A stretch of 64,000 bases of DNA from an uncultured delta proteobacterium. GTDB taxonomy: Bacteria; Desulfobacterota; Binatia; UBA9968. The position numbers and the translations under genes are program-made. How positions within the stretch are numbered: the stretch's first letter is position 1; each line of letters opens with the position of its first letter. The stretch lies in assembly GCA_963755715.1 (NCBI GenBank), contig CAVWLW010000064.1, positions 1-64,000 of the forward strand, in the 5' to 3' direction. Below the pieces are notes generated by a model, which worked only from the letters and a program-made list of their open reading frames with translations, searched no databases and was not told the DNA's origin. Of the stretch, positions 1 to 64,000 are shown piece after piece.

Positions 1-280
1 CCCTTTGCCTCGACCGTTATCCTGAATCACCCGAGCATCGTACTGCCGGGCAATAACGACAGTATCGTCCGACGAGTGTCCGTCAACTAAAGATGAGATC
101 ATCCGTGATGGGCCGCCCCGGATATCCCTCCACAACATCGCCTAAGGTCTCTTCTTCGTTCCGCGCAGGGATAACGATGCTGTAGGGAGGTAACGATTGA
201 TCCCACGTCAGTCGGTTATGAGTGGCGAACGAGTCGGCAACCCGGGAATCGACTTTCGGCGAAAGCGTTGTCATTGGCAC
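1..280 (-). CDS. Glycosyltransferase family 2, N-terminal part (frameshift ~90; runs off window)
   Basis: YSIVIPARNEEETL followed, after a 1-nt shift, by LVDGHSSDDTVVIARQYDARVIQDNGRGKG; RBS AAGGAG upstream. Confidence 0.8.
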
Positions 281-1055
281 TCTCCTTCAACTGCTTGATT
301 AGCACCTGGCACGTTGGCAGTGAGTCTTATTGAGTTTTACCCGTCGCGCGGTGGTTCCGCCCATTGGGATTTTGTTGGTTTAGCAACCAAAGACTAAGCA
401 AGAATGCCGAATAGAAGTACAAAATGGCAGTTACAACAGTCAGAGCGGCAATAGATACTGCGTTCCAGAAAGGTAATGTTTTAAATTTCGACATTCCCTG
501 TGGCGCTGAGGTAAGGAAGGTCAAAAGATGTCGTATCGAAGCTGCGAGTTCCTCACCCCAGCTGAAAGGAACACATGAGCACGGGTCGTGCCTTAAACTT
601 GACAGGACTTTGGAGAGATCTGGTCAACGCGCGGGAATTGAAGGCGGGTGAGGCGGACGGCAACTTTGCCTGAAACTTTTTATGCGGATGGAATCAGGTC
701 AATCGGGAGCCTCCTTCGAGTCAGATTGCCGCGCATTTGCGACGTAGCAATGTCAGTTGCCACAAAGTGTAAGTCTAATCGACTACCAAAAATGCCCACG
801 GTAATCGGTACTGTTCAAATCCTCACTTCTCTAACGTAATGGCACAATCCGTGCTCTTCCGGGTGCCGATCAAAGAGCGCACCGTGCGCTCAAAGTTGAC
901 GCAATGAACTGACATCCCAACGTGGTCACCAAGGGATATCAGGGAGCGAGTGGTGAAACCGGCAACAGATATTTTGTGCCATTTTTTTTGGTCTGTGATC
1001 AGACGAACTAAGACATTTCGATGATATTCGACATGAAAAAAAAGGAGAATCGACG

Positions 1056-2211
1056 GTGAAAACAACCAACAAAAAGTTTATCTTCGCATTTTTCCTGTTC
1101 GTTGCTGTTTGCAGCAGTGGCAAATTCAGCATTGGCAAAGGATGCAGTAGTGGCCGCAATCACAACGCCAATGGCTCCATCGAATCCGATTATCATCCAG
1201 AACGGAACCCAATACTCTCAAGGCACATACGCAATTGGCACGATTCAATTATTCTACACGGTTCCAGCTTATCAATTCCCGGCCGGCAACTTCGGTTATT
1301 TTACCCTCGACTTATCCATTCAGAGCGGCAAGAATACGCCCACAACCAACTATCCGGTAGTGCTGAGCCTCAAGCAGACGGGCTCGGCAAACTTAGATCT
1401 CGATCCAGTTACCGACAGCTTTAACGTCGACAATGTCAGCTGGCATGGTTCGACAAGAGTCGATATTAATATTCCTGCATCCGTAGCGAGTAACCCGTCA
1501 TTTCAGGTCGACGGATCGGAACTGGTTGCCAACCTTCAGATGGTCACGCAAAACCGGGCTAACCTGGATACCGTCACGACAATCCAGATTCATTTGATTT
1601 TGGCTCACCCCACCGACTGTCTAAAAGCCTATTCGTTTATCACCAACAATGATAACGCTGCTCAGGTCGATCCGATTCAAGTCTCAAAACAGAGTAATAA
1701 CCAGAAAGTATCGAGTAACCCTCAGAACCCGCATTATATTGTTGTCATGACAAACACCTGCAGTGTTGCGCAGTGTGTCGATAGTCGGTTTGGACTCAAC
1801 AACGATTTTGAGCTAAAGGGAGCTCAAGCTGTGAAAACTTTCTCGTCAAACTCACTAATCGACACGTTTTCAGGGTTATTGACCTTTATCAGTGGTAGTC
1901 CGGTTGCTGATCCCCACGGAACTTCGATGTGCCTAACTGCTCCAGCGAGCACGCTTTGTGGTTCAGGTGGTATTCCTGTTATTGGTGGTGAGAGTTTCCT
2001 GATGAAAGCGGATATTGCGATCAAGTCCACCGCTTCTTTCCCGCCGCCGGCTCAATACACCGGCTTCGATACGGTCCTGCTCGATGGCGGGTCTACCACC
2101 AACTGTACGGTTCCCGGAAACTTGAACTCTGTGGCTGATCCGAACCCGATTTCCGTAGAACTCAATACCCAATGCGTAAGTGGCTCAGGTAAAGTGTCGT
2201 GCACGCCGTGA
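1056..2211 (+). CDS. Secreted beta-rich hypothetical protein (frameshift ~1097 within the signal peptide)
   Basis: RBS AAGGAG then GTG MKTTNKKFIFAF joins LLFAAVANSALA-KD; 369-aa ORF rich in T/S/N with C-terminal Cys residues; followed by a terminator. Confidence 0.7.
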
Positions 2212-2245
2212 GGAAACGCACATCATTTGAGATCGTCTACTTACC

Positions 2246-2275
2246 AGCGGCAGGGCCAACGGCCCTGCCGCTTTT
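2246..2275 (+). terminator. Rho-independent terminator
   Basis: AGCGGCAGGGCC-AAC-GGCCCTGCCGCT hairpin followed by Ts, ~35 nt after the stop at 2211. Confidence 0.8.
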
Positions 2276-2370
2276 GCTGGTCCCACCAATTTTGAATTCC
2301 ACCAAGGCACCTCAACCGATCAACTAAGATACGATCGACAGGCCTTTCAAGGTTAACAATCTATCTTCCG

Positions 2371-2526
2371 ACTTTTACTTTAGACTTTCTTGCTTTCTGT
2401 TTCGTCCATCCCACAAAGGCTTTTGAATTCAACTGCACAACTTCTTGCTCGCGGTCGCGCAGAGCACGGAGCTTGGCCCAGGCGATTTGCGGATGGACGC
2501 GGTCGCCGACGCCGCAGTCGATGCTG
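2371..2526 (-). repeat. Decayed 3' end of a cobalamin-independent methionine synthase II-family gene plus downstream DNA, copy A
   Basis: Minus strand reads IDCGVGDRVHPQIAWAKLRALRD...ASKKLCS*; aligns with 3384-3552 and 7254-7397. Confidence 0.75.
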
Positions 2527-2659
2527 CGCTGTTCCTACACCAAAATCGCCACCGGCTTGGCTGACGGCACGTTTTCGGACTGGCGTTAGAATGATGGCAT
2601 TCGCGGCGAACCTTCATGTTTTCGTAATTCCGAAAACCTGAAAATGAATGGCCGTTGGA

Positions 2660-2983
2660 CTATGCGGCTCGCGAGGTCGTGATAATCTGAGATAGCTCGC
2701 GCTCCGACGCTCCGAGACTGATAAGAGAGCGGATTAGGAGGTCCAAGGAAACCGACGGATCGCCGGCTTCCATCTTGGCGACGCGCGATTGGCTCGACTG
2801 AAGTTTTGCCGCGAGATCTAGCTGCGACAGTCCCTTTTCTTGCCGTCGTCTTCGCAATCCCGCCGCAAGCCGGATCTTCAGTTCGATATAGGCAGAATCC
2901 TCGTCGGAAAGACTCAAAAATTCTTTGACGGAGCCGACTTTCCAACCCTTCGCTGCTAAACGCGTTTTCTTTTGCTTATGCAT
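2660..2983 (-). CDS. XRE/HigA-like HTH antitoxin
   Basis: RRRQEKGLSQLDLAAKLQSSQSRVAKMEAGD helix-turn-helix; overlaps the toxin stop. Confidence 0.88.
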   Translation of the reverse strand: MHKQKKTRLAAKGWKVGSVKEFLSLSDEDSAYIELKIRLAAGLRRRRQEKGLSQLDLAAKLQSSQSRVAKMEAGDPSVSLDLLIRSLISLGASERELSQIITTSRAA

Positions 2984-3312
2984 TATCGTATTCCCTTAGT
3001 CGTCTTTTGCAGACGTCAATAATCGTTTTAGGCATGGTTCTGCTCTTTTTGCTGAAGACTTCTAAAATGACGATCGCATCAGAATCGATCCGATAGATGA
3101 TCCGCCACGTCGTTCGCTCGTCGTTGATCCGCAATTCATGGCATCGCGGACCAATCGATGGCAGCGGTCGAGAATGAGGCATGCCGAGCGTTTCGCCCCG
3201 TTGTAGCCTCCGAAGCAAATATCCCGCTTCCAATCGCGCTGCCTGCGACAACGGCGGGGTTTTGATTTCCCCTTCTAGCCAGACGAGCGGTTTATCTTTC
3301 TCCCGAAGTCAC
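2976..3312 (-). CDS. RelE/HigB-like toxin (apparent frameshift just after the GTG start)
   Basis: KDKPLVWLEGEIKTPPLSQAARLEAG...PHSRPLPSIGPRCHELRI...WRIIYRID...LEVFSKKS; toxin-first order. Confidence 0.85.
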
Positions 3313-3319
3313 CGATGCA

Positions 3320-3348
3320 ACTGTATGTCAAATTTGACATGCCGTCAA
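3320..3348 (-). promoter_or_regulatory. Sigma70 promoter of the TA operon with a palindromic operator
   Basis: TTGACG-17 nt-TACAGT, 7 nt before GTG; perfect palindrome ATGTCAAATTTGACAT (3325-3340) fills the spacer. Confidence 0.75.
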
Positions 3349-3383
3349 CGGTGAGGCCCGGTTAAGAGGGAATTAAGGGTCAA

Positions 3384-3552
3384 ACTTTTATTTCTAGACT
3401 TTCTTGTTTTTGTTTCGTTCATTCCGCACGGGCACTTTTGAATTCAACTCCACAACTTCTTGCTCGCGATCGCGGTGCCGGCGCGCCAAGCGCGTAGCTT
3501 GACGCAGGCGATTTGCGGGCGGACGCGGCCGGCTAGGCCGCAATCAGTGGAC
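3384..3552 (-). repeat. Methionine synthase II-family 3' remnant, copy B
   Basis: STDCGLAGRVRPQIACVKLRAWRAGTAIASKKLWS* plus the shared ~55-nt downstream tail. Confidence 0.75.
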
Positions 3553-3705
3553 GTGGGTCGGTCGACTGCCGTGCTCGTGTTCGTGGTTCGCCCGGACGGA
3601 AGAGCATCTCGGCAAAACGCGTTCATTTGTCACCCTCGTGGTTAGGAAGTCAAAAAGCTTCGCCGATCATTGCCGGTCATCCTTTAGAACCAGATGTCTG
3701 TGATC

Positions 3706-4854
3706 TCATAAGGAAGGTCGCGTAACCAGCGGATGGCCTATTACGTAGTGCAACAAGAGTTCGAGCGCGATGAGCGTCAAAGACGCCGCTGCCAAGCCGG
3801 CCGCAAGCCGAACGTGGCGCCGTTCCTGGGGTGTCATCTCAAGGCACGAGCGACGGGCTATGCAGTCGCGGCGCATGCGGCGTTGACGCTCGAGTGAGAC
3901 CAGGACGATGGAAGCAATTAAGGTCGATACGATGAGGAGCGGCACGCGGGCGGGGCTGCTGTCGAACCAGCGTGCGAGAGCATAAAGCGCACCCGCCGAG
4001 CCCCCACCGAAGACAAGCACCAGTGCGGCGGCAATATTGCTCCCCAGGCAGCCGCTGCCGAGGAAGGCTAGCGTCACAACGCTCCAGTTCATCGCCGGCC
4101 GATCTTCAGGCATCCACGAGACAGCCGAGAGCACAGAACGCGGCTTGCCGTTCAAGCGATAGGCCACAGTGCGTTGCGGGAAGCCCTTGAGGACGAGCGT
4201 CTCGGCTGGGACGCCGGGATAGGCTGACGCTACCTCTCTATAGACATCCTGTGACACGAGTATTTCGGTGGGCCCGGCTTGCGCCTGCAGGCGCGCGGCC
4301 TGGTTAACGACGTCGCCGATAGCCGTATAATCCTTGATGTCGTCTGAGCCCAGCCGCCCGACACGAGCAAACCCCGAGGCTATGCCGATCGACGCCTGCA
4401 GGGGCATGCCCAGACGTTCGGAAAGTTCGGGAAGAAGCTGTTGGAGCTTTGCAGACGCCGCGACCGCAGCCGCCGCATGGTCGGCGCGTTTTATAGGAAC
4501 GTTGAATAAGGCCATCACCGCATCGCCGATGTATTTGTCGATAAAGGCTCCGTGGCTCATCAGTGTGGTCGAAGCCAGGCGCAGGAACTCATCGACCACT
4601 GAGTAGGTGGTCGTTGCCCCGAGGCGGCCCGTCATCTCCGTAAAAGAGGAGAGATCGGCGAAGACCACCGTCATCTCCACGAGGCGGCCCTCCTCTAGGT
4701 GGGCGCCGCACTGTGTGCAGCAATTAGAGTTACGCGGGCTTCGACGAATGCCTCGCCACCTCAAGAAAACGGCGGTCAAGCCCACGAGCGGAATGCCGCA
4801 GACCAGGCAGTTGGCGGCGAGCGACGGAGTTTTGGTTTCTAAAGGCGCGCTCAT
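3706..4854 (-). CDS. Class III adenylate cyclase with N-terminal Cys motif and C-terminal membrane domain
   Basis: VVFADLSSFT, DKYIGDAVMALF, DYTAIGDVVNQAARLQ; CLVC...CCTQC at the N-terminus; ~3 hydrophobic helices at the C-terminus. Confidence 0.88.
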   Translation of the reverse strand: MSAPLETKTPSLAANCLVCGIPLVGLTAVFLRWRGIRRSPRNSNCCTQCGAHLEEGRLVEMTVVFADLSSFTEMTGRLGATTTYSVVDEFLRLASTTLMSHGAFIDKYIGDAVMALFNVPIKRADHAAAAVAASAKLQQLLPELSERLGMPLQASIGIASGFARVGRLGSDDIKDYTAIGDVVNQAARLQAQAGPTEILVSQDVYREVASAYPGVPAETLVLKGFPQRTVAYRLNGKPRSVLSAVSWMPEDRPAMNWSVVTLAFLGSGCLGSNIAAALVLVFGGGSAGALYALARWFDSSPARVPLLIVSTLIASIVLVSLERQRRMRRDCIARRSCLEMTPQERRHVRLAAGLAAASLTLIALELLLHYVIGHPLVTRPSL

Positions 4855-4890
4855 TGCAACGTATCCGATTTCGTTTTGCTGCCGTGTGAC

Positions 4891-4953
4891 CTTAAGTCTG
4901 AACAGATGAGCCCGGCGAGCGACGCGACGGTTGGGCCCATCGGTTTGTTAGCT
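4891..4953 (-). mobile_element. Degenerate attC-like site
   Basis: AGCTAAC-AAACC-GATGGGCC...GGCTCATC; R' box is poor. Confidence 0.4.
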
Positions 4954-5148
4954 GATCACTGTGACCGATACATTCTTATCAGTGATTCATACGATTTAGA
5001 AAGAATAGGATCCGGCATAACAATCATTACGAACTTGGCGGGGGTTGATCGGGCAAAGGGAGACGAAGTGAAGAGCAGCACCGCCACGCGCGTGCTCGCC
5101 CAAAGCAAAAAAGACCCGCGGCTAGTGAATTCAAAAAGACGAAAAAAA

Positions 5149-5195
5149 TGTGGCCAGAAACAGAATCGAACTGCCGACACGAGGATTTTCAGTCC
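5149..5195 (-). pseudogene. tRNA-Phe(GAA) 3' half (att-site remnant)
   Basis: GGACTGAAAATCCTCGTGTCGGCAGTTCGATTCTGTTTCTGGCCACA gives anticodon arm, T arm and 3' acceptor strand; no D arm or 5' acceptor strand. Confidence 0.85.
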
Positions 5196-5292
5196 CGCGA
5201 TGGTGGCGGGACTAGGTGCCGCTATCGGTCGTCATCTAAATGGATCCAAGAGTCTGGAGGCCGATCACTTGTCCCTTTTCACACTGGCACGC

Positions 5293-6375
5293 TTAACCCT
5301 CGGTCCCAATGCTTTTAAGCGCTACTTGAGCCTTTTCTGCTATTGCAGTCGGAAGCTGTATATACCCGAGCTCGGAAGCATAGCGCTGGCCGTCCCGCAG
5401 AGACCATTGAAAAAGCTCTTGCAAAGCCTTCGCCGTTGCGGGGTCTTGGTATTTCTTGCGCAGTAAAATCCAGGAAAAAGTTACGATCGGGTAAGATTCT
5501 TTGCCTGTAGGATCAGGGACAAAAACACGAAAATTCTCTGGCACTTCAGCTGCCGCCAATGCCGCGCGGCAACTCTCTGGCCGCGGCTTTAAAAACTTGC
5601 CTTCCTTGTTTTCGAGCGCGGCGGTATCCAATCCAATTTTTCGCGCAAACTCGTATCCAACATATCCGACCCTTCCGTCGGATCCTGCAATGGCGCCCGC
5701 CACTCCCTGATTCCCCTTCGCTCGGATCGGATTGCCCGGCCATTTGACAAGCATCGCGGCACTGAACTGCTGGTGCCACCTTTCGCTAATGGCATCGAGA
5801 TTTTTTGTAAACGCGAATGTCGTACCACTGGCGTCCTGGCGAACCACCGGTGAAATGGCCATGTCGGGAAGCTTGGCCCCCGGATTAGTTTGCACGATCA
5901 GTGGGTCATTCCACTTTTTAATCTCGCCATTAAAGATTCCTGCGTATGCGCGGCGCGAGAGTTTGAGGTCGCCTTGAAAGCCCGTCAAGTTGTACGCCAC
6001 TGCGACGCATCCAGCAGTAACAGGGACCATCAACACATTGTTATCAGCGTTGGCAATCTCCTCGTCCGACATGGCGGCATCGCTGGCGCCAAAATCGACC
6101 TTTTCTCCATCAGTAATCTTTTCCCCAATAAAACGGCGAACGCCTTCTCCGCTACCGACAGCCGCGTACGTAATGGCAACCTTCGGGTTGTGATCGTGAT
6201 AGACCACGAGCCAGCGATTGTAGAGGACTGATGGGAACGTCGCGCCTGCGCCAGTCAGCGCGATTGAGTTCGTGGAACCCTTTGCTTGCGCCTCCGGTCG
6301 AGAGCGAGAACAAGCGGCCAGAAGGGGCACTAAAATGAGCAAAGCCAACGGGGCTAGTCGAAACGATCGAAGCAT
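5293..6375 (-). CDS. pstS: Phosphate ABC transporter substrate-binding lipoprotein
   Basis: LAAC lipobox; GAGATFP, GSGEG, DFGASD, RQDASGTT, YPIVTFSW. Confidence 0.93.
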   Translation of the reverse strand: MLRSFRLAPLALLILVPLLAACSRSRPEAQAKGSTNSIALTGAGATFPSVLYNRWLVVYHDHNPKVAITYAAVGSGEGVRRFIGEKITDGEKVDFGASDAAMSDEEIANADNNVLMVPVTAGCVAVAYNLTGFQGDLKLSRRAYAGIFNGEIKKWNDPLIVQTNPGAKLPDMAISPVVRQDASGTTFAFTKNLDAISERWHQQFSAAMLVKWPGNPIRAKGNQGVAGAIAGSDGRVGYVGYEFARKIGLDTAALENKEGKFLKPRPESCRAALAAAEVPENFRVFVPDPTGKESYPIVTFSWILLRKKYQDPATAKALQELFQWSLRDGQRYASELGYIQLPTAIAEKAQVALKSIGTEG

Positions 6376-6381
6376 ATTTGG

Positions 6382-7014
6382 TCAGTAAAGCTCGGTTTTC
6401 AGGCGCTCGGCATATTTCTCGTTATACTCCCTGGCGTAGGCAGCATCCTTGCCGTCGCGCGCGGCGGCGAAGTCGCCGTGGCTCGGCGCGCCGCTCGGCC
6501 GCGCCATTGCATCCCACAGCTTCGCCCGCACGAAGGCTTTGGGACAGTGATTGAAGGCTTCATCGACATTGACGACCATGACCACGCGCGGCGGCTTGCC
6601 GCGCATCTCGAATCGCTTCAGCAACTCCGGGTCCGTGCTGATCGTCGCACTGCCCGTCACGCGGTAGGTTTCGTTCGATCCCGGGACCATAAAGATAATC
6701 CCGACTTTCGGGTTGACGAGCAGGTTCTTCATCCCGTCGATGCGGTTGTTGCCCGGCCGGTCAGGGATCAGCAGTGTGCGGTCGTTGAGCAGCTGGACGA
6801 AGCCCGGCGCATCGCCCTTGGGCGAACAGTCGATACTATTCCCGTTCGAGGTCGCGAGCACCAGGAACGGTGATGCCGCGATGAAGGCGCGACCGACCTC
6901 GGTGATGTGGTCGGTTTCCTTGGTGGCGATGTGGGGCAACGGCGTGGCATAAACCTTCGCTAAGTCGTCCAGTGAAGTAACGGTGTAGGCGTCGTTCCGG
7001 TCTATCGTATCCAT
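6382..7014 (-). CDS. Pyridoxamine 5'-phosphate oxidase-like FMN-binding protein
   Basis: FIAASPFLVLAT, DCSPKGDAPGFV, IPDRPGNNRID, HCPKAFVRAKLW. Confidence 0.88.
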   Translation of the reverse strand: MDTIDRNDAYTVTSLDDLAKVYATPLPHIATKETDHITEVGRAFIAASPFLVLATSNGNSIDCSPKGDAPGFVQLLNDRTLLIPDRPGNNRIDGMKNLLVNPKVGIIFMVPGSNETYRVTGSATISTDPELLKRFEMRGKPPRVVMVVNVDEAFNHCPKAFVRAKLWDAMARPSGAPSHGDFAAARDGKDAAYAREYNEKYAERLKTELY

Positions 7015-7253
7015 GTCGTATTCCCCCTTTGGTCGGTGACGGTGGCAGTACTCTTCGTTGGAGTGTTCAATATTCTAGCTAACCGATACTTGTCAACATT
7101 TGAATTTGCGGCGGCGAATCCGCCAATTCACAGGAAAATCCGGCGTTCTCTCTGCTATCCTAGGAATGTCGAACGCCGTCTTCCGGGACGAAGATCCAGG
7201 TTCGAATCTTTTACCTTTGATATTGCTCCACGTGCTGGAGATAAGCGTCGACC

Positions 7254-7397
7254 TAGACGCTCGGACGTTTCGTTCTCGTTCATCCCGCACACGCACTTTT
7301 GAATTCAACTTCACAATTTCCTGCTGACGATCACCGCGCCGTCTCGCAGGGCGCGCAGCTTGGCCCCATTGCAATTTGCGAATGGACGCGGCGCCCG
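7254..7397 (-). repeat. Methionine synthase II-family 3' remnant, copy C
   Basis: ...AKLRALRDGAVIVSRKL* plus the shared tail; joined directly to a truncated NmrA-like gene. Confidence 0.7.
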
Positions 7398-7399
7398 AG

Positions 7400-7770
7400 G
7401 AACCGGCGAGGCCTTGATCAGATTCTCCTGGGCCAGCTTCGCGCGGAAGTAACCACTGGCGAGCAGGCGGTCGGTGCCGACGACCGACAGCGCCACGTGA
7501 TGTCCGACGCCTGCGGCTGCTTCCGCGGGGAGGAGATTGCGACCCGATTTTTCGAAGAACTCCAAAACGGCCTTGTCCTCGAACGACGGCGAGTTCGCCA
7601 CATCGACGACCACGTGAGCGCCCGCAACCGCTTGCGCCAGTCCCTCGCCAGTGACGGCGTTGACACCCGATCGATGGTGATGCCGCCACCACCTCGTGGC
7701 CTTGCTGACGAAGGTTCTGCACGAGCTTTTTTCCGATGAGTCCGCTGCCGCCGATGACGACAATTTTCAT
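7400..7770 (-). pseudogene. NmrA/atypical SDR NAD(P)-binding protein, 3'-truncated and frameshifted
   Basis: MKIVVIGGSGLIG...SPS/GVNAVTGEGL...ALSVVGTDRL...YFRAKLAQENLIKAS, then breaks into repeat copy C. Confidence 0.8.
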
Positions 7771-7920
7771 GTTGTTCTCCTAATTTGATGGTTGCTCACT
7801 GCGTGGAAATTCTCGGTGCGCGCTCAGTCGCCGCGCTCGAATTCGTGTTCGTATAGCGTGTTCGTGCTCGTGTGAATTTCACGGTCACGTTCACGAACAC
7901 GACCACGATCCATGCCACAA

Positions 7921-8611
7921 CTACTCCTTTTTCAGATAGTTTTTTTCCAAGAATTCGGACCTGAAATTTTGCGGCGGAGTGGGAATGTCTGGCCGACCCT
8001 CTGGCGTAAAGTCCATGAGATTCCAATACGGCCACACCGTATCGACATGATTCGCCGACAGTTCAGTTCCCCAGAAATGAAAAATCTTTCCATCCTGCCT
8101 CCTGAATACATGCATCACGGGCCATTGCATATCATCGGAGTCTCCCTGGCATTTGTAATCGGCTTGATAGGCAGACTCCGATCCGGAAACCAGCGCGATC
8201 TGCGACCATCCACGTTGTTTGGCCCACGCATTGATTCGATCGGCCGGGGCTTTGGCAATCGCGACAAACGCGGCATCTCGCGTGACCTGATACCAGGTGC
8301 GATCAAAGCCATCGACCAGCGACGTACAGGAAGGACAGGGATGGTCCCAGTTCGGACCGAACATGAATGAATAAAGCAGCAGCGTGTTTTTGTCTCCAAA
8401 CAGCTCGGAGAATTTCACACTCTTGCCTACTTTCCCATCGTTGGCCCATTGGAAGACGTAGTCCTCTTTCAACTGCCCGCCGAGAGGGAGATTGCGGCGT
8501 TTTTCTGCCACAGCTTTTACTTTGCCGACAAGCTCTTGTTCGTCTTTGAGCAATGCAGTCGCGCGCATCGCGATACTCTCTGCTTTCGTTTGGATACCGT
8601 AGTTCACTCAT
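7921..8611 (-). CDS. DUF899 (thioredoxin-like) protein (frameshift ~8557)
   Basis: MSELRYPNESREYRDAR joins ALLKDEQEL; FMFGPNWDHPCPSCTS; WNLMDFTPEGR. Confidence 0.85.
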
Positions 8612-8653
8612 GTTCGTCTCCTCTTTGAAACTAGTATTCGAGTGTACCCTGCC

Positions 8654-8723
8654 GCCAAACGAACAAGCTCAGCCGCGTTTTGGCCGAAAGGCCAAAAACG
8701 TCGGCTGGAGCGCCTTGTTGGGG
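8654..8723 (-). mobile_element. Integron attC site
   Basis: CCCCAAC-AAGGC-GCTCCAGC...TTTTGGCC-TTTC-GGCCAAAA...GCTGAGC-TTGTTC-GTTTGGC, with an extra-helical base in L''; 20 nt after the DUF1801 stop. Confidence 0.85.
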
Positions 8724-8742
8724 CTCGACTACACGACGCCCC

Positions 8743-9180
8743 TCAAGCGCTCTTTGGTCTCTTCTGAGAGCGGACGGGGCGAGCGGTAGCTCGCACCGAC
8801 GCGTTCAGTGCCACGGCGGCGCGAATAAGAGCCTTCAATGCCTCCTCGTCAATCTTCTCGCCCTCGTGGAAGTCGATGGCACGCCTGGTGTTGCCTTCGA
8901 GGCTGGAGTTGAAGAGGCCTGAAGGGTCCTCCAACGAGGCGCCTTTGGCGAAGGTCATCTTCACGACATTCTTGTACGTCTCACCGGTGCAGATCATTCC
9001 GGCGTGCGACCACACCGGAACCCCTCTCCACTTCCACTCCTCGACCACCTCGGGGTCGGCTTGCTTGATCAATGTGCGGAGCTGAGAGAGCATCTTGCCC
9101 CGCCAGTCGCCCAGCTCCTTGATCCTCTCGTCTATCATCCGGGATGGAGACTTTCCTTTCTGAGACCCGCTCTTCCTCAT
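8743..9180 (-). CDS. DUF1801 (YdhG-like) protein
   Basis: IKELGDWRGKML, EEWKWRGVPVWSHAG, TFAKGASLEDPSGLFNSSLEGNTRRAID. Confidence 0.9.
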   Translation of the reverse strand: MRKSGSQKGKSPSRMIDERIKELGDWRGKMLSQLRTLIKQADPEVVEEWKWRGVPVWSHAGMICTGETYKNVVKMTFAKGASLEDPSGLFNSSLEGNTRRAIDFHEGEKIDEEALKALIRAAVALNASVRATARPVRSQKRPKSA

Positions 9181-9322
9181 GATGTTTCTTTCTTTCCGTT
9201 CCTTTTGTTTCTTGCGGCTCACGTTAGGCATCACAGGGCTCCGACAAATGGGGATCACGGCTCACGTGCTGATTCTGATGCGCCATGATTGCAGTGCGCG
9301 ACCCCAGGATGACGTCCGTTCT

Positions 9323-9416
9323 GCCTAACCGTTCACGTTCAGCGGGGCCGCGAACGGTATTCAAAGATACCATGAAAACTGCGCTTCGCTGCCTCCGCTG
9401 GAACGTGTTGTTAGGC
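9323..9416 (-). mobile_element. Integron attC site
   Basis: GCCTAAC-AACAC-GTTCCAGC...GCTGAAC-GTGAACG-GTTAGGC; ~27 nt after the SDR stop. Confidence 0.88.
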
Positions 9417-9442
9417 GTCAATCAAAGGGTTATAGCCAAGAC

Positions 9443-10186
9443 TCAAATGGCCGTGCGCCCTCCATCGACGGCGAGTTTTGCGCCATGAATGAAACTGGCA
9501 CGATCCGTCGCCAAGAAGACAATGGCCTCAGCAATCTCGTCCGCTGTAGCCGGACGGCCTGCCGGCGCTTGGGCAGCCAGTTGCTCGAGCCCCTCCCCCA
9601 TTGCGTCCGTGCCTTCCGTGCGCGTAGGCCCAGGGCTCACTGCATTGACGCGGACACCGCTCGGGCCATATTCGGCCTCCCACGCTTTGGTCAGCAGGTT
9701 GATGGCGGCCTTGCTCGATCCATAGAGGCTCATGCCTGCCGCCCCGTAATCGGCGACCATCGTCGATACATTGACGATTGCCCCTTTGCCTCTCTTCGCC
9801 ATCAGCGGAGCTAGTTCCGCGACGAGGAAGTACGGCGCCTTGACGTTGAGCGCATACACGCTATCAAACACTTCTTCCGTCATTTCATGCGTCGGCCCGA
9901 ACGGAAAGACTCCGGCATTGTTGATCAGAATATCGACATAGCCATTTCCGAGTTCGACCGCTCTTCTCGCCACTTCGCGCGCGCTCGACGCATCTCGCAG
10001 GTCAGACGAAATAAAATCCGCTTTGCCTCCTGCTGTACGGATTTCCGCAACCGTCTTCTCGCCGCGCTCGGCATTGCGGCCTACGACTAAGACATGGATG
10101 CCAAGCTGGGCCAGTTTATTGGCTGCCGCCCGGCCAATACCGCTCGTTCCTCCTGTAATAAGTGCTATCGATGAATTGGTAGCCAT
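9443..10186 (-). CDS. Short-chain dehydrogenase/reductase (cassette-borne)
   Basis: TGGTSGIG, NNAG, YGSSK, VNAVSPG. Confidence 0.93.
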   Translation of the reverse strand: MATNSSIALITGGTSGIGRAAANKLAQLGIHVLVVGRNAERGEKTVAEIRTAGGKADFISSDLRDASSAREVARRAVELGNGYVDILINNAGVFPFGPTHEMTEEVFDSVYALNVKAPYFLVAELAPLMAKRGKGAIVNVSTMVADYGAAGMSLYGSSKAAINLLTKAWEAEYGPSGVRVNAVSPGPTRTEGTDAMGEGLEQLAAQAPAGRPATADEIAEAIVFLATDRASFIHGAKLAVDGGRTAI

Positions 10187-10493
10187 TTTCAATTCCCCTT
10201 TCAGATTTTGCTGTAATTGGTCGAACCCTTGCCTGAAACCAATATTATTTAACCGTTGCTGTCGCCGCAGCAACAACGACCAATTCAGGCCGGCTCAGTT
10301 CAGCAACACCTTTAATAGCTGTTGCTTCATTCTGCCCCAGACGCATAACCATTGAGTCTACTGACCAGCGATATTGAGTTTCAAAAAATCTCGGAGGTGC
10401 TTTTTTTGTTTTATCTACAAGTTGTAAATTAATCCTTCTCGCAGGTATAGCCAATACCCTTGGTCAGGCTCTGGCACATGCTCGTGTCAACGT

Positions 10494-10640
10494 CCGCGGG
10501 TTGTCCTCGACAGTCTTCTTGTGCTGCGCGGCGGCGATGCGCCGCTATTTTTTTAGTGTCGTCAGCACGTCCAATTTGGGGATGAGTCGGCGTGGCCTGA
10601 TCGAGAGTTACAAAGGCGAGAACACGCTGATGATCGGAAT
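10494..10640 (-). pseudogene. Decayed duplicate of the amidohydrolase 3' end with an internal inversion
   Basis: 10494-10597 aligns with 12760-12864; 10597-10640 (LIESYKGENTLMIG on +) matches 12872-12915 inverted. Confidence 0.75.
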
Positions 10641-10727
10641 TCACCAGGCGTTAGAAAATTTACGCGGTTCCTAATAGAGCGTGTGAAGGCGGTTGCTTGC
10701 GCCGAACAACCGCCGCTTCCGTATCAT

Positions 10728-12413
10728 CTATGTGACGATCACGTCGATGATCGCCGGCCTGCCGCTTCGGTTGGCTTCGAGGCCGCGTTTCAGCGCATCC
10801 TGAAGTTTTTCCGGATCGGTCACCTGCTCGCCGTAACCGCCGACGCATTCGGCGACCTTGACGAAGTCGGGCGCGTTGATGTGGGTGCCGTGATAGAGAT
10901 CCATCTCCGCGGCGATGCCGTCCGGATACATTTTGAGATGCATGCCCTGCATCGCGGCGTATTTCTTGTTGTTGAAGATGACCGTCAAGGTCGGCAGTTT
11001 GTAATCGCGCGCCGCGCCCAGGCAGCCGAGCGCCGGGTTATAGAGAAATGCGCCGTCGCCGATCAAGGTAACAACCTGCCGCTCCGGTTTGCCGAGCTTG
11101 ATACCCAGCGAAAGACCCAGACCCTGTCCGAGACCGCCCTGGCGGGTGAACAGACTTTGAGGCTTGTTCCACACGAGATGTTGGCGCAAGAGACCCGTGT
11201 GTGTGGTGACCTCGTCGATGTAGATCGTGTCGTCGGGCATCACCGCGTTGAGGGATGCGCACAGCCACACCGGATCGATCGGTGTCTTCTTGCGCGCCGC
11301 CGCCTGCGCCGCATTTCTTTTCTCGACCATCGCATCGTGCGCAGCGGCGAGCTCCTTGCGCCTAGCCTCCACCACAGCCTTATCGACGGTAGCGGCATTT
11401 GCCAGATCGCGCAGCGTCTGCGCTACGTTGCCTTCGAGGTACATGTCGGCCTGATGACTCTGGTAGACCATCGCCGAATTGTGCGGCGCTTCGTCGACCA
11501 TGGCGACCACGGCCTTGGGCGGGCGGTTGCTCGGCGGATACCACGGGGCGCGCGCCCGCACCACGATTGCCAAATCCATGTCGTTCCAGAACGGTTTGAT
11601 TTCGGTGCCCTGATAGAGCGGATGATCCTTCGGGAAGTTTGCGAACAGAGCGCCGGGCTTCTCGACCAACGGCAGAGCGAACATATCGCACAGGGCCACC
11701 AGAGCCTCGTAGGTCTCGACCTCCCGGCCGGCGCCCTCGGTGAGCACGACCGGGCGCTTCGCCTTGGAGAGCTGGGCGGCGAGCTTTTCAATGTCCTCCG
11801 GCGCGGTCAGGACGCGCGGCGCGGGCGGAACCGTGCGTGGATTGGCCGGCGGCGTCCAGCCGGCCATCAGTGTTTCCGTCGAGACGGACAGGTACGTCGG
11901 TCCGGTCGGTTGCCGCTGCGCCAGCTCGCCGGCGCGGATGATACTTTCGTAGAGCGTGTAGACACTGCCCGCGACAGAGGAATACTTGACGATCGAGTCG
12001 ACCAGGTTGCTCGTGCCGCCGACGATGCTCAAGTTGTTCATCCACTGGGCGCCCGGATCGAACTCCGGCTGCTCGCCGTAGGTCATCGACTCCCCGGAGA
12101 TCACCACCATCGGGACCCCGGCGACAAAGGCGCCGTGCATGCCCATGGCGCCCTGCAGCAGGCCGGCGCCCGCATGCAACAACACGCCTTGCATCTTGCC
12201 GGTAGCCAGCGTGTAGCCCGCGGCCATGTCGACGGCGAGCGTTTCGTGCCACACGTCCAAGAGCTTGGGACCATCCTTCTTGCGGTGGATCTGGTCCGCC
12301 ATCGCTTCCCAGACGGGCGCCCATTCGGTGCCCGGCGAGGACAGGATGTATTCGACTCCGAGTTTGTGGAATGCTTCGACTATGGCGTTGCCGCCGTCGA
12401 ACTGGTTTTTCAT
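10728..12413 (-). CDS. Thiamine diphosphate-dependent enzyme (AHAS/decarboxylase superfamily)
   Basis: SPGTE, HETLAVDMAAGY (catalytic Glu), GDGAFLY...IFNN. Confidence 0.92.
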   Translation of the reverse strand: MKNQFDGGNAIVEAFHKLGVEYILSSPGTEWAPVWEAMADQIHRKKDGPKLLDVWHETLAVDMAAGYTLATGKMQGVLLHAGAGLLQGAMGMHGAFVAGVPMVVISGESMTYGEQPEFDPGAQWMNNLSIVGGTSNLVDSIVKYSSVAGSVYTLYESIIRAGELAQRQPTGPTYLSVSTETLMAGWTPPANPRTVPPAPRVLTAPEDIEKLAAQLSKAKRPVVLTEGAGREVETYEALVALCDMFALPLVEKPGALFANFPKDHPLYQGTEIKPFWNDMDLAIVVRARAPWYPPSNRPPKAVVAMVDEAPHNSAMVYQSHQADMYLEGNVAQTLRDLANAATVDKAVVEARRKELAAAHDAMVEKRNAAQAAARKKTPIDPVWLCASLNAVMPDDTIYIDEVTTHTGLLRQHLVWNKPQSLFTRQGGLGQGLGLSLGIKLGKPERQVVTLIGDGAFLYNPALGCLGAARDYKLPTLTVIFNNKKYAAMQGMHLKMYPDGIAAEMDLYHGTHINAPDFVKVAECVGGYGEQVTDPEKLQDALKRGLEANRSGRPAIIDVIVT

Positions 12414-12738
12414 GGTTGAGTCTCCTCGAACGGTTTTCTTGTGGTGTGTATTATCTCGCGCCTGAACGCGCAAGACCCCGGCGGGCTGCTGATATCAATT
12501 CTGGAGCAGCGCGGTCAAGCGACGAAGGAGTCATTTTACTCCAGCCGATCGAATAGGTTTTGATATGGATGCGAGCGGATAATGATCGGGTGAGACAGTT
12601 TGCACATGCCAGTGGTCCGTTCTACTCGCGGTGGGAGACGACATTAAGAACACGGCGAGAGCGAAAAATCACGTATGATATCGGGTCGGACGCAGTACAC
12701 TAGCCGCCTTCTTAACGGTGATCAGATGTCTTAGTGGT

Positions 12739-13822
12739 TCACGCTAAACCGTAAAATGCCCGCGGATTGTCCTCGACGATCTTCTTGTGCTGCGCGGCGC
12801 TGATGCCGCCGCTGTTTTTCAAAGTCGTCAACGCATCCAACTCCGTGGAAGAGTCGGCGTGGCCGAAATCGGTGCCGATCATCAAAGTATTTTCGCCCAT
12901 GCAGCTTTGGATCAGATACGGCACGTCGTCGCCGATCTGGCAGGTGACAAAGATGCCGCAGCGCTCGAGCAGATCATCGGGCAGCCGATTGCCGACTTTG
13001 TCCAAGCGCCGGCGCAGCTCGTAGATCACCCACGGCACCCATGTTGCCGCGGTTTCGATGAAGCCGAAGCGGAGTTTGGGAAATTTCTGCGGGATGCCGC
13101 AATTGATGAGGCGGAACATCGCGCCGACGTTGAAAATTCGATATTGGTTGAAAAAGTCGCGGCTGCCGTCGGGATTGACCATCATGTCCACCGCCGCGGC
13201 GCTGCCGTTGGATTGGTGCAGGCCGATGCAGAAATTCATTTTCTCGGCTTGCTCGTACAAAGGAAAGAAATAGGGATCGCTGATCTGGCGCGCGCCTTCG
13301 AGCGGGCGCATGAAAACCCCGCAGCCGCCGTTCTCCTTGGCGAACTTCAATTGGTCGAGCGCGTCGGGCATGCTGAGCAGCGGCAAGTTCGCCATCCAAC
13401 GTAAGCGCCCCTTGCTCTGTTTCCACACATCCGCCATCCAGCGATTGTAAGCGCCGCACAACGCCACCTCGGTATCGGCGCGCTCGGTCACCTGGTCGAG
13501 AAAGATACTCGTGTAGAGAACCTGGATGTCGATCCCCAGCTCGTCCATATGCTTGATGCGCGCGCTCGACGTCGGCGAGATCGCGCGTCGCCATGTCGGT
13601 CGCCATATCGCGGCCGATCTCGGCGGATTTCTTGTCGAGATCGGCTTTGCTAAAAGTGAACCGGAACAGGCCGCGGATTTTGCCGTCGATCACCCAGTGC
13701 GCTTTTTGGTTGTCGTCCTCCGGCTTGAACAACTGAGGCCGAAACTTTTTTTCTGAAGGCAAGAGGTAATCCCACGTCAGCGGACTTTCAACGACATGCG
13801 CGTCAGCGTCTACCCATCCCAT
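12739..13822 (-). CDS. Amidohydrolase-2 family protein (frameshift ~13560)
   Basis: VDADAHVVE, MDELGIDIQVLY, IGLH, GFIETAATW, IGTDFGHAD. Confidence 0.88.
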
Positions 13823-13936
13823 GGCGATATCTCCCTTATGAATTTTGGATTGCCGATTTCGGATTCTCGAACGGGCGAAACATGTTTCGCCCCTACACTC
13901 ACTATTGCCTGTTGCCTAATGCCTATTGCCTTGTTT

Positions 13937-14701
13937 TCAATGAAGCACCGCGCCGCCGTTCACGAGTATCGTTTGTCCCGTCACAAAGGTGCTTAAATCG
14001 GATAACAGATAGAGAGCGGTGCCGACCAAATCTTCCGGCTGCTCGATCCGTTTAAGAATTCTGGTCGAAGCCGAGCGCTCGTAATTCTTAAGCGCGCTCT
14101 CCGTCGCTTTCTCTTCGCTCATCGTCGCGCCGGGCGCCAACGTATTCACGCGAATGTTATCCGGACCGAGCTCTCGAGCCAAGACACGGCTGAATCCAAC
14201 CACGGCAGCCTTCGATGTAACGTAGTGCATCATCGTCAAGCCGCCGTTAAACGCCATGTTCGAGGAAATATTGACGACGCTGCCCTGTTTTCGCTGTTGC
14301 ATCGCCGGCACCACCGCGCGGCTGCTCAACCACAGGCCCTTGACGTTGACCGCCATGATCCGGTCCCAAGCTTCTTCGGTGATCTCTTGCCAACTGCCTT
14401 TTTCCGCCGGCACGCTCATAAAAATAGCGGCGTTATTGACCAACCCATCGATCTTGCCGTGAGCATCGAGCGTTTTCTGCGCCATCTCTTGGCAGCTGGA
14501 AAAATTCGCCACGTCGACTTTCGTCGCCAGCGACTTGCCGCCGCTGTCCTTGATCGCTTTGGCGACGCCGTCCGCCGCTTTCTCATCGATGTCGGCGACG
14601 ACCGCCGTTCCGCCCTCTCGCGCAATCCCTAAACAATAGGCTCGACCAATACCATGCCCGCCGCCCGTCACGATCACCACTTTTCCGTCCAATAATCCCA
14701 T
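13937..14701 (-). CDS. SDR family oxidoreductase
   Basis: TGGGHGIG, NNAA, YVTSK. Confidence 0.93.
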   Translation of the reverse strand: MGLLDGKVVIVTGGGHGIGRAYCLGIAREGGTAVVADIDEKAADGVAKAIKDSGGKSLATKVDVANFSSCQEMAQKTLDAHGKIDGLVNNAAIFMSVPAEKGSWQEITEEAWDRIMAVNVKGLWLSSRAVVPAMQQRKQGSVVNISSNMAFNGGLTMMHYVTSKAAVVGFSRVLARELGPDNIRVNTLAPGATMSEEKATESALKNYERSASTRILKRIEQPEDLVGTALYLLSDLSTFVTGQTILVNGGAVLH

Positions 14702-14829
14702 GCGAACTTCCTTCTTGAATCAAACACGCTGCGCCAGACTCAATCCTCCGTGATGATATATGGGTTACTACCTGCTCAATTAGCTATCACCGCGTGTTGT
14801 GCCTTGTCAAAACCGCGGCGAAATCTACG

Positions 14830-15885
14830 TTACGGTTTCAACATCTTGCGCAGCTTCGCCTTGAGGTCGGGCGACAAACCCAGAAAATCCGTCACTAGTT
14901 TTTGCACCTGCTGCGCCGATACCGGGGCGATTTCGAGCTTTCCCTTGTCCGCGTCGGCCAAGAATTCCTTATCGACAAAAGTTTTCGTCAGCGCTGCCTC
15001 GAGGGCCGCACTCCGATCTTGAGGCACGGCCGACGGCACGACGTAAACTTTGCCGAACTGGTTGGGCGCAGCGGCGCCGAAGCGGAGCAGCTGACGCTGT
15101 TCCTCGGTTTTCGCGATCTGCGGTATCGTCGGCACGTTCGTAGCCGGCAGTTCGGTTATCGGATTGTCGCCCAGCTGCGCGAGAATGAGCCACTCGCCGC
15201 TTTTGACTTTATCCAATGACGTAATCTTTGTTGACTCCCAACTGTTCAAGAATCCGTCCAGTTCGCCGCTCTCTATGGCCAAACGGATATCGGCGGTGCC
15301 TTTGTAACCGCTGACAACTTTGATATTCGCTCCCAGGAGATCGCGGAGAAGAATCGGCCCTTGTTCCACCGTCGAACCGGGAATTCCGCCTAGGGTAACT
15401 TGTTTCCCCTTCGCCCCTAACAGTTCGTCGAACTTCGTGACGCCGGGCTTCCGCGTCAAAAGCAAGAGATAGGTTTCACCGATCGGCACGCCGAGATAAC
15501 GAAACTTGCCGAGATCGTACTGCACTGCCGGATTGGCAAACAGTTGTTCCAGAATAATCTGGCCGCTGATGTTGCCGATGACCGTGCCGTCCTTTGGCGC
15601 GGCGTTAAAAATATGGTTGGCCGCGATAATGCTGCCGGCGCCGGCCATGTTATCGACAATAACGCTGGGATTTCCCGGAATATGTTTTTGGAGATGGCGC
15701 CCGATCAGGCGCGAATAGGCGTCGTAACCGCCGCCGGCGGAGAACCCGACGATGATGCGAACCGTCTTGCCTCGATAGAAATCCGCTACCGCTTTCTCAT
15801 CAAAAGCCGTAGCCGCCAACGTTTGAGTCGCAGCACCGAACAAGTAAAGAGAAACGATGACAACAAATGCTAGGAATCTTCTCAC
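14830..15885 (-). CDS. TctC/Bug-like tripartite tricarboxylate transporter binding protein
   Basis: Signal peptide; IVGFSAGGGYDAYSRL, NMAGAG, PKDG, GYKG. Confidence 0.88.
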   Translation of the reverse strand: MRRFLAFVVIVSLYLFGAATQTLAATAFDEKAVADFYRGKTVRIIVGFSAGGGYDAYSRLIGRHLQKHIPGNPSVIVDNMAGAGSIIAANHIFNAAPKDGTVIGNISGQIILEQLFANPAVQYDLGKFRYLGVPIGETYLLLLTRKPGVTKFDELLGAKGKQVTLGGIPGSTVEQGPILLRDLLGANIKVVSGYKGTADIRLAIESGELDGFLNSWESTKITSLDKVKSGEWLILAQLGDNPITELPATNVPTIPQIAKTEEQRQLLRFGAAAPNQFGKVYVVPSAVPQDRSAALEAALTKTFVDKEFLADADKGKLEIAPVSAQQVQKLVTDFLGLSPDLKAKLRKMLKP

Positions 15886-16067
15886 ACAAACCTCCGGTTT
15901 GATGCCGCTTCGATGAGCCTGATCGATTTCGCCTATGAGTTCTCGCTACCATCACGGTGTCGCCGCTGTCAAACTGAGAAAAGTGTCCGGAGCGCTTCAA
16001 CGAAAGACATAGGAAGCGAAAGTTCTTTGTGATGTAATGGACACCTATCTCATCGCGGAGGTTCATC

Positions 16068-16880
16068 ATGGCAAGCGGCGAAAAACCTCAGAGCAAATTC
16101 ACCGAGGTGCAAGGAATCAAGCTGCACTATCTAGAGTGGGGAGAGACCGGCAAACCCGATCTCCTGTTAGTGCATGGCTGGACCAGCTTTGCATCCAGCT
16201 GGTCAACCGTCGCGGAATATTTTCGCGGCCGTTTTCACATCGTCGCGCCGGACCTGCGCGGCCACGGCGAGTCCGACAAACCGCAAACCGGTTATCGCCT
16301 GCGCGATTTTACCGAAGATGTTCGCCAGCTCATCAAAAACCTGGAGCTGCGCAAACCCGCCTATGTCGGCCATTCTTGGGGCGGTAACATCGGCACGGTC
16401 CTGGCGTCGGATACGCCGGATCTCATTTCGCGGGCCTTCCTTGAAGATCCCGTCTTCTGGCGCATGCTCCACGCTTTCATGACCGCGCTGCCCGGTGCGT
16501 TGGCGCGGCGAAATAAGCCGGAAGCGGAGATTCGCGCCGAAGCCAGGCAAAAGGGTCTTTCACAATCCGACGAAGACATGGAAGTTTACCGCAACCATCA
16601 CTTTTCAGCCGACGCGCTCACGCGCTTGCTCACGGACAACCGCGATTGGGCTTTCGCTTTTGAAGATCATTTGAAGCGCATCGCCGTGCCGACGATGCTA
16701 CTAGTCGCCGACAATAAAGCCGCTCAGCCGGGCGCGATCATGCGCGAGGAGATGGCCTATCTTCAGCGCATCGCCTCGCCGCAAGTGAAATTTGATTTTT
16801 GGGAAGGAGTCGGCCACGGCATGAAAGCGGCAAAGCCCGCGGAATACAACAAGGCGTTGGAGTCGTGGCTCCTGGGCTAA
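16068..16880 (+). CDS. Alpha/beta hydrolase
   Basis: LVHG, PDLRGHGES, GHSWGG, GVGH. Confidence 0.9.
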   Translation: MASGEKPQSKFTEVQGIKLHYLEWGETGKPDLLLVHGWTSFASSWSTVAEYFRGRFHIVAPDLRGHGESDKPQTGYRLRDFTEDVRQLIKNLELRKPAYVGHSWGGNIGTVLASDTPDLISRAFLEDPVFWRMLHAFMTALPGALARRNKPEAEIRAEARQKGLSQSDEDMEVYRNHHFSADALTRLLTDNRDWAFAFEDHLKRIAVPTMLLVADNKAAQPGAIMREEMAYLQRIASPQVKFDFWEGVGHGMKAAKPAEYNKALESWLLG

Positions 16881-16897
16881 GCGTTCACGAAGCCGTC

Positions 16898-17731
16898 CTA
16901 ATTCGCGCTGTGCTTCTTCACCCAGTCGAGAATGACGGCATTGGTTTCTTCCGGCGCCTGCCAAAAGAAGCCATGCGATTGTCCTTTTAAAATTTTCATC
17001 TCTGCACCGGGTATGCGCTCGAGAAGCACCTTCGACTGCGCGATGTGATTGCTGCCGACCGTGTCGGCTTCGCCGATTAATACCAATGTCGGCGCCTTCA
17101 CGTCGCCCAAGCGGTGTGTCCCTTCAAAGTTATGGCGCGCGATGCAAAGGTGGATGAACTCCGGCAGCTTGGCGTGCGTCGCCCAGGCGAGCTTGAAAAA
17201 TGCTTCGACTTTGTCGCGATGGCGTTCGCGATACTCTCGGGTAAAGAAAGTATCCGAATCGACGATTTCGTCGTGAACAAATTTCTCGAAGCCCATTTCC
17301 ACCATGTCGAGCACCAAACGATGGGGCAAGCCAGGAATACAGTCCGAGCCGGGTCTCGCCGCCGGCCCGGAACCGCTTGCTGCCATTATCAAGCTCTTCA
17401 CGCGACCGGGAAAGTTCTCTGCCAGCGAAAGCGCTATCCGGCCGCCCATCGAATGGCCGATCAGATGAGCCGAGGCTAGCTTCAAATGATCCATCAAAGC
17501 GACAATATCGAGCGCCATCTGCTCGATCGTGTAAACGCTCTGCGTCGCCACCGAACGGCCGCAGCCGCGCGGATCGTGAAAAATAATATTGAGTGATTGA
17601 GCCAGCGGCATTTGCGACGGCTTCCACACTTCGCCCGAGTACGCCGTCGAAGGCACAAAGATCAGCGGCTCGCCTTGCCCGTGAGTTTCGTAATAAAGAT
17701 CAACGCCGGTGGGCAGTTTGATGTTAGGCAT
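16898..17731 (-). CDS. Alpha/beta hydrolase
   Basis: DPRGCGRS, GHSMGG, GEAD, GQSH. Confidence 0.9.
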   Translation of the reverse strand: MPNIKLPTGVDLYYETHGQGEPLIFVPSTAYSGEVWKPSQMPLAQSLNIIFHDPRGCGRSVATQSVYTIEQMALDIVALMDHLKLASAHLIGHSMGGRIALSLAENFPGRVKSLIMAASGSGPAARPGSDCIPGLPHRLVLDMVEMGFEKFVHDEIVDSDTFFTREYRERHRDKVEAFFKLAWATHAKLPEFIHLCIARHNFEGTHRLGDVKAPTLVLIGEADTVGSNHIAQSKVLLERIPGAEMKILKGQSHGFFWQAPEETNAVILDWVKKHSAN

Positions 17732-17774
17732 AGTTAACTCCTCATCTACTAAATCTACTAACTAACTTCGTAAA

Positions 17775-17860
17775 AAGGATTTCTCCCAAGGGTCGAAATG
17801 ACACAAGAGTCATTTGTTGTCCGATTTTTTTTGTCATCTCGAACGAAGTGAGAGATCTTT
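17775..17860. repeat. GTCA-type REP pair
   Basis: GATTTCTCCC..GTCGAAATGAC / GTCATCTCGAACGAAGTGAGAGATC; relatives at 20071-20132, 29438-29540 and 55403-55475. Confidence 0.65.
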
Positions 17861-17871
17861 CCGAGCAACCC

Positions 17872-18870
17872 TCATCTAGAAGCCGACGCTCTATAGAATC
17901 CTTCCCGCTCCAACTGGCTCACAAATCGGGTATCAAGAAAATCATCCGGCTTGACCGTCTTGGCTTTGGGTTCGGTCGGCAGCAATTCGGCAATGATCGT
18001 CTCCATCCCTTTCCGCGTCACGTACGGAACGGTTTCAATGTAGGCGCGTGCTTCACCGTAAGTCGCTTCGAGAATATCCGGATCTTTGATGCGCGCGTAC
18101 TTCTGGATCGCGCGAATGCCGGCGGCTTTGTTCGCTTTGAGAAGCTGCACTCCTTCACTGTAGCCGCGCACCAAGCGGCGCGTCATTTCTTCATTGTTCT
18201 TGATAAACGAGCGCGTCGAACCGATCGCCACCGAAACATATTCCGGCCCGTCTTTGCTGAGATCGATCAATTCGCTGAGCCCGGCTTTGCGCGCGCGAAA
18301 ATTGGTCGGCGGCGACAATGCGCCAGCGTCGATTTGCCCGGCCACGATCGCGGTGAAAATATTCGGCACGTCGACCAACTGCAGCATCTGATACTCGTCG
18401 GGCTTAAGGCCGAATTTGTTCATGACCCAAAGCGTCACACTATGCGTCGACGAACCGAGCCGGGTGATACCGATCTTCTTTCCTTTGAGGTCATTGAAGT
18501 TCTTGATCTCCGGACGGGCGATAAAAGAAAACACCAAACGGTTGGCGACCCCGGCGATGATAACAGCGTCGGCACCCTTGAGCGTTGCCTGCACCGAAGT
18601 GCGACCGTCCATGTACGTGTACGCCAATTCGCCGGCCAACAACGTTTGAATCGCGCGCGACGTCGACGGAATATGGATGAGCTCGACCTCCAACCCATTC
18701 CTTTTGAACAACCCTTCTTCCTGAGCCACCCAGGTGCCGCTCATGTTGCTCGCAAACGACGTCCATGCGACGCGCGCTTTCATCTGTGAGCCTGCGGCCG
18801 GCGTGAACCATAAACCGAAGGTTATCCAAAGAATGAACCAGGTGATTCTACTTCGCGCTATCGTCTTCAT
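17872..18870 (-). CDS. SsuA/NMT1-like ABC substrate-binding protein
   Basis: Signal peptide; WVAQEEGLFKRNGLEVEL, DLKGKKIGITRLGS. Confidence 0.88.
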   Translation of the reverse strand: MKTIARSRITWFILWITFGLWFTPAAGSQMKARVAWTSFASNMSGTWVAQEEGLFKRNGLEVELIHIPSTSRAIQTLLAGELAYTYMDGRTSVQATLKGADAVIIAGVANRLVFSFIARPEIKNFNDLKGKKIGITRLGSSTHSVTLWVMNKFGLKPDEYQMLQLVDVPNIFTAIVAGQIDAGALSPPTNFRARKAGLSELIDLSKDGPEYVSVAIGSTRSFIKNNEEMTRRLVRGYSEGVQLLKANKAAGIRAIQKYARIKDPDILEATYGEARAYIETVPYVTRKGMETIIAELLPTEPKAKTVKPDDFLDTRFVSQLEREGFYRASASR

Positions 18871-19022
18871 TCCGACCGCCTAGCCTCTCCGCGCCATCGC
18901 TTGCGCCTGCATATCATAGGAACTGCCAAGCGGTCGAGAACCTCCGTTCAGCCGGACTTGCTCCAATCCGCATGTCTGACATAGAGTCGCGGGCTACCGG
19001 GTTAACGCGGAGGGCAAAATCC

Positions 19023-20003
19023 ATGAGACGCCTATTGATTATAGCCATCCTATCCACCGTCGTTTGCGGTTCGACGGTTATCGCCGCCGACCGAATTAGA
19101 ATCGCTTACAGTTCCATCAGCGGCGCCTACACAGGCATCTGGGTCGCTCATGACGCCGGGTTTTTCGCCAAAGAAGGCTTGGAAGATCAGATCATCCTCA
19201 TTCCCAGCGCCACTCAATTGGCTCAAGTCACCGTCGCCGGCGACGTCGACATCTCGTCTTTGGGCGGCGGACCACTGATCGCCGCGGTGCTCAGCGGCGC
19301 GGACTTGAAAGTGTTCGGTAACAACGTCAACAAGATGATCTTCTCGCTGCATACCAAGCCCGAGATCAAGAGCATCGAAGAGCTGCGCGGCAAACGCATT
19401 GCGGTCAGCCGGTTTGGCTCCAGCTCCGATGTGTCGGCTCGCTACGCCTTGCGCAAATTCAATATCGACCCGCAGAAAGACGTGATCCTGATGCAGTTGG
19501 GCTCCATGTCGAACATGTTCGGCGCGCTCCGATCCGGCGCCATCGAGGCCTCGATGGTTTCGCCGCCGACTCAATTTCTCTCGGAGAAACTCGGCTTCAA
19601 AGAGCTCGTGAGCGTGACGGATATGGATTTCGCTTATCCGAATCCGGCGATGGCAACCTCTGGCGAGTTAATTCGCAAGAAGCCCGACCTGATCGATCGC
19701 TTCATGCGCGCCTACGTGCGCGCCATCCATCGCGCAAAAATGGACCGGGAGTCCACGATCAAAACCTTGGCAAAATACACCACGGTCACCGACCCGGTGC
19801 TTCTCGCTAAAACTTACGACTTTTACATGAACAAAGTGTTGGAGCGCGCGCCGTACATCAACATGCAAGGCATGCAAAACGCCATCGACGATCTGGCGCG
19901 AACGCTGCCAGCGGCGAAAAATGCCAAGCCGGAACAGTTCGTCGACCTGCGCTTCCTCGACCGACTGGAAAAAAGCGGGCTGCTCAAGGAACTTTACAAG
20001 TGA
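19023..20003 (+). CDS. SsuA/NMT1-like ABC substrate-binding protein
   Basis: Signal peptide; WVAHDAGFFAKEGL, ELRGKRIAVSRFGS. Confidence 0.88.
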   Translation: MRRLLIIAILSTVVCGSTVIAADRIRIAYSSISGAYTGIWVAHDAGFFAKEGLEDQIILIPSATQLAQVTVAGDVDISSLGGGPLIAAVLSGADLKVFGNNVNKMIFSLHTKPEIKSIEELRGKRIAVSRFGSSSDVSARYALRKFNIDPQKDVILMQLGSMSNMFGALRSGAIEASMVSPPTQFLSEKLGFKELVSVTDMDFAYPNPAMATSGELIRKKPDLIDRFMRAYVRAIHRAKMDRESTIKTLAKYTTVTDPVLLAKTYDFYMNKVLERAPYINMQGMQNAIDDLARTLPAAKNAKPEQFVDLRFLDRLEKSGLLKELYK

Positions 20004-20070
20004 GCGTCAGCGACGAAGCCGCAACAAAATTTCGAAGTATCTCGCGCAAAGACGCAAAGGCCGCAAAGGT

Positions 20071-20132
20071 TTTGTCATTTCGACCGCACGGGAGAAATCC
20101 TTCTTAGATCCTCGCCTTGTTCGGGATGACGG
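20071..20132. repeat. GTCA-type REP element
   Basis: GTCATTTCGACCGCACGGGAGAAATC...GGGATGAC between convergent genes. Confidence 0.6.
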
Positions 20133-20182
20133 TCTTTGACCGTCACTTGGCGCCTTGGCGTCTTTGCGGGATAAACCTCCGG

Positions 20183-21181
20183 TCAGTTCGGCAGCCAGCA
20201 CACCGCTGCGATCTCGCTCAGCTCCCTGCGCAGCTTCGTCCATGAGGCGCCGGCGTCGTCGCTCCGATAAAGATAGCCATAACGGCTCGCGGCAAACATC
20301 GTATTCGGATCGTCCGAGTTCGTCCCGAACGTCCACATGGTCGAGTTCGGTTCCACCGGCAGTGGCAGCAACTTCCATTTCTTGCCGAAGTCTTCCGATT
20401 GCGCGATGGCGCCCGACGTTCCCGGTGTGAAGTCCCCGAAGCCTAACAAGACTCTTTTCGGATTCGCCGGATCCACTGCGATGCCGCGCAGATAATTTTC
20501 CTTTCGTGGATACTCCCAAGGCAGGGATTTCTGCATGTCGCGCGGCTCCCAGCTTTGGCCGTTGTCCGTGCTCGCGTAGATCTCCCGGTTGGCCATGATG
20601 AAAACGGTCTTCGGCGGTCCCGCAGTCACGGCGACATTGTGAATGTCCCGCCGTCCCGTAACATCCACGATGCTCCACGTATCGCCGCCGTCGCTGCTGT
20701 GCCGCGCGCCGTCCACTTCGAGGCTAGCCCAGATATGATTCGGCTCCAGCGGATCGACGGCAATGCCGGTGAATCGCGGCGTGCCGACCGCTTCGCATTC
20801 GGTCGCCACTTCGACCGGCCGCTTCTCCCAGCTCTGACCGCCGTCCTTCGAGCGAAAAAGCATTGCCGGCGTCGGCGTGCCGGTGCCGACAAATACGTTG
20901 TCTGGATTCACCGGATCGATGCCGATCGCCCAGACGTAATGAGGATTGAGCGCCGAGTCGAGGTACTTCCAGTTGGCGCCGCGATCCTCGCTGCGATACA
21001 GCCCTCGTTCGGTGCCTGCGAAGAGAATATTGTGCTGCTTCGGATGCATCGCGATGCAACGCACCGAAGCCTCGTAGGCAAATCCACGGCGCGGCCCGAT
21101 GCGCGCCCAAGTCTGTCCATTGTCTTCGCTCCGCATGATGCTCTGTCCGATCGTGCCGACGACAATCGTTACATCCTTCAT
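20183..21181 (-). CDS. BNR/Asp-box beta-propeller protein
   Basis: Repeated SxDxGxTW boxes (SEDNGQTW, SEDRGANW, SKDGGQSW, SSDGGDTW); no signal peptide. Confidence 0.85.
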   Translation of the reverse strand: MKDVTIVVGTIGQSIMRSEDNGQTWARIGPRRGFAYEASVRCIAMHPKQHNILFAGTERGLYRSEDRGANWKYLDSALNPHYVWAIGIDPVNPDNVFVGTGTPTPAMLFRSKDGGQSWEKRPVEVATECEAVGTPRFTGIAVDPLEPNHIWASLEVDGARHSSDGGDTWSIVDVTGRRDIHNVAVTAGPPKTVFIMANREIYASTDNGQSWEPRDMQKSLPWEYPRKENYLRGIAVDPANPKRVLLGFGDFTPGTSGAIAQSEDFGKKWKLLPLPVEPNSTMWTFGTNSDDPNTMFAASRYGYLYRSDDAGASWTKLRRELSEIAAVCWLPN

Positions 21182-21282
21182 GATTCCTCCTCAGACGGTT
21201 TGAACTTTTTGAACGGCTTGAACTTTTTCGACCCTTTAATGTGTTCGAATCCTACTCGCGCCTCTCGCCTCAAGCCTCACGC

Positions 21283-22258
21283 CTAAATATTCACCCGATG
21301 CATATCCCGGCTGCGCGGTCCGGCCACGGCCTCGGGCCGCAGAATCTCATTCAGCCGCGCTAAATCCTCGTTGCTTAACTTGATATCGGCGGCCTTGATA
21401 TTCTCCTCCAGATGATTGCGTGTCTTGTTGCTGGGAATCGGAATGATGTCGTTTCCCTGCGCCAACAGCCATGCCAGCGTCAGCTGCGCCGGTGTAACGC
21501 CTTTTTCCCGCGCGACCGCCTCGAACTTCGACAGCAATTGCAGGTTCCGTTCGAGATTGCCGGGTTGAAAGCGCGGGTGACCGTTCCGGCCCTCGCTGAG
21601 ATCGCTCTGGCCGTGTACGGCGCCGGCGAAAAAACCGCGACCTAGCGGCGAATACGCCATGAAGCCCATCTTGAACTCGCGGCAAGCTTGAATGTTGCCG
21701 CCTTCGGGATCGCGTGACCAAGGCGAGTATTCCATCTGCAAAGAACAAATCGGATGAATCTTGCGCGCGCGCCGGATCGAGTTCGCGCTCGCTTCCGACA
21801 AGTCCGATGTAACGCGTCAGTCCGCGCTCCACCAGCCGCGCCATCGCGCCCACCGACTCTTCGACCGGAATGTCGGGATCGACCCGCGACATGCAAAACA
21901 CGTCGAGAGCATCGATGCCCAAACGCTTGACGCTCTGCTCGCAGTTTTGCGTCAGATATTCCGGCGTGCTGCCGCTGCGGTTGCCTTGCGCATCCGGCGT
22001 GCGCGGACTGCCCGACTTCGAGTGAATCACGATCCGCTCGCGTCGGCCTTTTAGCGCCTTATTGATCAACTCATGATTGTGCCCGCTGCCATAGCTCGCC
22101 GACGTATCGATGAAGTTGATGCCGAGATCGAACGCCCGATGCAGCGTCGCGATCGATTCGTCGTCATCCGCCGGACCGTAGGCACCGGACATGCTCATGC
22201 AACCGAGCGCCAAATGAGAGACTTTGAACTCCGTCGTGCCAAACTGTACGTATTCCAT
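21283..22258 (-). CDS. Aldo/keto reductase (frameshift ~21795)
   Basis: LALGCMSMSGAYG, GINFIDTSASYG, IGL/SEA, QMEYSPW, AYSPLGRG. Confidence 0.88.
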
Positions 22259-22401
22259 GAGTGCCTCCGACCCGAGAGTTATCGCAGTCCGACGGACTGT
22301 GTCAAACTTCTCCACACAGTAATAGAAACGATTTCGATTAGCAGCTTACGCAAGTAAAGCACAACTTAATAACAGTAAGCCAAGGCAGCGTGAATGGAAG
22401 T

Positions 22402-23478
22402 TCAGAGCTCGCGCACCGCCGGCATCACTGCTTCAGCAAAGAGCCGCATCGACTTCAATGCTTTGTCCTGAGCTAGACTCCCCGAGGCGATGTTGAGCAT
22501 GAGTTGCTCAGGCTGGAGCGAGTCAATATAAAATTTGATCTTCTCGATACAGTCGTCCGGCGTGCCCCACACGGCCATGATATTCGGTCCTTCTTCAGCA
22601 ACGGCGTCGCGGGCTTTCTCCTGCGTGTGCAATTTTTCGAATGCCTCCTTCGAGGCGCTCTTGCTCGCATAGGTTTGTATTTGCTCCGTTTGCACCGGCC
22701 GACTCAGCCGGCCGCGCAAAAACACTTCGGCTTGGCTCGACAAGGCCAGCGCGCCGTTGTCGATCGCTTGTTCGCGATCACGAGCGACGTGCAGATGAAT
22801 TCCCAGAACCACGTCGCTCTTGGATGTTGCAGGAAGATTGTTTCGGTACGTCTCCGTCAAACCGCGCACGAGCTCGAAAGGAATACCGAGATAACCGGGC
22901 TGCACCAACCCCTGGCCGATTTTGCCGGCAAAGCTCGCGCTGGCCGGCGTGGTCGCTGCCGCCGTGTAAATCGGCGGATGCGGCCGCTGCACCGGCATGG
23001 GGCTCAATTTAAAATCGCGAAGCTGCCAGAACTCACCGTCTAGGTTTTCAATATATTCGCCCTTGAAAATCTCGACGAGCATGCGGATGCCTTCTTCGAA
23101 GCGCGCCGCGCTCTCTGTTGGATTTACCCCAAGGCGATTGATCACCCAAGGATGGCCGCGTCCGATGCCGACCATAATCCTGCCATTGGTAAGCAAATCC
23201 GCGGCGGCGACTTGGCTCGCCAGCATCGCCGGATGGTGGATGGGCATGCTGATGATGCCGGTGAGAAAGCGAATTCGGCTCGCCTGTTGCGCAGCGCCGA
23301 CGTAGAGTCCCAAGGGAAACGGCGAACAGGAAAATAGATCCTTGCCATAGCTCTCCGTGATCGAAAAAAAGTCGTAGCCCAGTGCGTCGGCGAGAGCGAT
23401 CTGCTCCAGAACCTCTGCATACGTCTGCTGCTCGGATTTGCCGGGGTACGAAAATTCGGTAAATAATCCAATCTTCAT
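22402..23478 (-). CDS. LLM-class (luciferase-like) flavin-dependent oxidoreductase
   Basis: MKIGLF, ADALGYD, HPAMLASQVAAADLLTNGRIMVGIGRG, PMPVQRPHPPI, WGTPDDC. Confidence 0.88.
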   Translation of the reverse strand: MKIGLFTEFSYPGKSEQQTYAEVLEQIALADALGYDFFSITESYGKDLFSCSPFPLGLYVGAAQQASRIRFLTGIISMPIHHPAMLASQVAAADLLTNGRIMVGIGRGHPWVINRLGVNPTESAARFEEGIRMLVEIFKGEYIENLDGEFWQLRDFKLSPMPVQRPHPPIYTAAATTPASASFAGKIGQGLVQPGYLGIPFELVRGLTETYRNNLPATSKSDVVLGIHLHVARDREQAIDNGALALSSQAEVFLRGRLSRPVQTEQIQTYASKSASKEAFEKLHTQEKARDAVAEEGPNIMAVWGTPDDCIEKIKFYIDSLQPEQLMLNIASGSLAQDKALKSMRLFAEAVMPAVREL

Positions 23479-23528
23479 CTGAATCCGGTTACCTATGAAC
23501 CTTGTACATTGAACTTTTGAACACGTTC

Positions 23529-24483
23529 TTACGCCCCGATTACCATCGTCGTCCCGACGCTGTTGGGAACAAAGGCAGTTGGCAAACTCCCGCGCAATCA
23601 GGTGCGTCGCTTTCCAGCCCGTACAGTGCTGCGGCACGATGACGCTCGGATTGAATTCTTTGAGCGCTTGAACCGTCGGTTGGATGATCGGCTCGAAGAT
23701 CGGCCCGGTGAGATGGAAGCCGCCGATGACCGCATGAATCTGATTCACGCCCGTCAATTCCCGCGCGCATTTCAATGTGTTCACCACGCCGGCGTGGCCG
23801 CAGCCGGTCAGCACGACGAGCCCTTTGCTCTTCACGTTGATGACGATCGCCTGATCGTCGTGAATCCACGGATCAGGCTGCCACTGGCCGTCGATCAGCG
23901 CGAGCTGGTTGGGACTGCCCTTCTCGAACGGCGTCGTGCGCGGGATCTGTCCGGTCACCAGCGCATGCCCGCCGATCAGCATCGTCGGACCGCGCTCTTC
24001 GATGATCTCGACATCTTCCGCTTCGAGGTCACGCCTGTTCGGCGGAAAATGTTCCGATTCGTGCCCGTCGGACTGGACGTTTTTACGTTTTAGATACGCG
24101 TCGGGATGGAGCACGATCGGCACTCTCGGCCGGCCGTAGCGTTTGATGAATCCCAGCAAACCGCGGGTGTGATCCGTGTGGCCGTGACTCAACACGACTG
24201 CGTGCAGCTCGTTGCCCTTGACTTCGAGCACATCCATATTATGCAGCACGCCGTCGACCGTCACGCCGGTATCGAACAAGAAGGAATCTTTATTACCGCC
24301 GTCAAACGTCGTGACGAGCATGGACACGCCGTGCTCGGCGCGGAGTTGCGGTTTATTTAGAGAGTCGCGCTCCCGCTTGGCGCGGCGGGCGATCGGCGTG
24401 CTGCCCATCAACACGTCGATGGAATTATCCATCACGCTGAGTATTTCCACTCTATCGACGGGCTTGAGCGGCACGACAGCCAT
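23529..24483 (-). CDS. MBL-fold metallo-hydrolase (frameshift ~23578)
   Basis: AEHG, LFDTG, SHGHTDH, TGCGHAG, GGFHL, QHCTG; true C-terminus AFVPNSVGTTMVIGA* is in the shifted frame. Confidence 0.85.
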
Positions 24484-24493
24484 GGGAAACCTC

Positions 24494-25333
24494 CTACTTC
24501 ACTTCGTGAAGAAACGGTTTCTTAAGCATCCAGTTGACAATCTGTTCGACAGTCTCGGACTCTTTGCCCAAATAGCCATGTGCGCTGAACGCATCGCACG
24601 GTCCCGACTGCGGCGGCGCACCGCCATACACCGTAATCAATGGATACTTGTCCGACAGCCGCGCCGCGTCGCTGTACGGTGTAACTTCGCATTGATCGCT
24701 CACGTGGTGCGTGAATAAGACGGGAATTTTGATCGTCGCGAAATCGAAATTGCTCAAACCGGGACCCGGCTCCTTTGATTTCCTGGGAGCTTGGCGAAAC
24801 ATCGTCGAGGTCAAGATCGCCCCGGCCGGCCGCGGACCGAGCCGAGCGCCCAGCGCCGCCGCAGAAATAGTTCCGCGGCTCGTCCCAATCAGAAATACCG
24901 GTACTTCGGGAAAGCGTTTGTCCAGATCGTCGATCACCGCCGAGATGTCGGTGAAGTGTGCGTCGCCGAGGCGAAACTCGTCGCTCATTCCCCAGCCGCC
25001 TTGTTGATCCGACGGCGCATCGATGATCGCCGCGAGCACACCGCGCTTCACAAACTCCGCCCGGCTACGCACCAGAAAATTACCCTGGCCAAATTTAGGC
25101 TGGCCGTTCTCTGATCGCAAATTTATCAAGCCGCCGGAACCTGGAAACAGCACCGCCACTGCCTGAAGATCTTTCGGCATGCTCGTGAGAAAATAGGACT
25201 GCGTCACGCCCGGCCGCGTGGACAGCGTAACGATCTCCTGCTGCGCCAAAGCAGCGTCTGGAAAACCGCAGAGCCACCGAATGAGGAACGCCAGCGCGAG
25301 TATTCGTGCCTTTGTCATTTTAGTTCGAATCAC
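24494..25333 (-). CDS. Secreted alpha/beta-fold hydrolase
   Basis: Signal peptide; LFPGSGG, GTSRG nucleophile elbow, HGYLG. Confidence 0.8.
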   Translation of the reverse strand: MIRTKMTKARILALAFLIRWLCGFPDAALAQQEIVTLSTRPGVTQSYFLTSMPKDLQAVAVLFPGSGGLINLRSENGQPKFGQGNFLVRSRAEFVKRGVLAAIIDAPSDQQGGWGMSDEFRLGDAHFTDISAVIDDLDKRFPEVPVFLIGTSRGTISAAALGARLGPRPAGAILTSTMFRQAPRKSKEPGPGLSNFDFATIKIPVLFTHHVSDQCEVTPYSDAARLSDKYPLITVYGGAPPQSGPCDAFSAHGYLGKESETVEQIVNWMLKKPFLHEVK

Positions 25334-26238
25334 TTCTTGATCGACTCATAAGCGACGGTAATATTTTGCGGCAAATTGTTTTGGTCGGCCCAGTCGGCAT
25401 ACTCCGGCATCTTGAGCTCTTTTTTGATTTCATCCAACGATTTTCCCTGAGCCGCCATCTCGCCGACCCGTTTGACGAGCAAATTATAGAACGCTTCGTA
25501 CTCGTCGAATATTTTCGTCGTGCTCACGGCGCCATGACCCGGAACAACGATTTCCGGGTTGAGCGACTTCATCAGCTTATAGCTCGCGAGCACGTCGGGG
25601 ATGCGCACAAACGGACGCAGATTGATGATGCTCTTCACGTTCGCCGCCGAGGCCGCGAACAGCACGCGTTCCTTGGGCAGCCAAATCGCCGTATCCGCCT
25701 CGCTGTGGACGTTCTTGAGATAGAGCAGCTCGAAGGTGCGTTCGCCCAGATTGATCGTCATGCGATTCCGATACTCGATCTGCGGCACGACCATTTTGTA
25801 ACCTTTCACCGCTTCGGCCATCTCCGGCGATTCCGCCGCCAGGGTTTCAACGCGCTTCGGATCGAATCCCTTCCTCATCGCCGCTCCTGCTCCTTCGGCG
25901 TTGATGACCACGGCCGGCGGCGAAAACACCCAGTGGCCGAAGGTGTGGTCGTTATGCACTTCGGTGTCGATGACGAAGCGTACTGGCTTATCCGTGAGCT
26001 TCTTCACGCCGGCCATCAACCGATGCGTGTCGGGCGGCCTTTGGCAGGTGTCGATGATCACCGGGCCTTCCTCCGTCAACACGACGCTGCATGTCGAGTT
26101 CCCTTCCTTGGCCGCATAAACATAAATACCATCCTTCACTTTGGTGAACCCGGGACCCAGGTCCTGCGCCTGGACAGAAAATGGCATCGCCAACATCGAC
26201 AACCAGACAAAAAGCCCGCCGATCAGTCCTGTTTTCAT
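25330..26238 (-). CDS. Secreted MBL-fold hydrolase
   Basis: Signal peptide; TEVHNDHTFG, HSEAD, VPGHG. Confidence 0.85.
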   Translation of the reverse strand: MKTGLIGGLFVWLSMLAMPFSVQAQDLGPGFTKVKDGIYVYAAKEGNSTCSVVLTEEGPVIIDTCQRPPDTHRLMAGVKKLTDKPVRFVIDTEVHNDHTFGHWVFSPPAVVINAEGAGAAMRKGFDPKRVETLAAESPEMAEAVKGYKMVVPQIEYRNRMTINLGERTFELLYLKNVHSEADTAIWLPKERVLFAASAANVKSIINLRPFVRIPDVLASYKLMKSLNPEIVVPGHGAVSTTKIFDEYEAFYNLLVKRVGEMAAQGKSLDEIKKELKMPEYADWADQNNLPQNITVAYESIKK

Positions 26239-26393
26239 AGCTGCCTCCCGAATAAGTTAAGTTCGACCTGACGGAAGCTAATGAAAATTTAAGGCCGTCG
26301 TCAAGAGACGAAAGACTGAATTAAAAAAGCTCGATGGCATTGACCACCCACGAGCCTTTGTAATAAGAATTCAGCCCTAAACCGGAGGCAGAT

Positions 26394-27423
26394 ATGAAGA
26401 AACTAATTCTCGTTCTGTCATCGTTTCTTTTCTGCGTCGTCGCCGCGCCGGCTCAAACGCCTTATTATCAGGGAAAAACCATCAGAATCGTCACCGGCTA
26501 TCCGGCCGGCGATGTCAACGATCTGTGGCCCCGGCTGATCACGCAGCACATGGGCAAATACATTCCCGGCAATCCCAACTTCATCGTGCAGAATATGCCC
26601 GGGAGCCAGCTCGATGATCGCGGCGAATTACGTCTACAGCGTCGCGAAGCCGGACGGTCTCACATTGGGCTGGATCGCGCCTACGCTTTACTTCGACCAG
26701 CTCGTCGGCCGCAAAGAAGCAAAATACGATTGGGCCAAATACAGCTTCATCGGCTCGCCGGCGCAAAGCGAGCACCATCTCTACATGCGCGCCGATACCC
26801 CGTACAAAACCATCGAAGACGTGCGCAAAGCCAGCGAGCCGCCCAAATGCGGTTCCGGCGGCGCCACCGGCACGGGTTACTACTTTCCGAAACTTCTCGA
26901 GGAAACGGTCGCCGCCAAGTTCAACATCGTGCTCGGCTATCAAGGCGGCGGACCCATCGATCTGGCGGTGGAAAAAGGCGAGATTCAATGCCGCGCCATG
27001 ACTATTGAATCGTTCATGGCACGCGAGCCTTTCCATACCTGGCGCAAGAACAACTTCGTCCGGAGCCTGGCGCAGTCGGGACGCAAGCGCGACCCACGGC
27101 TACCCGACACGCCGACGATTTTCGAATTGATGGACCAGTACAAGACCCCGGATCAGTCGCGCCGCGTGGCGACGGTAATCCTCGCCGGTGGCGTCTTCGG
27201 CCGCCCCTTGGTCGGGCCGGCGGGAATTCCGCCGGAGCGCTTAAAAATCCTTCGCAGCGCCGTCGCCAGCGCGCTCAAAGATCCCGAGCTCAAGGCCGAA
27301 GCTGAAAAAAGAAATTACGAGCTCGATCCGGTCGGCGGCGACGAAATGCAGCGCCTTGCCAAAGAAGTCATGAGTCAACCGCCCGTCGTGATCGAGAGAA
27401 TGAGGAAAGTTCTGGGCGAATAG
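26394..27423 (+). CDS. TctC/Bug-like binding protein (frameshift ~26604)
   Basis: PYYQGKTIRIVTGYPAG, QNMPG/ASSMIAANY, KPDG, GYQGG. Confidence 0.85.
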
Positions 27424-27493
27424 GTGTTCGCCGCCGATTGGGTTTCCCTGGCAGTGTGCGTGCAAACGGATTCAACGACGGCAGAAGCAACCG

Positions 27494-28501
27494 TTACCCC
27501 TTGCCGAAAATTTCTTGGAACAATTTTACATAGCGGTCAAAGTTCTCGTAAACCTGATCGGCGGTGAAAACCGCGGAAAATCCTTGAGCCAGTTTCGGCG
27601 GATCAGGCAAAACGTCGATCCGATCTGGCACGCGCCGTTGCGCGCGAATGGTTTCTTGCCCGGCTTTCGACAAAACAAAATCGATGAACAGCTTTCCCGC
27701 GTTTGCGTGCGGCGCTTTCGCCGACAGACTCATTGGATTGAGATTGCCGTAGACCGGGTCGAGGGCCACCCAATCCACCGGCGCGCCGTCGCGCTTCAAG
27801 TTCTCGAAATTCTGCGAGTACGCCGCCAACGCGGAATTGACTTCGCCCGCCGCAACTAACTGCGCCAGCAAAGTGCGGCCGTTGCGCAGCTGCGGCTGCT
27901 GCTTCGCCAGTTCGCGCATGAAGGCCAGGCCTTTCTCCTGTCCCATCCCCTGCAACATTACTGCAAACCACTCGTATGCGGTCTGCACGATGCCGATCTG
28001 CCCTCGCCAAATCGGTTTGAGCAGGTCGGCGTGCGTCTTCGGCAGATTGTCTCGACCGACCAAGCGGCTGTTGTAACCCAGCACGGTGTAATTGGTGTAG
28101 ATCGACGTCCACATTGCCTGCGCATCTTTGTGGCCTGGGCGAATAAACTTACGCTCTGGCGAATCGTAAGCCGCCAACATGCCGCGCTTCTTAAGATTGA
28201 AAGCGTAGAAACCCGTGGTGCTCACGACATCCCAATCATATTTGCCGGCGCGCGATTCAGCGAGGATGCGCTCCATCAGTTGAGCATCGCCAGCGCGGTA
28301 GAATTGCGCGTCGATCTTTGGATAGAGTTCTTTGAACCGATCGATGATGCGGCGCGCGTCGGTCGCTCCCAACGACGCGTACCACGTGAGCTTGCCTTCA
28401 GCCTCCGCTTTGTCCTTCCATTCGGATGCCTGAGCCGATGTAATCGACAACCAAACGATTGTCGAAAAAATCCACGAGAAATATCGGCAAGCTTTCCGCA
28501 T
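27494..28501 (-). CDS. ABC substrate-binding protein (Fe3+/polyamine-binding-like family)
   Basis: AEAEGKLTWY, LGYNSRLV, DLLKPIWRG, APHANAGKLFIDFVLS. Confidence 0.85.
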   Translation of the reverse strand: MRKACRYFSWIFSTIVWLSITSAQASEWKDKAEAEGKLTWYASLGATDARRIIDRFKELYPKIDAQFYRAGDAQLMERILAESRAGKYDWDVVSTTGFYAFNLKKRGMLAAYDSPERKFIRPGHKDAQAMWTSIYTNYTVLGYNSRLVGRDNLPKTHADLLKPIWRGQIGIVQTAYEWFAVMLQGMGQEKGLAFMRELAKQQPQLRNGRTLLAQLVAAGEVNSALAAYSQNFENLKRDGAPVDWVALDPVYGNLNPMSLSAKAPHANAGKLFIDFVLSKAGQETIRAQRRVPDRIDVLPDPPKLAQGFSAVFTADQVYENFDRYVKLFQEIFGKG

Positions 28502-28529
28502 TCCACGACTCGAAAAAATTTAGATGGCT

Positions 28530-29318
28530 CTAATTTTTCAAAAACCCGTGCTTCCTAAGAAATATCAAGACATGCTCATCGAACGTCCCGGGATCTTCCA
28601 AGCAACAGGCGTGCCCGGCGCCGCGAATCATGCGATGTTCCGCGCCGGCGATGCGCGTGCTCATATCTTTGCTGCGCTTCAGCGAATTATCGAATTCGCC
28701 GTTCATGATCAGCACCGGCATTTTCAGCTCAGGCAATCGCGCCGTCAAATCGCGATTCTGCAGTGCGTGGAATATCTCGGCGATGGCGGGCGCGCTCAAG
28801 CGTGCATCCATCTCGGTGTGCATGCCGAGCAGATACTGGCCCCGTCGGCTCTGCGCAAAATCCTTGCTGACGAGATCGGTCAGATGTTGAATATGAAATT
28901 TCTCGACGCCTTGCTTCATGTATCCGTCGATCCGGCTCGGGTAGCGATCGCCGGGCATGCTGCTGCAACCGACTAAAATTAGCGCCTTGAACAGCTCAGG
29001 GTAATCTAATCCCAGCTGCAGCCCCATCACACCGCCGACGCTGACTCCGGCGAAAATCGCCTCACGCGCGCCCTCTTGATGACACACCGCAACTACGTCC
29101 TCGCAGAGATCGGTCACGGTAACCGGGACACTCGGCTTGTCTGAATAGCCATAGCCGCGCAGATCGATATTGATCATTTTAAAGTGAGTGGACAAATGCG
29201 CCACTTGATAGAGAAACAGGCGCCGGTCAAACGGATTGGCATGCATCAAAACGAAGGGATAGCCTTCGCCGCTCACTTCGTAGTAGGTTTTAATGCCGTT
29301 TCTTGTGCAATAAGGCAT
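28530..29318 (-). CDS. Alpha/beta hydrolase
   Basis: DLRGYGYS, GVSVGG, GEFD, GAGH. Confidence 0.88.
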   Translation of the reverse strand: MPYCTRNGIKTYYEVSGEGYPFVLMHANPFDRRLFLYQVAHLSTHFKMINIDLRGYGYSDKPSVPVTVTDLCEDVVAVCHQEGAREAIFAGVSVGGVMGLQLGLDYPELFKALILVGCSSMPGDRYPSRIDGYMKQGVEKFHIQHLTDLVSKDFAQSRRGQYLLGMHTEMDARLSAPAIAEIFHALQNRDLTARLPELKMPVLIMNGEFDNSLKRSKDMSTRIAGAEHRMIRGAGHACCLEDPGTFDEHVLIFLRKHGFLKN

Positions 29319-29437
29319 CGACTTCCTCCTACTATAGACGCGGCATTCTACGGGCAAGAGTTGAGCGAAGCAAGACGAATGCGCGAATCAGCGGTGAAAA
29401 TACCCACCCATTGTAAGAAGTGGAAAAAGCATGGTTA

Positions 29438-29540
29438 GGACTGGACCCGCGATTAAAACTTTCGGGGGTGACGGGTCGAGAATAAGTTACATCGATGTTC
29501 GGACAGTTCGTCATTCCCGCATGCTTCTAGCGGGAATCCA
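29438..29540. repeat. GTCATTCCCGC-type REP pair
   Basis: CTGGACCCGCG...GGGGTGACG / CGTCATTCCCGCATGCTTCTAGCGGGAATCCA, at the left edge of the hydrogenase cluster. Confidence 0.7.
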
Positions 29541-29612
29541 GGCGACCGATGCAGATGTGAGGCTGAGCGGATCCGCGAAATCTCCCCGTCGAAATTACCG
29601 GATACGTGCGAT

Positions 29613-30677
29613 CTAGCAGATCCGCGGCAACTGTTCACCAAACAACACGTCGACCACTCGCGTGCCGCCGATAGCGGTTTTCATCAGCACCATTGCCGGA
29701 GGGTCGGCGACCACTTCGCCGATCACCCGGGCTTCTTTCCCAAGCGGATGCGCGCGCATTTTTTGCAGCACTGCCGCGGCGTCTGCCTGATCGACGATCG
29801 CCAAAAGCTTGCCTTCGTTGGCGACATAGAGGGGATCGAGGCCGAGAATTTCGCAAGCGCCTTGCACTGACTCCCGCACCGGAATCTGACGCTCGTCGAT
29901 GACCATGCCGACGCGCGAGCTTGCGGCAAGCTCGTTGAGCGTCGTCGCCACGCCGCCGCGTGTCGGATCTCTCAGGCAATGGATTCGCTCGCTGGCCTCG
30001 ATCATTTCGGCGACCAGCGTGTGCAACGGCGCCGTGTCGCTTTCAATAGCGCTCTCGAACTCCAGGTTCTCGCGCCGCGACATGATCGCTATGCCGTGAT
30101 CTCCGACAGTGCCGCTGAGCAGAATCTTGTCGCCCGGCCGCGCCCGGTCAGCTGATATTCTCAACTTGCTATCGACCAAACCGATACCGGTGGTAGTAAT
30201 GAAGATCTTGTCACCCTTGCCGCGGTTGACCACTTTGGTATCGCCGGTGACCAGTTGCACGCCGCCGCAGCGCGCCGCCGCGCTCATCGAGCCGACGACG
30301 CGCTCCAGATCAGCCATCGCCAGTCCTTCTTCCAAAATAAACGCCGCCGCGATGTAAAGCGGTTTGGCTCCGCTCATGGCCAGATCGTTGATGGTACCGT
30401 TGATTGCCAAGTCGCCGATGTTGCCGCCCGGGAAAAAAATCGGCGTGACGACGAACGCGTCCGTGGTAAACGCCACCCGCGCTCCTTCGATCGGCAAGAC
30501 GGCCTGATCGTCGAGGCGGGAGAGAAACTCATTCTTGAACGCCGGCAAAAAGATCTTTTGAAGGAGTTCGGCGGAAAGCTTGCCGCCGCTGCCATGTCCG
30601 AGCACGATCTGTTGCTGATCGCGAATCGGAACAGGGCATACCGCGCCGACCAGATCTGCGCCTATCTCCTGGTCCAT
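29613..30677 (-). CDS. hypE: Hydrogenase maturation carbamoyl dehydratase
   Basis: HGSGG, TTDAFVV, GTINDLAM, DPTRGG, C-terminal PRIC. Confidence 0.97.
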   Translation of the reverse strand: MDQEIGADLVGAVCPVPIRDQQQIVLGHGSGGKLSAELLQKIFLPAFKNEFLSRLDDQAVLPIEGARVAFTTDAFVVTPIFFPGGNIGDLAINGTINDLAMSGAKPLYIAAAFILEEGLAMADLERVVGSMSAAARCGGVQLVTGDTKVVNRGKGDKIFITTTGIGLVDSKLRISADRARPGDKILLSGTVGDHGIAIMSRRENLEFESAIESDTAPLHTLVAEMIEASERIHCLRDPTRGGVATTLNELAASSRVGMVIDERQIPVRESVQGACEILGLDPLYVANEGKLLAIVDQADAAAVLQKMRAHPLGKEARVIGEVVADPPAMVLMKTAIGGTRVVDVLFGEQLPRIC

Positions 30678-31289
30678 TAAATAACGTCCTCCTCGCCCAT
30701 CGCGACGTGAATCAGATCCCAGAGAATGTGAAGCAAAGCGACGTGACATTCTTGAATGCGGTGAATGCTGAAGCTTGGCACGGTAAAAGAATACTCGGCA
30801 ACCTCGCGTAGCCGGCCACCGTCCTTACCGGAGAACGCGATGGTCAACAGCCCTTTCTTGCGCGCCGCCTGCAACGCATAAATCAAATTGGGCGATTGCC
30901 CGCTGGTGGAAATAGCCAGAGCCATGTCCCCCGGTTTGGCCCAGAGAGCAAGCTGGTCGACAAAAATCTTTGCATAGTCCTTGTCGTTGGAGATCGCGGT
31001 CAGCACCGGTATCTGGCTTACCAAATCGCGCGCCGGCAAAGCCCGGCGCTTGTCGATGATGGGATGGATGAATTCCACCGCCACATGTTGCGCGTCACAG
31101 GCGCTGCCGCCGTTGCCCATGACCCAGAGCTCGTGCCCCGCCTGGAATCGGCCAGCCATCTTTTCGCACAGCTCGGCAATTTGCTCGGCATACAAACGGA
31201 AAAATTTCTCTTTCACTTCGACGGACTCGCGGCACTTGCGCAGAACTTTCTCGCTCAGGGCGTGACCCGCTGCACGGGCGCCGTTGCCT

Positions 31290-31300
<11 letters not shown>
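30677..31300 (-). CDS. SIS-domain (GmhA-like) protein
   Basis: [29 protein letters not shown]. Confidence 0.88.
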
Positions 31301-32401
<1,101 letters not shown>

Positions 32402-32405
<4 letters not shown>

Positions 32406-32683
32406 GATGAAGTTCCTCTTCGAACTTCGTCATCTATCTGCGCGTCAGCAAGCTCGCTGAGTTGACCCATCTCTTCGAGCAAGCGGTAAGTGCGCGCCGC
32501 TTCCTCTTCATCCAACTTACTGATGGCGAAGCCGACATGGACGACGACGTAATCGCCGGCGACCGCCTCGGGGACATACTGCAAGCAGGCCTCGCGCACG
32601 ATCCCGCCGAACTGAACCTTGGCCATGCGCAGGCCCTGCGATTCATAGGCGTCGAGAATTTTACCGGGAATACCAAGACACAC
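32402..32683 (-). CDS. hypC: HypC/HupF chaperone (copy 2)
   Basis: [18 protein letters not shown]. Confidence 0.95.
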
Positions 32684-32684
32684 T

Positions 32685-34976
32685 TTACCGACCTCCCGCC
32701 ATGACGGCATTGGCGACCGCCGCCTGTCCCAGCGCGATACCGCCGTCGTTGTTGGGAACTTGCCGATTTAGATAAACTTCAAATGCGCTACTTCGCAATG
32801 CAGGAACGAGGCGCTCCAGCAGATAGCCGTTCTGAAATGTTCCGCCACTGAGACAGACGAGATTCAAGCCGTCGGTCTCGCGCAGCCGTCGGCATATTAC
32901 AACGATGACCGCGACGATAGTGTTATGAAACTTCGCAGCGATCGAGTTAACTGAAACTTTCATTTGAATGTCTAGCACGAGGCGTTCGATCGCGGGACGC
33001 AGATCAATTTCCCAAGGACTGCTGGCGCCGATCTCGAAAGGATAGCTCTCCGAGATTCCTTCGCGCACAGCCATTTCAAGTTCGATGGCTGCCTGTCCTT
33101 CGTAATTTACCTCATGGCGTAGACCCATTATCGAAGCGACCGCGTCGAACAGCCGTCCACAGGACGATGTCTGGACCGTGTTCAGCCCCCGTTGGATCAT
33201 CGACGTAACCATCTCGATTTTCTTTTCCGCAACTCGGTCCCAACCAGGAAGCCCTAAGAAAAGCGGATCTGCGCCCAGAGCGTCGCGCAGATAACTGAGC
33301 GCCATGCGCCAAGGCTCGCGAATCGCTCTATCGCCACCCGCCAGAGGGACACAGCGTAAGTGCGCCCGGCGCTCATAGCCGGCAAGCCTTGTTACGAGAA
33401 ATTCTCCGCCCCAAATCGTGCCGTCCCCGCCGTAGCCAAGACCGTCGAAGGCGACACCGATGACGGGACCGTTTAGGCCGTGCTCGGCCATGCAGCTTGC
33501 GATATGGGCATGATGGTGTTGCACGGCGATCTTGGTGAGTCCATGAATTCCGACGGCGTATTTGGTGGAGAGGTATTCGGGGTGGAGATCATGGGCGATC
33601 ACGGCGGGCTCGACGGCGAAGAGATTTTTGAAATGTGCAATGCCATCCACGAAAGACTTCAACGTCTCGTAGTTTTCCAGGTCGCCGATATGGTGGCTCA
33701 TGAAGGCATGGCGCTCTTTACCCAGGCAAAAGGTGTTCTTGAGATGAGCGCCGCAGGCGAGCACCGGTTGAACGAATGGCGCGCTCATGAAAATCGGCTG
33801 CGGCGCATAGCCGCGCGAGCGGCGGATGATCAATTCGCGCCGGTCGATCGTGCGTGCAACGGAATCGTCACAGCGCATGTGAATCTGCCGGTCGTGGACC
33901 AGGAAATAGTCGGCGATTTGTTCAAGCCGGCCAAGGGCATCGTCATCCCTGTATGCGATCGGCTCTTCACTCAAATTGCCGCTGGTCATCACCCATATCA
34001 TGTCCGAATCCGCAAGCAGCAGATGATGCAATGGGGTATAAGGCAACATAAAACCGAGTTGCCGTTGGCCGGGCGCGACTGCGTCGCCGATCGGAATGTC
34101 TTCATGTTTACGCAGGAGCACGATCGGTCGTTGCAGCGAAGACAACAGCCTCTCGTCTTCGAGCGCGACAATGCAGAACTTCCTCACCGCGTTCAAATCG
34201 CGCGCCATCAAAGCGAACGGCTTGTCCTCACGATGCTTCCGCGCTCTCAGCCGGCGCACGGCGTCATGATCGAGCGCGTTACATGCGAGGTGGTAACCGC
34301 CCAGACCTTTCACCGCGAGAATCGCGCCCTGGCTCAGTAATTGCGCGGCGGCAAAGACCGCATCAGGCTCGGCGCTCTCGCGACCTTGAAAATCGAGCAA
34401 CCGAACCCGCGGGCCACAGCGCGGACAAGCATTCGGCTGTGCATGAAAGCGACGATTGGCCGGATCGTGATATTCCCGCGCGCAATCGGCGCACATCTTA
34501 AAGCACTCCATGGTTGTGCGCTCGCGATCGTAGGGAACGTCCTTGATAATCGTGAAGCGCGGACCGCAGTTGGTACAATTTATAAATGGATAACGGTAGC
34601 GCCGGTCGCTTGGATCGAAGAGTTCCTTAAAGCAATCCTCGCAGGTCGGTGTGTCTGGAGACATCAAAACGTTCCGTTGCTCGTCGCCGTGGCTGGTGAC
34701 GATCTTAAACTCAGATTCGCCCGTGGGCGGGACAATCGAACAATCGATGTTTTCGATGCGGGCAAGAGGCGGCGGCGCTTCCGTCAACACCGCTAGAAAG
34801 CCATCCAGCGCCGCCTGCTCGCCTTCGAGCTCGATAGTTACGCCTGCTGTGTCATTGAGAACGAACCCCGCCAAACCGTTCTTGAGCGCCAACCCGTGAA
34901 CGAAGGGCCGAAAGCCTACTCCTTGCACGACGCCCGCGACGGTAATGTGCCGGCGCTCGGTCATGGCGATCCTCAT
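32685..34976 (-). CDS. hypF: Carbamoyltransferase
   Basis: VQGVGFRPF, CTNCGPR, FHAQPNACPRCGP, HHHAH, NDGGIALGQ; ATGA overlap with the upstream gene. Confidence 0.97.
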   Translation of the reverse strand: MRIAMTERRHITVAGVVQGVGFRPFVHGLALKNGLAGFVLNDTAGVTIELEGEQAALDGFLAVLTEAPPPLARIENIDCSIVPPTGESEFKIVTSHGDEQRNVLMSPDTPTCEDCFKELFDPSDRRYRYPFINCTNCGPRFTIIKDVPYDRERTTMECFKMCADCAREYHDPANRRFHAQPNACPRCGPRVRLLDFQGRESAEPDAVFAAAQLLSQGAILAVKGLGGYHLACNALDHDAVRRLRARKHREDKPFALMARDLNAVRKFCIVALEDERLLSSLQRPIVLLRKHEDIPIGDAVAPGQRQLGFMLPYTPLHHLLLADSDMIWVMTSGNLSEEPIAYRDDDALGRLEQIADYFLVHDRQIHMRCDDSVARTIDRRELIIRRSRGYAPQPIFMSAPFVQPVLACGAHLKNTFCLGKERHAFMSHHIGDLENYETLKSFVDGIAHFKNLFAVEPAVIAHDLHPEYLSTKYAVGIHGLTKIAVQHHHAHIASCMAEHGLNGPVIGVAFDGLGYGGDGTIWGGEFLVTRLAGYERRAHLRCVPLAGGDRAIREPWRMALSYLRDALGADPLFLGLPGWDRVAEKKIEMVTSMIQRGLNTVQTSSCGRLFDAVASIMGLRHEVNYEGQAAIELEMAVREGISESYPFEIGASSPWEIDLRPAIERLVLDIQMKVSVNSIAAKFHNTIVAVIVVICRRLRETDGLNLVCLSGGTFQNGYLLERLVPALRSSAFEVYLNRQVPNNDGGIALGQAAVANAVMAGGR

Positions 34977-35245
34977 CCTCCGGGATCCGCCATTTCCGCC
35001 AGCGGCAGCACTTGATACGTCGAGAAATTGAAAACCGGCGACATCGCGAGCAACCGATCCAACTCTTCGTTCGACTCGACATTGTAGATCCAGGCGCCGC
35101 CGTGACTGCCGACGACGTGATAGCGGCACTCGAGCTTGCCTTCGGCTTCAAGCTTCTTGCCGTACTTGGATTGATCCATGACCGCGGCCATCATTTGCGG
35201 ACTGATTCGGCTCACTTCCAGATGCCAGAGCACGAGAAACTTCAT
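34973..35245 (-). CDS. Small muconolactone-isomerase/DUF3303-like alpha+beta protein
   Basis: MKFLV...LEAEGKL...IYNVESNEELDRLLAMSP...VLPL pattern. Confidence 0.7.
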   Translation of the reverse strand: MKFLVLWHLEVSRISPQMMAAVMDQSKYGKKLEAEGKLECRYHVVGSHGGAWIYNVESNEELDRLLAMSPVFNFSTYQVLPLAEMADPGG

Positions 35246-35248
35246 GAA

Positions 35249-35545
35249 TCAGTCTTCGTCTTTGAATTCATTTTTGAGGTCATCTTCGTCCCATCCCGGC
35301 GGCAATTCATTGGTGAACGCTTCGCCCATTCCCGTTAAAAATTCCATGGACGCTTTCGCCTCATTCTCCTGCATTTTCGCAATGGCAAAGCCGACGTGGA
35401 TGAGCACCCAGTCGCCGCAAGCCAAACCTTCTTTCTCGACCATGCCGATGTTGATCACGCGTTCCGAGCCGAAGACGCTTACGCGCGCCAGGTCCCTGGG
35501 TTCCCGGAGAATTTCGATGATCTGCCCGGCGATTCCGAGACACAT
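35249..35545 (-). CDS. hypC: HypC/HupF chaperone (copy 1)
   Basis: MCLGIAG, WVLIHVGFA; acidic tail. Confidence 0.93.
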   Translation of the reverse strand: MCLGIAGQIIEILREPRDLARVSVFGSERVINIGMVEKEGLACGDWVLIHVGFAIAKMQENEAKASMEFLTGMGEAFTNELPPGWDEDDLKNEFKDED

Positions 35546-35556
35546 GCCGTTACTCC

Positions 35557-35910
35557 TTAAGCGCGGTCACTGCTCGCTGCGTCGTACTCGATGGACTCCA
35601 AAATAAGCTCGTCGCCTCCCGCTAGATCGAGGTCGACGCCGCTGCAGCTCGCGCACGCGATCGCGAGCTCCTCGCTGTCGAATGTCGCGCCGCACGACCG
35701 GCAAACAACTTTGACCGGAACAACGACAATATCGACAGCCGCGTTATCTGCCTCCGTGCCCTCGGCGGCATGGGCGAAGGCATGGTGAAAAGCCTCTTCG
35801 ACGATTCGGTGCATCACGCCGACGCGAACTTTCACCCGCGCGACGCGCCGGCCGGCGGCGCGCCTCTGTATGGCGTCAACGATTCCGTCGCACATGCCAT
35901 ATTCATGCAT
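35557..35910 (-). CDS. hypA: Nickel metallochaperone
   Basis: MHE start; CRSC...CASC. Confidence 0.95.
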   Translation of the reverse strand: MHEYGMCDGIVDAIQRRAAGRRVARVKVRVGVMHRIVEEAFHHAFAHAAEGTEADNAAVDIVVVPVKVVCRSCGATFDSEELAIACASCSGVDLDLAGGDELILESIEYDAASSDRA

Positions 35911-35958
35911 GGTTCCTCCGTGCCGCGACCGAGCGCTCCGGGATGGCGCAAAATCTTT

Positions 35959-36486
35959 TCACCCGACGATATCCGAGCTGCGTTTGGCAACGACCTCTTG
36001 CGACATGCGGTCCGCGGCCAGATCGTCGACGACGGAATGAACCAGTCGGACCGCTTCCTCGACGGCGCGGCCAACGGGTTCGCTGAGACCGATCCCGTCG
36101 TCGATAACGAGCGGCTCGCAGCCGACGATCAGCACACGGCGCGGAGATCCTCCCAATGACTTGAGCGTGGCAAAGACCACTTGCGGATCCATGCTATGGG
36201 CGTCCATGGAAGCCGATTGCTGAGCGTCAATGTTGTCCAAGTCCGGTTCGATTAAATAGACCGTGCCCGGCGCTTCTCCGCGCGGCGCGGCATCGATCAA
36301 GATCGTCGTATCGTAGCCGCCATCGAGCATCTCGTAGGCGAGGTGAACACCGCGGATGCCGAAGTCCGCGACTTTCACCCCTTCGGGTAATTCGCTATCG
36401 GCCAGACGCTTCGCAACCTCGACGCCGAAACCGTCGTCCTGGAGAAAAATATTGCCGATGCCGGCGACGAGAATGCATTGGCTCAT
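35959..36486 (-). CDS. Hydrogenase maturation endopeptidase (HupD/HycI family)
   Basis: AGIGNIFLQDDGFG, IDAA, DAH, GCEP. Confidence 0.93.
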   Translation of the reverse strand: MSQCILVAGIGNIFLQDDGFGVEVAKRLADSELPEGVKVADFGIRGVHLAYEMLDGGYDTTILIDAAPRGEAPGTVYLIEPDLDNIDAQQSASMDAHSMDPQVVFATLKSLGGSPRRVLIVGCEPLVIDDGIGLSEPVGRAVEEAVRLVHSVVDDLAADRMSQEVVAKRSSDIVG

Positions 36487-36516
36487 CTCGGTTCTCCCAT
36501 TGTCCTATGCCGGAAA

Positions 36517-36648
36517 TTACATGCGGCTGATTTTTATATAGCGGATGATGTCCGGCAGATTTTTAGCCAGCACATAACCAAGGGCTACGAGCGCGACCAT
36601 GCCCAGGAGAGATGGCTTATTACACTCGTTATTGCTTTTGCTCGACAT
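36517..36648 (-). CDS. 43-aa membrane peptide (group 1h accessory-type; absent from the ORF track)
   Basis: RBS TAAGGAGA; MSSKSNNECNKPSLLGMVALVALGYVLAKNLPDIIRYIKISRM*. Confidence 0.75.
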   Translation of the reverse strand: MSSKSNNECNKPSLLGMVALVALGYVLAKNLPDIIRYIKISRM

Positions 36649-36688
36649 TGTTTCTCCTTACTGCCCTGATCGGCCCGAATAAAGACCA

Positions 36689-38041
36689 TCAGCGCTCCTT
36701 CAACGGTTCCACTTCGTCCGGATAAAAGTAAAGATATCTGCCGTGCCAGCGGTGCAGCTCCGTTGCCGGATCGTCAGCCAGCGCGACCGCGAGATATTGC
36801 TTATCGTCCACATCAGAAAAGACCGCCTCGACCGTCGCGACTCTGCCCTGAAGAAACAAGTCCTGAGCGTCGGCGCGGCGCAATCCCGGTCGCAATCGCA
36901 CGCGGCTGCCCTTCGCCACGGCAACTCCGTCGATCTGGACGTGATCGGTCTCCGGCGACACCGAGTCGTCGGCGGCAGGATTCCACCACGGCACGGTATC
37001 CGTTTGGTTTTCCGGCTTCGCCGCCGACTTCCGCAGGTAACGGACCGCGCCGTGCAAACGTTCGAGGACCTCACCTGGCAAGCTATCGACGCGGTCGATG
37101 ATCGCCGCGGCGCGCGTGTCGGTGGCGCGCGCGGCGCTTTTCTCGTCGTCGGTCAAAGTCATCGTGCGCAGCGCGAGGATCTCGTCAATCTCCGTGGCGT
37201 CGTACATATCGCCGGGGCTTTCCGCCGCGACACAGGGATAATCGTAAAGAATAATCGGCGACGACAGCATCACGTCGCGCTCCCCTTCAGTGCCGACTAA
37301 AACCGGCCAGGTGTGAAGATTTTCGCAGGATGCAGTCGCGGCGCGGGCAAATTCGGGCGGATCGAGAAGCGACAGCAACGCGCCGTCGCGAACCGCTAAA
37401 ATAACATGCGCGCCGGCCAGCGCGTGGCGCAGGGCGCGCGCACGGTTATTTTCCGCTCCCGCCCAGGGCGTCCAATTTTCCACCCGAATGCGTAACTTGA
37501 TGAGACTTCCCCGCCTCTCGCCGCTGACGCGAATGACACCGCTGATCGGGAAACGCTCGCGCACCACGCGCCCGTTTACGATTCCGGATGCCGCCGTGAC
37601 GGCCTCGATGTCCCGGCCCGCAGGAACATCAAAGGGAAACACTTTTTCTGCGCGGCAAATCTCGCCGAGGTCGATTGCCGTTTGATCGATCTCCCGCTCG
37701 ACGCCCTCATCCCACGCGAATAGTTCCTGGCCTTCCACTTCGAGCCTGTCGACAGGGACGAATCCATCTGACGTTCCTGGCGCCGTCTGTTCGACGCTTC
37801 TCGCCTGAATCTGAAGAAACCTCAGGCGCAAATCGAACTCCGGTCGATCGCCGGGTTCGACGAGACACTCGGTCTGGGTCACCCACGGCTCGCCGGCGCC
37901 GTTCTCGCTGTAGTCGCGCGGCATGACCACACCGAACTGCCAGCGCAGCTGATTTTTCGTCGCACTGGCGCGGTAGGGGTAGAGCAAATAACCTTCGTAA
38001 AGCACCGCATTGGCGACTTGCTGAGCCATCTCGAATTTCAT
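36689..38041 (-). CDS. Conserved group 1h hydrogenase-associated protein
   Basis: AVLYEGYLLYPYR, SSPIILYDYP, DATEIDEIL, ADAQDLFL, GRYLYFYPDEV. Confidence 0.85.
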   Translation of the reverse strand: MKFEMAQQVANAVLYEGYLLYPYRASATKNQLRWQFGVVMPRDYSENGAGEPWVTQTECLVEPGDRPEFDLRLRFLQIQARSVEQTAPGTSDGFVPVDRLEVEGQELFAWDEGVEREIDQTAIDLGEICRAEKVFPFDVPAGRDIEAVTAASGIVNGRVVRERFPISGVIRVSGERRGSLIKLRIRVENWTPWAGAENNRARALRHALAGAHVILAVRDGALLSLLDPPEFARAATASCENLHTWPVLVGTEGERDVMLSSPIILYDYPCVAAESPGDMYDATEIDEILALRTMTLTDDEKSAARATDTRAAAIIDRVDSLPGEVLERLHGAVRYLRKSAAKPENQTDTVPWWNPAADDSVSPETDHVQIDGVAVAKGSRVRLRPGLRRADAQDLFLQGRVATVEAVFSDVDDKQYLAVALADDPATELHRWHGRYLYFYPDEVEPLKER

Positions 38042-38682
38042 CTTCGGTCCTTATCGACGGCCTCATTAAGCAGAGTTTCGATGGCATCGTCCCAGGTGAG
38101 CAGCGCGTGGCGCCCTTTAAAGCGATATAAAGCATCGAAGCTGTCGCGTCTGAGCCGGATCCATGCGCTGCCGGGAAAATAACGGTCCATCAAATCGCGC
38201 CACAACCGGACCGGCATTCGGTATTTCGCCTCTTTCTCCCAGGGCACCTGCTCGACGCTGAAGCCGAGTTGGCCGCGCGCGAAGATCGACCCGCTGAAAA
38301 GAAACAACAGCGGGACTTCCCCGTCCTCGAGCGCTTCCAAATACTTGGCGGCCACGACTTCGAAATCGTAGGTGCATGTAATCGGCAGGTCGATCACAGT
38401 CGTGCCTTCGAAACCCGGCACCATCAGCGACGCTTGCGTCCACAAAAGTGATCTAAGCGTACCACTCCAGCGATCCGGCGCGCCGAAAAGCTCGATCAGC
38501 AGATCTTCTTCATGATGCGAATAGCGGCGCTGCCGTGGCTCCACTTGGATCTGGCTGCGCAGCGCAATCGCGTGGATCCGCTCCCCCGAGCTCTCCGTGA
38601 TTTGCAGCCGAAACAGCAACGTCGGTATGACCGCATACGGCTCGACCCGGGCATCGATGATCGTGAAAGCAAGCTCGCTCAT
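38038..38682 (-). CDS. Group 1h accessory protein (DUF6084-like)
   Basis: IALRSQIQVEPRQRRY, CTYDFEV, FLFSGSIF, VPWEKEA. Confidence 0.8.
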   Translation of the reverse strand: MSELAFTIIDARVEPYAVIPTLLFRLQITESSGERIHAIALRSQIQVEPRQRRYSHHEEDLLIELFGAPDRWSGTLRSLLWTQASLMVPGFEGTTVIDLPITCTYDFEVVAAKYLEALEDGEVPLLFLFSGSIFARGQLGFSVEQVPWEKEAKYRMPVRLWRDLMDRYFPGSAWIRLRRDSFDALYRFKGRHALLTWDDAIETLLNEAVDKDRR

Positions 38683-39344
38683 GCGCTGATCCCCGCCTCC
38701 GCGCTGGTTTCGCCGCTGCGCACGCGCAGGTCGGCAAAAAAGCCGTCGATCTCATTCCAGGCATCTTCGCCGCCATCAAATCCCTTCCAGCACCGGCGGA
38801 TACGACCGACCAACTCGTAGCAGGCATCGATCGGAACGATGTAGCAGTCGAAGTTCTCGCGCCGCTTGAGATTGCGCACGAGCAGAGCCTCGACGTCCGC
38901 GCCGAGGGTTTCGAGCGCTGGATTCAGCTTGACCAATTCATCCCAGGTCTCCAGCGCAAGCAACGACTCGGTGGCGCCCGCCGGGCCCGGATAGAAGACC
39001 ACCATGCGGCCCAGCGATGAATTGAAAAAGAAAAATGCGATGCCGACCGGAATTTGCAAACTGTCCCATTGCGCGTCGGTTAGCACCAGCTCGGGAAGAT
39101 TGAGATAACGCGCCGGCACCGCCTTGAATTTCCCTGCCGCCGCGCCGTCGCGGGTAAAGAGCAAGTAACAGGGTCGGCACACACACATAAGGCTCCGGGT
39201 CTCGACGTTGACTACATGCGAATGCGGTTCGGCGATCTCGGCTCGGCAAAATTCGCAGGCACCGGCGGAGCGCGGCCGCGCGCGCGGTTCGACGAAACGT
39301 CTGAGCTTGGTAAGAGGCTGGCTATTCTCCATGCGGGCGCTCAC
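38679..39344 (-). CDS. Group 1h accessory protein (DUF5947-like)
   Basis: CEFC...H.H...CVCRPC, IPVGIAFF, YPGPAGATES, PIDACYELVG. Confidence 0.8.
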   Translation of the reverse strand: MSARMENSQPLTKLRRFVEPRARPRSAGACEFCRAEIAEPHSHVVNVETRSLMCVCRPCYLLFTRDGAAAGKFKAVPARYLNLPELVLTDAQWDSLQIPVGIAFFFFNSSLGRMVVFYPGPAGATESLLALETWDELVKLNPALETLGADVEALLVRNLKRRENFDCYIVPIDACYELVGRIRRCWKGFDGGEDAWNEIDGFFADLRVRSGETSAEAGISA

Positions 39345-39356
39345 GGTATCGGTTGC

Positions 39357-40244
39357 TCAAGACGATATCGCCGGAATGGCGATGCGAATTTCACTCTGCT
39401 GCGCGAGCAGCGGCAACGGCGCCATATGCAGATCGCCCCCGTCCGTGCATTGGCCGGCGCGCCGCACGTCGTAACGGCGCCCGCAGGTAGAACAGGTCAA
39501 AAAATTTCCCCGTAAGGAATTTTCGCGCAGCGCGACACCACAGGCTGGGCACGAATCCTGATACGCATAGAAAGTCTCGCCTACCCTGCAAACAAGGACG
39601 TTCATCCCGCCCAGTGCAGTGGCAGCGAGATTGCTATGAGCGAACTCAGGCAACTGGCCGAGCGCATGCCATTCTCCCGACGGAACACGACCTTCTTCCG
39701 TCTGCGCTGGATCGTTTTTAGAAATTTTATTTCCTGAAGAGGCGGCCGGCGCGACGTCGGTCGCGCCCTCGACTTCGATGCGTGCCACCTCGGGCGCGGC
39801 TTCTTCGATCGCCTTCTCGACCGCCAGCTTCATGGTGATCGTCGAAGATGGACAACCGTGGCAGCTTCCCTCCAAACGCAAATAGGCGACGCCATCGGCG
39901 ACGCGCACGAGCTTGACATCCCCGCCGTGCGAGCCCAGATAGGGACGGACGCGATCGAGGGCGCGCAGGATTCTCGTCTTCACATCCAGTGGATGCAAGT
40001 TGTGGAGCACCAGCAGGCTGCCCACGAGGTCATCTGAGCCGAGCCGATCCATAATTTCATCGGATCGGCCCGCTGCATCGACGATGCGCAGGACGCGGTC
40101 GAGCGCTCCGCCATATAATTCCATGAGCAGCCTAACCAACTCTTCGGCCCTTTCGCGCATGCGCGGATCCGCGACCACAGCAAATTCCTCGAGCAACCCA
40201 TCGATACGCTCGCCCACCGCGCGCAGATCCTTGGCCTTCGTCAT
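39357..40244 (-). CDS. NifU-domain plus Rieske-like Fe-S protein (HhyE-like)
   Basis: VRPYLGSHGGD, GSCHGCPSS; C-terminal CPAC...CSTC. Confidence 0.85.
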   Translation of the reverse strand: MTKAKDLRAVGERIDGLLEEFAVVADPRMRERAEELVRLLMELYGGALDRVLRIVDAAGRSDEIMDRLGSDDLVGSLLVLHNLHPLDVKTRILRALDRVRPYLGSHGGDVKLVRVADGVAYLRLEGSCHGCPSSTITMKLAVEKAIEEAAPEVARIEVEGATDVAPAASSGNKISKNDPAQTEEGRVPSGEWHALGQLPEFAHSNLAATALGGMNVLVCRVGETFYAYQDSCPACGVALRENSLRGNFLTCSTCGRRYDVRRAGQCTDGGDLHMAPLPLLAQQSEIRIAIPAISS

Positions 40245-40296
40245 TGGCGTGCCCTCGTAATGATTGCTGGTATCGGCCATCGACAGATGCCTTTGC

Positions 40297-42069
40297 TCAT
40301 CCCACTTGGTTGAGCAGCGTCGGCGAATGGCGTTTTTCCAGGACTTTGCCGTTGCCGAGATACATGTGAACGCCGCACGGCAGGCACGGATCGAAACTGC
40401 GCACGGTGCGCATGATATCGATGCCTTTGAATTTGTCTCCGGGTCCATTCTCTTCGAAAATCGGCGAGCCCTGCACCGCGTCTTCGTAAGGCCCGGGCGT
40501 GCCGTAGATGTCGCGCGGATTGCCGTTCCACGGCGTCGGCGGATAGGGGTGATAGTTGGCGATCTTACCGTCACGAATCACCATGTGATGGGAAAGCACG
40601 CCGCGCACCGCTTCGGTGAAGCCGCAGCCGATGGCATCTTTGGGAACCTTGAACGGCTCCCAGGTCTTGGTGTGTCCGGCGCGCACCTCTTTCAGTGCCT
40701 GTTCGACAAAATGCAGCGCCGCAGCGGCTGCGTAAGCTTGGAAATAGGTGCGCGCCCGGTCGCGCTCGATGGTATTGCTCCACTTGGGAATCTTCCATTC
40801 GAAACTGACCTCAGGCTTGGTCGCGGTCTTGGGCAGATTGAAGATCACGCTGGTCCCGGTCGCCTTCACGTAGCCGATATCAACCAGTCCGGCCAGCGCG
40901 GTGACCCACAAACGGGCGAGCGGTCCGCCGCCGGTATCGAGCGCGAGATGATCCTTGCCGTCGTACCAACGCGGCGACATCACCCAACTATACTTGTCGT
41001 CAAAGTCTCGTTTCTGCGGTTTTGGAATCGTGTGTTGATTCCAAGGGTGGTGCTCGTCCACCGGATTTCCTAGGGGATCGTTTTTGACGAATATTTCTTT
41101 GCCTTCCCAATTGTCGTAGTACGAATGGCCGAGCAGTATGCGGATACCGAGATTGATCTTGACCAGATCGGTGGTGAGCAGTTTGCCGTCGACCACCACC
41201 CCCGGGGTGACAAACATCTTGCGTCCCCAATCGGTCATATCGCGATAGTTGAAATTGCAATACTCCGGATCTTGCAAACTTCCCCAACAACCGAGCAGAA
41301 CCCGGCGCTCGCCGACTTTTTCGTATCCGGGCATGGCTTCGTAGAAGAAATCGAAAAGATCGTCATGCATCGGCACGACGCGCTTCATGAATTCTACGTA
41401 CCGCATCAAGCGCGTCAGATAGTCCGTGAACAACTGGATCGTCGCAACCGTGCCCACGCCGCCGGGATAGAGCGTCGACGGATGGACATGGCGCCCTTCC
41501 ATCAAACAAAACATTTCGCGGGTCATGCGGCTCATCTGCAGCGCTTCGCGGTAGAATTCGCCTTCCAACGGATTGAGCGACTTCATGATATCGCCGATGG
41601 TGCGATAACCATGGGCGCTCGCATGCGCGGCCTCGGTCTTGGCGGCCTTCTCCCAAACACCAGGATTGGTCTCGCGCACCATCCGTTCGCAGAAATCCAC
41701 GCCGACGAGGTTTTCCTGGAAGATGTTATGATCGAACATATATTCCGCCGCCTCGCCCAAGTTGACGATCCACTCGCCGAGATGCGGCGGCCTGACGCCA
41801 TAGGCCATATTCTGGGTATAGCAAGAGCAGGTGGCGTGATTATCGCCGCAGATGCCGCAGATCCGGCTGGTGATGAAATGCGCGTCGCGCGGATCCTTGC
41901 CTTTCATGAAAATGCTGTAGCCGCGAAAGATCGATGAAGTGCTGTGGCACTCGGCGACCGTGCGTTTGCCGAAGTCGATCTTGGTGTAAATACCCAGGCT
42001 GCCGACGATCCGAGTGATCGGATCCCACGCCATCTCAACGAGGTTGGAATTGGTTTGCGCCGTGGCCAT
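40297..42069 (-). CDS. hhyL: Group 1h [NiFe]-hydrogenase large subunit
   Basis: L1 motif TSRICGICGDNH; L2 motif SFDPCLPCGVH; WDPITRIVG. Confidence 0.97.
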   Translation of the reverse strand: MATAQTNSNLVEMAWDPITRIVGSLGIYTKIDFGKRTVAECHSTSSIFRGYSIFMKGKDPRDAHFITSRICGICGDNHATCSCYTQNMAYGVRPPHLGEWIVNLGEAAEYMFDHNIFQENLVGVDFCERMVRETNPGVWEKAAKTEAAHASAHGYRTIGDIMKSLNPLEGEFYREALQMSRMTREMFCLMEGRHVHPSTLYPGGVGTVATIQLFTDYLTRLMRYVEFMKRVVPMHDDLFDFFYEAMPGYEKVGERRVLLGCWGSLQDPEYCNFNYRDMTDWGRKMFVTPGVVVDGKLLTTDLVKINLGIRILLGHSYYDNWEGKEIFVKNDPLGNPVDEHHPWNQHTIPKPQKRDFDDKYSWVMSPRWYDGKDHLALDTGGGPLARLWVTALAGLVDIGYVKATGTSVIFNLPKTATKPEVSFEWKIPKWSNTIERDRARTYFQAYAAAAALHFVEQALKEVRAGHTKTWEPFKVPKDAIGCGFTEAVRGVLSHHMVIRDGKIANYHPYPPTPWNGNPRDIYGTPGPYEDAVQGSPIFEENGPGDKFKGIDIMRTVRSFDPCLPCGVHMYLGNGKVLEKRHSPTLLNQVG

Positions 42070-42147
42070 GTTTTAGCCCTCCTTCACCGTGTTCCTGCGC
42101 CCGTTTGGTTTGGCCGAAGCACCTCTATGGCCTGCGGCTCCTTCTCG

Positions 42148-43212
42148 CTACCATGGTTTTCGGTAACCCGTCGTCAGATCTTCTCCGCGGTGGCGCCACT
42201 TGGGTTCCTTGTCGAGGGTCCTCTCCGTGATGCCGCGCAAATTTCGGACAAGCTTTCCGTAGACTCCGCTGATTCCTGCGGACACTTTGCTGCCCGGCGG
42301 TTCATCCATGAAAGGCATGAACTTGTCCGGAAAGCCGGGCATCGTGCAGCCGATGCAAATACCGCCGACGTTCGGGCAACCGCCGATTCCGGCCATCCAG
42401 CCGCGCTTGGGCACATTGCATTTGACCACCGGTCCCCAGCAGCCGATTTTTACCAGGCATTTTGGCGAGCCATATTCAGTGGTGAAATCGCCTTGTTCAT
42501 AATATCCCGCGCGATCGCAGCCCTCGTGCACGGTCTGGCCGAAAAGCCATTTGGGTCGCAGATTTTCGTCGAGCGGGATCATCGGCGCCTGGCCGGTCGC
42601 CTGGTACAGCAGATAAAGAATCGTCTCCGACAAATTGTCGGGTTGGATCGGGCAGCCGGGCACGCAAACGATGGGAATGCCGGCGCGCGACTTCCAGTTC
42701 CAGCCCAAATAATCCGGCACGCCCATGGCGCCCGTCGGGTTGCCGGCCATGGCGTGGATGCCGCCATAGGTTGCGCAGGTTCCCACGGCGAGGACCGCCA
42801 GCGCCTTTGGCGTCAAGCGGTCGAGCCACTCACTGGTCGTCATCGGCTGGCCGGTTTCAAAATTGTTTCCGAAGCCGCACCAATAGCCTTCTTTCTTGAT
42901 GGCTTCGTTCGGAATCGATCCTTCCACGACGAGAACGAAGGGATCGAGCTCACCCTTTTCAGCTTTGTAGAACCACTTGATAAAGGTGTCGGCGCCGGGC
43001 TCGCCCATGCCTCCCGGGCCGCATTCAAAATCGATCAGCGGCCAATGCACGGCAACCTTCGGTAGACCCGGCAGAGCGCCGAGGACGATCTCCTCGATGC
43101 TCGGTTGCATGGCGGCGGTGAGCGCCACCGAGTCGCCATCGCAGCTCAAGCCGGCGTTGATCCACAACACATGAACTAAAGCATCTTCAGGTTTTGTCGC
43201 GGCCATGGGCAT
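42148..43212 (-). CDS. hhyS: Group 1h [NiFe]-hydrogenase small subunit
   Basis: SCDGDS (3Cys1Asp proximal cluster), GTCA, PGCP, HEGCDR, CLVKIGC, CPNVGGICIGC; no Tat signal; RBS AAGGAGG. Confidence 0.96.
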   Translation of the reverse strand: MPMAATKPEDALVHVLWINAGLSCDGDSVALTAAMQPSIEEIVLGALPGLPKVAVHWPLIDFECGPGGMGEPGADTFIKWFYKAEKGELDPFVLVVEGSIPNEAIKKEGYWCGFGNNFETGQPMTTSEWLDRLTPKALAVLAVGTCATYGGIHAMAGNPTGAMGVPDYLGWNWKSRAGIPIVCVPGCPIQPDNLSETILYLLYQATGQAPMIPLDENLRPKWLFGQTVHEGCDRAGYYEQGDFTTEYGSPKCLVKIGCWGPVVKCNVPKRGWMAGIGGCPNVGGICIGCTMPGFPDKFMPFMDEPPGSKVSAGISGVYGKLVRNLRGITERTLDKEPKWRHRGEDLTTGYRKPW

Positions 43213-43373
43213 CGACCTCCTTATTTTCGTGAATGATCCGTCTGCCCCTCGACTCTCCAAACCGGGCAGAGATCAGCGAAATTCGTTTCTGCCAAGGTGA
43301 ATAGTCGAGACCAGGCGCACCGGCAATACGGAGTACGTCCGTTTCTTCTATGAGAGATTAGCCGACTGTGGCC

Positions 43374-43388
43374 TAGGGGATTCCCCTA
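43374..43388. promoter_or_regulatory. Perfect inverted repeat, candidate response-regulator box
   Basis: TAGGGGA-T-TCCCCTA, ~160 nt upstream of hhyS. Confidence 0.55.
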
Positions 43389-43479
43389 TGAACTTATCGT
43401 GAAGTGTGACTGCCGGTTCGGCGAGAGAGCGAAAGCCGGAGGATATGAGATCTCGTTCGGCGCGAACGGCGCGATGGGA

Positions 43480-44163
43480 TTACGTGGATTTTTCCCGCTG
43501 CAGCCATTGAATTGCGTGCTGCACAAGCTCACTGGCGTCGCTCAGCGTCATCTTTTCTTTGATGTGTTCGCGGTACGACTCGACAGTCTTTACGCTCAAG
43601 CGCAGCTCCTCAGCGATGCGCCGAGTCCCATGACCCTGACCGATCAGTCGAAAGACTTCCAGTTCGCGGTCACTGAGCCGATCGATGGAAAATTTCTGCG
43701 CTGTACCCGGCGCGCCGACGAATTGCTGCAGCATCTTGTTGGCCATCCGCTTACTAAGATAGATCTCCCCGCTCAAGACTCGGCGCAGCGCGAGCAGCAC
43801 ATTCTCGGTGGCTTCTTGTTTCATGATGAAGCCGCGGGCGCCGGCCCGTAGCGCCCGCGGCGCATAGATCGATTCATCGTGGATGGAAAGAACTAAAACC
43901 GGCAAGGCCGGCATGCGGATCTTGAGGTTCTTGATCAATTCGATACCATCGGCGCCCTTCAACGAAATATCGGCAAGGGCGATGTCAGGTTTCAGCGTTT
44001 GCATGGCTTTGAGCGCTTCGTAGATATCTTCCGCGGTGCCGCAAACGGTCAGATCCGGCTCGCGGTTGATCAGCTGCGTGAGACCTTCTCGCACAATCGG
44101 ATGGTCGTCGATGACGAAGACCGTGCGCTTGCTCTTCACGGAAAGTTTTCGCTCAGCAGCCAA
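43480..44163 (-). CDS. NarL/LuxR-family response regulator
   Basis: VIDDHPIVREG, ADISL, MKQ, LSDRELEV...LSVKTVESYR. Confidence 0.95.
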   Translation of the reverse strand: MAAERKLSVKSKRTVFVIDDHPIVREGLTQLINREPDLTVCGTAEDIYEALKAMQTLKPDIALADISLKGADGIELIKNLKIRMPALPVLVLSIHDESIYAPRALRAGARGFIMKQEATENVLLALRRVLSGEIYLSKRMANKMLQQFVGAPGTAQKFSIDRLSDRELEVFRLIGQGHGTRRIAEELRLSVKTVESYREHIKEKMTLSDASELVQHAIQWLQREKST

Positions 44164-44174
44164 ATCACCCTCTT

Positions 44175-45566
44175 TTACTCGTTACCGTTTAGAGGAAGCA
44201 CGCAAGTAACCATCGTTCCGCCGTTCGGATTCTTCTGAATCTTTAGCGATGCGCCTATCATGTTGGCGCGGTAATTCATAATGCGTAGCCCCATACCTTC
44301 TTTGTGGTCAGGCACATCCGGAAAACCCACTCCGTCGTCATAGATGCTTAGGGCAACAGTACCGCCCCGGTGACTCAGATCAATAACGACCTGTCGGGAG
44401 TGACCGTGCTTGACGGCATTCGTCACCGCCTCTTGAGCGATTCGATACAGGTGCGTGGCTAAATCGATGTCGCGAATCGGGATGGCATCTTCATCGCGAA
44501 AAAGACACGAAACGTTGAACAATTCTTCGACGTCGGATGCCAGGTGTCGAAGCGCGGAGACAAACCCTTGGGATCCCGATGGCACCGGGAGAAGTCCGCG
44601 CGCGAGTTCGCGGGTCTGGTTGATCGCTTCATTGACGAGCCGAGCAATCTTAGCCGCGTCGTTGGCCTCTGCGGACAACTTCTCTGTAAGCTTGTCTGCC
44701 AAAACCTTGCTCAGGAAAGCAACGCCGGTGAGGTGCTGTCCCAATCCGTCGTGCAAATCCTGCGCAATGCGTCTTTTTTCCCGCTCGCTGATCTCGAGAA
44801 TGGATTTCTCCAAACGCTTGCGCTCAATCATTTCACTTTTCAGGATATCGTTGGCGATGCCCAGTTCGACGGTTCGCGCTTGCACGCGTATTTCCAACTC
44901 GTGTCGCGCCCCCAGTAGATCTTCCTGCACGCGCTTGCGCTCGCCAATCTCCAACTGCAGCATCTTATTGGTCAAAGCGAGTTCCTTGGTCCGCTCCTCA
45001 ACTCGCTTTTCCAAGTCGGCGCGACTGTTTTGCAGCTCCTCTTCGGCCTTTTTGAGCTCGGTGATATCGAAAGCTATGCCGTGAACGAACCAGGGATGGC
45101 CGTCTTCGGCGCGCACCATCTTCACTTCGCAATGAAACCAGACCGTGTGCCCGTCGCGGGCTAGGATCCGATAGATAGAGCGCAGCGGCTCGCCCGACAA
45201 AACCATCTGCGCGGTTTCGATATTCCACCGCTCTTTGTCACCGGGATGGATTTGGCGATACCAGCGGATGGGATCATCGAGCCACTCGGCCTGGGAGAAC
45301 CCCAAGGCGGCTTCGATGTGCGGGCTAACGTAAGCTTCGCTGATGCCTCGATCGAGAAAAATCATGAACACGACCGCCGGCACCTGCTCGACGAGCGTCC
45401 TATACCGCGCCTCGACGTCCGGCAGTCGCCGATCGTCGCCATTGTCCGGCTCACTGCCGACGGTGGATGACTTGCCATTGGCCTCGAAAAAAACGCTAGC
45501 CAGTTCCTGGATAACCCTTTCCGCGTCACTCAGACTGATTGACTTTTCGTCGCCGGCTTCGATCAC
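44175..45566 (-). CDS. Cytoplasmic PAS sensor histidine kinase (HisKA_3)
   Basis: PAS domain (YVSP..IHPGD..DITELK), coiled coil, RIAQDLHDGLGQ, QEAVTNAVKH, DDGVG, GMGL; no TM helix. Confidence 0.93.
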   Translation of the reverse strand: MIEAGDEKSISLSDAERVIQELASVFFEANGKSSTVGSEPDNGDDRRLPDVEARYRTLVEQVPAVVFMIFLDRGISEAYVSPHIEAALGFSQAEWLDDPIRWYRQIHPGDKERWNIETAQMVLSGEPLRSIYRILARDGHTVWFHCEVKMVRAEDGHPWFVHGIAFDITELKKAEEELQNSRADLEKRVEERTKELALTNKMLQLEIGERKRVQEDLLGARHELEIRVQARTVELGIANDILKSEMIERKRLEKSILEISEREKRRIAQDLHDGLGQHLTGVAFLSKVLADKLTEKLSAEANDAAKIARLVNEAINQTRELARGLLPVPSGSQGFVSALRHLASDVEELFNVSCLFRDEDAIPIRDIDLATHLYRIAQEAVTNAVKHGHSRQVVIDLSHRGGTVALSIYDDGVGFPDVPDHKEGMGLRIMNYRANMIGASLKIQKNPNGGTMVTCVLPLNGNE

Positions 45567-45615
45567 GTAACTTTGCCTTCGTTACCGTTTATTATTTCGC
45601 CGGCGGCTCGCCCGT

Positions 45616-46650
45616 TCAAGGTGTTGCTTTGCCGCGCCGGTCGGGCTCTTTGTTGAGTGAAGCTTGCGTGAAGCTGCGCAGCGCGCGAATGGTTTTCCCG
45701 TAGGTCATTACGGCGGTGGTCGAGAGAATCGAGCCCGGAGGTTGATCCATGAACGGCATGAACTTGTCCGGAAATCCCGGCATCGTGCAGCCGATACAAA
45801 TGCCGCCCACGCTCGGGCAGCCGCCCACGCCATTTACCCAACCGCGTTTTCCGACGTTGCACTGCACGACCGGTCCCCAACAGCCGAGCTTTACGATGCA
45901 CTGGTTCGAACCGTGTTCACCGGCGAACTCCCCCTGTTCATAATAACCGCCGCGATTGCATCCTTCGTGAACCGTTTGGCCAAATAGCCATGTGGGTCGT
46001 AACGCGTCGTCGAGAGGAATCATCGGCGCGCTGCCGGCTGCTTGATATAAGAGGTAGAGCAAAGTTTCCATAAAATTGTCCGGAAGAACCGGACAGCCAG
46101 GCACACAAACGATCGGAATGTCAGCCGCGGATTTCCATTGCCAACCCAAGTAATCAGCCAGCCCCATGGCACCCGTCGGATTCCCTTCCATCGCATGGAT
46201 ACCGCCATAGGTAGCGCATGTCCCCGCCGCAATCACCGCCCAGGCATTGGGCGCGAGCCGATTAATCCACTCACAAGTCGTGAGAGGTTGCCCAGTAACT
46301 TTGTCGGTTCCTAGTGCCGCCCAATAACCCTCGTCCTTGTTCTTTTCGTTGGGGATTGATCCCTCAACGACGAGAATGAAAGGCGCGAGATTGCCTTCGG
46401 CGGCGCGGTGAAACGGTTGCAAGAAATCATCTCCGTTTTCATAGGAGAGAAAGGGATTATGAAAATTGACTTTGGGAATACCGGGAAGAGCTCCGAGCAA
46501 AATATCTTCAAGACTCGGTTGCGTTGCCGCCGTGATGGCGATGGTATCTCCGTCGCACCCGAGACCGGCCGTGATCCAGAGAATATCGATCTCCCGGATA
46601 GATAGAGACGCTATAGATGGGATAGTATTTTTTGCGGCAAGATTCTCCAT
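45616..46650 (-). CDS. Second group 1h-type hydrogenase small subunit (stand-alone paralog)
   Basis: GCDGDT, GTCA, PGCP, HEGCNR, CIVKLGC, CPSVGGICIGC; shorter C-terminal tail than HhyS. Confidence 0.93.
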   Translation of the reverse strand: MENLAAKNTIPSIASLSIREIDILWITAGLGCDGDTIAITAATQPSLEDILLGALPGIPKVNFHNPFLSYENGDDFLQPFHRAAEGNLAPFILVVEGSIPNEKNKDEGYWAALGTDKVTGQPLTTCEWINRLAPNAWAVIAAGTCATYGGIHAMEGNPTGAMGLADYLGWQWKSAADIPIVCVPGCPVLPDNFMETLLYLLYQAAGSAPMIPLDDALRPTWLFGQTVHEGCNRGGYYEQGEFAGEHGSNQCIVKLGCWGPVVQCNVGKRGWVNGVGGCPSVGGICIGCTMPGFPDKFMPFMDQPPGSILSTTAVMTYGKTIRALRSFTQASLNKEPDRRGKATP

Positions 46651-46795
46651 TCTCTGACTCTCGCCGATACCCAGATGCGCCGGGATGGACTAGGTCACCC
46701 TGCGACTTCGGAGAGCGATTCTTTCACTTGACGCCGCGCCGCCAAATAGCGATATCAAGAGGAACAAAACATTAAGATGCTCAGTTCATCACTCC

Positions 46796-47624
46796 CTAGT
46801 CGTTCGCGTGGCGGGCGAACTCCGCCGAGTTTTCGTTGGTGATCTGCAGGCGAAAGCCGCTCGGCTCTCTGAAGTACGTGCCCAATTGCTCCGGGCGGCG
46901 ACCTTCGCGCTCGCCGTGGTCGTCGCGCTCCTCGATGCCGGCCGCATGGAGCTTGTCCACGATCGCGTGGAAATTGTCATCGGTGACGTTGAAAGCAAAA
47001 TGGCGCCCGCGGTAAGTAGTTTTGGTCACCTCGCTAAGCTCACTCACCTGATTCAGCACCACGCATTGCCCCGAGGGCACGGTCACGGCGACGAATCCAT
47101 CCTGCTTCTCTTTCACCGTGCAATTTATAAATTTTTTGTAGAAATCTACGCTCGCATCCAAGTCCGTCGTGTCGAAGTGCAGATGATCCAGCCGGGTTTT
47201 GCTGAGGCCACTCGCTTTGGTGATCTCGATGAAGTTGCCCTCCGAGTCCTGAAAGACCAGCCCTTGCTTCCAAAAACAACCCAAGCCTGGTTCGCGCTCG
47301 ATATCGCGCGCGAATGAGCATTCGCGTCGAATCTTATCGGCCATCGCGTCATATTGGCCCTCCGGCACTTGAAAAGAATGACGCGGGTAAGAGTTGACGT
47401 TGTCGCGCTTGGGCAGCGTCGTTTTTCCTTGAGAAAAAAGTCCGACGTGATTTTCGCCCAGCTTCATGAAGATGCGCGTCATGTTGGGCGCGTTTTGAGT
47501 TTTCAAAGTGTACGCTCCCAAGACCTCGCTGTAGAATTTTTCCGCCCGAGTCCGGATCCATCACCGCGATCACAAAATGGTCGAGATGATGAACATCACC
47601 GTTGGCTTTCAAGTTTGCACCCAT
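46796..47624 (-). CDS. Two-domain VOC/glyoxalase-family protein (frameshift ~47545)
   Basis: HLDHFVIAV, RHSF, DSEGNFIEI, LDHLHF, RHFAF, EPSGFRLQI. Confidence 0.82.
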
Positions 47625-47672
47625 AAGAAATTCTCCTTTCTTATCTTTAATCGATCCGTGGATTCATCGAAT

Positions 47673-48752
47673 TTACTGCGCTGCGGGCTCGGTAAAAACC
47701 ACGAGCCTTCCTTTGGGCAAATGCACCGAAACAGTTTTGCTCGGCTCCCGATCGTCGGGCGGCACCTTGGCGATCAAAGTCTTTTCCCCGATCTTCACTT
47801 CGGCGACCACCTGATCACCCAGGAATGTCGAGCTCATCACTTTTCCCTCTATCCGATTTTCATCTTCATTGGAAGATCGCTCCAAGCGCACGTCCTCCGG
47901 CCGGATACCGACGATCACCGCGCCATCGCAGCGGCGCGAGTCGGCCACGCAGAGGACTCCGCATTCCGTTTCGACATGGTTGGCATCCAGCATTTTCCCA
48001 CGTAGCCAATTGATCGAACCGAAGAACTCCGCCACCAGCGCGTTGGCCGGGCTGCGATAGAGCTCGAAAGGGTTGCCGATTTGCAGAATCTCGCCATGCG
48101 CCATCACCGCGATCCGATCGGCGAGCACCATCGCCTCGACCTGATCGTGGGTGACATAGAGAACGGTAATGCCGAGCTGCGTAGCCAGTTTCTTGATGTT
48201 CGCGCGCACTTCTTCGCGCAGCCGCGCGTCCAGATTGCTCAACGGCTCGTCCATCAACAATAGCGCGGGATTGACCGCCAACGCGCGCGCCAGCGCGACC
48301 CTTTGCTGTTGGCCGCCGCTCAACAGGCGCGCCGGTCGGTCCTCGAAGTTTTCCAATTGAACCAGCTCGAGGCTGCGGCGAATCCGCTCCACGGCGCTTT
48401 TCTTCGACATTCGCGAACGGCCGTGAGTGAGCACCAGCCCGATGTTTTCCGCCACGGTTAAATGCGGCCAAATCGCATAGGATTGAAAAACCATGCCGAT
48501 CTCGCGCTCCTCAGGCGCGGCGCAAACGCGCCGGCTACGAGAAAAGACCGTCTTGCCGTTGAGCGAGATTTCTCCTTCGTCAGGCTTTTCGAGGCCGGCG
48601 ACGCTGCGCAGCAGCGTCGTCTTTCCCGACCCGCTCGGCCCGAGCAGAACGAAAAATTCGCCGCGGCCGACTTCCAGATCGATCGCTTGCAGCGCCGCCA
48701 CCGCATGATCGCCGGTGCGAAATTTTTTGCTCAAGCCGGAGATCGAAATCAC
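47673..48752 (-). CDS. ABC transporter ATP-binding protein
   Basis: GPSGSGKT, LSGGQQQR, LMDEP; TOBE-like tail. Confidence 0.95.
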   Translation of the reverse strand: MISISGLSKKFRTGDHAVAALQAIDLEVGRGEFFVLLGPSGSGKTTLLRSVAGLEKPDEGEISLNGKTVFSRSRRVCAAPEEREIGMVFQSYAIWPHLTVAENIGLVLTHGRSRMSKKSAVERIRRSLELVQLENFEDRPARLLSGGQQQRVALARALAVNPALLLMDEPLSNLDARLREEVRANIKKLATQLGITVLYVTHDQVEAMVLADRIAVMAHGEILQIGNPFELYRSPANALVAEFFGSINWLRGKMLDANHVETECGVLCVADSRRCDGAVIVGIRPEDVRLERSSNEDENRIEGKVMSSTFLGDQVVAEVKIGEKTLIAKVPPDDREPSKTVSVHLPKGRLVVFTEPAAQ

Positions 48753-50450
48753 GCGACCTCCGTGACCCGACTGCGCCGGCCGAAGATGAAATAAAGCAAG
48801 ACCGCCGGCAGCATGAACGCGAGCACGACGAGGTTGGCGGCTGCGGCTTGGTTAAGACTGCCGCCGAGCCACAAACCCCACACGATCATTGGCAAGGTGA
48901 CGTTGTTCTGGCTCGTGACCAAGACCGACGCCATGGTCAATTCGCGATAGCAAAGCAGCGCCATCCAGATCCAAGCATAAACCAGGGCCGGCTTCAGCAG
49001 CGGCACGAGAATCTTGCGCATCACCTGCAGAGAGCTTGAGACCGCCGACAAACGCCGCTTCTTCGAGCTCCGGATGAATTTGCGCGAGCGAATTGTTGAG
49101 AATGCGCGTGGCAAAGCTGATCCGGCTTACCGTGTAAACAAAAATGAGAATGGTCAGGCTGCCATAGAGCGAAAAAACATTGTGCAAAAGGAACAAAGTC
49201 GCGAACATAGCGGCGATCGCCAGAATAAGATGAGGCACGGCATGAGGCAAAAATGCCACCGCGTCGAAAAGCAGCCGCCCGCGCAGACCGGAGCGCAGCA
49301 CGGTCCAGGAGATCGCCAGGCAAATCAACAACGTGAGCGTCGGCACGGTAAGCATGAGGATGAGAGTATTACCCGCCCCCTGCAACATCAGCTTCCACGG
49401 CAGGCCGTAAAAATTATTGAGCGACACTTGACTGAGCGCCGCCCATGACGGCGGCTGGAAGTAGCGCAACAGCGCGGCCCAGATCAGCAGAAGGAAAGGT
49501 AATAATTTGGCGACGACGAAATAGAAACCGAGAAACAACCAAGCGAAGATCCAGCCACGCGGCCCCAGCTCGATCAAGCGCGGCCGATAAGCCTTGCCGG
49601 TGACAACCGCGTAACGATGAGAAAAACGCAGGACACCGAAGTAACTCCAGCTCAGCAAGAGCGCTAACAGAATCAACACGGTGCTCACGGCGCCCGCGAC
49701 ACCGTAGCTGGGCAGCTCCTCCAACGGCTGAATTTTATAAAAAATAAACGTCGCGAAAGTAAAAATTTTGTTCGACATGCCGATGATCGCCGGCACTTCG
49801 AAAGCCGACAAGGCGATGGTGAACACATAAATCGACGCCGCGATGACGCCCGGAAACGTGAGCGGCAATGTTACGTATCTGAGCGTTCGAAAAATTCCCA
49901 ACCCGTGTACCCGCGCGGCTTCTTCCAGCGACGGATCCATCGTGCGGTAAGTGGCGACGACCATGATGAAAGCGATGGAGGATAAACCCAGACCTTCGAC
50001 CCAACCCATGCCGATAATCGATGCGATATTGAACGGCGCTTGCTGCAGTCCGAAAAGATCGACGAAGAAACGATTGACAATACCGATACGCGGATGCAAC
50101 AGAAACACCCAACCCATCGCGGTGAAAAACGTCGGCAGCAGAGCGCCGAGGGTCACGAGCATCAAGATAAAATTCTTTCCCGGCAGATCCGTGCGTTCGA
50201 CCAGCCAGGCCGTGGGCACAGCGAAAAGAAGCGAGACGAGCATGGCCGTCCCGGCAAAACCGACCGTGTTCAGAAAAGTTTTGTACGTAAACGGATCGGT
50301 GAAAATCTTGCGGTAGTGATTTAACGTGTAAACGATCGGCTCGCCTGGCCCGTTTTGCCAAAAGCCCATCCACAAAACGAGCAGCAGGAGCGCAAGGACC
50401 GGGACTAAGGCCGCCGCGGAAATCCCAACGACTAGCCAGCGACCCTTCAC
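48749..50450 (-). CDS. ABC transporter double-domain permease (frameshift ~49037)
   Basis: Many TM helices; two EAA motifs (SLEEAARVHG, ELEEAAFVGG). Confidence 0.9.
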
Positions 50451-50452
50451 GA

Positions 50453-51508
50453 TTATTTGCCTGCCAAAATGTCTTGGAATTTTTGCCGAACGCGGCTTTG
50501 ATTCTCGTGATTTTTTACGACGTCGGAGACGGGATTCGCATAGAACTTGACGCCTTGGCGCTCCTGATCTTTGACGAACTTAAACATGTTGGTTCCCTCA
50601 ACCAAGTGCGAGCTGGTCTTCTCCGTCTTCCAAAGAATATCCTGTCCTTCTTTGGTCAACATAAACGCCGCCAGAAGAGACGCCGCATTGGGATGAGCGG
50701 AGTTGCTCGGCACCGCGAGGTACCAATACGACAGGATCCCCGCGTCTTTGAAAATCCTACCATTGACCGGCGCGCCTTTCTCGCGCATGTCGTTGGCGTC
50801 CGCCAAGTCGCAATTGAATGCCATCATGGCAAATTCGCCGTTGAGAACCCGCTCTTCCTCGCCGCAGCGAATCAGGCCGGCTACCTGCTTGGCAAATTTT
50901 TGCAAAAACGCCGTGCTCTTCTCCTCACCCCAGATCAGCGCCAAGCGATCGAATGAAGCGGCGTACGGCGTCGAGGCGATTTTTCCTTTCCATTTCGGAT
51001 TGAGCAAATCTTCGACTTTCTGCGGCACTTCATCGGCGCGAACCATCGTGGTGTTGTAAGTCAAACCGGGCGTGCGCGAAACGACGATCATCACCCGGCC
51101 ATCCCAGTCCACCATCGGTCGCGTGATATGCGGAAAAATCTTCGTCCACTCGAGTTTTTTCAAATTCATCCGCGCCACGTGATTTTCCGAACCGATAAAC
51201 AAATCGCTGCTGGCTGACTGACCGGCTTTTCCTTCTTGAATAATGCGGCTCGCTAACTGCGGCATCGAGGGTCCGGGGCTGAACTTGAATGGCAGGTTTA
51301 GCCCGTAGGCTTTGTTAAAAGCCTTTTCAATCGTCTGCACGCCCTCGATCCCGCCCATCGTGCCGGTGCCCCAACTGAGAATAATCTGGCCTTCTTTTTT
51401 TGCGCCGTCGACAAGCTGAGCCAAGGTCTGAGCACCCACACCCGCAGGTACAATCATCAATCCGACGACCAGACAAAATACCGGCACGAGTCTTTTCTGC
51501 ATAATCAT
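50453..51508 (-). CDS. ABC substrate-binding protein
   Basis: Signal peptide; AKKEG, DLLNPKWKGK, SAHPNAA. Confidence 0.88.
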   Translation of the reverse strand: MIMQKRLVPVFCLVVGLMIVPAGVGAQTLAQLVDGAKKEGQIILSWGTGTMGGIEGVQTIEKAFNKAYGLNLPFKFSPGPSMPQLASRIIQEGKAGQSASSDLFIGSENHVARMNLKKLEWTKIFPHITRPMVDWDGRVMIVVSRTPGLTYNTTMVRADEVPQKVEDLLNPKWKGKIASTPYAASFDRLALIWGEEKSTAFLQKFAKQVAGLIRCGEEERVLNGEFAMMAFNCDLADANDMREKGAPVNGRIFKDAGILSYWYLAVPSNSAHPNAASLLAAFMLTKEGQDILWKTEKTSSHLVEGTNMFKFVKDQERQGVKFYANPVSDVVKNHENQSRVRQKFQDILAGK

Positions 51509-51601
51509 CGCTCGACTCCCACTTTGAACCTTGAACCCTTGAACCGTTTGAACATCCGAAAACGATTTAAACTGCTTGAACGATTTGAACCGGCTTTCTG
51601 A

Positions 51602-52564
51602 CTAAAGGTCCATTTTCTTTCCGAGGCCGCGCTTTACCGCTTCTTCATACAGCCACGCCGCAAAAGCCATGTCGCCGTAGCCGCCCTGGGATTCACGGAA
51701 AATGTTGATCTCATCGCGGCTCGTCCGGCCCGGCGCCTGTCCCGTAACCAATTCACCCAGCTCCGAAATGCGGCTCCAAGAAAGTTTTCCTTCCGCCGTC
51801 AATTCGACCAGCGGCAAAGCAGCCGAACGATCGCCATAATTGCGTTCTTGCTCTTGGCTGCCGACCACAATGCGATTCGCTTTCAAGTGAAGGCCGCGAC
51901 CGATCTCAGTCGGCTTGCCCATGCTGCTCACGTGCGTTCCCGCTTCGACCCAGTCTTCCGGAAAAATCGGCGTGAGCGAATTCGTCGCCGTGAGCACTAC
52001 ATCCATGCCGCGCACGGCTTGTTCGGGATTATCCACGCCGTGAACGCTGATACCGAGCAACTTTTCACCTTCCTCGCAGAATTTTGCTCGCCGCTGCGGA
52101 TCACGGCTCGAAACGTAAATTTCCCTAATTGGACGGACCGAAAGCAGCCCTTTGAGAATCCCGAAGGCGTTTCTGCCCACGCCGAACAATCCCAGTCGCT
52201 GCGAATCTTGCCGAGCCAAGTGTTTTGCCGCGATCGCCACCACTGCCGCAGTTCTCAGAGTGCCGAATGGAAACCCCATAAAAGAAAGCAACTCACCCGT
52301 GTCGGCGTCGAACAGCAAAGCATACATCTTATCACCGCCGCCCAAACCGAGGTTGGGTCCGAGTCGAACCCCGACCCGCCGTGCTCCCAACAGCGCACCC
52401 GATACAATGCGGAGTCCACTATGGCCGCCGAGTGGAATATGATAGGGCGCATGCGGCACGACTTGGCCGTTCGCCTGCTGTCTGTGTGCGTCTTCAATGA
52501 GCTCGATCGCTTTGTCGAGATCGAGCAGCGGCTTCAGTTCATCACGGCTAAGAATTAAGGGCAT
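51602..52564 (-). CDS. Ornithine cyclodeaminase/mu-crystallin family protein
   Basis: LFDADTG, LRTAA, GVGRNA, GELVTG..PGR, FRESQGG. Confidence 0.87.
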   Translation of the reverse strand: MPLILSRDELKPLLDLDKAIELIEDAHRQQANGQVVPHAPYHIPLGGHSGLRIVSGALLGARRVGVRLGPNLGLGGGDKMYALLFDADTGELLSFMGFPFGTLRTAAVVAIAAKHLARQDSQRLGLFGVGRNAFGILKGLLSVRPIREIYVSSRDPQRRAKFCEEGEKLLGISVHGVDNPEQAVRGMDVVLTATNSLTPIFPEDWVEAGTHVSSMGKPTEIGRGLHLKANRIVVGSQEQERNYGDRSAALPLVELTAEGKLSWSRISELGELVTGQAPGRTSRDEINIFRESQGGYGDMAFAAWLYEEAVKRGLGKKMDL

Positions 52565-52620
52565 CTCTCTCTCCGAAAACGGTTTGAACGTCTTGAACGA
52601 TTGAAACCTTTTGAACGGCT

Positions 52621-53839
52621 TTATTTTCCGGCCACCGCCAACTCATGCGGCCGCTTGCCAAGTCGTCGACCGCCACGCTGCGTCACTACGACGGTATCGC
52701 CCCATTGGCAAATATATTCGCCGTCGGCGGAAACGGCCGATGGTTTGCAGATGAAAACCATATTCTCGCGCATTTGCACCGCCAACTGGCGCGGGTTCTT
52801 GGCGTGCGGCGTGATGATCGGCCCGTCGTCACCCTGACCTCGGCCGTGCATGTTCAGTTCACCGCGCGCGCCTGCCGCCGGCCCGCTCTTTGGAGCAGCG
52901 CTCGTCGCCGTTCGCCGGGTCAGCTCGGCTAATTCTCCTACTGTGATGCCGGGCTTCAGGCTTTCAATCACTCGATTGAATATTTCTCTTTGTACTTTGA
53001 TCAGCTCGGCTTGAGTCGGATCGATCACTTCGACGAATACCGGCTGCACGCCCTGCGCACGATATCCGATCCATGAGGCCTCGACCTCATTTATAATCGC
53101 ATCACCACGCTCGAGCAGCCGCATGCTCGGCCGAGTCAACGTGCGCTTGGGGTTTTTCCCGGAAACCCAGAAGCAATGGATCGGCAACTCGGAGCCATTG
53201 CGAGTCATCGCATAGTGCACCGCCGCCCAAACTTCCCAGTCTTTGACGCCGACTTTCGCGGCCTCGATCTCCGCTTGGATGGCTATTTCATTAATCTCCA
53301 TCGATTTGGCAAGCGCATCGATCTCTTCCTGGCTTTTCACATAACGCACTTCGTCGAGAATCGCCGTCGCATCGACCAGCTCCGCATGCGGAAAAGCTTC
53401 GCGGATCTGTTTCCAGGTGCCGTAGAAGATCGTGCCCTCCGGCGTGCGCGTGCCTTCGACCTCGCCGAGTCCGGTAATGCCGATGCGCCCGCGCTCGAGC
53501 GTTTAATTCTTTCAAGCGCTCGACGATCGCGCGTCCGTAGTTGCGCCGCGCCTCGCGCACGTCGGTGACCCAATCCTGCACCGTCGGCCAGCGCGGCGCC
53601 GCCGAAGTCGCAATCGCAGTCACGTTACCTTCGAGCGGAAAAACCGCGGCGAGATCCGGCTCTCCGCCGCCGCAATGGGTCAGATAACGTGTGTTGGCTT
53701 GATAATCGGCCGAATGGCCACTGTTTTGCGGCGTGACAATCACGTCGAGATTTTGCTCGCGCATCAACTCGCGCACAGCCTGCCAGCGCCGGTCGCGCTC
53801 GGCGATCGAGAAACGCGGATAAGGATAAAGATCGGCCAT
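52621..53839 (-). CDS. M24 (pita-bread fold) hydrolase, non-canonical (frameshift ~53500)
   Basis: FSIAERDRRW, RYVKSQEEI, HGRGQGDDGP, GDTVVVT. Confidence 0.85.
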
Positions 53840-53938
53840 ATTGGCGTCCCCAAACGTGCAACTAACTATCACCAAAAGAATCGATACGCTAGGCGAGAAT
53901 TCGGTAGTCGTTCAGTTTGCTATCAACCACACAAAAAT

Positions 53939-54088
53939 GTAGGGGCACGCCCCTGTGCGTGCCCTCGGTCAGGCGACCACAGGGGGTCGCCCCTACAAAA
54001 AATCACGACGAAACTGAGCCACCGCCGGGGATTCGATCCAACCACGACGGTCGCGAAGCGCTAGGGGCGGGTTTTAAACCCGCCCCTA
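53939..54088. repeat. GTAG-family REP cluster
   Basis: GTAGGGGCACGCCCCTGTGCGTGCCCT, GGCGACCACAGGGGGTCGCCCCTAC and TAGGGGCGGGTTTTAAACCCGCCCCTA. Confidence 0.8.
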
Positions 54089-54147
54089 AATCATACCCTT
54101 CGTGTCCTTCGTGCCTTCGTGGTGAACGCTTTTCGCTGGTTTTGCGA

Positions 54148-55344
54148 TCAAACGTTCTTCACGATCAACTTTAGCTCGCGTTTACCGAGACGCCGCGCGC
54201 CGTTTTCGGTGACCGCCACGGTGTCGCCGATGCTGGCGCGGCCTTTGCCTTCTTTCGGTCGCACTTGCGGTTTGAGAATAAACGTCATGCCGGTTTGCAG
54301 CTCGATTTTGGAGAATCGTTCCAGGTCTTTGTCTCCTAGCAGCGCCGGACCGTCGTCGCCGAGCCCGCGCGCGTGCATCACCGGATGGTTCCATAAATAT
54401 TTGCCGTTGCCGACACGTTCGACAGTGTCGCGGTAGATGTCGAACAGCCAGCCGAAAGTCACGCCGGGTTTCATGTTGTGCAGAATGCTGTCGAAACAGG
54501 CGCGCGAGATATCGATCATTTTTTGATACTCGTCATCCGGCGCGCCGAGCACGACCGGACACACCGCCTGCGCGGCGTAGCCGGCGTATTTCGCTTCGAT
54601 CTCGTCGATCAGCCGGTCGCCTTTTTGCAGCCGATAATCCGTTGGGACAAAAGAGCTGTTACTGATCCCCGGGCCGCCGCTCAAGAAAAATAGCGTCGGC
54701 AGCTCGCCGCCGTTGGCCAGCATGGCGTGTACCATAGCGCCATAGAGCTCTTTTTCACTCACGCCGGGATTGGCATTCTCCACCATCGCTTCGATGGTCT
54801 TCTCCACGATAGCTGCGGAGCGTTCTAGCAACGACACTTCCTCGGCGCTTTTTACGGCGCGGATCTCTTGCATCATCTCGGTGGCGTTGACGATCTTCGC
54901 TTGAGGAAGGGTATCTTGAATCGCTTTCACCGAGGAATACGGAATGATTCCTTCCGGCGCGCGAAACAAACCCGCGAGTCCGGAAATGCCGATCGTGCCC
55001 TTTTGCAAGCCAAGCTCGTTGATGCGCTCGATGGCGTTCTGCCCCCAGCGATTCCGCCCGTCGCGCACATCCTCGACCCACTTCTGCGCTTGTTTCCACC
55101 ATCCGGCGCGGTTGAAGATATACGCCGTCACGTCTCCTTCACGAGGGAAAACAGTGAAGACTTCCGTGGCGAAGCCGCCGATCGAAGTCAGATAGCGCGA
55201 GTCGCCTTGTAACTGCTCCCACCGCCCGGTATTCGCCGGTAGCAGAAGACAGTCGATGCCGCGCTTGGCCATTTCAGCGCGCACAATTTGATAACGTCGG
55301 TCGCGCTCTTGGATGGATAATTGAGGAATATTCATTTTTAACAC
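54148..55344 (-). CDS. M24 (pita-bread fold) hydrolase, non-canonical
   Basis: LSIQERDRRY, RAVKSAEEV, HARGLGDDGP, GDTVAVT. Confidence 0.87.
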   Translation of the reverse strand: MLKMNIPQLSIQERDRRYQIVRAEMAKRGIDCLLLPANTGRWEQLQGDSRYLTSIGGFATEVFTVFPREGDVTAYIFNRAGWWKQAQKWVEDVRDGRNRWGQNAIERINELGLQKGTIGISGLAGLFRAPEGIIPYSSVKAIQDTLPQAKIVNATEMMQEIRAVKSAEEVSLLERSAAIVEKTIEAMVENANPGVSEKELYGAMVHAMLANGGELPTLFFLSGGPGISNSSFVPTDYRLQKGDRLIDEIEAKYAGYAAQAVCPVVLGAPDDEYQKMIDISRACFDSILHNMKPGVTFGWLFDIYRDTVERVGNGKYLWNHPVMHARGLGDDGPALLGDKDLERFSKIELQTGMTFILKPQVRPKEGKGRASIGDTVAVTENGARRLGKRELKLIVKNV

Positions 55345-55402
55345 CTCTCTTGAACGATGTTACCGCCGAGAAATGCAATCGGAGGCTCAGGATCTCCCAG
55401 TA

Positions 55403-55475
55403 TGTGTCACCCTGAGCGGTGAGCGAAGGGTCTCGGCTTCGGTCGAGATTCTTCGGCTTCGCCTCAGAATGACAC
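55403..55475. repeat. GTCA-type REP pair
   Basis: TGTCACCCTGAGCG..GCGAAGGGTCT / GAGATTCTTCGGCTTCGCCTCAGAATGACA. Confidence 0.7.
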
Positions 55476-55511
55476 TCATGATCGGAACATTTTCAAATTA
55501 ATGCGGCCTAT

Positions 55512-56383
55512 TCAGTGCGATGCCTGATGTCCGAAGCGGTGCCCGATCTGAATCCGATTGCCGAACGGATCGTAACCGTACACCGTATGTCCGCCTTGCT
55601 CGTGCCATGGGATCTTTGTCGGATCCGGTCCCCAGTAATATTCTTTGCGGTTAAACTTTTCCAGGATCGGCGGATAGAGCTCCGGCGCGATGCGAAAGTC
55701 GATATGCGGGCCTTTGACCGCGCGCGTGCTGCGCTCGGCGACTTGATCGACCCGATGCAGAATTAACAACTGGCCGGTGTTCGGCACGGTGAGCGTCACC
55801 TGTTCATCTCCCGGAACTTGTTGTCTCCTCCGTGAGTCCGAAAGTGTCGCGATACCAAGATTTTCCCTGCTGCCATGTCAGTCACTTCCACGCGCACGTG
55901 GCTGATTCGGCGCATCGGCACGAGCTTGCCCTGCGGTTTGTCGCCTATCGGATCGCGGCGCACGGAAAGCTCCAACGTGTTGCCGTCGGGATCGAGGACA
56001 AAAAGCGATTCTTTGATCGGCGAAGGTTCAGCGTAACTCATCGGCCCGTGAATTTTGAGCTTGCGCTCTTCGGCGGCGCGAACCACATCGGCCAGATTGT
56101 CCGCCGCCACTTCGAAACCGTAGACGACTCCGTCCAACGGTCGCGCCGGAGTGGACGCGATCGGAAAATCCTGCAGCGCAAGTCCCCAACCCTTGTGATT
56201 CGCCAGCGTGTAAAACAAAATCTGCGGCACCTCACGATTGAGGCCGCGGATCGTCAAGTTGGTGAGATGATCCAACTCGCCGCCCATAAACGTCGAGTAG
56301 AAACGATGCGCCCGGCCGAGATCGTTGCTCGGCAACACACCGTGGTCGATCCGATCGATCGTCGGTTTTCCATTTAAACTCAT
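55512..56383 (-). CDS. Two-domain VOC/glyoxalase-family protein (frameshift ~55861)
   Basis: RIDHGVLP, DPDGNTLEL, ISHVRVEV, PHIDF, DPFGNRIQI. Confidence 0.82.
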
Positions 56384-56516
56384 GTCAAGCCTCCGTAATG
56401 ATTTTTGCATCCCGAATTTTAGATTGCCGGAAGAATCCGAATCGCGCGTTAGGTGTGTGCTTGCAGCCGTCTTCCTCCCCAATCCAAAATCCAAAATCGG
56501 AAATCTAAAATGAACT

Positions 56517-57674
56517 TCACTTGCCTGACTTCTGCCGCGCATTGGTAATCAAATCGCCAACGGGCTTCCACTCCATCCAATCGTGCCGGCTGATTTCTAT
56601 ATAGTCGACGTCCTTTCGTCGCCGCGCCGCTTCCGGCACCACGCTTAGCGGCAGGTCCTCGCGCATCGACGTCGTCGTGTCATCTTCCTGCGTGTTGTTG
56701 GCTTGACGAAATGCGATTTGTCCTTCACGCGACAAGTACCAGTTGATGAAAACTTTGGCGGCGTTGGGATGTGGCTGATTATTCATCAAAACGATCGCGC
56801 CGTTGTTCGAGCCGATGCCGGGAGCTTCTTTAAATTGATAGGGACTCACTTCCGCCACCGGCAGCCCCTGCTCCAAAGCGCGGCGCAGCCGGCACAGTAT
56901 ACAAAGTTGGTACTTCCCCCCCGCCAGCCAATCGGTTCCTTGACGAAAATCGCTGAAGTAAGTGAGATCCATTTCGCCGCCGTAGAGCCGTTCAAGAAAT
57001 TTCGGCCCCACCTGAGGGTGGTGGTACATGAACAGCAGGGCCGTCGAGACATAGTTGGCACGCGGCCACAGCGCGATCATCTTGCCTTTCCACTTGGGAT
57101 CGAGAAGATCCCACACGGAACGAATTGAATCGAGATTCACCAACTTCGTATTTGAATACACCGGCGGTCCGTAGAGCGTGCTCTGATAAACAAAAACGTA
57201 TTGCCCCTCCGAATCGACGTAACGATGCTTGCCCTTCCACCACTTGGACAGATCGGTCACTTCCGGCAACACCAATGCCGGCGGCATGGGGTCGAGCGCT
57301 TTACCCCGATAAAAACTGTTATAAGTCGCACCCGGCGCGCCGAGCATGGCGTCGACTAAGTACTGGTTAGCGCGCCGCTCGGCCATGACCTTGGTGACGA
57401 TTTCGCTGGTGGTGCTGATACCGACGGAATTAAGTTTAATCTTGGGAAATTTCTTTTTAAACGCGTCCCAGATCACCTGTAGATCGCCGACCGAATTAGT
57501 CGCGTAGACCGTGACCTCGCCTTCCTTTTCCGCCGCTTTGACGAGATCTTCCCAGCGCGCCTGCGCGGCCGACGCTTTGGCTGCGATAGCACAAGTTGTG
57601 ACGCTCAAGAGCGTCGCCAACATCCGAAGGAAATAGGTCTTATACGACTTATGGGTCTTACCCTCGAGCCTCAT
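56517..57674 (-). CDS. ABC substrate-binding protein
   Basis: AAEKEGEV, DLLDPKWKGK, PHPNAAKVFINW; start uncertain. Confidence 0.85.
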   Translation of the reverse strand: MRLEGKTHKSYKTYFLRMLATLLSVTTCAIAAKASAAQARWEDLVKAAEKEGEVTVYATNSVGDLQVIWDAFKKKFPKIKLNSVGISTTSEIVTKVMAERRANQYLVDAMLGAPGATYNSFYRGKALDPMPPALVLPEVTDLSKWWKGKHRYVDSEGQYVFVYQSTLYGPPVYSNTKLVNLDSIRSVWDLLDPKWKGKMIALWPRANYVSTALLFMYHHPQVGPKFLERLYGGEMDLTYFSDFRQGTDWLAGGKYQLCILCRLRRALEQGLPVAEVSPYQFKEAPGIGSNNGAIVLMNNQPHPNAAKVFINWYLSREGQIAFRQANNTQEDDTTTSMREDLPLSVVPEAARRRKDVDYIEISRHDWMEWKPVGDLITNARQKSGK

Positions 57675-57693
57675 CGCCCCATCCCTTCGCTCA

Positions 57694-58635
57694 CTATTCA
57701 GTGCTGATCTGCTGTCCCAACCCGCGTCGCTTCGCTTCTTCATAAGCCCAAGCCGCCAGCGCCAGATCGCCATAGCCGCCCTGCGAATCGCGGAACACGA
57801 TAATACTATTTGCTAGAGCCGGGGCGGCGATCTTACCGGCGACAATATCGCCGAGCTCGACGACCGTGTTCCAAGGAATCGTTCCCTGGTTCGACAGGCG
57901 AATCAGCGGCTGGTCCAGCTTCCTATCATAATATTCCAGCTCATGCGCTTTGCTGGTCACGGTGATCAAGCCGGCGCGCAAATAAACGTCGTCGTTGAAT
58001 TCGTTGGGGCGGCCAACGCCAAAAATGGCTTGGCCCGGCCGCAACCACTCGCCATGGACCGCAGCCGCAGGAGAATTGGTGCTCACCAGCACGAAGTCGG
58101 CTTGCTCGATCGCTTGTTGTGCGGAAGTGGCCGGAACAATGTCTACTTTTAAGTTCGTGCTCGCTCTACGCGCAAAGGCTTCGCGGTTTTCCGCGCTCCG
58201 GCTGTAAACCAGCACCCGCTCGATCGGCCGCACCGCAACCGCGGGCTCGAGCGCCGGCAAAGCCAATCGACCGCTGCCGATCATCGCCACCGTTCGCGCC
58301 TTGGGCTCGGTGAAGCGTTCAATAGCGATCCCGACGGTCGCGCTGATGCGCAAGTTACTGAACGGATAACCCATCAAGCAAACGAGATCGCCCGAGCTGA
58401 TCTCGAACAGCAGCGCCCTGCTCTCGCCGCCGGTGACGCTGACGCGAAAGCCATTTTTATTCTGCGCTTCGAGGCCGCCCACGACCATGCGCATGCCGCG
58501 ATTCATGAAGCGCAGCGGCGCCACCTGTTTCACTTGACCGGCGGATTGCTCGCGCAATGTTTGCTCAAGCACAGCCATCGCCCGTCGCAGATCGAGCAAA
58601 TCGGAAATTTCGGAGCGCTTAAGCAGGAGCGTCAA
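57694..58635 (-). CDS. Ornithine cyclodeaminase/mu-crystallin family protein
   Basis: LRISAT, GSGRLA, ELGDIVAG, FRDSQGG. Confidence 0.85.
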   Translation of the reverse strand: MTLLLKRSEISDLLDLRRAMAVLEQTLREQSAGQVKQVAPLRFMNRGMRMVVGGLEAQNKNGFRVSVTGGESRALLFEISSGDLVCLMGYPFSNLRISATVGIAIERFTEPKARTVAMIGSGRLALPALEPAVAVRPIERVLVYSRSAENREAFARRASTNLKVDIVPATSAQQAIEQADFVLVSTNSPAAAVHGEWLRPGQAIFGVGRPNEFNDDVYLRAGLITVTSKAHELEYYDRKLDQPLIRLSNQGTIPWNTVVELGDIVAGKIAAPALANSIIVFRDSQGGYGDLALAAWAYEEAKRRGLGQQISTE

Positions 58636-58866
58636 GATATTGTCTCAATCAGGTTGGAATTCTTCGCTGTCCGCACGAGCGCAATCTAATAACGAACGCA
58701 CTGTGAGGTCAAGGCGCCGTTCGGCCCGAAATAATTTAATCTCAGAGTTGAAATAAAAACTCTCGGCCGAGAAAGTCGCCGCTCCAGCGGAGGGCAATTC
58801 GCCAATTGAAGCGGTGTCGCCGCAGGTGAAATGAGACGACATAAAAAATATTGGGCAGGTCGACGA

Positions 58867-59400
58867 CTATTTATCTGTGTCCGCCGCTTTGATCTCCGTG
58901 ATCTTGACAGCGAACAACAAAGTTTTGCCAGCGAGCGGATGATTGAAATCCATGATGACGGTATTTTCTTTGACCTCATGCACTCGCACCGGGACACTTT
59001 GGCCCTGCGGCCCCGTGGCGGTCAACACAGTGCCGACCTTAAGCGCTTCGGGCGGGAGTTTGTCCTTGGGAATTTCCTGGAACGCTTGGGGATTGACTGG
59101 TCCATAGCCGTCTTCGGGTTTGACCGTTACCTTCTTTTCGCCGCCCACGGGCAGACCCTCAAGTTCTTTTTCCAATCCCGGAATAATTTGCCCTTTGCCG
59201 TGCACATAATGCATCGGCTCTTTCCCCTTGCTCGAGTCGATCACGGTGCCGCTTTCATCGGTCAACGTGTAATCGAACGCGACCATGGAACCGGTCTGGA
59301 TCACGACCGCCGGCTTCGCCATCGTCTGAGCGGAAAGATCGCAATTAAAAAACAATAGGGCGACAACGCAGACACAAAGAAAAGATCGAATTGGCCTCAT
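58867..59400 (-). CDS. SlyD-type FKBP peptidyl-prolyl isomerase with N-terminal signal peptide
   Basis: YTLTD, IIPGLEKEL, PEDGYG, IF domain, DFNHPLAGKTL. Confidence 0.9.
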   Translation of the reverse strand: MRPIRSFLCVCVVALLFFNCDLSAQTMAKPAVVIQTGSMVAFDYTLTDESGTVIDSSKGKEPMHYVHGKGQIIPGLEKELEGLPVGGEKKVTVKPEDGYGPVNPQAFQEIPKDKLPPEALKVGTVLTATGPQGQSVPVRVHEVKENTVIMDFNHPLAGKTLLFAVKITEIKAADTDK

Positions 59401-59537
59401 GGATTCCTCCGAACGGGATTAATTTTGGCAGGTAGCAATAAGCGTACGTACTAACACAAACGAATTCAACCGCCGACCGGCGCGAAACCACAAAGGCGCA
59501 GGGCGCAGCATCAGCTGTCGCCAACTACGGCACCTGT

Positions 59538-60566
59538 TTATTGCGCCAAAATCTTTTTGATACGCTCGACGACTTCCGGCGGCTGGTCGATAACTTCTTT
59601 GGCGATCTTGGCCAATTCTTCACCGCTGACCGCGGTAATCTCCAGATTACTCTTGGCCGCATCGGCCAACAGCGCCGGATCGGCCATGCTCTTCATGAAC
59701 GCTTCGCGCAAAATTTTCGTGCGATCCGGCGGCGTCGCCGGATGGGTGACGATCGGTCGCCCAAGCTCGCCCGAACCGAGCATGACCGTGACCACGCGGC
59801 GTCCGAGATCGGCGGTCTTGAATTCGTCCATGAGATCGCTGAGCAACGGTGTATCCGGCAAGCGCGGGTCGCGCTTGTGCCCCGTTTGCATCAGCACCCG
59901 GACGAAGTTCTTCTTGCGCCAACTATGGTACGGCTCGCGGGCGAAGTACGCTGCCGTCGTAAACGTGCGGCACACGATTTCATTTCGCTCCGTGGCCAGA
60001 TCGATTTCATTGCCGCCGGCGTAGCCGGTTACAATCGTGAACTTGGTGCCAAGGGCTTCTTCAAGCATGCGCGGCATATAATGCCCGCTGGTTCCCGTCC
60101 CAGTGGCGCCGCACTTGGGCGCCTCGGTCGCCTTGCGGACGTCTTGCATCGACTTGAACGGCGCGTCGGTACGCATGTAAAGCATATGTTCGGATTTGTC
60201 GGAGCTGGCCAGCCAGCTAAATTTGGGCCAGTCGAATTTGATTTCCTTATTGCCCTGGAGCTGATTGAAATAGTGCGCCGGGTTGATCGAGGCAAGGGTC
60301 AAGCCATCGGGCTTCGCCACTCCATAAACAAAATTTGCCGCGACGATGCCGCCCGCGGCCGGCATATTCTGCATGACCACGGTTGGATTACCCGCAATGT
60401 GCTTACCGATATGATTGGCAAGCAGCCTCGAATACATATCGTACGCCGTTCCCGCACCCGACCCGACGATAAACGTAATCGTCTTACCCTGATAGTAAGG
60501 CGTTTGCGCCAGCGCCACGGCGCTCGAGAGCAGCAGGAGAATGAGCGGCAATACAAACCTGATCAT
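59538..60566 (-). CDS. TctC/Bug-like binding protein
   Basis: PYYQGKTITFIVG, QNMPAAGG, KPDG, GYAGG. Confidence 0.88.
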   Translation of the reverse strand: MIRFVLPLILLLLSSAVALAQTPYYQGKTITFIVGSGAGTAYDMYSRLLANHIGKHIAGNPTVVMQNMPAAGGIVAANFVYGVAKPDGLTLASINPAHYFNQLQGNKEIKFDWPKFSWLASSDKSEHMLYMRTDAPFKSMQDVRKATEAPKCGATGTGTSGHYMPRMLEEALGTKFTIVTGYAGGNEIDLATERNEIVCRTFTTAAYFAREPYHSWRKKNFVRVLMQTGHKRDPRLPDTPLLSDLMDEFKTADLGRRVVTVMLGSGELGRPIVTHPATPPDRTKILREAFMKSMADPALLADAAKSNLEITAVSGEELAKIAKEVIDQPPEVVERIKKILAQ

Positions 60567-60921
60567 GAAACCTCCTCATCGAGTGTTTCTGTTAAAACGC
60601 GGCGTTATATTAGTCCGCGACTGAACCCCGTTCAAGGGAAAGAGCGCCCAAAAACGCGCAACTGGGATTTGCGAAAACTGTTCACCTGAGCGGCTGCCAC
60701 GAGTAAGACGCATAGAGACGCTGATGACATTCGTGCACACTCTCGCCGGATATTCGGAACGGAAAAGATTCCCTGACTCCTTAAAGTTCACTCACGTCGC
60801 ATCGAATGCGACGATTACAAATTGCCCTTGTATTTGGCGAAATCCTAGCGATTTCAAGGAACAAAACTTGCTTTAGAAATGCGCGTTCGATTTCTTTGGA
60901 TTTCTTCATGAGGAACATCAA

Positions 60922-61869
60922 TTGTTAAATACAAAAAATGCGAGTCGTGACTGGCCACTGGGTGCGAAGAGTCTGGTCGGCATGTTCAGTTGTGTAATCG
61001 GACTTGGAGTTGTCTATTTCGGCTTTGGCATCGGCACCGAATCGCCCAAGAAGGAAGCATCGGCGGGGGCGACCCCGGTCGCGCCGCGGGATCTCACAAG
61101 GCCCGTGCGCGCCATGAATCTCGCGTTGGGCAATATGGTCTTTTTCGCCCAAGATCTCAGCTTCAGCGCCAAGAGCGCCAAGAATAGCGCTGTCGATGCG
61201 AGCAAGGTCGCCGCGCGCATTGAAAACCAATTGCAGGGTATACGCGAAATCTATCGGATCGAAAGCGCTAAAAATCCGGCTCTCGTCGGCAGCCTGTTGC
61301 TGCAATTTAACATCGCTCCTTCGGGCGAAGTCAGCCAAATAAGAGAAGTAGCCGGACGTCTCAATGACGGCGAATTCAAAAAAGCCGTCATCGCAGAAAC
61401 GGCGAAGTGGTCGTTTGCCGAGATTGTTTCGGAAAACTTGATCGTCACTTGTCCGCTGCTCTTCGTCCACGAAGGAATGGATATCACGACTTTAGTTCAG
61501 TGGGAGAAAACGATTGGCAATCTTGCCGATAAGCCCGCCGCCAATGCCGCGCCGAATCAATCGGCAAAACTCGCCGAGGCGCCTCAATCGTCCAACGGCG
61601 CGATCAAATCACCGACCCCTGCTGCGCTAAAAACCGAACCGGCCGTGAAACTGGACGGGAAAGTTTTTCAGATTAAATACGCGACTTCGCTGCGCACGGA
61701 GCCGAATTTTTCCGCCGCCTCTTTGACTACTTTTACCATCGGCACAAAAGTGACCGTGTTGCGAAAACAGGGAGAATGGCTGGAAGTGCGTTCGACGGAC
61801 AACGGTCCCAGCGGATTCATTCGCAAAGAGTTCATCACGCCCGACGAAGTCGTGCACAAGGAAAAGTAG
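60922..61869 (+). CDS. Membrane-anchored protein with TonB-C/AgmX-like domain and C-terminal SH3b
   Basis: N-terminal TM; NPALVGSLLLQFNIAPSGEV..KWSF; LRTEP..GTKVTVL..GEWLEV..SGFI. Confidence 0.7.
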   Translation: MLNTKNASRDWPLGAKSLVGMFSCVIGLGVVYFGFGIGTESPKKEASAGATPVAPRDLTRPVRAMNLALGNMVFFAQDLSFSAKSAKNSAVDASKVAARIENQLQGIREIYRIESAKNPALVGSLLLQFNIAPSGEVSQIREVAGRLNDGEFKKAVIAETAKWSFAEIVSENLIVTCPLLFVHEGMDITTLVQWEKTIGNLADKPAANAAPNQSAKLAEAPQSSNGAIKSPTPAALKTEPAVKLDGKVFQIKYATSLRTEPNFSAASLTTFTIGTKVTVLRKQGEWLEVRSTDNGPSGFIRKEFITPDEVVHKEK

Positions 61870-62027
61870 CTCCGTCGGCCTTTCCAAGGCGCATCTCGTC
61901 GCGGCCGATGGCGTGCCTGGATCAGCCATCGAGGTTGCGCCATCCTCACTCGGTTGGCGGTTGAGGACGTTTCACGAGGTCGGTAGAATGATCCGACTCA
62001 ACGTGAAGCGGCTCGAGACCGACGACT

Positions 62028-62996
62028 GTGGCAAATATCATTTTCCAACGCCCCTGGCGCATCCCAGAGCGGCGCGCGACACCGGAAGCTATCTTCCATC
62101 GCCGTCGCCAGATTCTCAAAGCGGCCGGTATTTTAGGATTTGGCTTGGCGGCCGGCGCGAACTGGGCCTGCGGACCGGCTAAAGATGCGGCGATCGTAGG
62201 CGCGCAGGAACAGCCGCCGGCGCTTGACCTGTATCCGGCGCGCCGCGCCGCGCGTTTCGTTCTCGATCGACCGATCACGGAAGAGATCTACGCGGCCTCG
62301 TATAATAACTTCTACGAGTTTAGCGTCTTCAAAGGCGGCGTTTACAAGAAGGCGGCGCGTTTGAAAACCGCGCCGTGGCAAATCGACGTGACCGGTCTCG
62401 TCGAAAAACCGCGCGTCTTCGATATCGACGAGCTTGTTCGCGCGCTGCCTCTCGAGGAACGGCTTTACCGCTTTCGCTGCGTCGAAGCGTGGGCGATGGC
62501 GGTGCCGTGGACCGGCATCCCGATGAAAGACTTCATCGATAAAGTGCAGCCGCTCTCATCGGCCCAGTACGTTCGCTTCGTAACCTTCATGAAACCGGAA
62601 ATCGCATCAAATCAAAATCCATCCAAGGGGCCTTGGCCCTACAGCGAAGGACTTTCGATGGCGGAAGCGATGAATGAATTGACGCTTCTCGCGACGGGGA
62701 TTTACGGGCACCCGTTGCCGAAACAACACGGCGCGCCCTTGCGCCTCGTCGTGCCCTGGAAATATGGATTTAAGAGCATCAAATCCATCGTGAAAATCGA
62801 ATTCACCGCGGACAAGCCGCAAACCTTTTGGCATAGCAACCGGCCCGAGGAATATGATTTCGTCGCCAATGTACGCCCCGACATCCCGCACCGGCGCTGG
62901 TCCCAGGCGACCGAAAAATTGATCGACACGGGCGCGCGCCGCGCGACTTTACCGTTCAATGGCTATGGCGAGTGGGTGGCGCACCTGTATCGGTGA
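62028..62996 (+). CDS. msrP: Periplasmic methionine sulfoxide reductase, molybdopterin catalytic subunit
   Basis: GTG GCA AAT reads on + at 62028 and TGA at 62994 (track label '-' is wrong); Tat RRRQILK, YNNFYEF, RFRCVEAW, PWKYGFKSIK. Confidence 0.95.
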   Translation: MANIIFQRPWRIPERRATPEAIFHRRRQILKAAGILGFGLAAGANWACGPAKDAAIVGAQEQPPALDLYPARRAARFVLDRPITEEIYAASYNNFYEFSVFKGGVYKKAARLKTAPWQIDVTGLVEKPRVFDIDELVRALPLEERLYRFRCVEAWAMAVPWTGIPMKDFIDKVQPLSSAQYVRFVTFMKPEIASNQNPSKGPWPYSEGLSMAEAMNELTLLATGIYGHPLPKQHGAPLRLVVPWKYGFKSIKSIVKIEFTADKPQTFWHSNRPEEYDFVANVRPDIPHRRWSQATEKLIDTGARRATLPFNGYGEWVAHLYR

Positions 62997-63012
62997 TCGC
63001 GCCTGATCAATT

Positions 63013-63040
63013 GTAGGGGCGACCGGCCGGTCGCCCCTAC
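63013..63040. repeat. GTAG REP perfect palindrome between convergent genes (possible bidirectional terminator)
   Basis: GTAGGGGCGACCGG-CCGGTCGCCCCTAC. Confidence 0.8.
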
Positions 63041-63072
63041 GGTGACTATCGAATAAATACGGAATCGGGTTG

Positions 63073-63999
63073 CTAGATCAACTGCTTCAATGCCTTGGCG
63101 AGAATGTCGATATTTTCCGTCCGCGACCCATACCCCATCAAACCGACGCGCCAGATTTTTCCTTTTAGCGGACCGAGACCGGCGCCGATTTCGATGTCGA
63201 ACTCATCATACAAACGCTGGCGGATCTTGGGGTCGTCGGCGCCGTCGGGAATTTTAACTGTGTTGATCATCGGCGCGCGGATCGTCGGCTCGTCGATGGC
63301 GGGGTCGATCTCGAGCTTGTGCATCTCGCGAATAAAAGTTTCATGCACTTGCTTGTGGCGCTGCCAGGCTTTCTCCAAGCCTTCTTCGAGCACGATGCGC
63401 AACGCCTCGTGCAACGCGTAGTTCATCGAGATCGGCGCGGTGTGATGATAGACGCGCTCGCTGCCCCAATATTTCTCGATCATCGAGAGGTCGAGATACC
63501 AGCTTTGGACTTTGGTTTTGCGCTTGCGCACGACTTCGACGGCCCGCTCGCTCAAAGTTACGGGCGATAAGCCCGGCGGACAACCGAGACATTTCTGCGT
63601 GCCGCTGTAGCAAGCATCGATCCCCAACTCATCGACCCGTACCGGCGCGCCGCCCAGCGAAGTCACGGCGTCGACCAACAGCAGAGCGCCGCTGGCACGA
63701 ACCAGTTTGGCGATATCATCGAGCGGCTGCAGCACTCCAGTCGAAGTCTCCGCGTGTACCACCGCAGCGAGTTTATATTTTTTTTTGCCGAGTGCGTCTT
63801 TGAATTTTTGCGCATCGAGTGCCCTGCCCCATTCCGCTTCCACCGTGTCGACCTGCGCGCCGCAGCGCTGCGCCACGTCGACCATGCGCGTGCCGAAGAC
63901 GCCGTTGACACCGATCAGCACGGCGTCGCCGGGCTCGACCAGGTTGACAAAACAAGTTTCCATGCCCGCGCTGCCGGTGCCGGACATCGGCAAGGCCAA
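63073..63999 (-). CDS. Class V PLP aminotransferase (alanine-glyoxylate/serine-pyruvate type), 5' end outside window
   Basis: GTGSAGME, HAETSTG, DAVTSLGG, SGTQKCL, YHHT, WRVGLMG. Confidence 0.93.
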   Translation of the reverse strand: MALPMSGTGSAGMETCFVNLVEPGDAVLIGVNGVFGTRMVDVAQRCGAQVDTVEAEWGRALDAQKFKDALGKKKYKLAAVVHAETSTGVLQPLDDIAKLVRASGALLLVDAVTSLGGAPVRVDELGIDACYSGTQKCLGCPPGLSPVTLSERAVEVVRKRKTKVQSWYLDLSMIEKYWGSERVYHHTAPISMNYALHEALRIVLEEGLEKAWQRHKQVHETFIREMHKLEIDPAIDEPTIRAPMINTVKIPDGADDPKIRQRLYDEFDIEIGAGLGPLKGKIWRVGLMGYGSRTENIDILAKALKQLI

Positions 64000-64000
64000 C

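Follow-up and report, generated by a model that had tools for sequence, protein, structure and literature searches.

The locus described here lies within a 64-kb stretch of DNA (the window, by which we mean the whole of that stretch). The genome to which it belongs (G000; 7.4 Mb, 93.6% complete) has one large-subunit and two small-subunit hydrogenase genes. On the minus strand of the window PAR, KIN, REG, hhyS and hhyL follow one another in this order, and the accessory genes of the group 1h locus have the same gene order as in related loci. The features are as follows:

45616-46650, minus strand: PAR, tail-less paralog of the group 1h small subunit, 344 aa (Pfam PF01058 and PF14720)
44175-45566, minus strand: KIN, soluble PAS_3/HisKA_3 histidine kinase, 463 aa (Pfam)
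45465-45533, minus strand: N-terminal helix of KIN, conserved in 56 orthologs
about 45066-45416, minus strand: PAS_3 domain of KIN, residues 78-165 (Pfam), conserved in 56 orthologs
44586-44780, minus strand: HisKA_3 domain of KIN, residues 263-327 (Pfam)
44187-44459, minus strand: HATPase_c domain of KIN, residues 370-460 (Pfam)
43480-44163, minus strand: REG, NarL/FixJ-type response regulator, 227 aa (Pfam Response_reg and GerE helix-turn-helix)
43374-43388: palindrome TAGGGGAATCCCCTA, 6-nt arms and a 3-nt spacer, candidate operator of REG, about 170 nt upstream of the hhyS ATG
42148-43212, minus strand: HhyS, 354 aa counted from the ATG at 43212; canonical small subunit, LTTGY tail present (Pfam)
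40297-42069, minus strand: HhyL, [NiFe] large subunit, 590 aa (PF00374)
36689-40280, minus strand: accessory genes of the group 1h locus, whole run (Pfam)
39357 to about 40280, minus strand: NifU-Rieske protein (Pfam)
38679-39344, minus strand: DUF5947 (Pfam)
38038-38682, minus strand: DUF6084 (Pfam)
36689-38041, minus strand: 450-aa ORF, accessory gene of the group 1h locus

The gene calls confirm the arrangement reported in the first-pass annotation, a full-length second small subunit in a co-oriented run with a kinase and a NarL regulator upstream of hhySL. There are 49 nt between the stop of PAR and the start of KIN, 11 nt between the stop of KIN and the start of REG, and 3,438 bp between the starts of PAR and hhyS. 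The most likely start of hhyS is the ATG at 43212, which stands behind AAGGAGG, and not 43260. Position 43374, given as the start of the locus in the first-pass annotation, is no gene end; it is the edge of the palindrome, which lies 92 nt downstream of the REG stop. The only large-subunit gene in the genome is hhyL, and it adjoins hhyS; PAR, followed by the kinase instead, indeed has no adjacent large subunit. For all five proteins, no NCBIfam model scored over its cut-off, the best models for REG being of the NarL, MctR and UvrY types. Scans of positions 42900-47000 returned 3 promoters (1.8 ± 1.4 in shuffled sequences) and 8 terminators (4.5 ± 2.2), numbers not above those of the shuffles. 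Contig pieces from an RNA library map on PAR, KIN and REG at low depth and are not readable as an expression level or a transcript, and no meaning attaches to the stretches they leave uncovered.

PAR is 65% identical (216/330) to HhyS of the window and 72-76% identical to the HhyL-adjacent copies of related loci. Kinase-adjacent small subunits are referred to below as K-type and HhyL-adjacent ones as L-type. PAR agrees with HhyS and with HofK, from the actinobacterial-type hydrogenase of C. necator (PDB 5AA5), in its two Pfam domains and in its pattern of Cys, His and Asp residues. C32, D33, C145, C186, H228, C231, C251, C257, C264, C278, C285 and C288 do not vary in any of the 56 aligned K-type copies. 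These ten cysteines, one histidine and one aspartate are the complete set of ligands of the Fe-S clusters, assigned to clusters as for 5AA5; the retention of every ligand motif, first noticed in PAR itself, thus extends to 56 of 56 copies.

Unlike HhyS and HofK, PAR is not encoded directly upstream of a large subunit and does not have the conserved ...KWRH...LTTGY tail. HhyS of the window ends in ...KWRHRGEDLTTGYRKPW and PAR in ...EPDRRGKATP. The absence of the tail, likewise noted at the outset, holds for all K-type copies: L[TA][TS]GY occurs in 0 of 62, compared with 53 of 55 L-type copies. The LTTGY tail is also found in HofK and in two distant representatives, P0002 and P0003, and it lies within the match between the window's HhyS, used as the query, and HofK (E = 1.4e-165). 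After a conserved ...NKEPSWR, the C-termini of K-type copies are short and variable, with no conserved extension. In the C-terminal helix, K-type copies conserve L308, T316 and F327, three positions that vary in L-type copies. In our reading, the ancestral LTTGY tail has been lost from the C-terminus of PAR, and PAR has acquired a C-terminal helix under stronger constraint. Clade-fixed differences between the two types are only 12 (of 338 columns); given as K then L, they are T36S, I37V, A38S, I92V, N104I, W137L, C182N, G234A, Q263N, G267P, Q303E and S331T.

A separate clade of kinase-adjacent copies, a possibility raised in the first-pass annotation, was recovered by phylogenetic analysis. 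In the careful tree 34 K-type rows, one contig-end row and three other sequences form a clade (support 100/96), the sister of which is the clade of acidobacterial HhyS (29 rows, 96/87). The quick tree of 131 rows agrees on a separate K clade. Beyond Acidobacteriota, this clade extends to Planctomycetota, Verrucomicrobiota and the window's own phylum. Both trees place PAR inside the group 1h small-subunit radiation, among HhyL-adjacent small subunits, and to this extent the earlier description of the module as convergent stands; the trees hold no named group 2b sequence. Columns conserved at 90% or more number 227 of 338 in K versus 252 in L, and in 187 columns both clades have the same residue at this level. 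In the 46 genomes with both copies, the mean p-distance is 0.168 for K and 0.121 for L (r = 0.69), K-type copies diverging 1.4 times faster than HhyS. The distance between the two copies of one genome (0.24-0.33) exceeds the mean distance inside either clade. By these measures PAR is under strong purifying selection and is no recent duplicate.

To assess the linkage with the kinase, we considered 73 sources (72 loci and the window). The small-subunit gene is directly followed by a kinase in 62 of them, so that the linkage seen in the window is conserved, and the full order PAR-KIN-REG...hhyS-hhyL is found in 46. Orthologs of REG, 58-67% identical to it, come after KIN in most loci, and a kinase together with a REG-like regulator (at least 45% identity to REG) is present in 51 of the 62 kinase-linked sources. 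By domain content, KIN and REG fit a two-component system of the NarL/FixJ type, made up of a HisKA_3 kinase and a receiver/GerE regulator. Pfam found no further domains in KIN; most orthologs have a second PAS domain, and KIN, which lacks it, is a minimal form. The AF2 model of its residues 1-200 has a pLDDT of 85.7.

Across 56 sequences the constant partner of PAR is the N-terminal helix with PAS_3, and the output module varies. In most loci the output is HisKA_3 with a NarL regulator. Two loci (L025 and L037) have a PAS_3-GAF-PAS-HisKA kinase followed by a REC-HD-GYP-type protein, three (L044, L053 and L058) a kinase with HisKA, and genome G048 an HWE-type kinase. The pairing of PAR with PAS_3 persists across changes of kinase output, regulator type and genomic place. 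A small subunit and a PAS kinase are also found fused, and among 54 longer homologs two such proteins are apparently clean: P0271 (761 aa, three member sequences) joins a tail-less small subunit, the N-helix motif, PAS_3 and an HWE-type kinase, and P0284, a partial sequence from a Thermoleophilaceae MAG, joins a 54% identical small subunit, PAS domains and HisKA. We regard the fused forms as weak evidence, since the same list contains many small-large and HypE-small 'fusions', probably read-through artefacts, as well as the visibly frameshift-garbled P0305 and P0310. A 593-aa 'fusion' in L032 was rejected as a frameshift artefact; its kinase match is in another frame, and hhyS of that locus is broken too. 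A complex prediction for PAR and the kinase N-terminus, run without controls, scored 0.26, the mark being 0.32, and weighs on neither side of the question of binding.

The palindrome (the ATCRGGGAWTCCCYGAT site) is the one match to RGGGWWWCCCY in the 64-kb window and is unique in the 7.4-Mb genome with up to one mismatch allowed. In 1.35 Mb of related loci it occurs 49 times, and in 39 of these cases an HhyL-adjacent hhyS follows within 600 bp downstream. This distribution makes the palindrome a candidate operator of REG.

The linkage of PAR to the kinase, its own clade, purifying selection, the pairing with PAS_3 and the location and conservation of the palindrome all speak for a signaling cassette. 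Comparative data thus suggest that PAR is probably the input of a switch controlling the group 1h hydrogenase. The full reading, in which PAR, KIN and REG form a cassette with PAR as its input, PAR shares HhyL and the palindrome mediates control of hhy, has in our estimate about an even chance of being correct (probability roughly 0.5). The sensor-type module proposed in the first-pass annotation is supported in part, by the clade, the linkage, selection and the candidate operator; we infer the pairing of PAR with HhyL, its contact with KIN, the H2 signal, the binding of REG to the palindrome and the sign of regulation. PAR, a full Fe-S small subunit without the ancestral tail, would be the input part. 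A small share of HhyL would most likely pair with PAR instead of HhyS, giving a low-abundance sensing hydrogenase in which H2 oxidation sets the redox state of the PAR Fe-S chain. The N-terminal helix and PAS_3 of KIN would read this state, and KIN would set the phosphorylation state of REG, which would bind the palindrome upstream of hhyS, so that hhySL and the accessory genes go up or down.

Several observations count against this cassette. The Blastocatellia loci L010, L038 and L043 have a divergent regulator and no palindrome. In a Pyrinomonadaceae genome (G411), group 1h genes occur with one small subunit and without PAR, therefore the PAR module is dispensable. In a Verrucomicrobiae MAG without a completeness figure (G007), PAR-KIN is present and a large subunit was not detected. 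A Foldseek search of the KIN N-terminal model against the PDB returned generic PAS, LOV and FixL folds and no clue to a cofactor.

A more tentative proposal, which we hold somewhat less probable than not, goes further. HhyL would harvest energy when paired with HhyS and act as a sensor when paired with the tail-less PAR, this sensor inheriting the affinity of the enzyme for trace (atmospheric-range) H2, and PAR with PAS_3 would be a portable input, spread over several phyla and connected to NarL-type transcription, HD-GYP-type c-di-GMP or HWE kinase outputs. It would be the first known sensor of H2 at atmospheric levels and the first regulatory hydrogenase to do without a dedicated large subunit.

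No large-subunit gene belongs to PAR itself, and PAR-KIN lies away from hhySL in seven sources (L008, L025, L037, L042, L044, L053 and L058). These features and the G007 MAG would suit a PAR acting alone, without a large subunit, as a 'redox wire', an Fe-S sensor of redox state or O2 that would inform the PAS_3 kinase about oxygen or the state of the electron-transport chain. Control of hhy would then be driven by redox state and not by H2, in keeping with the description of group 1h enzymes as starvation-induced, not H2-induced, in PMC8027828. We nevertheless consider a stand-alone PAR unlikely, as six of the seven genomes with a separated PAR-KIN keep a large subunit elsewhere. Moreover, G048 has a single small subunit, which is tail-less and stands directly before HhyL, in a locus that also holds DUF5947, a homolog of the 450-aa ORF and hyp-like ORFs; this subunit is the basal member of the K clade and a normal partner of HhyL. 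With 187 of 338 columns shared and only 12 fixed differences, the loss of a large protein interface in PAR is unlikely. In general, hydrogenase small subunits tend to be unstable when the large subunit is missing.

Since HhyL of G048 has no other partner than the tail-less subunit, the loss of the tail is by itself no mark of a non-catalytic sensor. The case of G048, and the retention of every Fe-S ligand, might also suggest that PAR is an alternative catalytic small subunit of an Hhy isoenzyme that differs in oligomeric state or electron acceptor, the neighboring two-component genes being ordinary regulators for which PAR is not the input. This appears rather improbable, slightly more so than a stand-alone PAR, because the pairing with PAS_3 outlasts changes of transmitter, regulator type and place, even far from hhySL, because fused forms exist, and because PAR is encoded 49 nt before the kinase, upstream of regulatory genes and not with the structural ones. 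A recent or decaying hhyS duplicate without a function of its own, for which nothing speaks beyond paralogy and a few broken copies, is already refuted by the separate clade across several phyla, the K-L distances and the 227 conserved columns, and the relaxed selection that would go with it is not seen.

The cassette, with PAR as its input, can be compared with the group 2b pathways HoxBC-HoxJ-HoxA (Cupriavidus necator) and HupUV-HupT-HupR, as summarized in PMC10073562. In both cases the gene of a small subunit is accompanied by those of a response regulator and a soluble histidine kinase with a PAS domain; KIN shares the N-terminal PAS by domain content (PAS_3, HisKA_3 and HATPase_c). In group 2b the regulator acts on the genes for an energy-conserving uptake hydrogenase, and REG adjoins hhySL. 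Unlike HoxBC and HupUV, the module comes without a dedicated large subunit (there is one PF00374 locus in G000), and PAR falls within the group 1h radiation. Its kinase is of the HisKA_3 type, its regulator is NarL/GerE and not NtrC/sigma-54, and its outputs are interchangeable. In both systems it is at its C-terminus that the small subunit departs from the catalytic form. In HoxB and other group 2b small subunits a conserved C-terminal extension docks the kinase; PAR has no such extension and has lost the conserved tail instead.

The module was first annotated as a candidate undescribed system, but an extra hhyS copy had already been reported. The accessible part of Giguere et al. 2020 (PMC8027828) places it about 3,600 bp upstream in three cultured strains, Acidobacteriaceae bacterium KBS 83, Edaphobacter aggregans and Pyrinomonas methylaliphatogenes. 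As in the window, the second copy is upstream and there is one large subunit, and the hhyS homolog is very probably the same module; the window differs in its non-acidobacterial host and in its minimal kinase. The expression of the homolog was measured: it was expressed in KBS 83 and not detected in E. aggregans, the latter a point against the cassette. In exponential phase, hhyL transcripts were found in two Acidobacteria and hhyS was not detected, which we count, with the expression in KBS 83, in favor of the cassette. That part of the account gives the homolog no function and mentions no kinase, regulator or operator. Our literature search found no function assigned to the paralog, with the supplement of PMC8027828 and the Greening et al. 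2015 PNAS paper cited there outside its reach; the sensor idea may already be present in that supplement (SI-2) or in Greening et al. 2015. New here are the non-acidobacterial host, the operator candidate, the swapped outputs and the relative whose sole small subunit is tail-less.

Atmospheric H2 oxidation by group 1h enzymes is described in PMC8027828 as the main biological H2 sink in soils, with Acidobacteria as abundant carriers. Our literature search returned no account of how these bacteria switch the group 1h hydrogenase on. The cassette offers a concrete, testable set of regulators (input protein, kinase, regulator and candidate operator) that is present in cultured strains. If PAR shares HhyL, this would be a new design of gas sensor, in which a working enzyme exchanges nothing but its electron-transfer subunit. 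If the outputs are interchangeable, the module would be a natural building block for H2 biosensors.

The host of the window's cassette is a soil bacterium but not an acidobacterium, and its closest sampled relative has no hydrogenase. A survey with the kinase N-terminus covered 401 genomes, all from the window's own non-acidobacterial phylum. The window's PAR is nested among Acidobacteriaceae in the quick tree and stands at the base of the K core in the careful one; because of this disagreement, we name no donor. Broken copies of PAR occur in a few assemblies (L064; pieces in G010), which carry other frameshifts too.

The small-subunit paralog without a tail (PAR), the soluble PAS_3/HisKA_3 kinase (KIN) and the NarL-type regulator (REG) form a tight co-oriented run upstream of hhySL, as the first-pass annotation had proposed. 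PAR and KIN are separated by 49 nt, and KIN and REG by 11 nt. The features of the locus, with domains assigned by Pfam, are as follows.

Features of the PAR-KIN-REG and hhySL locus in the window
45616-46650, minus strand: PAR, 344 aa; two small-subunit domains
44175-45566, minus strand: KIN, 463 aa; PAS_3, HisKA_3 and HATPase_c
43480-44163, minus strand: REG, 227 aa; receiver and GerE
43374-43388: palindrome TAGGGGAATCCCCTA, the sole match in the 64 kb; with one mismatch allowed, it still has no second copy in the genome
42148-43212, minus strand: hhyS, after the REG-hhyS intergenic stretch; two small-subunit domains
40297-42069, minus strand: hhyL, next after hhyS
After hhyL, in this order, minus strand: NifU-Rieske gene, DUF5947, DUF6084, 450-aa ORF

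PAR is 65% identical to HhyS and lacks the tail ...KWRHRGEDLTTGYRKPW present on the latter. It also has no large subunit of its own, since in the genome (93.6% complete; 7.4 Mb in 76 contigs) there is a single gene for a large subunit and there are two for small subunits. On its upstream side PAR is adjoined by a 241-aa glyoxalase/dioxygenase-superfamily gene (46796-47521, minus strand), which has no match in the related loci and hence lies outside the conserved module. Downstream of the hydrogenase genes (29613-35129, minus strand), translations judged by eye include ORFs resembling HypE, a SIS/GmhA-like protein, HypD and HypF.

To date the protein has been named in public databases 'hydrogenase small subunit', 'hypothetical protein' or, wrongly, 'HypE'. 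The arrangement had been called undescribed, but this is not its first sighting: the accessible part of Giguere 2020 (PMC8027828) already records an extra hhyS copy lying about 3,600 bp upstream in KBS 83, E. aggregans and P. methylaliphatogenes, and reports expression of the hhyS homolog for KBS 83 only. Eichorst 2018, in its accessible part, gives one large subunit per strain and leaves the paralog unmentioned.

When PAR was searched against one genome per species, 631 of the 635 matched stretches encoded relatives, and the best 80 yielded 72 loci. Acidobacteriota MAGs supplied nearly all of these, and Planctomycetota and Verrucomicrobiota a few. The window proteins were compared with these loci by tblastn. 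Among the resulting 73 sources (72 loci and the window, thus from the best 80 of 635 stretches), the small-subunit gene is directly followed by a kinase (K-type copy) in 62, so the linkage is conserved. The complete order PAR-KIN-REG...hhyS-hhyL is found in 46 of the 62. Three others, from Blastocatellia, have a more divergent regulator ahead of hhySL, two have REG and no same-strand hhyL downstream (hhySL is divergent in L056), five have neither REG nor hhyL despite room in the locus (L025, L037, L042, L044 and L058), and six are too short to classify. As for the 11 non-K sources, four contain canonical hhyS only (L054, L057, L073, L075) and five are cut by a contig end (L027, L063, L067, L070, L072), three of these showing REG just upstream of hhyS; in L053 the kinase is on the opposite strand, and in L064 the K copy is frameshifted. 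Frameshifts are abundant in the long-read MAG loci L032, L031, L049, L020 and L064 and in the proteins P0305 and P0310. They yield false fusions and split genes, so fusion evidence from such sources needs care.

Phylogenetic analysis placed the kinase-adjacent copies in a clade of their own. In a quick tree (131 rows), 60 K rows and two contig-end rows group together (SH-aLRT 97). A careful tree (76 rows, its bootstrap not fully settled), sampling 28 sources with both copies, 11 special loci and 8 outgroups, recovers a clade of 38 rows (100/96): 34 K rows, one contig-end row, the HhyL-adjacent copy of a Pirellulaceae locus (L054), the copy of genome G048 and representative P0005. Its sister group (96/90) is a clade formed by the acidobacterial HhyS copies (29 rows, 96/87). 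The garbled sequences L032_K (593 aa) and L032_L (123 aa) were left out of the trees. The window PAR falls within the K core (97/87), its exact place differing between the two trees.

The possibility that PAR is a recent duplicate under relaxed selection is contradicted both by the K-L distance inside one genome (0.24-0.33; L-type copies are the HhyL-adjacent ones) and by 227 of 338 columns being at least 90% conserved in K copies, compared with 252 in L copies. The same residue is conserved in both at 187 columns, and 12 columns are fixed but different. In the 46 genomes with both copies, mean p-distance is 0.168 for K versus 0.121 for L (K is 1.38 times faster), and the two distance sets correlate (r = 0.69). 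The duplication is thus old, with both copies co-inherited and constrained. No Cys, His or Asp ligand position varies in any of the 56 kinase-adjacent copies aligned, so the Fe-S ligands noticed in PAR are indeed kept. The LTTGY tail occurs in 0/62 K copies and 53/55 L copies, both exceptions being garbled; since it is also present in the C. necator small subunit HofK (PDB 5AA5) and in distant representatives, its absence from K copies represents a loss. The C-terminal helix PPGSLLSSxAVxTYGRAIHALRRFTQASLNKEPSWR is better conserved in K than in L. Overall, the PAR-KIN-REG module is real, ancient and constrained.

The kinase orthologs vary in length (380-833 aa) and have in common a helix at the N-terminus (AExxLxxLAxVF) together with a single PAS_3 domain; across 56 sequences, 28 positions of this region are invariant and about 50 are nearly so. 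In most orthologs, one or two further PAS domains precede HisKA_3, and a NarL-type regulator gene comes next; KIN is a minimal form without the extra PAS domain. In L025 (11039-14717) and L037 (11094-14746), the genes after PAR encode a PAS_3-GAF-PAS-HisKA kinase and then a receiver-HD_5 (HD-GYP-type) protein, and hhySL is elsewhere in the genome, which suggests output to c-di-GMP signalling instead of transcription. Kinases of L044, L053 and L058 carry HisKA, and L042 has a receiver-GGDEF-EAL gene nearby. The tail-less small subunit and PAS_3 are thus retained while the output is exchanged, as one would expect for a sensor input and its reader. Two small-subunit/PAS-kinase fusions among the 54 longer homologs appear clean: P0271 (761 aa, 3 members; tail-less small subunit, N-helix motif, PAS_3 and HWE-type kinase) and P0284 (partial, Thermoleophilaceae; 54% identical small subunit, PAS domains and HisKA). 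They lend weak support, because the same list has many probable read-through artefacts. The most likely role of the module is that of a signalling cassette serving the group 1h hydrogenase, in which PAR is the input, and we put the probability that PAR and the kinase work together at about 0.8.

A palindrome (consensus ATCRGGGAWTCCCYGAT) lies between REG and hhyS. GGAATCCC is present in 31/44 REG-hhyS spacers, and shuffles gave no more than 6. The pattern RGGGWWWCCCY has 49 matches across 1.35 Mb of loci, of which 39 fall within 600 bp upstream of HhyL-adjacent hhyS and four further ones precede hhyS copies that are truncated or frameshifted. The core lies upstream of PAR in 3/62 sources, one being L056, where the upstream regions are shared. 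GerE-type dimers habitually bind palindromes, and this habit together with the palindrome position suggests that REG binds here; REG probably controls hhySL through this candidate operator. Blastocatellia loci L010, L038 and L043 keep PAR-KIN and hhySL, but their regulator shares only about 32% identity with REG and their hhyS has no GGGGAATCCCC palindrome upstream; they may use another operator. GTAGAATACGC occurs in about 15/62 PAR upstream regions (last 300 nt) versus at most 7 in shuffles for 8-mers, and may be a -10 region in a promoter belonging to the cassette itself.

A more tentative proposal, to which we give slightly less than even odds, is that PAR pairs with HhyL and senses H2. 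In seven genomes PAR-KIN is away from hhySL, and in 6/7 the large subunit is elsewhere; in one Verrucomicrobiae MAG with separate PAR-KIN, a large subunit was looked for and none was found. G048, which is 100% complete and belongs to the same class as the window organism, has a sole small subunit that is tail-less, directly precedes HhyL and branches at the base of the K clade. Its HhyL cluster (L078, contig C31, 2357-12995) includes a PAS-PAS_3-HWE type kinase with the same N-helix motif (8899-10335) and a large receiver-containing hybrid protein (10332-12995). G048 thus shows that HhyL can have a tail-less small subunit as its partner, and also that tail loss alone is no proof of a purely sensory role. 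The accessible part of Giguere 2020 (PMC8027828) reports hhyL transcripts in exponential phase with hhyS undetected, a hint that HhyL would be free for PAR. The known H2 sensor HoxBC-HoxJ-HoxA has its own large subunit and an NtrC-type regulator, whereas the PAR module has neither, REG being of GerE type. A soluble PAS kinase is common to the two, while PAR falls within the group 1h small-subunit radiation and, in place of a conserved C-terminal extension, shows tail loss. The module would be a variation on the regulatory-hydrogenase idea.

The window genome is not acidobacterial; the nearest sequences to its rpoB (L077) are those of a 'Deltaproteobacteria bacterium' MAG (76%) and Cystobacter (72%). 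Across a sample of 401 genomes from its phylum the kinase N-terminus has a strong match in the window genome only (306 bits; next G048, 185 bits), and the hydrogenase is absent from the sole sampled genome of its family. For these reasons, the hydrogenase locus was probably acquired. The window HhyS and representative P0002 group together (100/99) outside the HhyS clade of Acidobacteriota, while PAR belongs to the K clade, whose members are mostly acidobacterial; hhySL and the PAR cassette therefore differ in their nearest relatives and may be of different origins. Nearly the whole stretch is present in 14 soil DNA runs, which come from 9 studies; one of these may be its source. RNA-library contigs from three studies match PAR, KIN and REG with 0-6 differences, one spanning the KIN-REG junction, a weak hint that the three genes are expressed.
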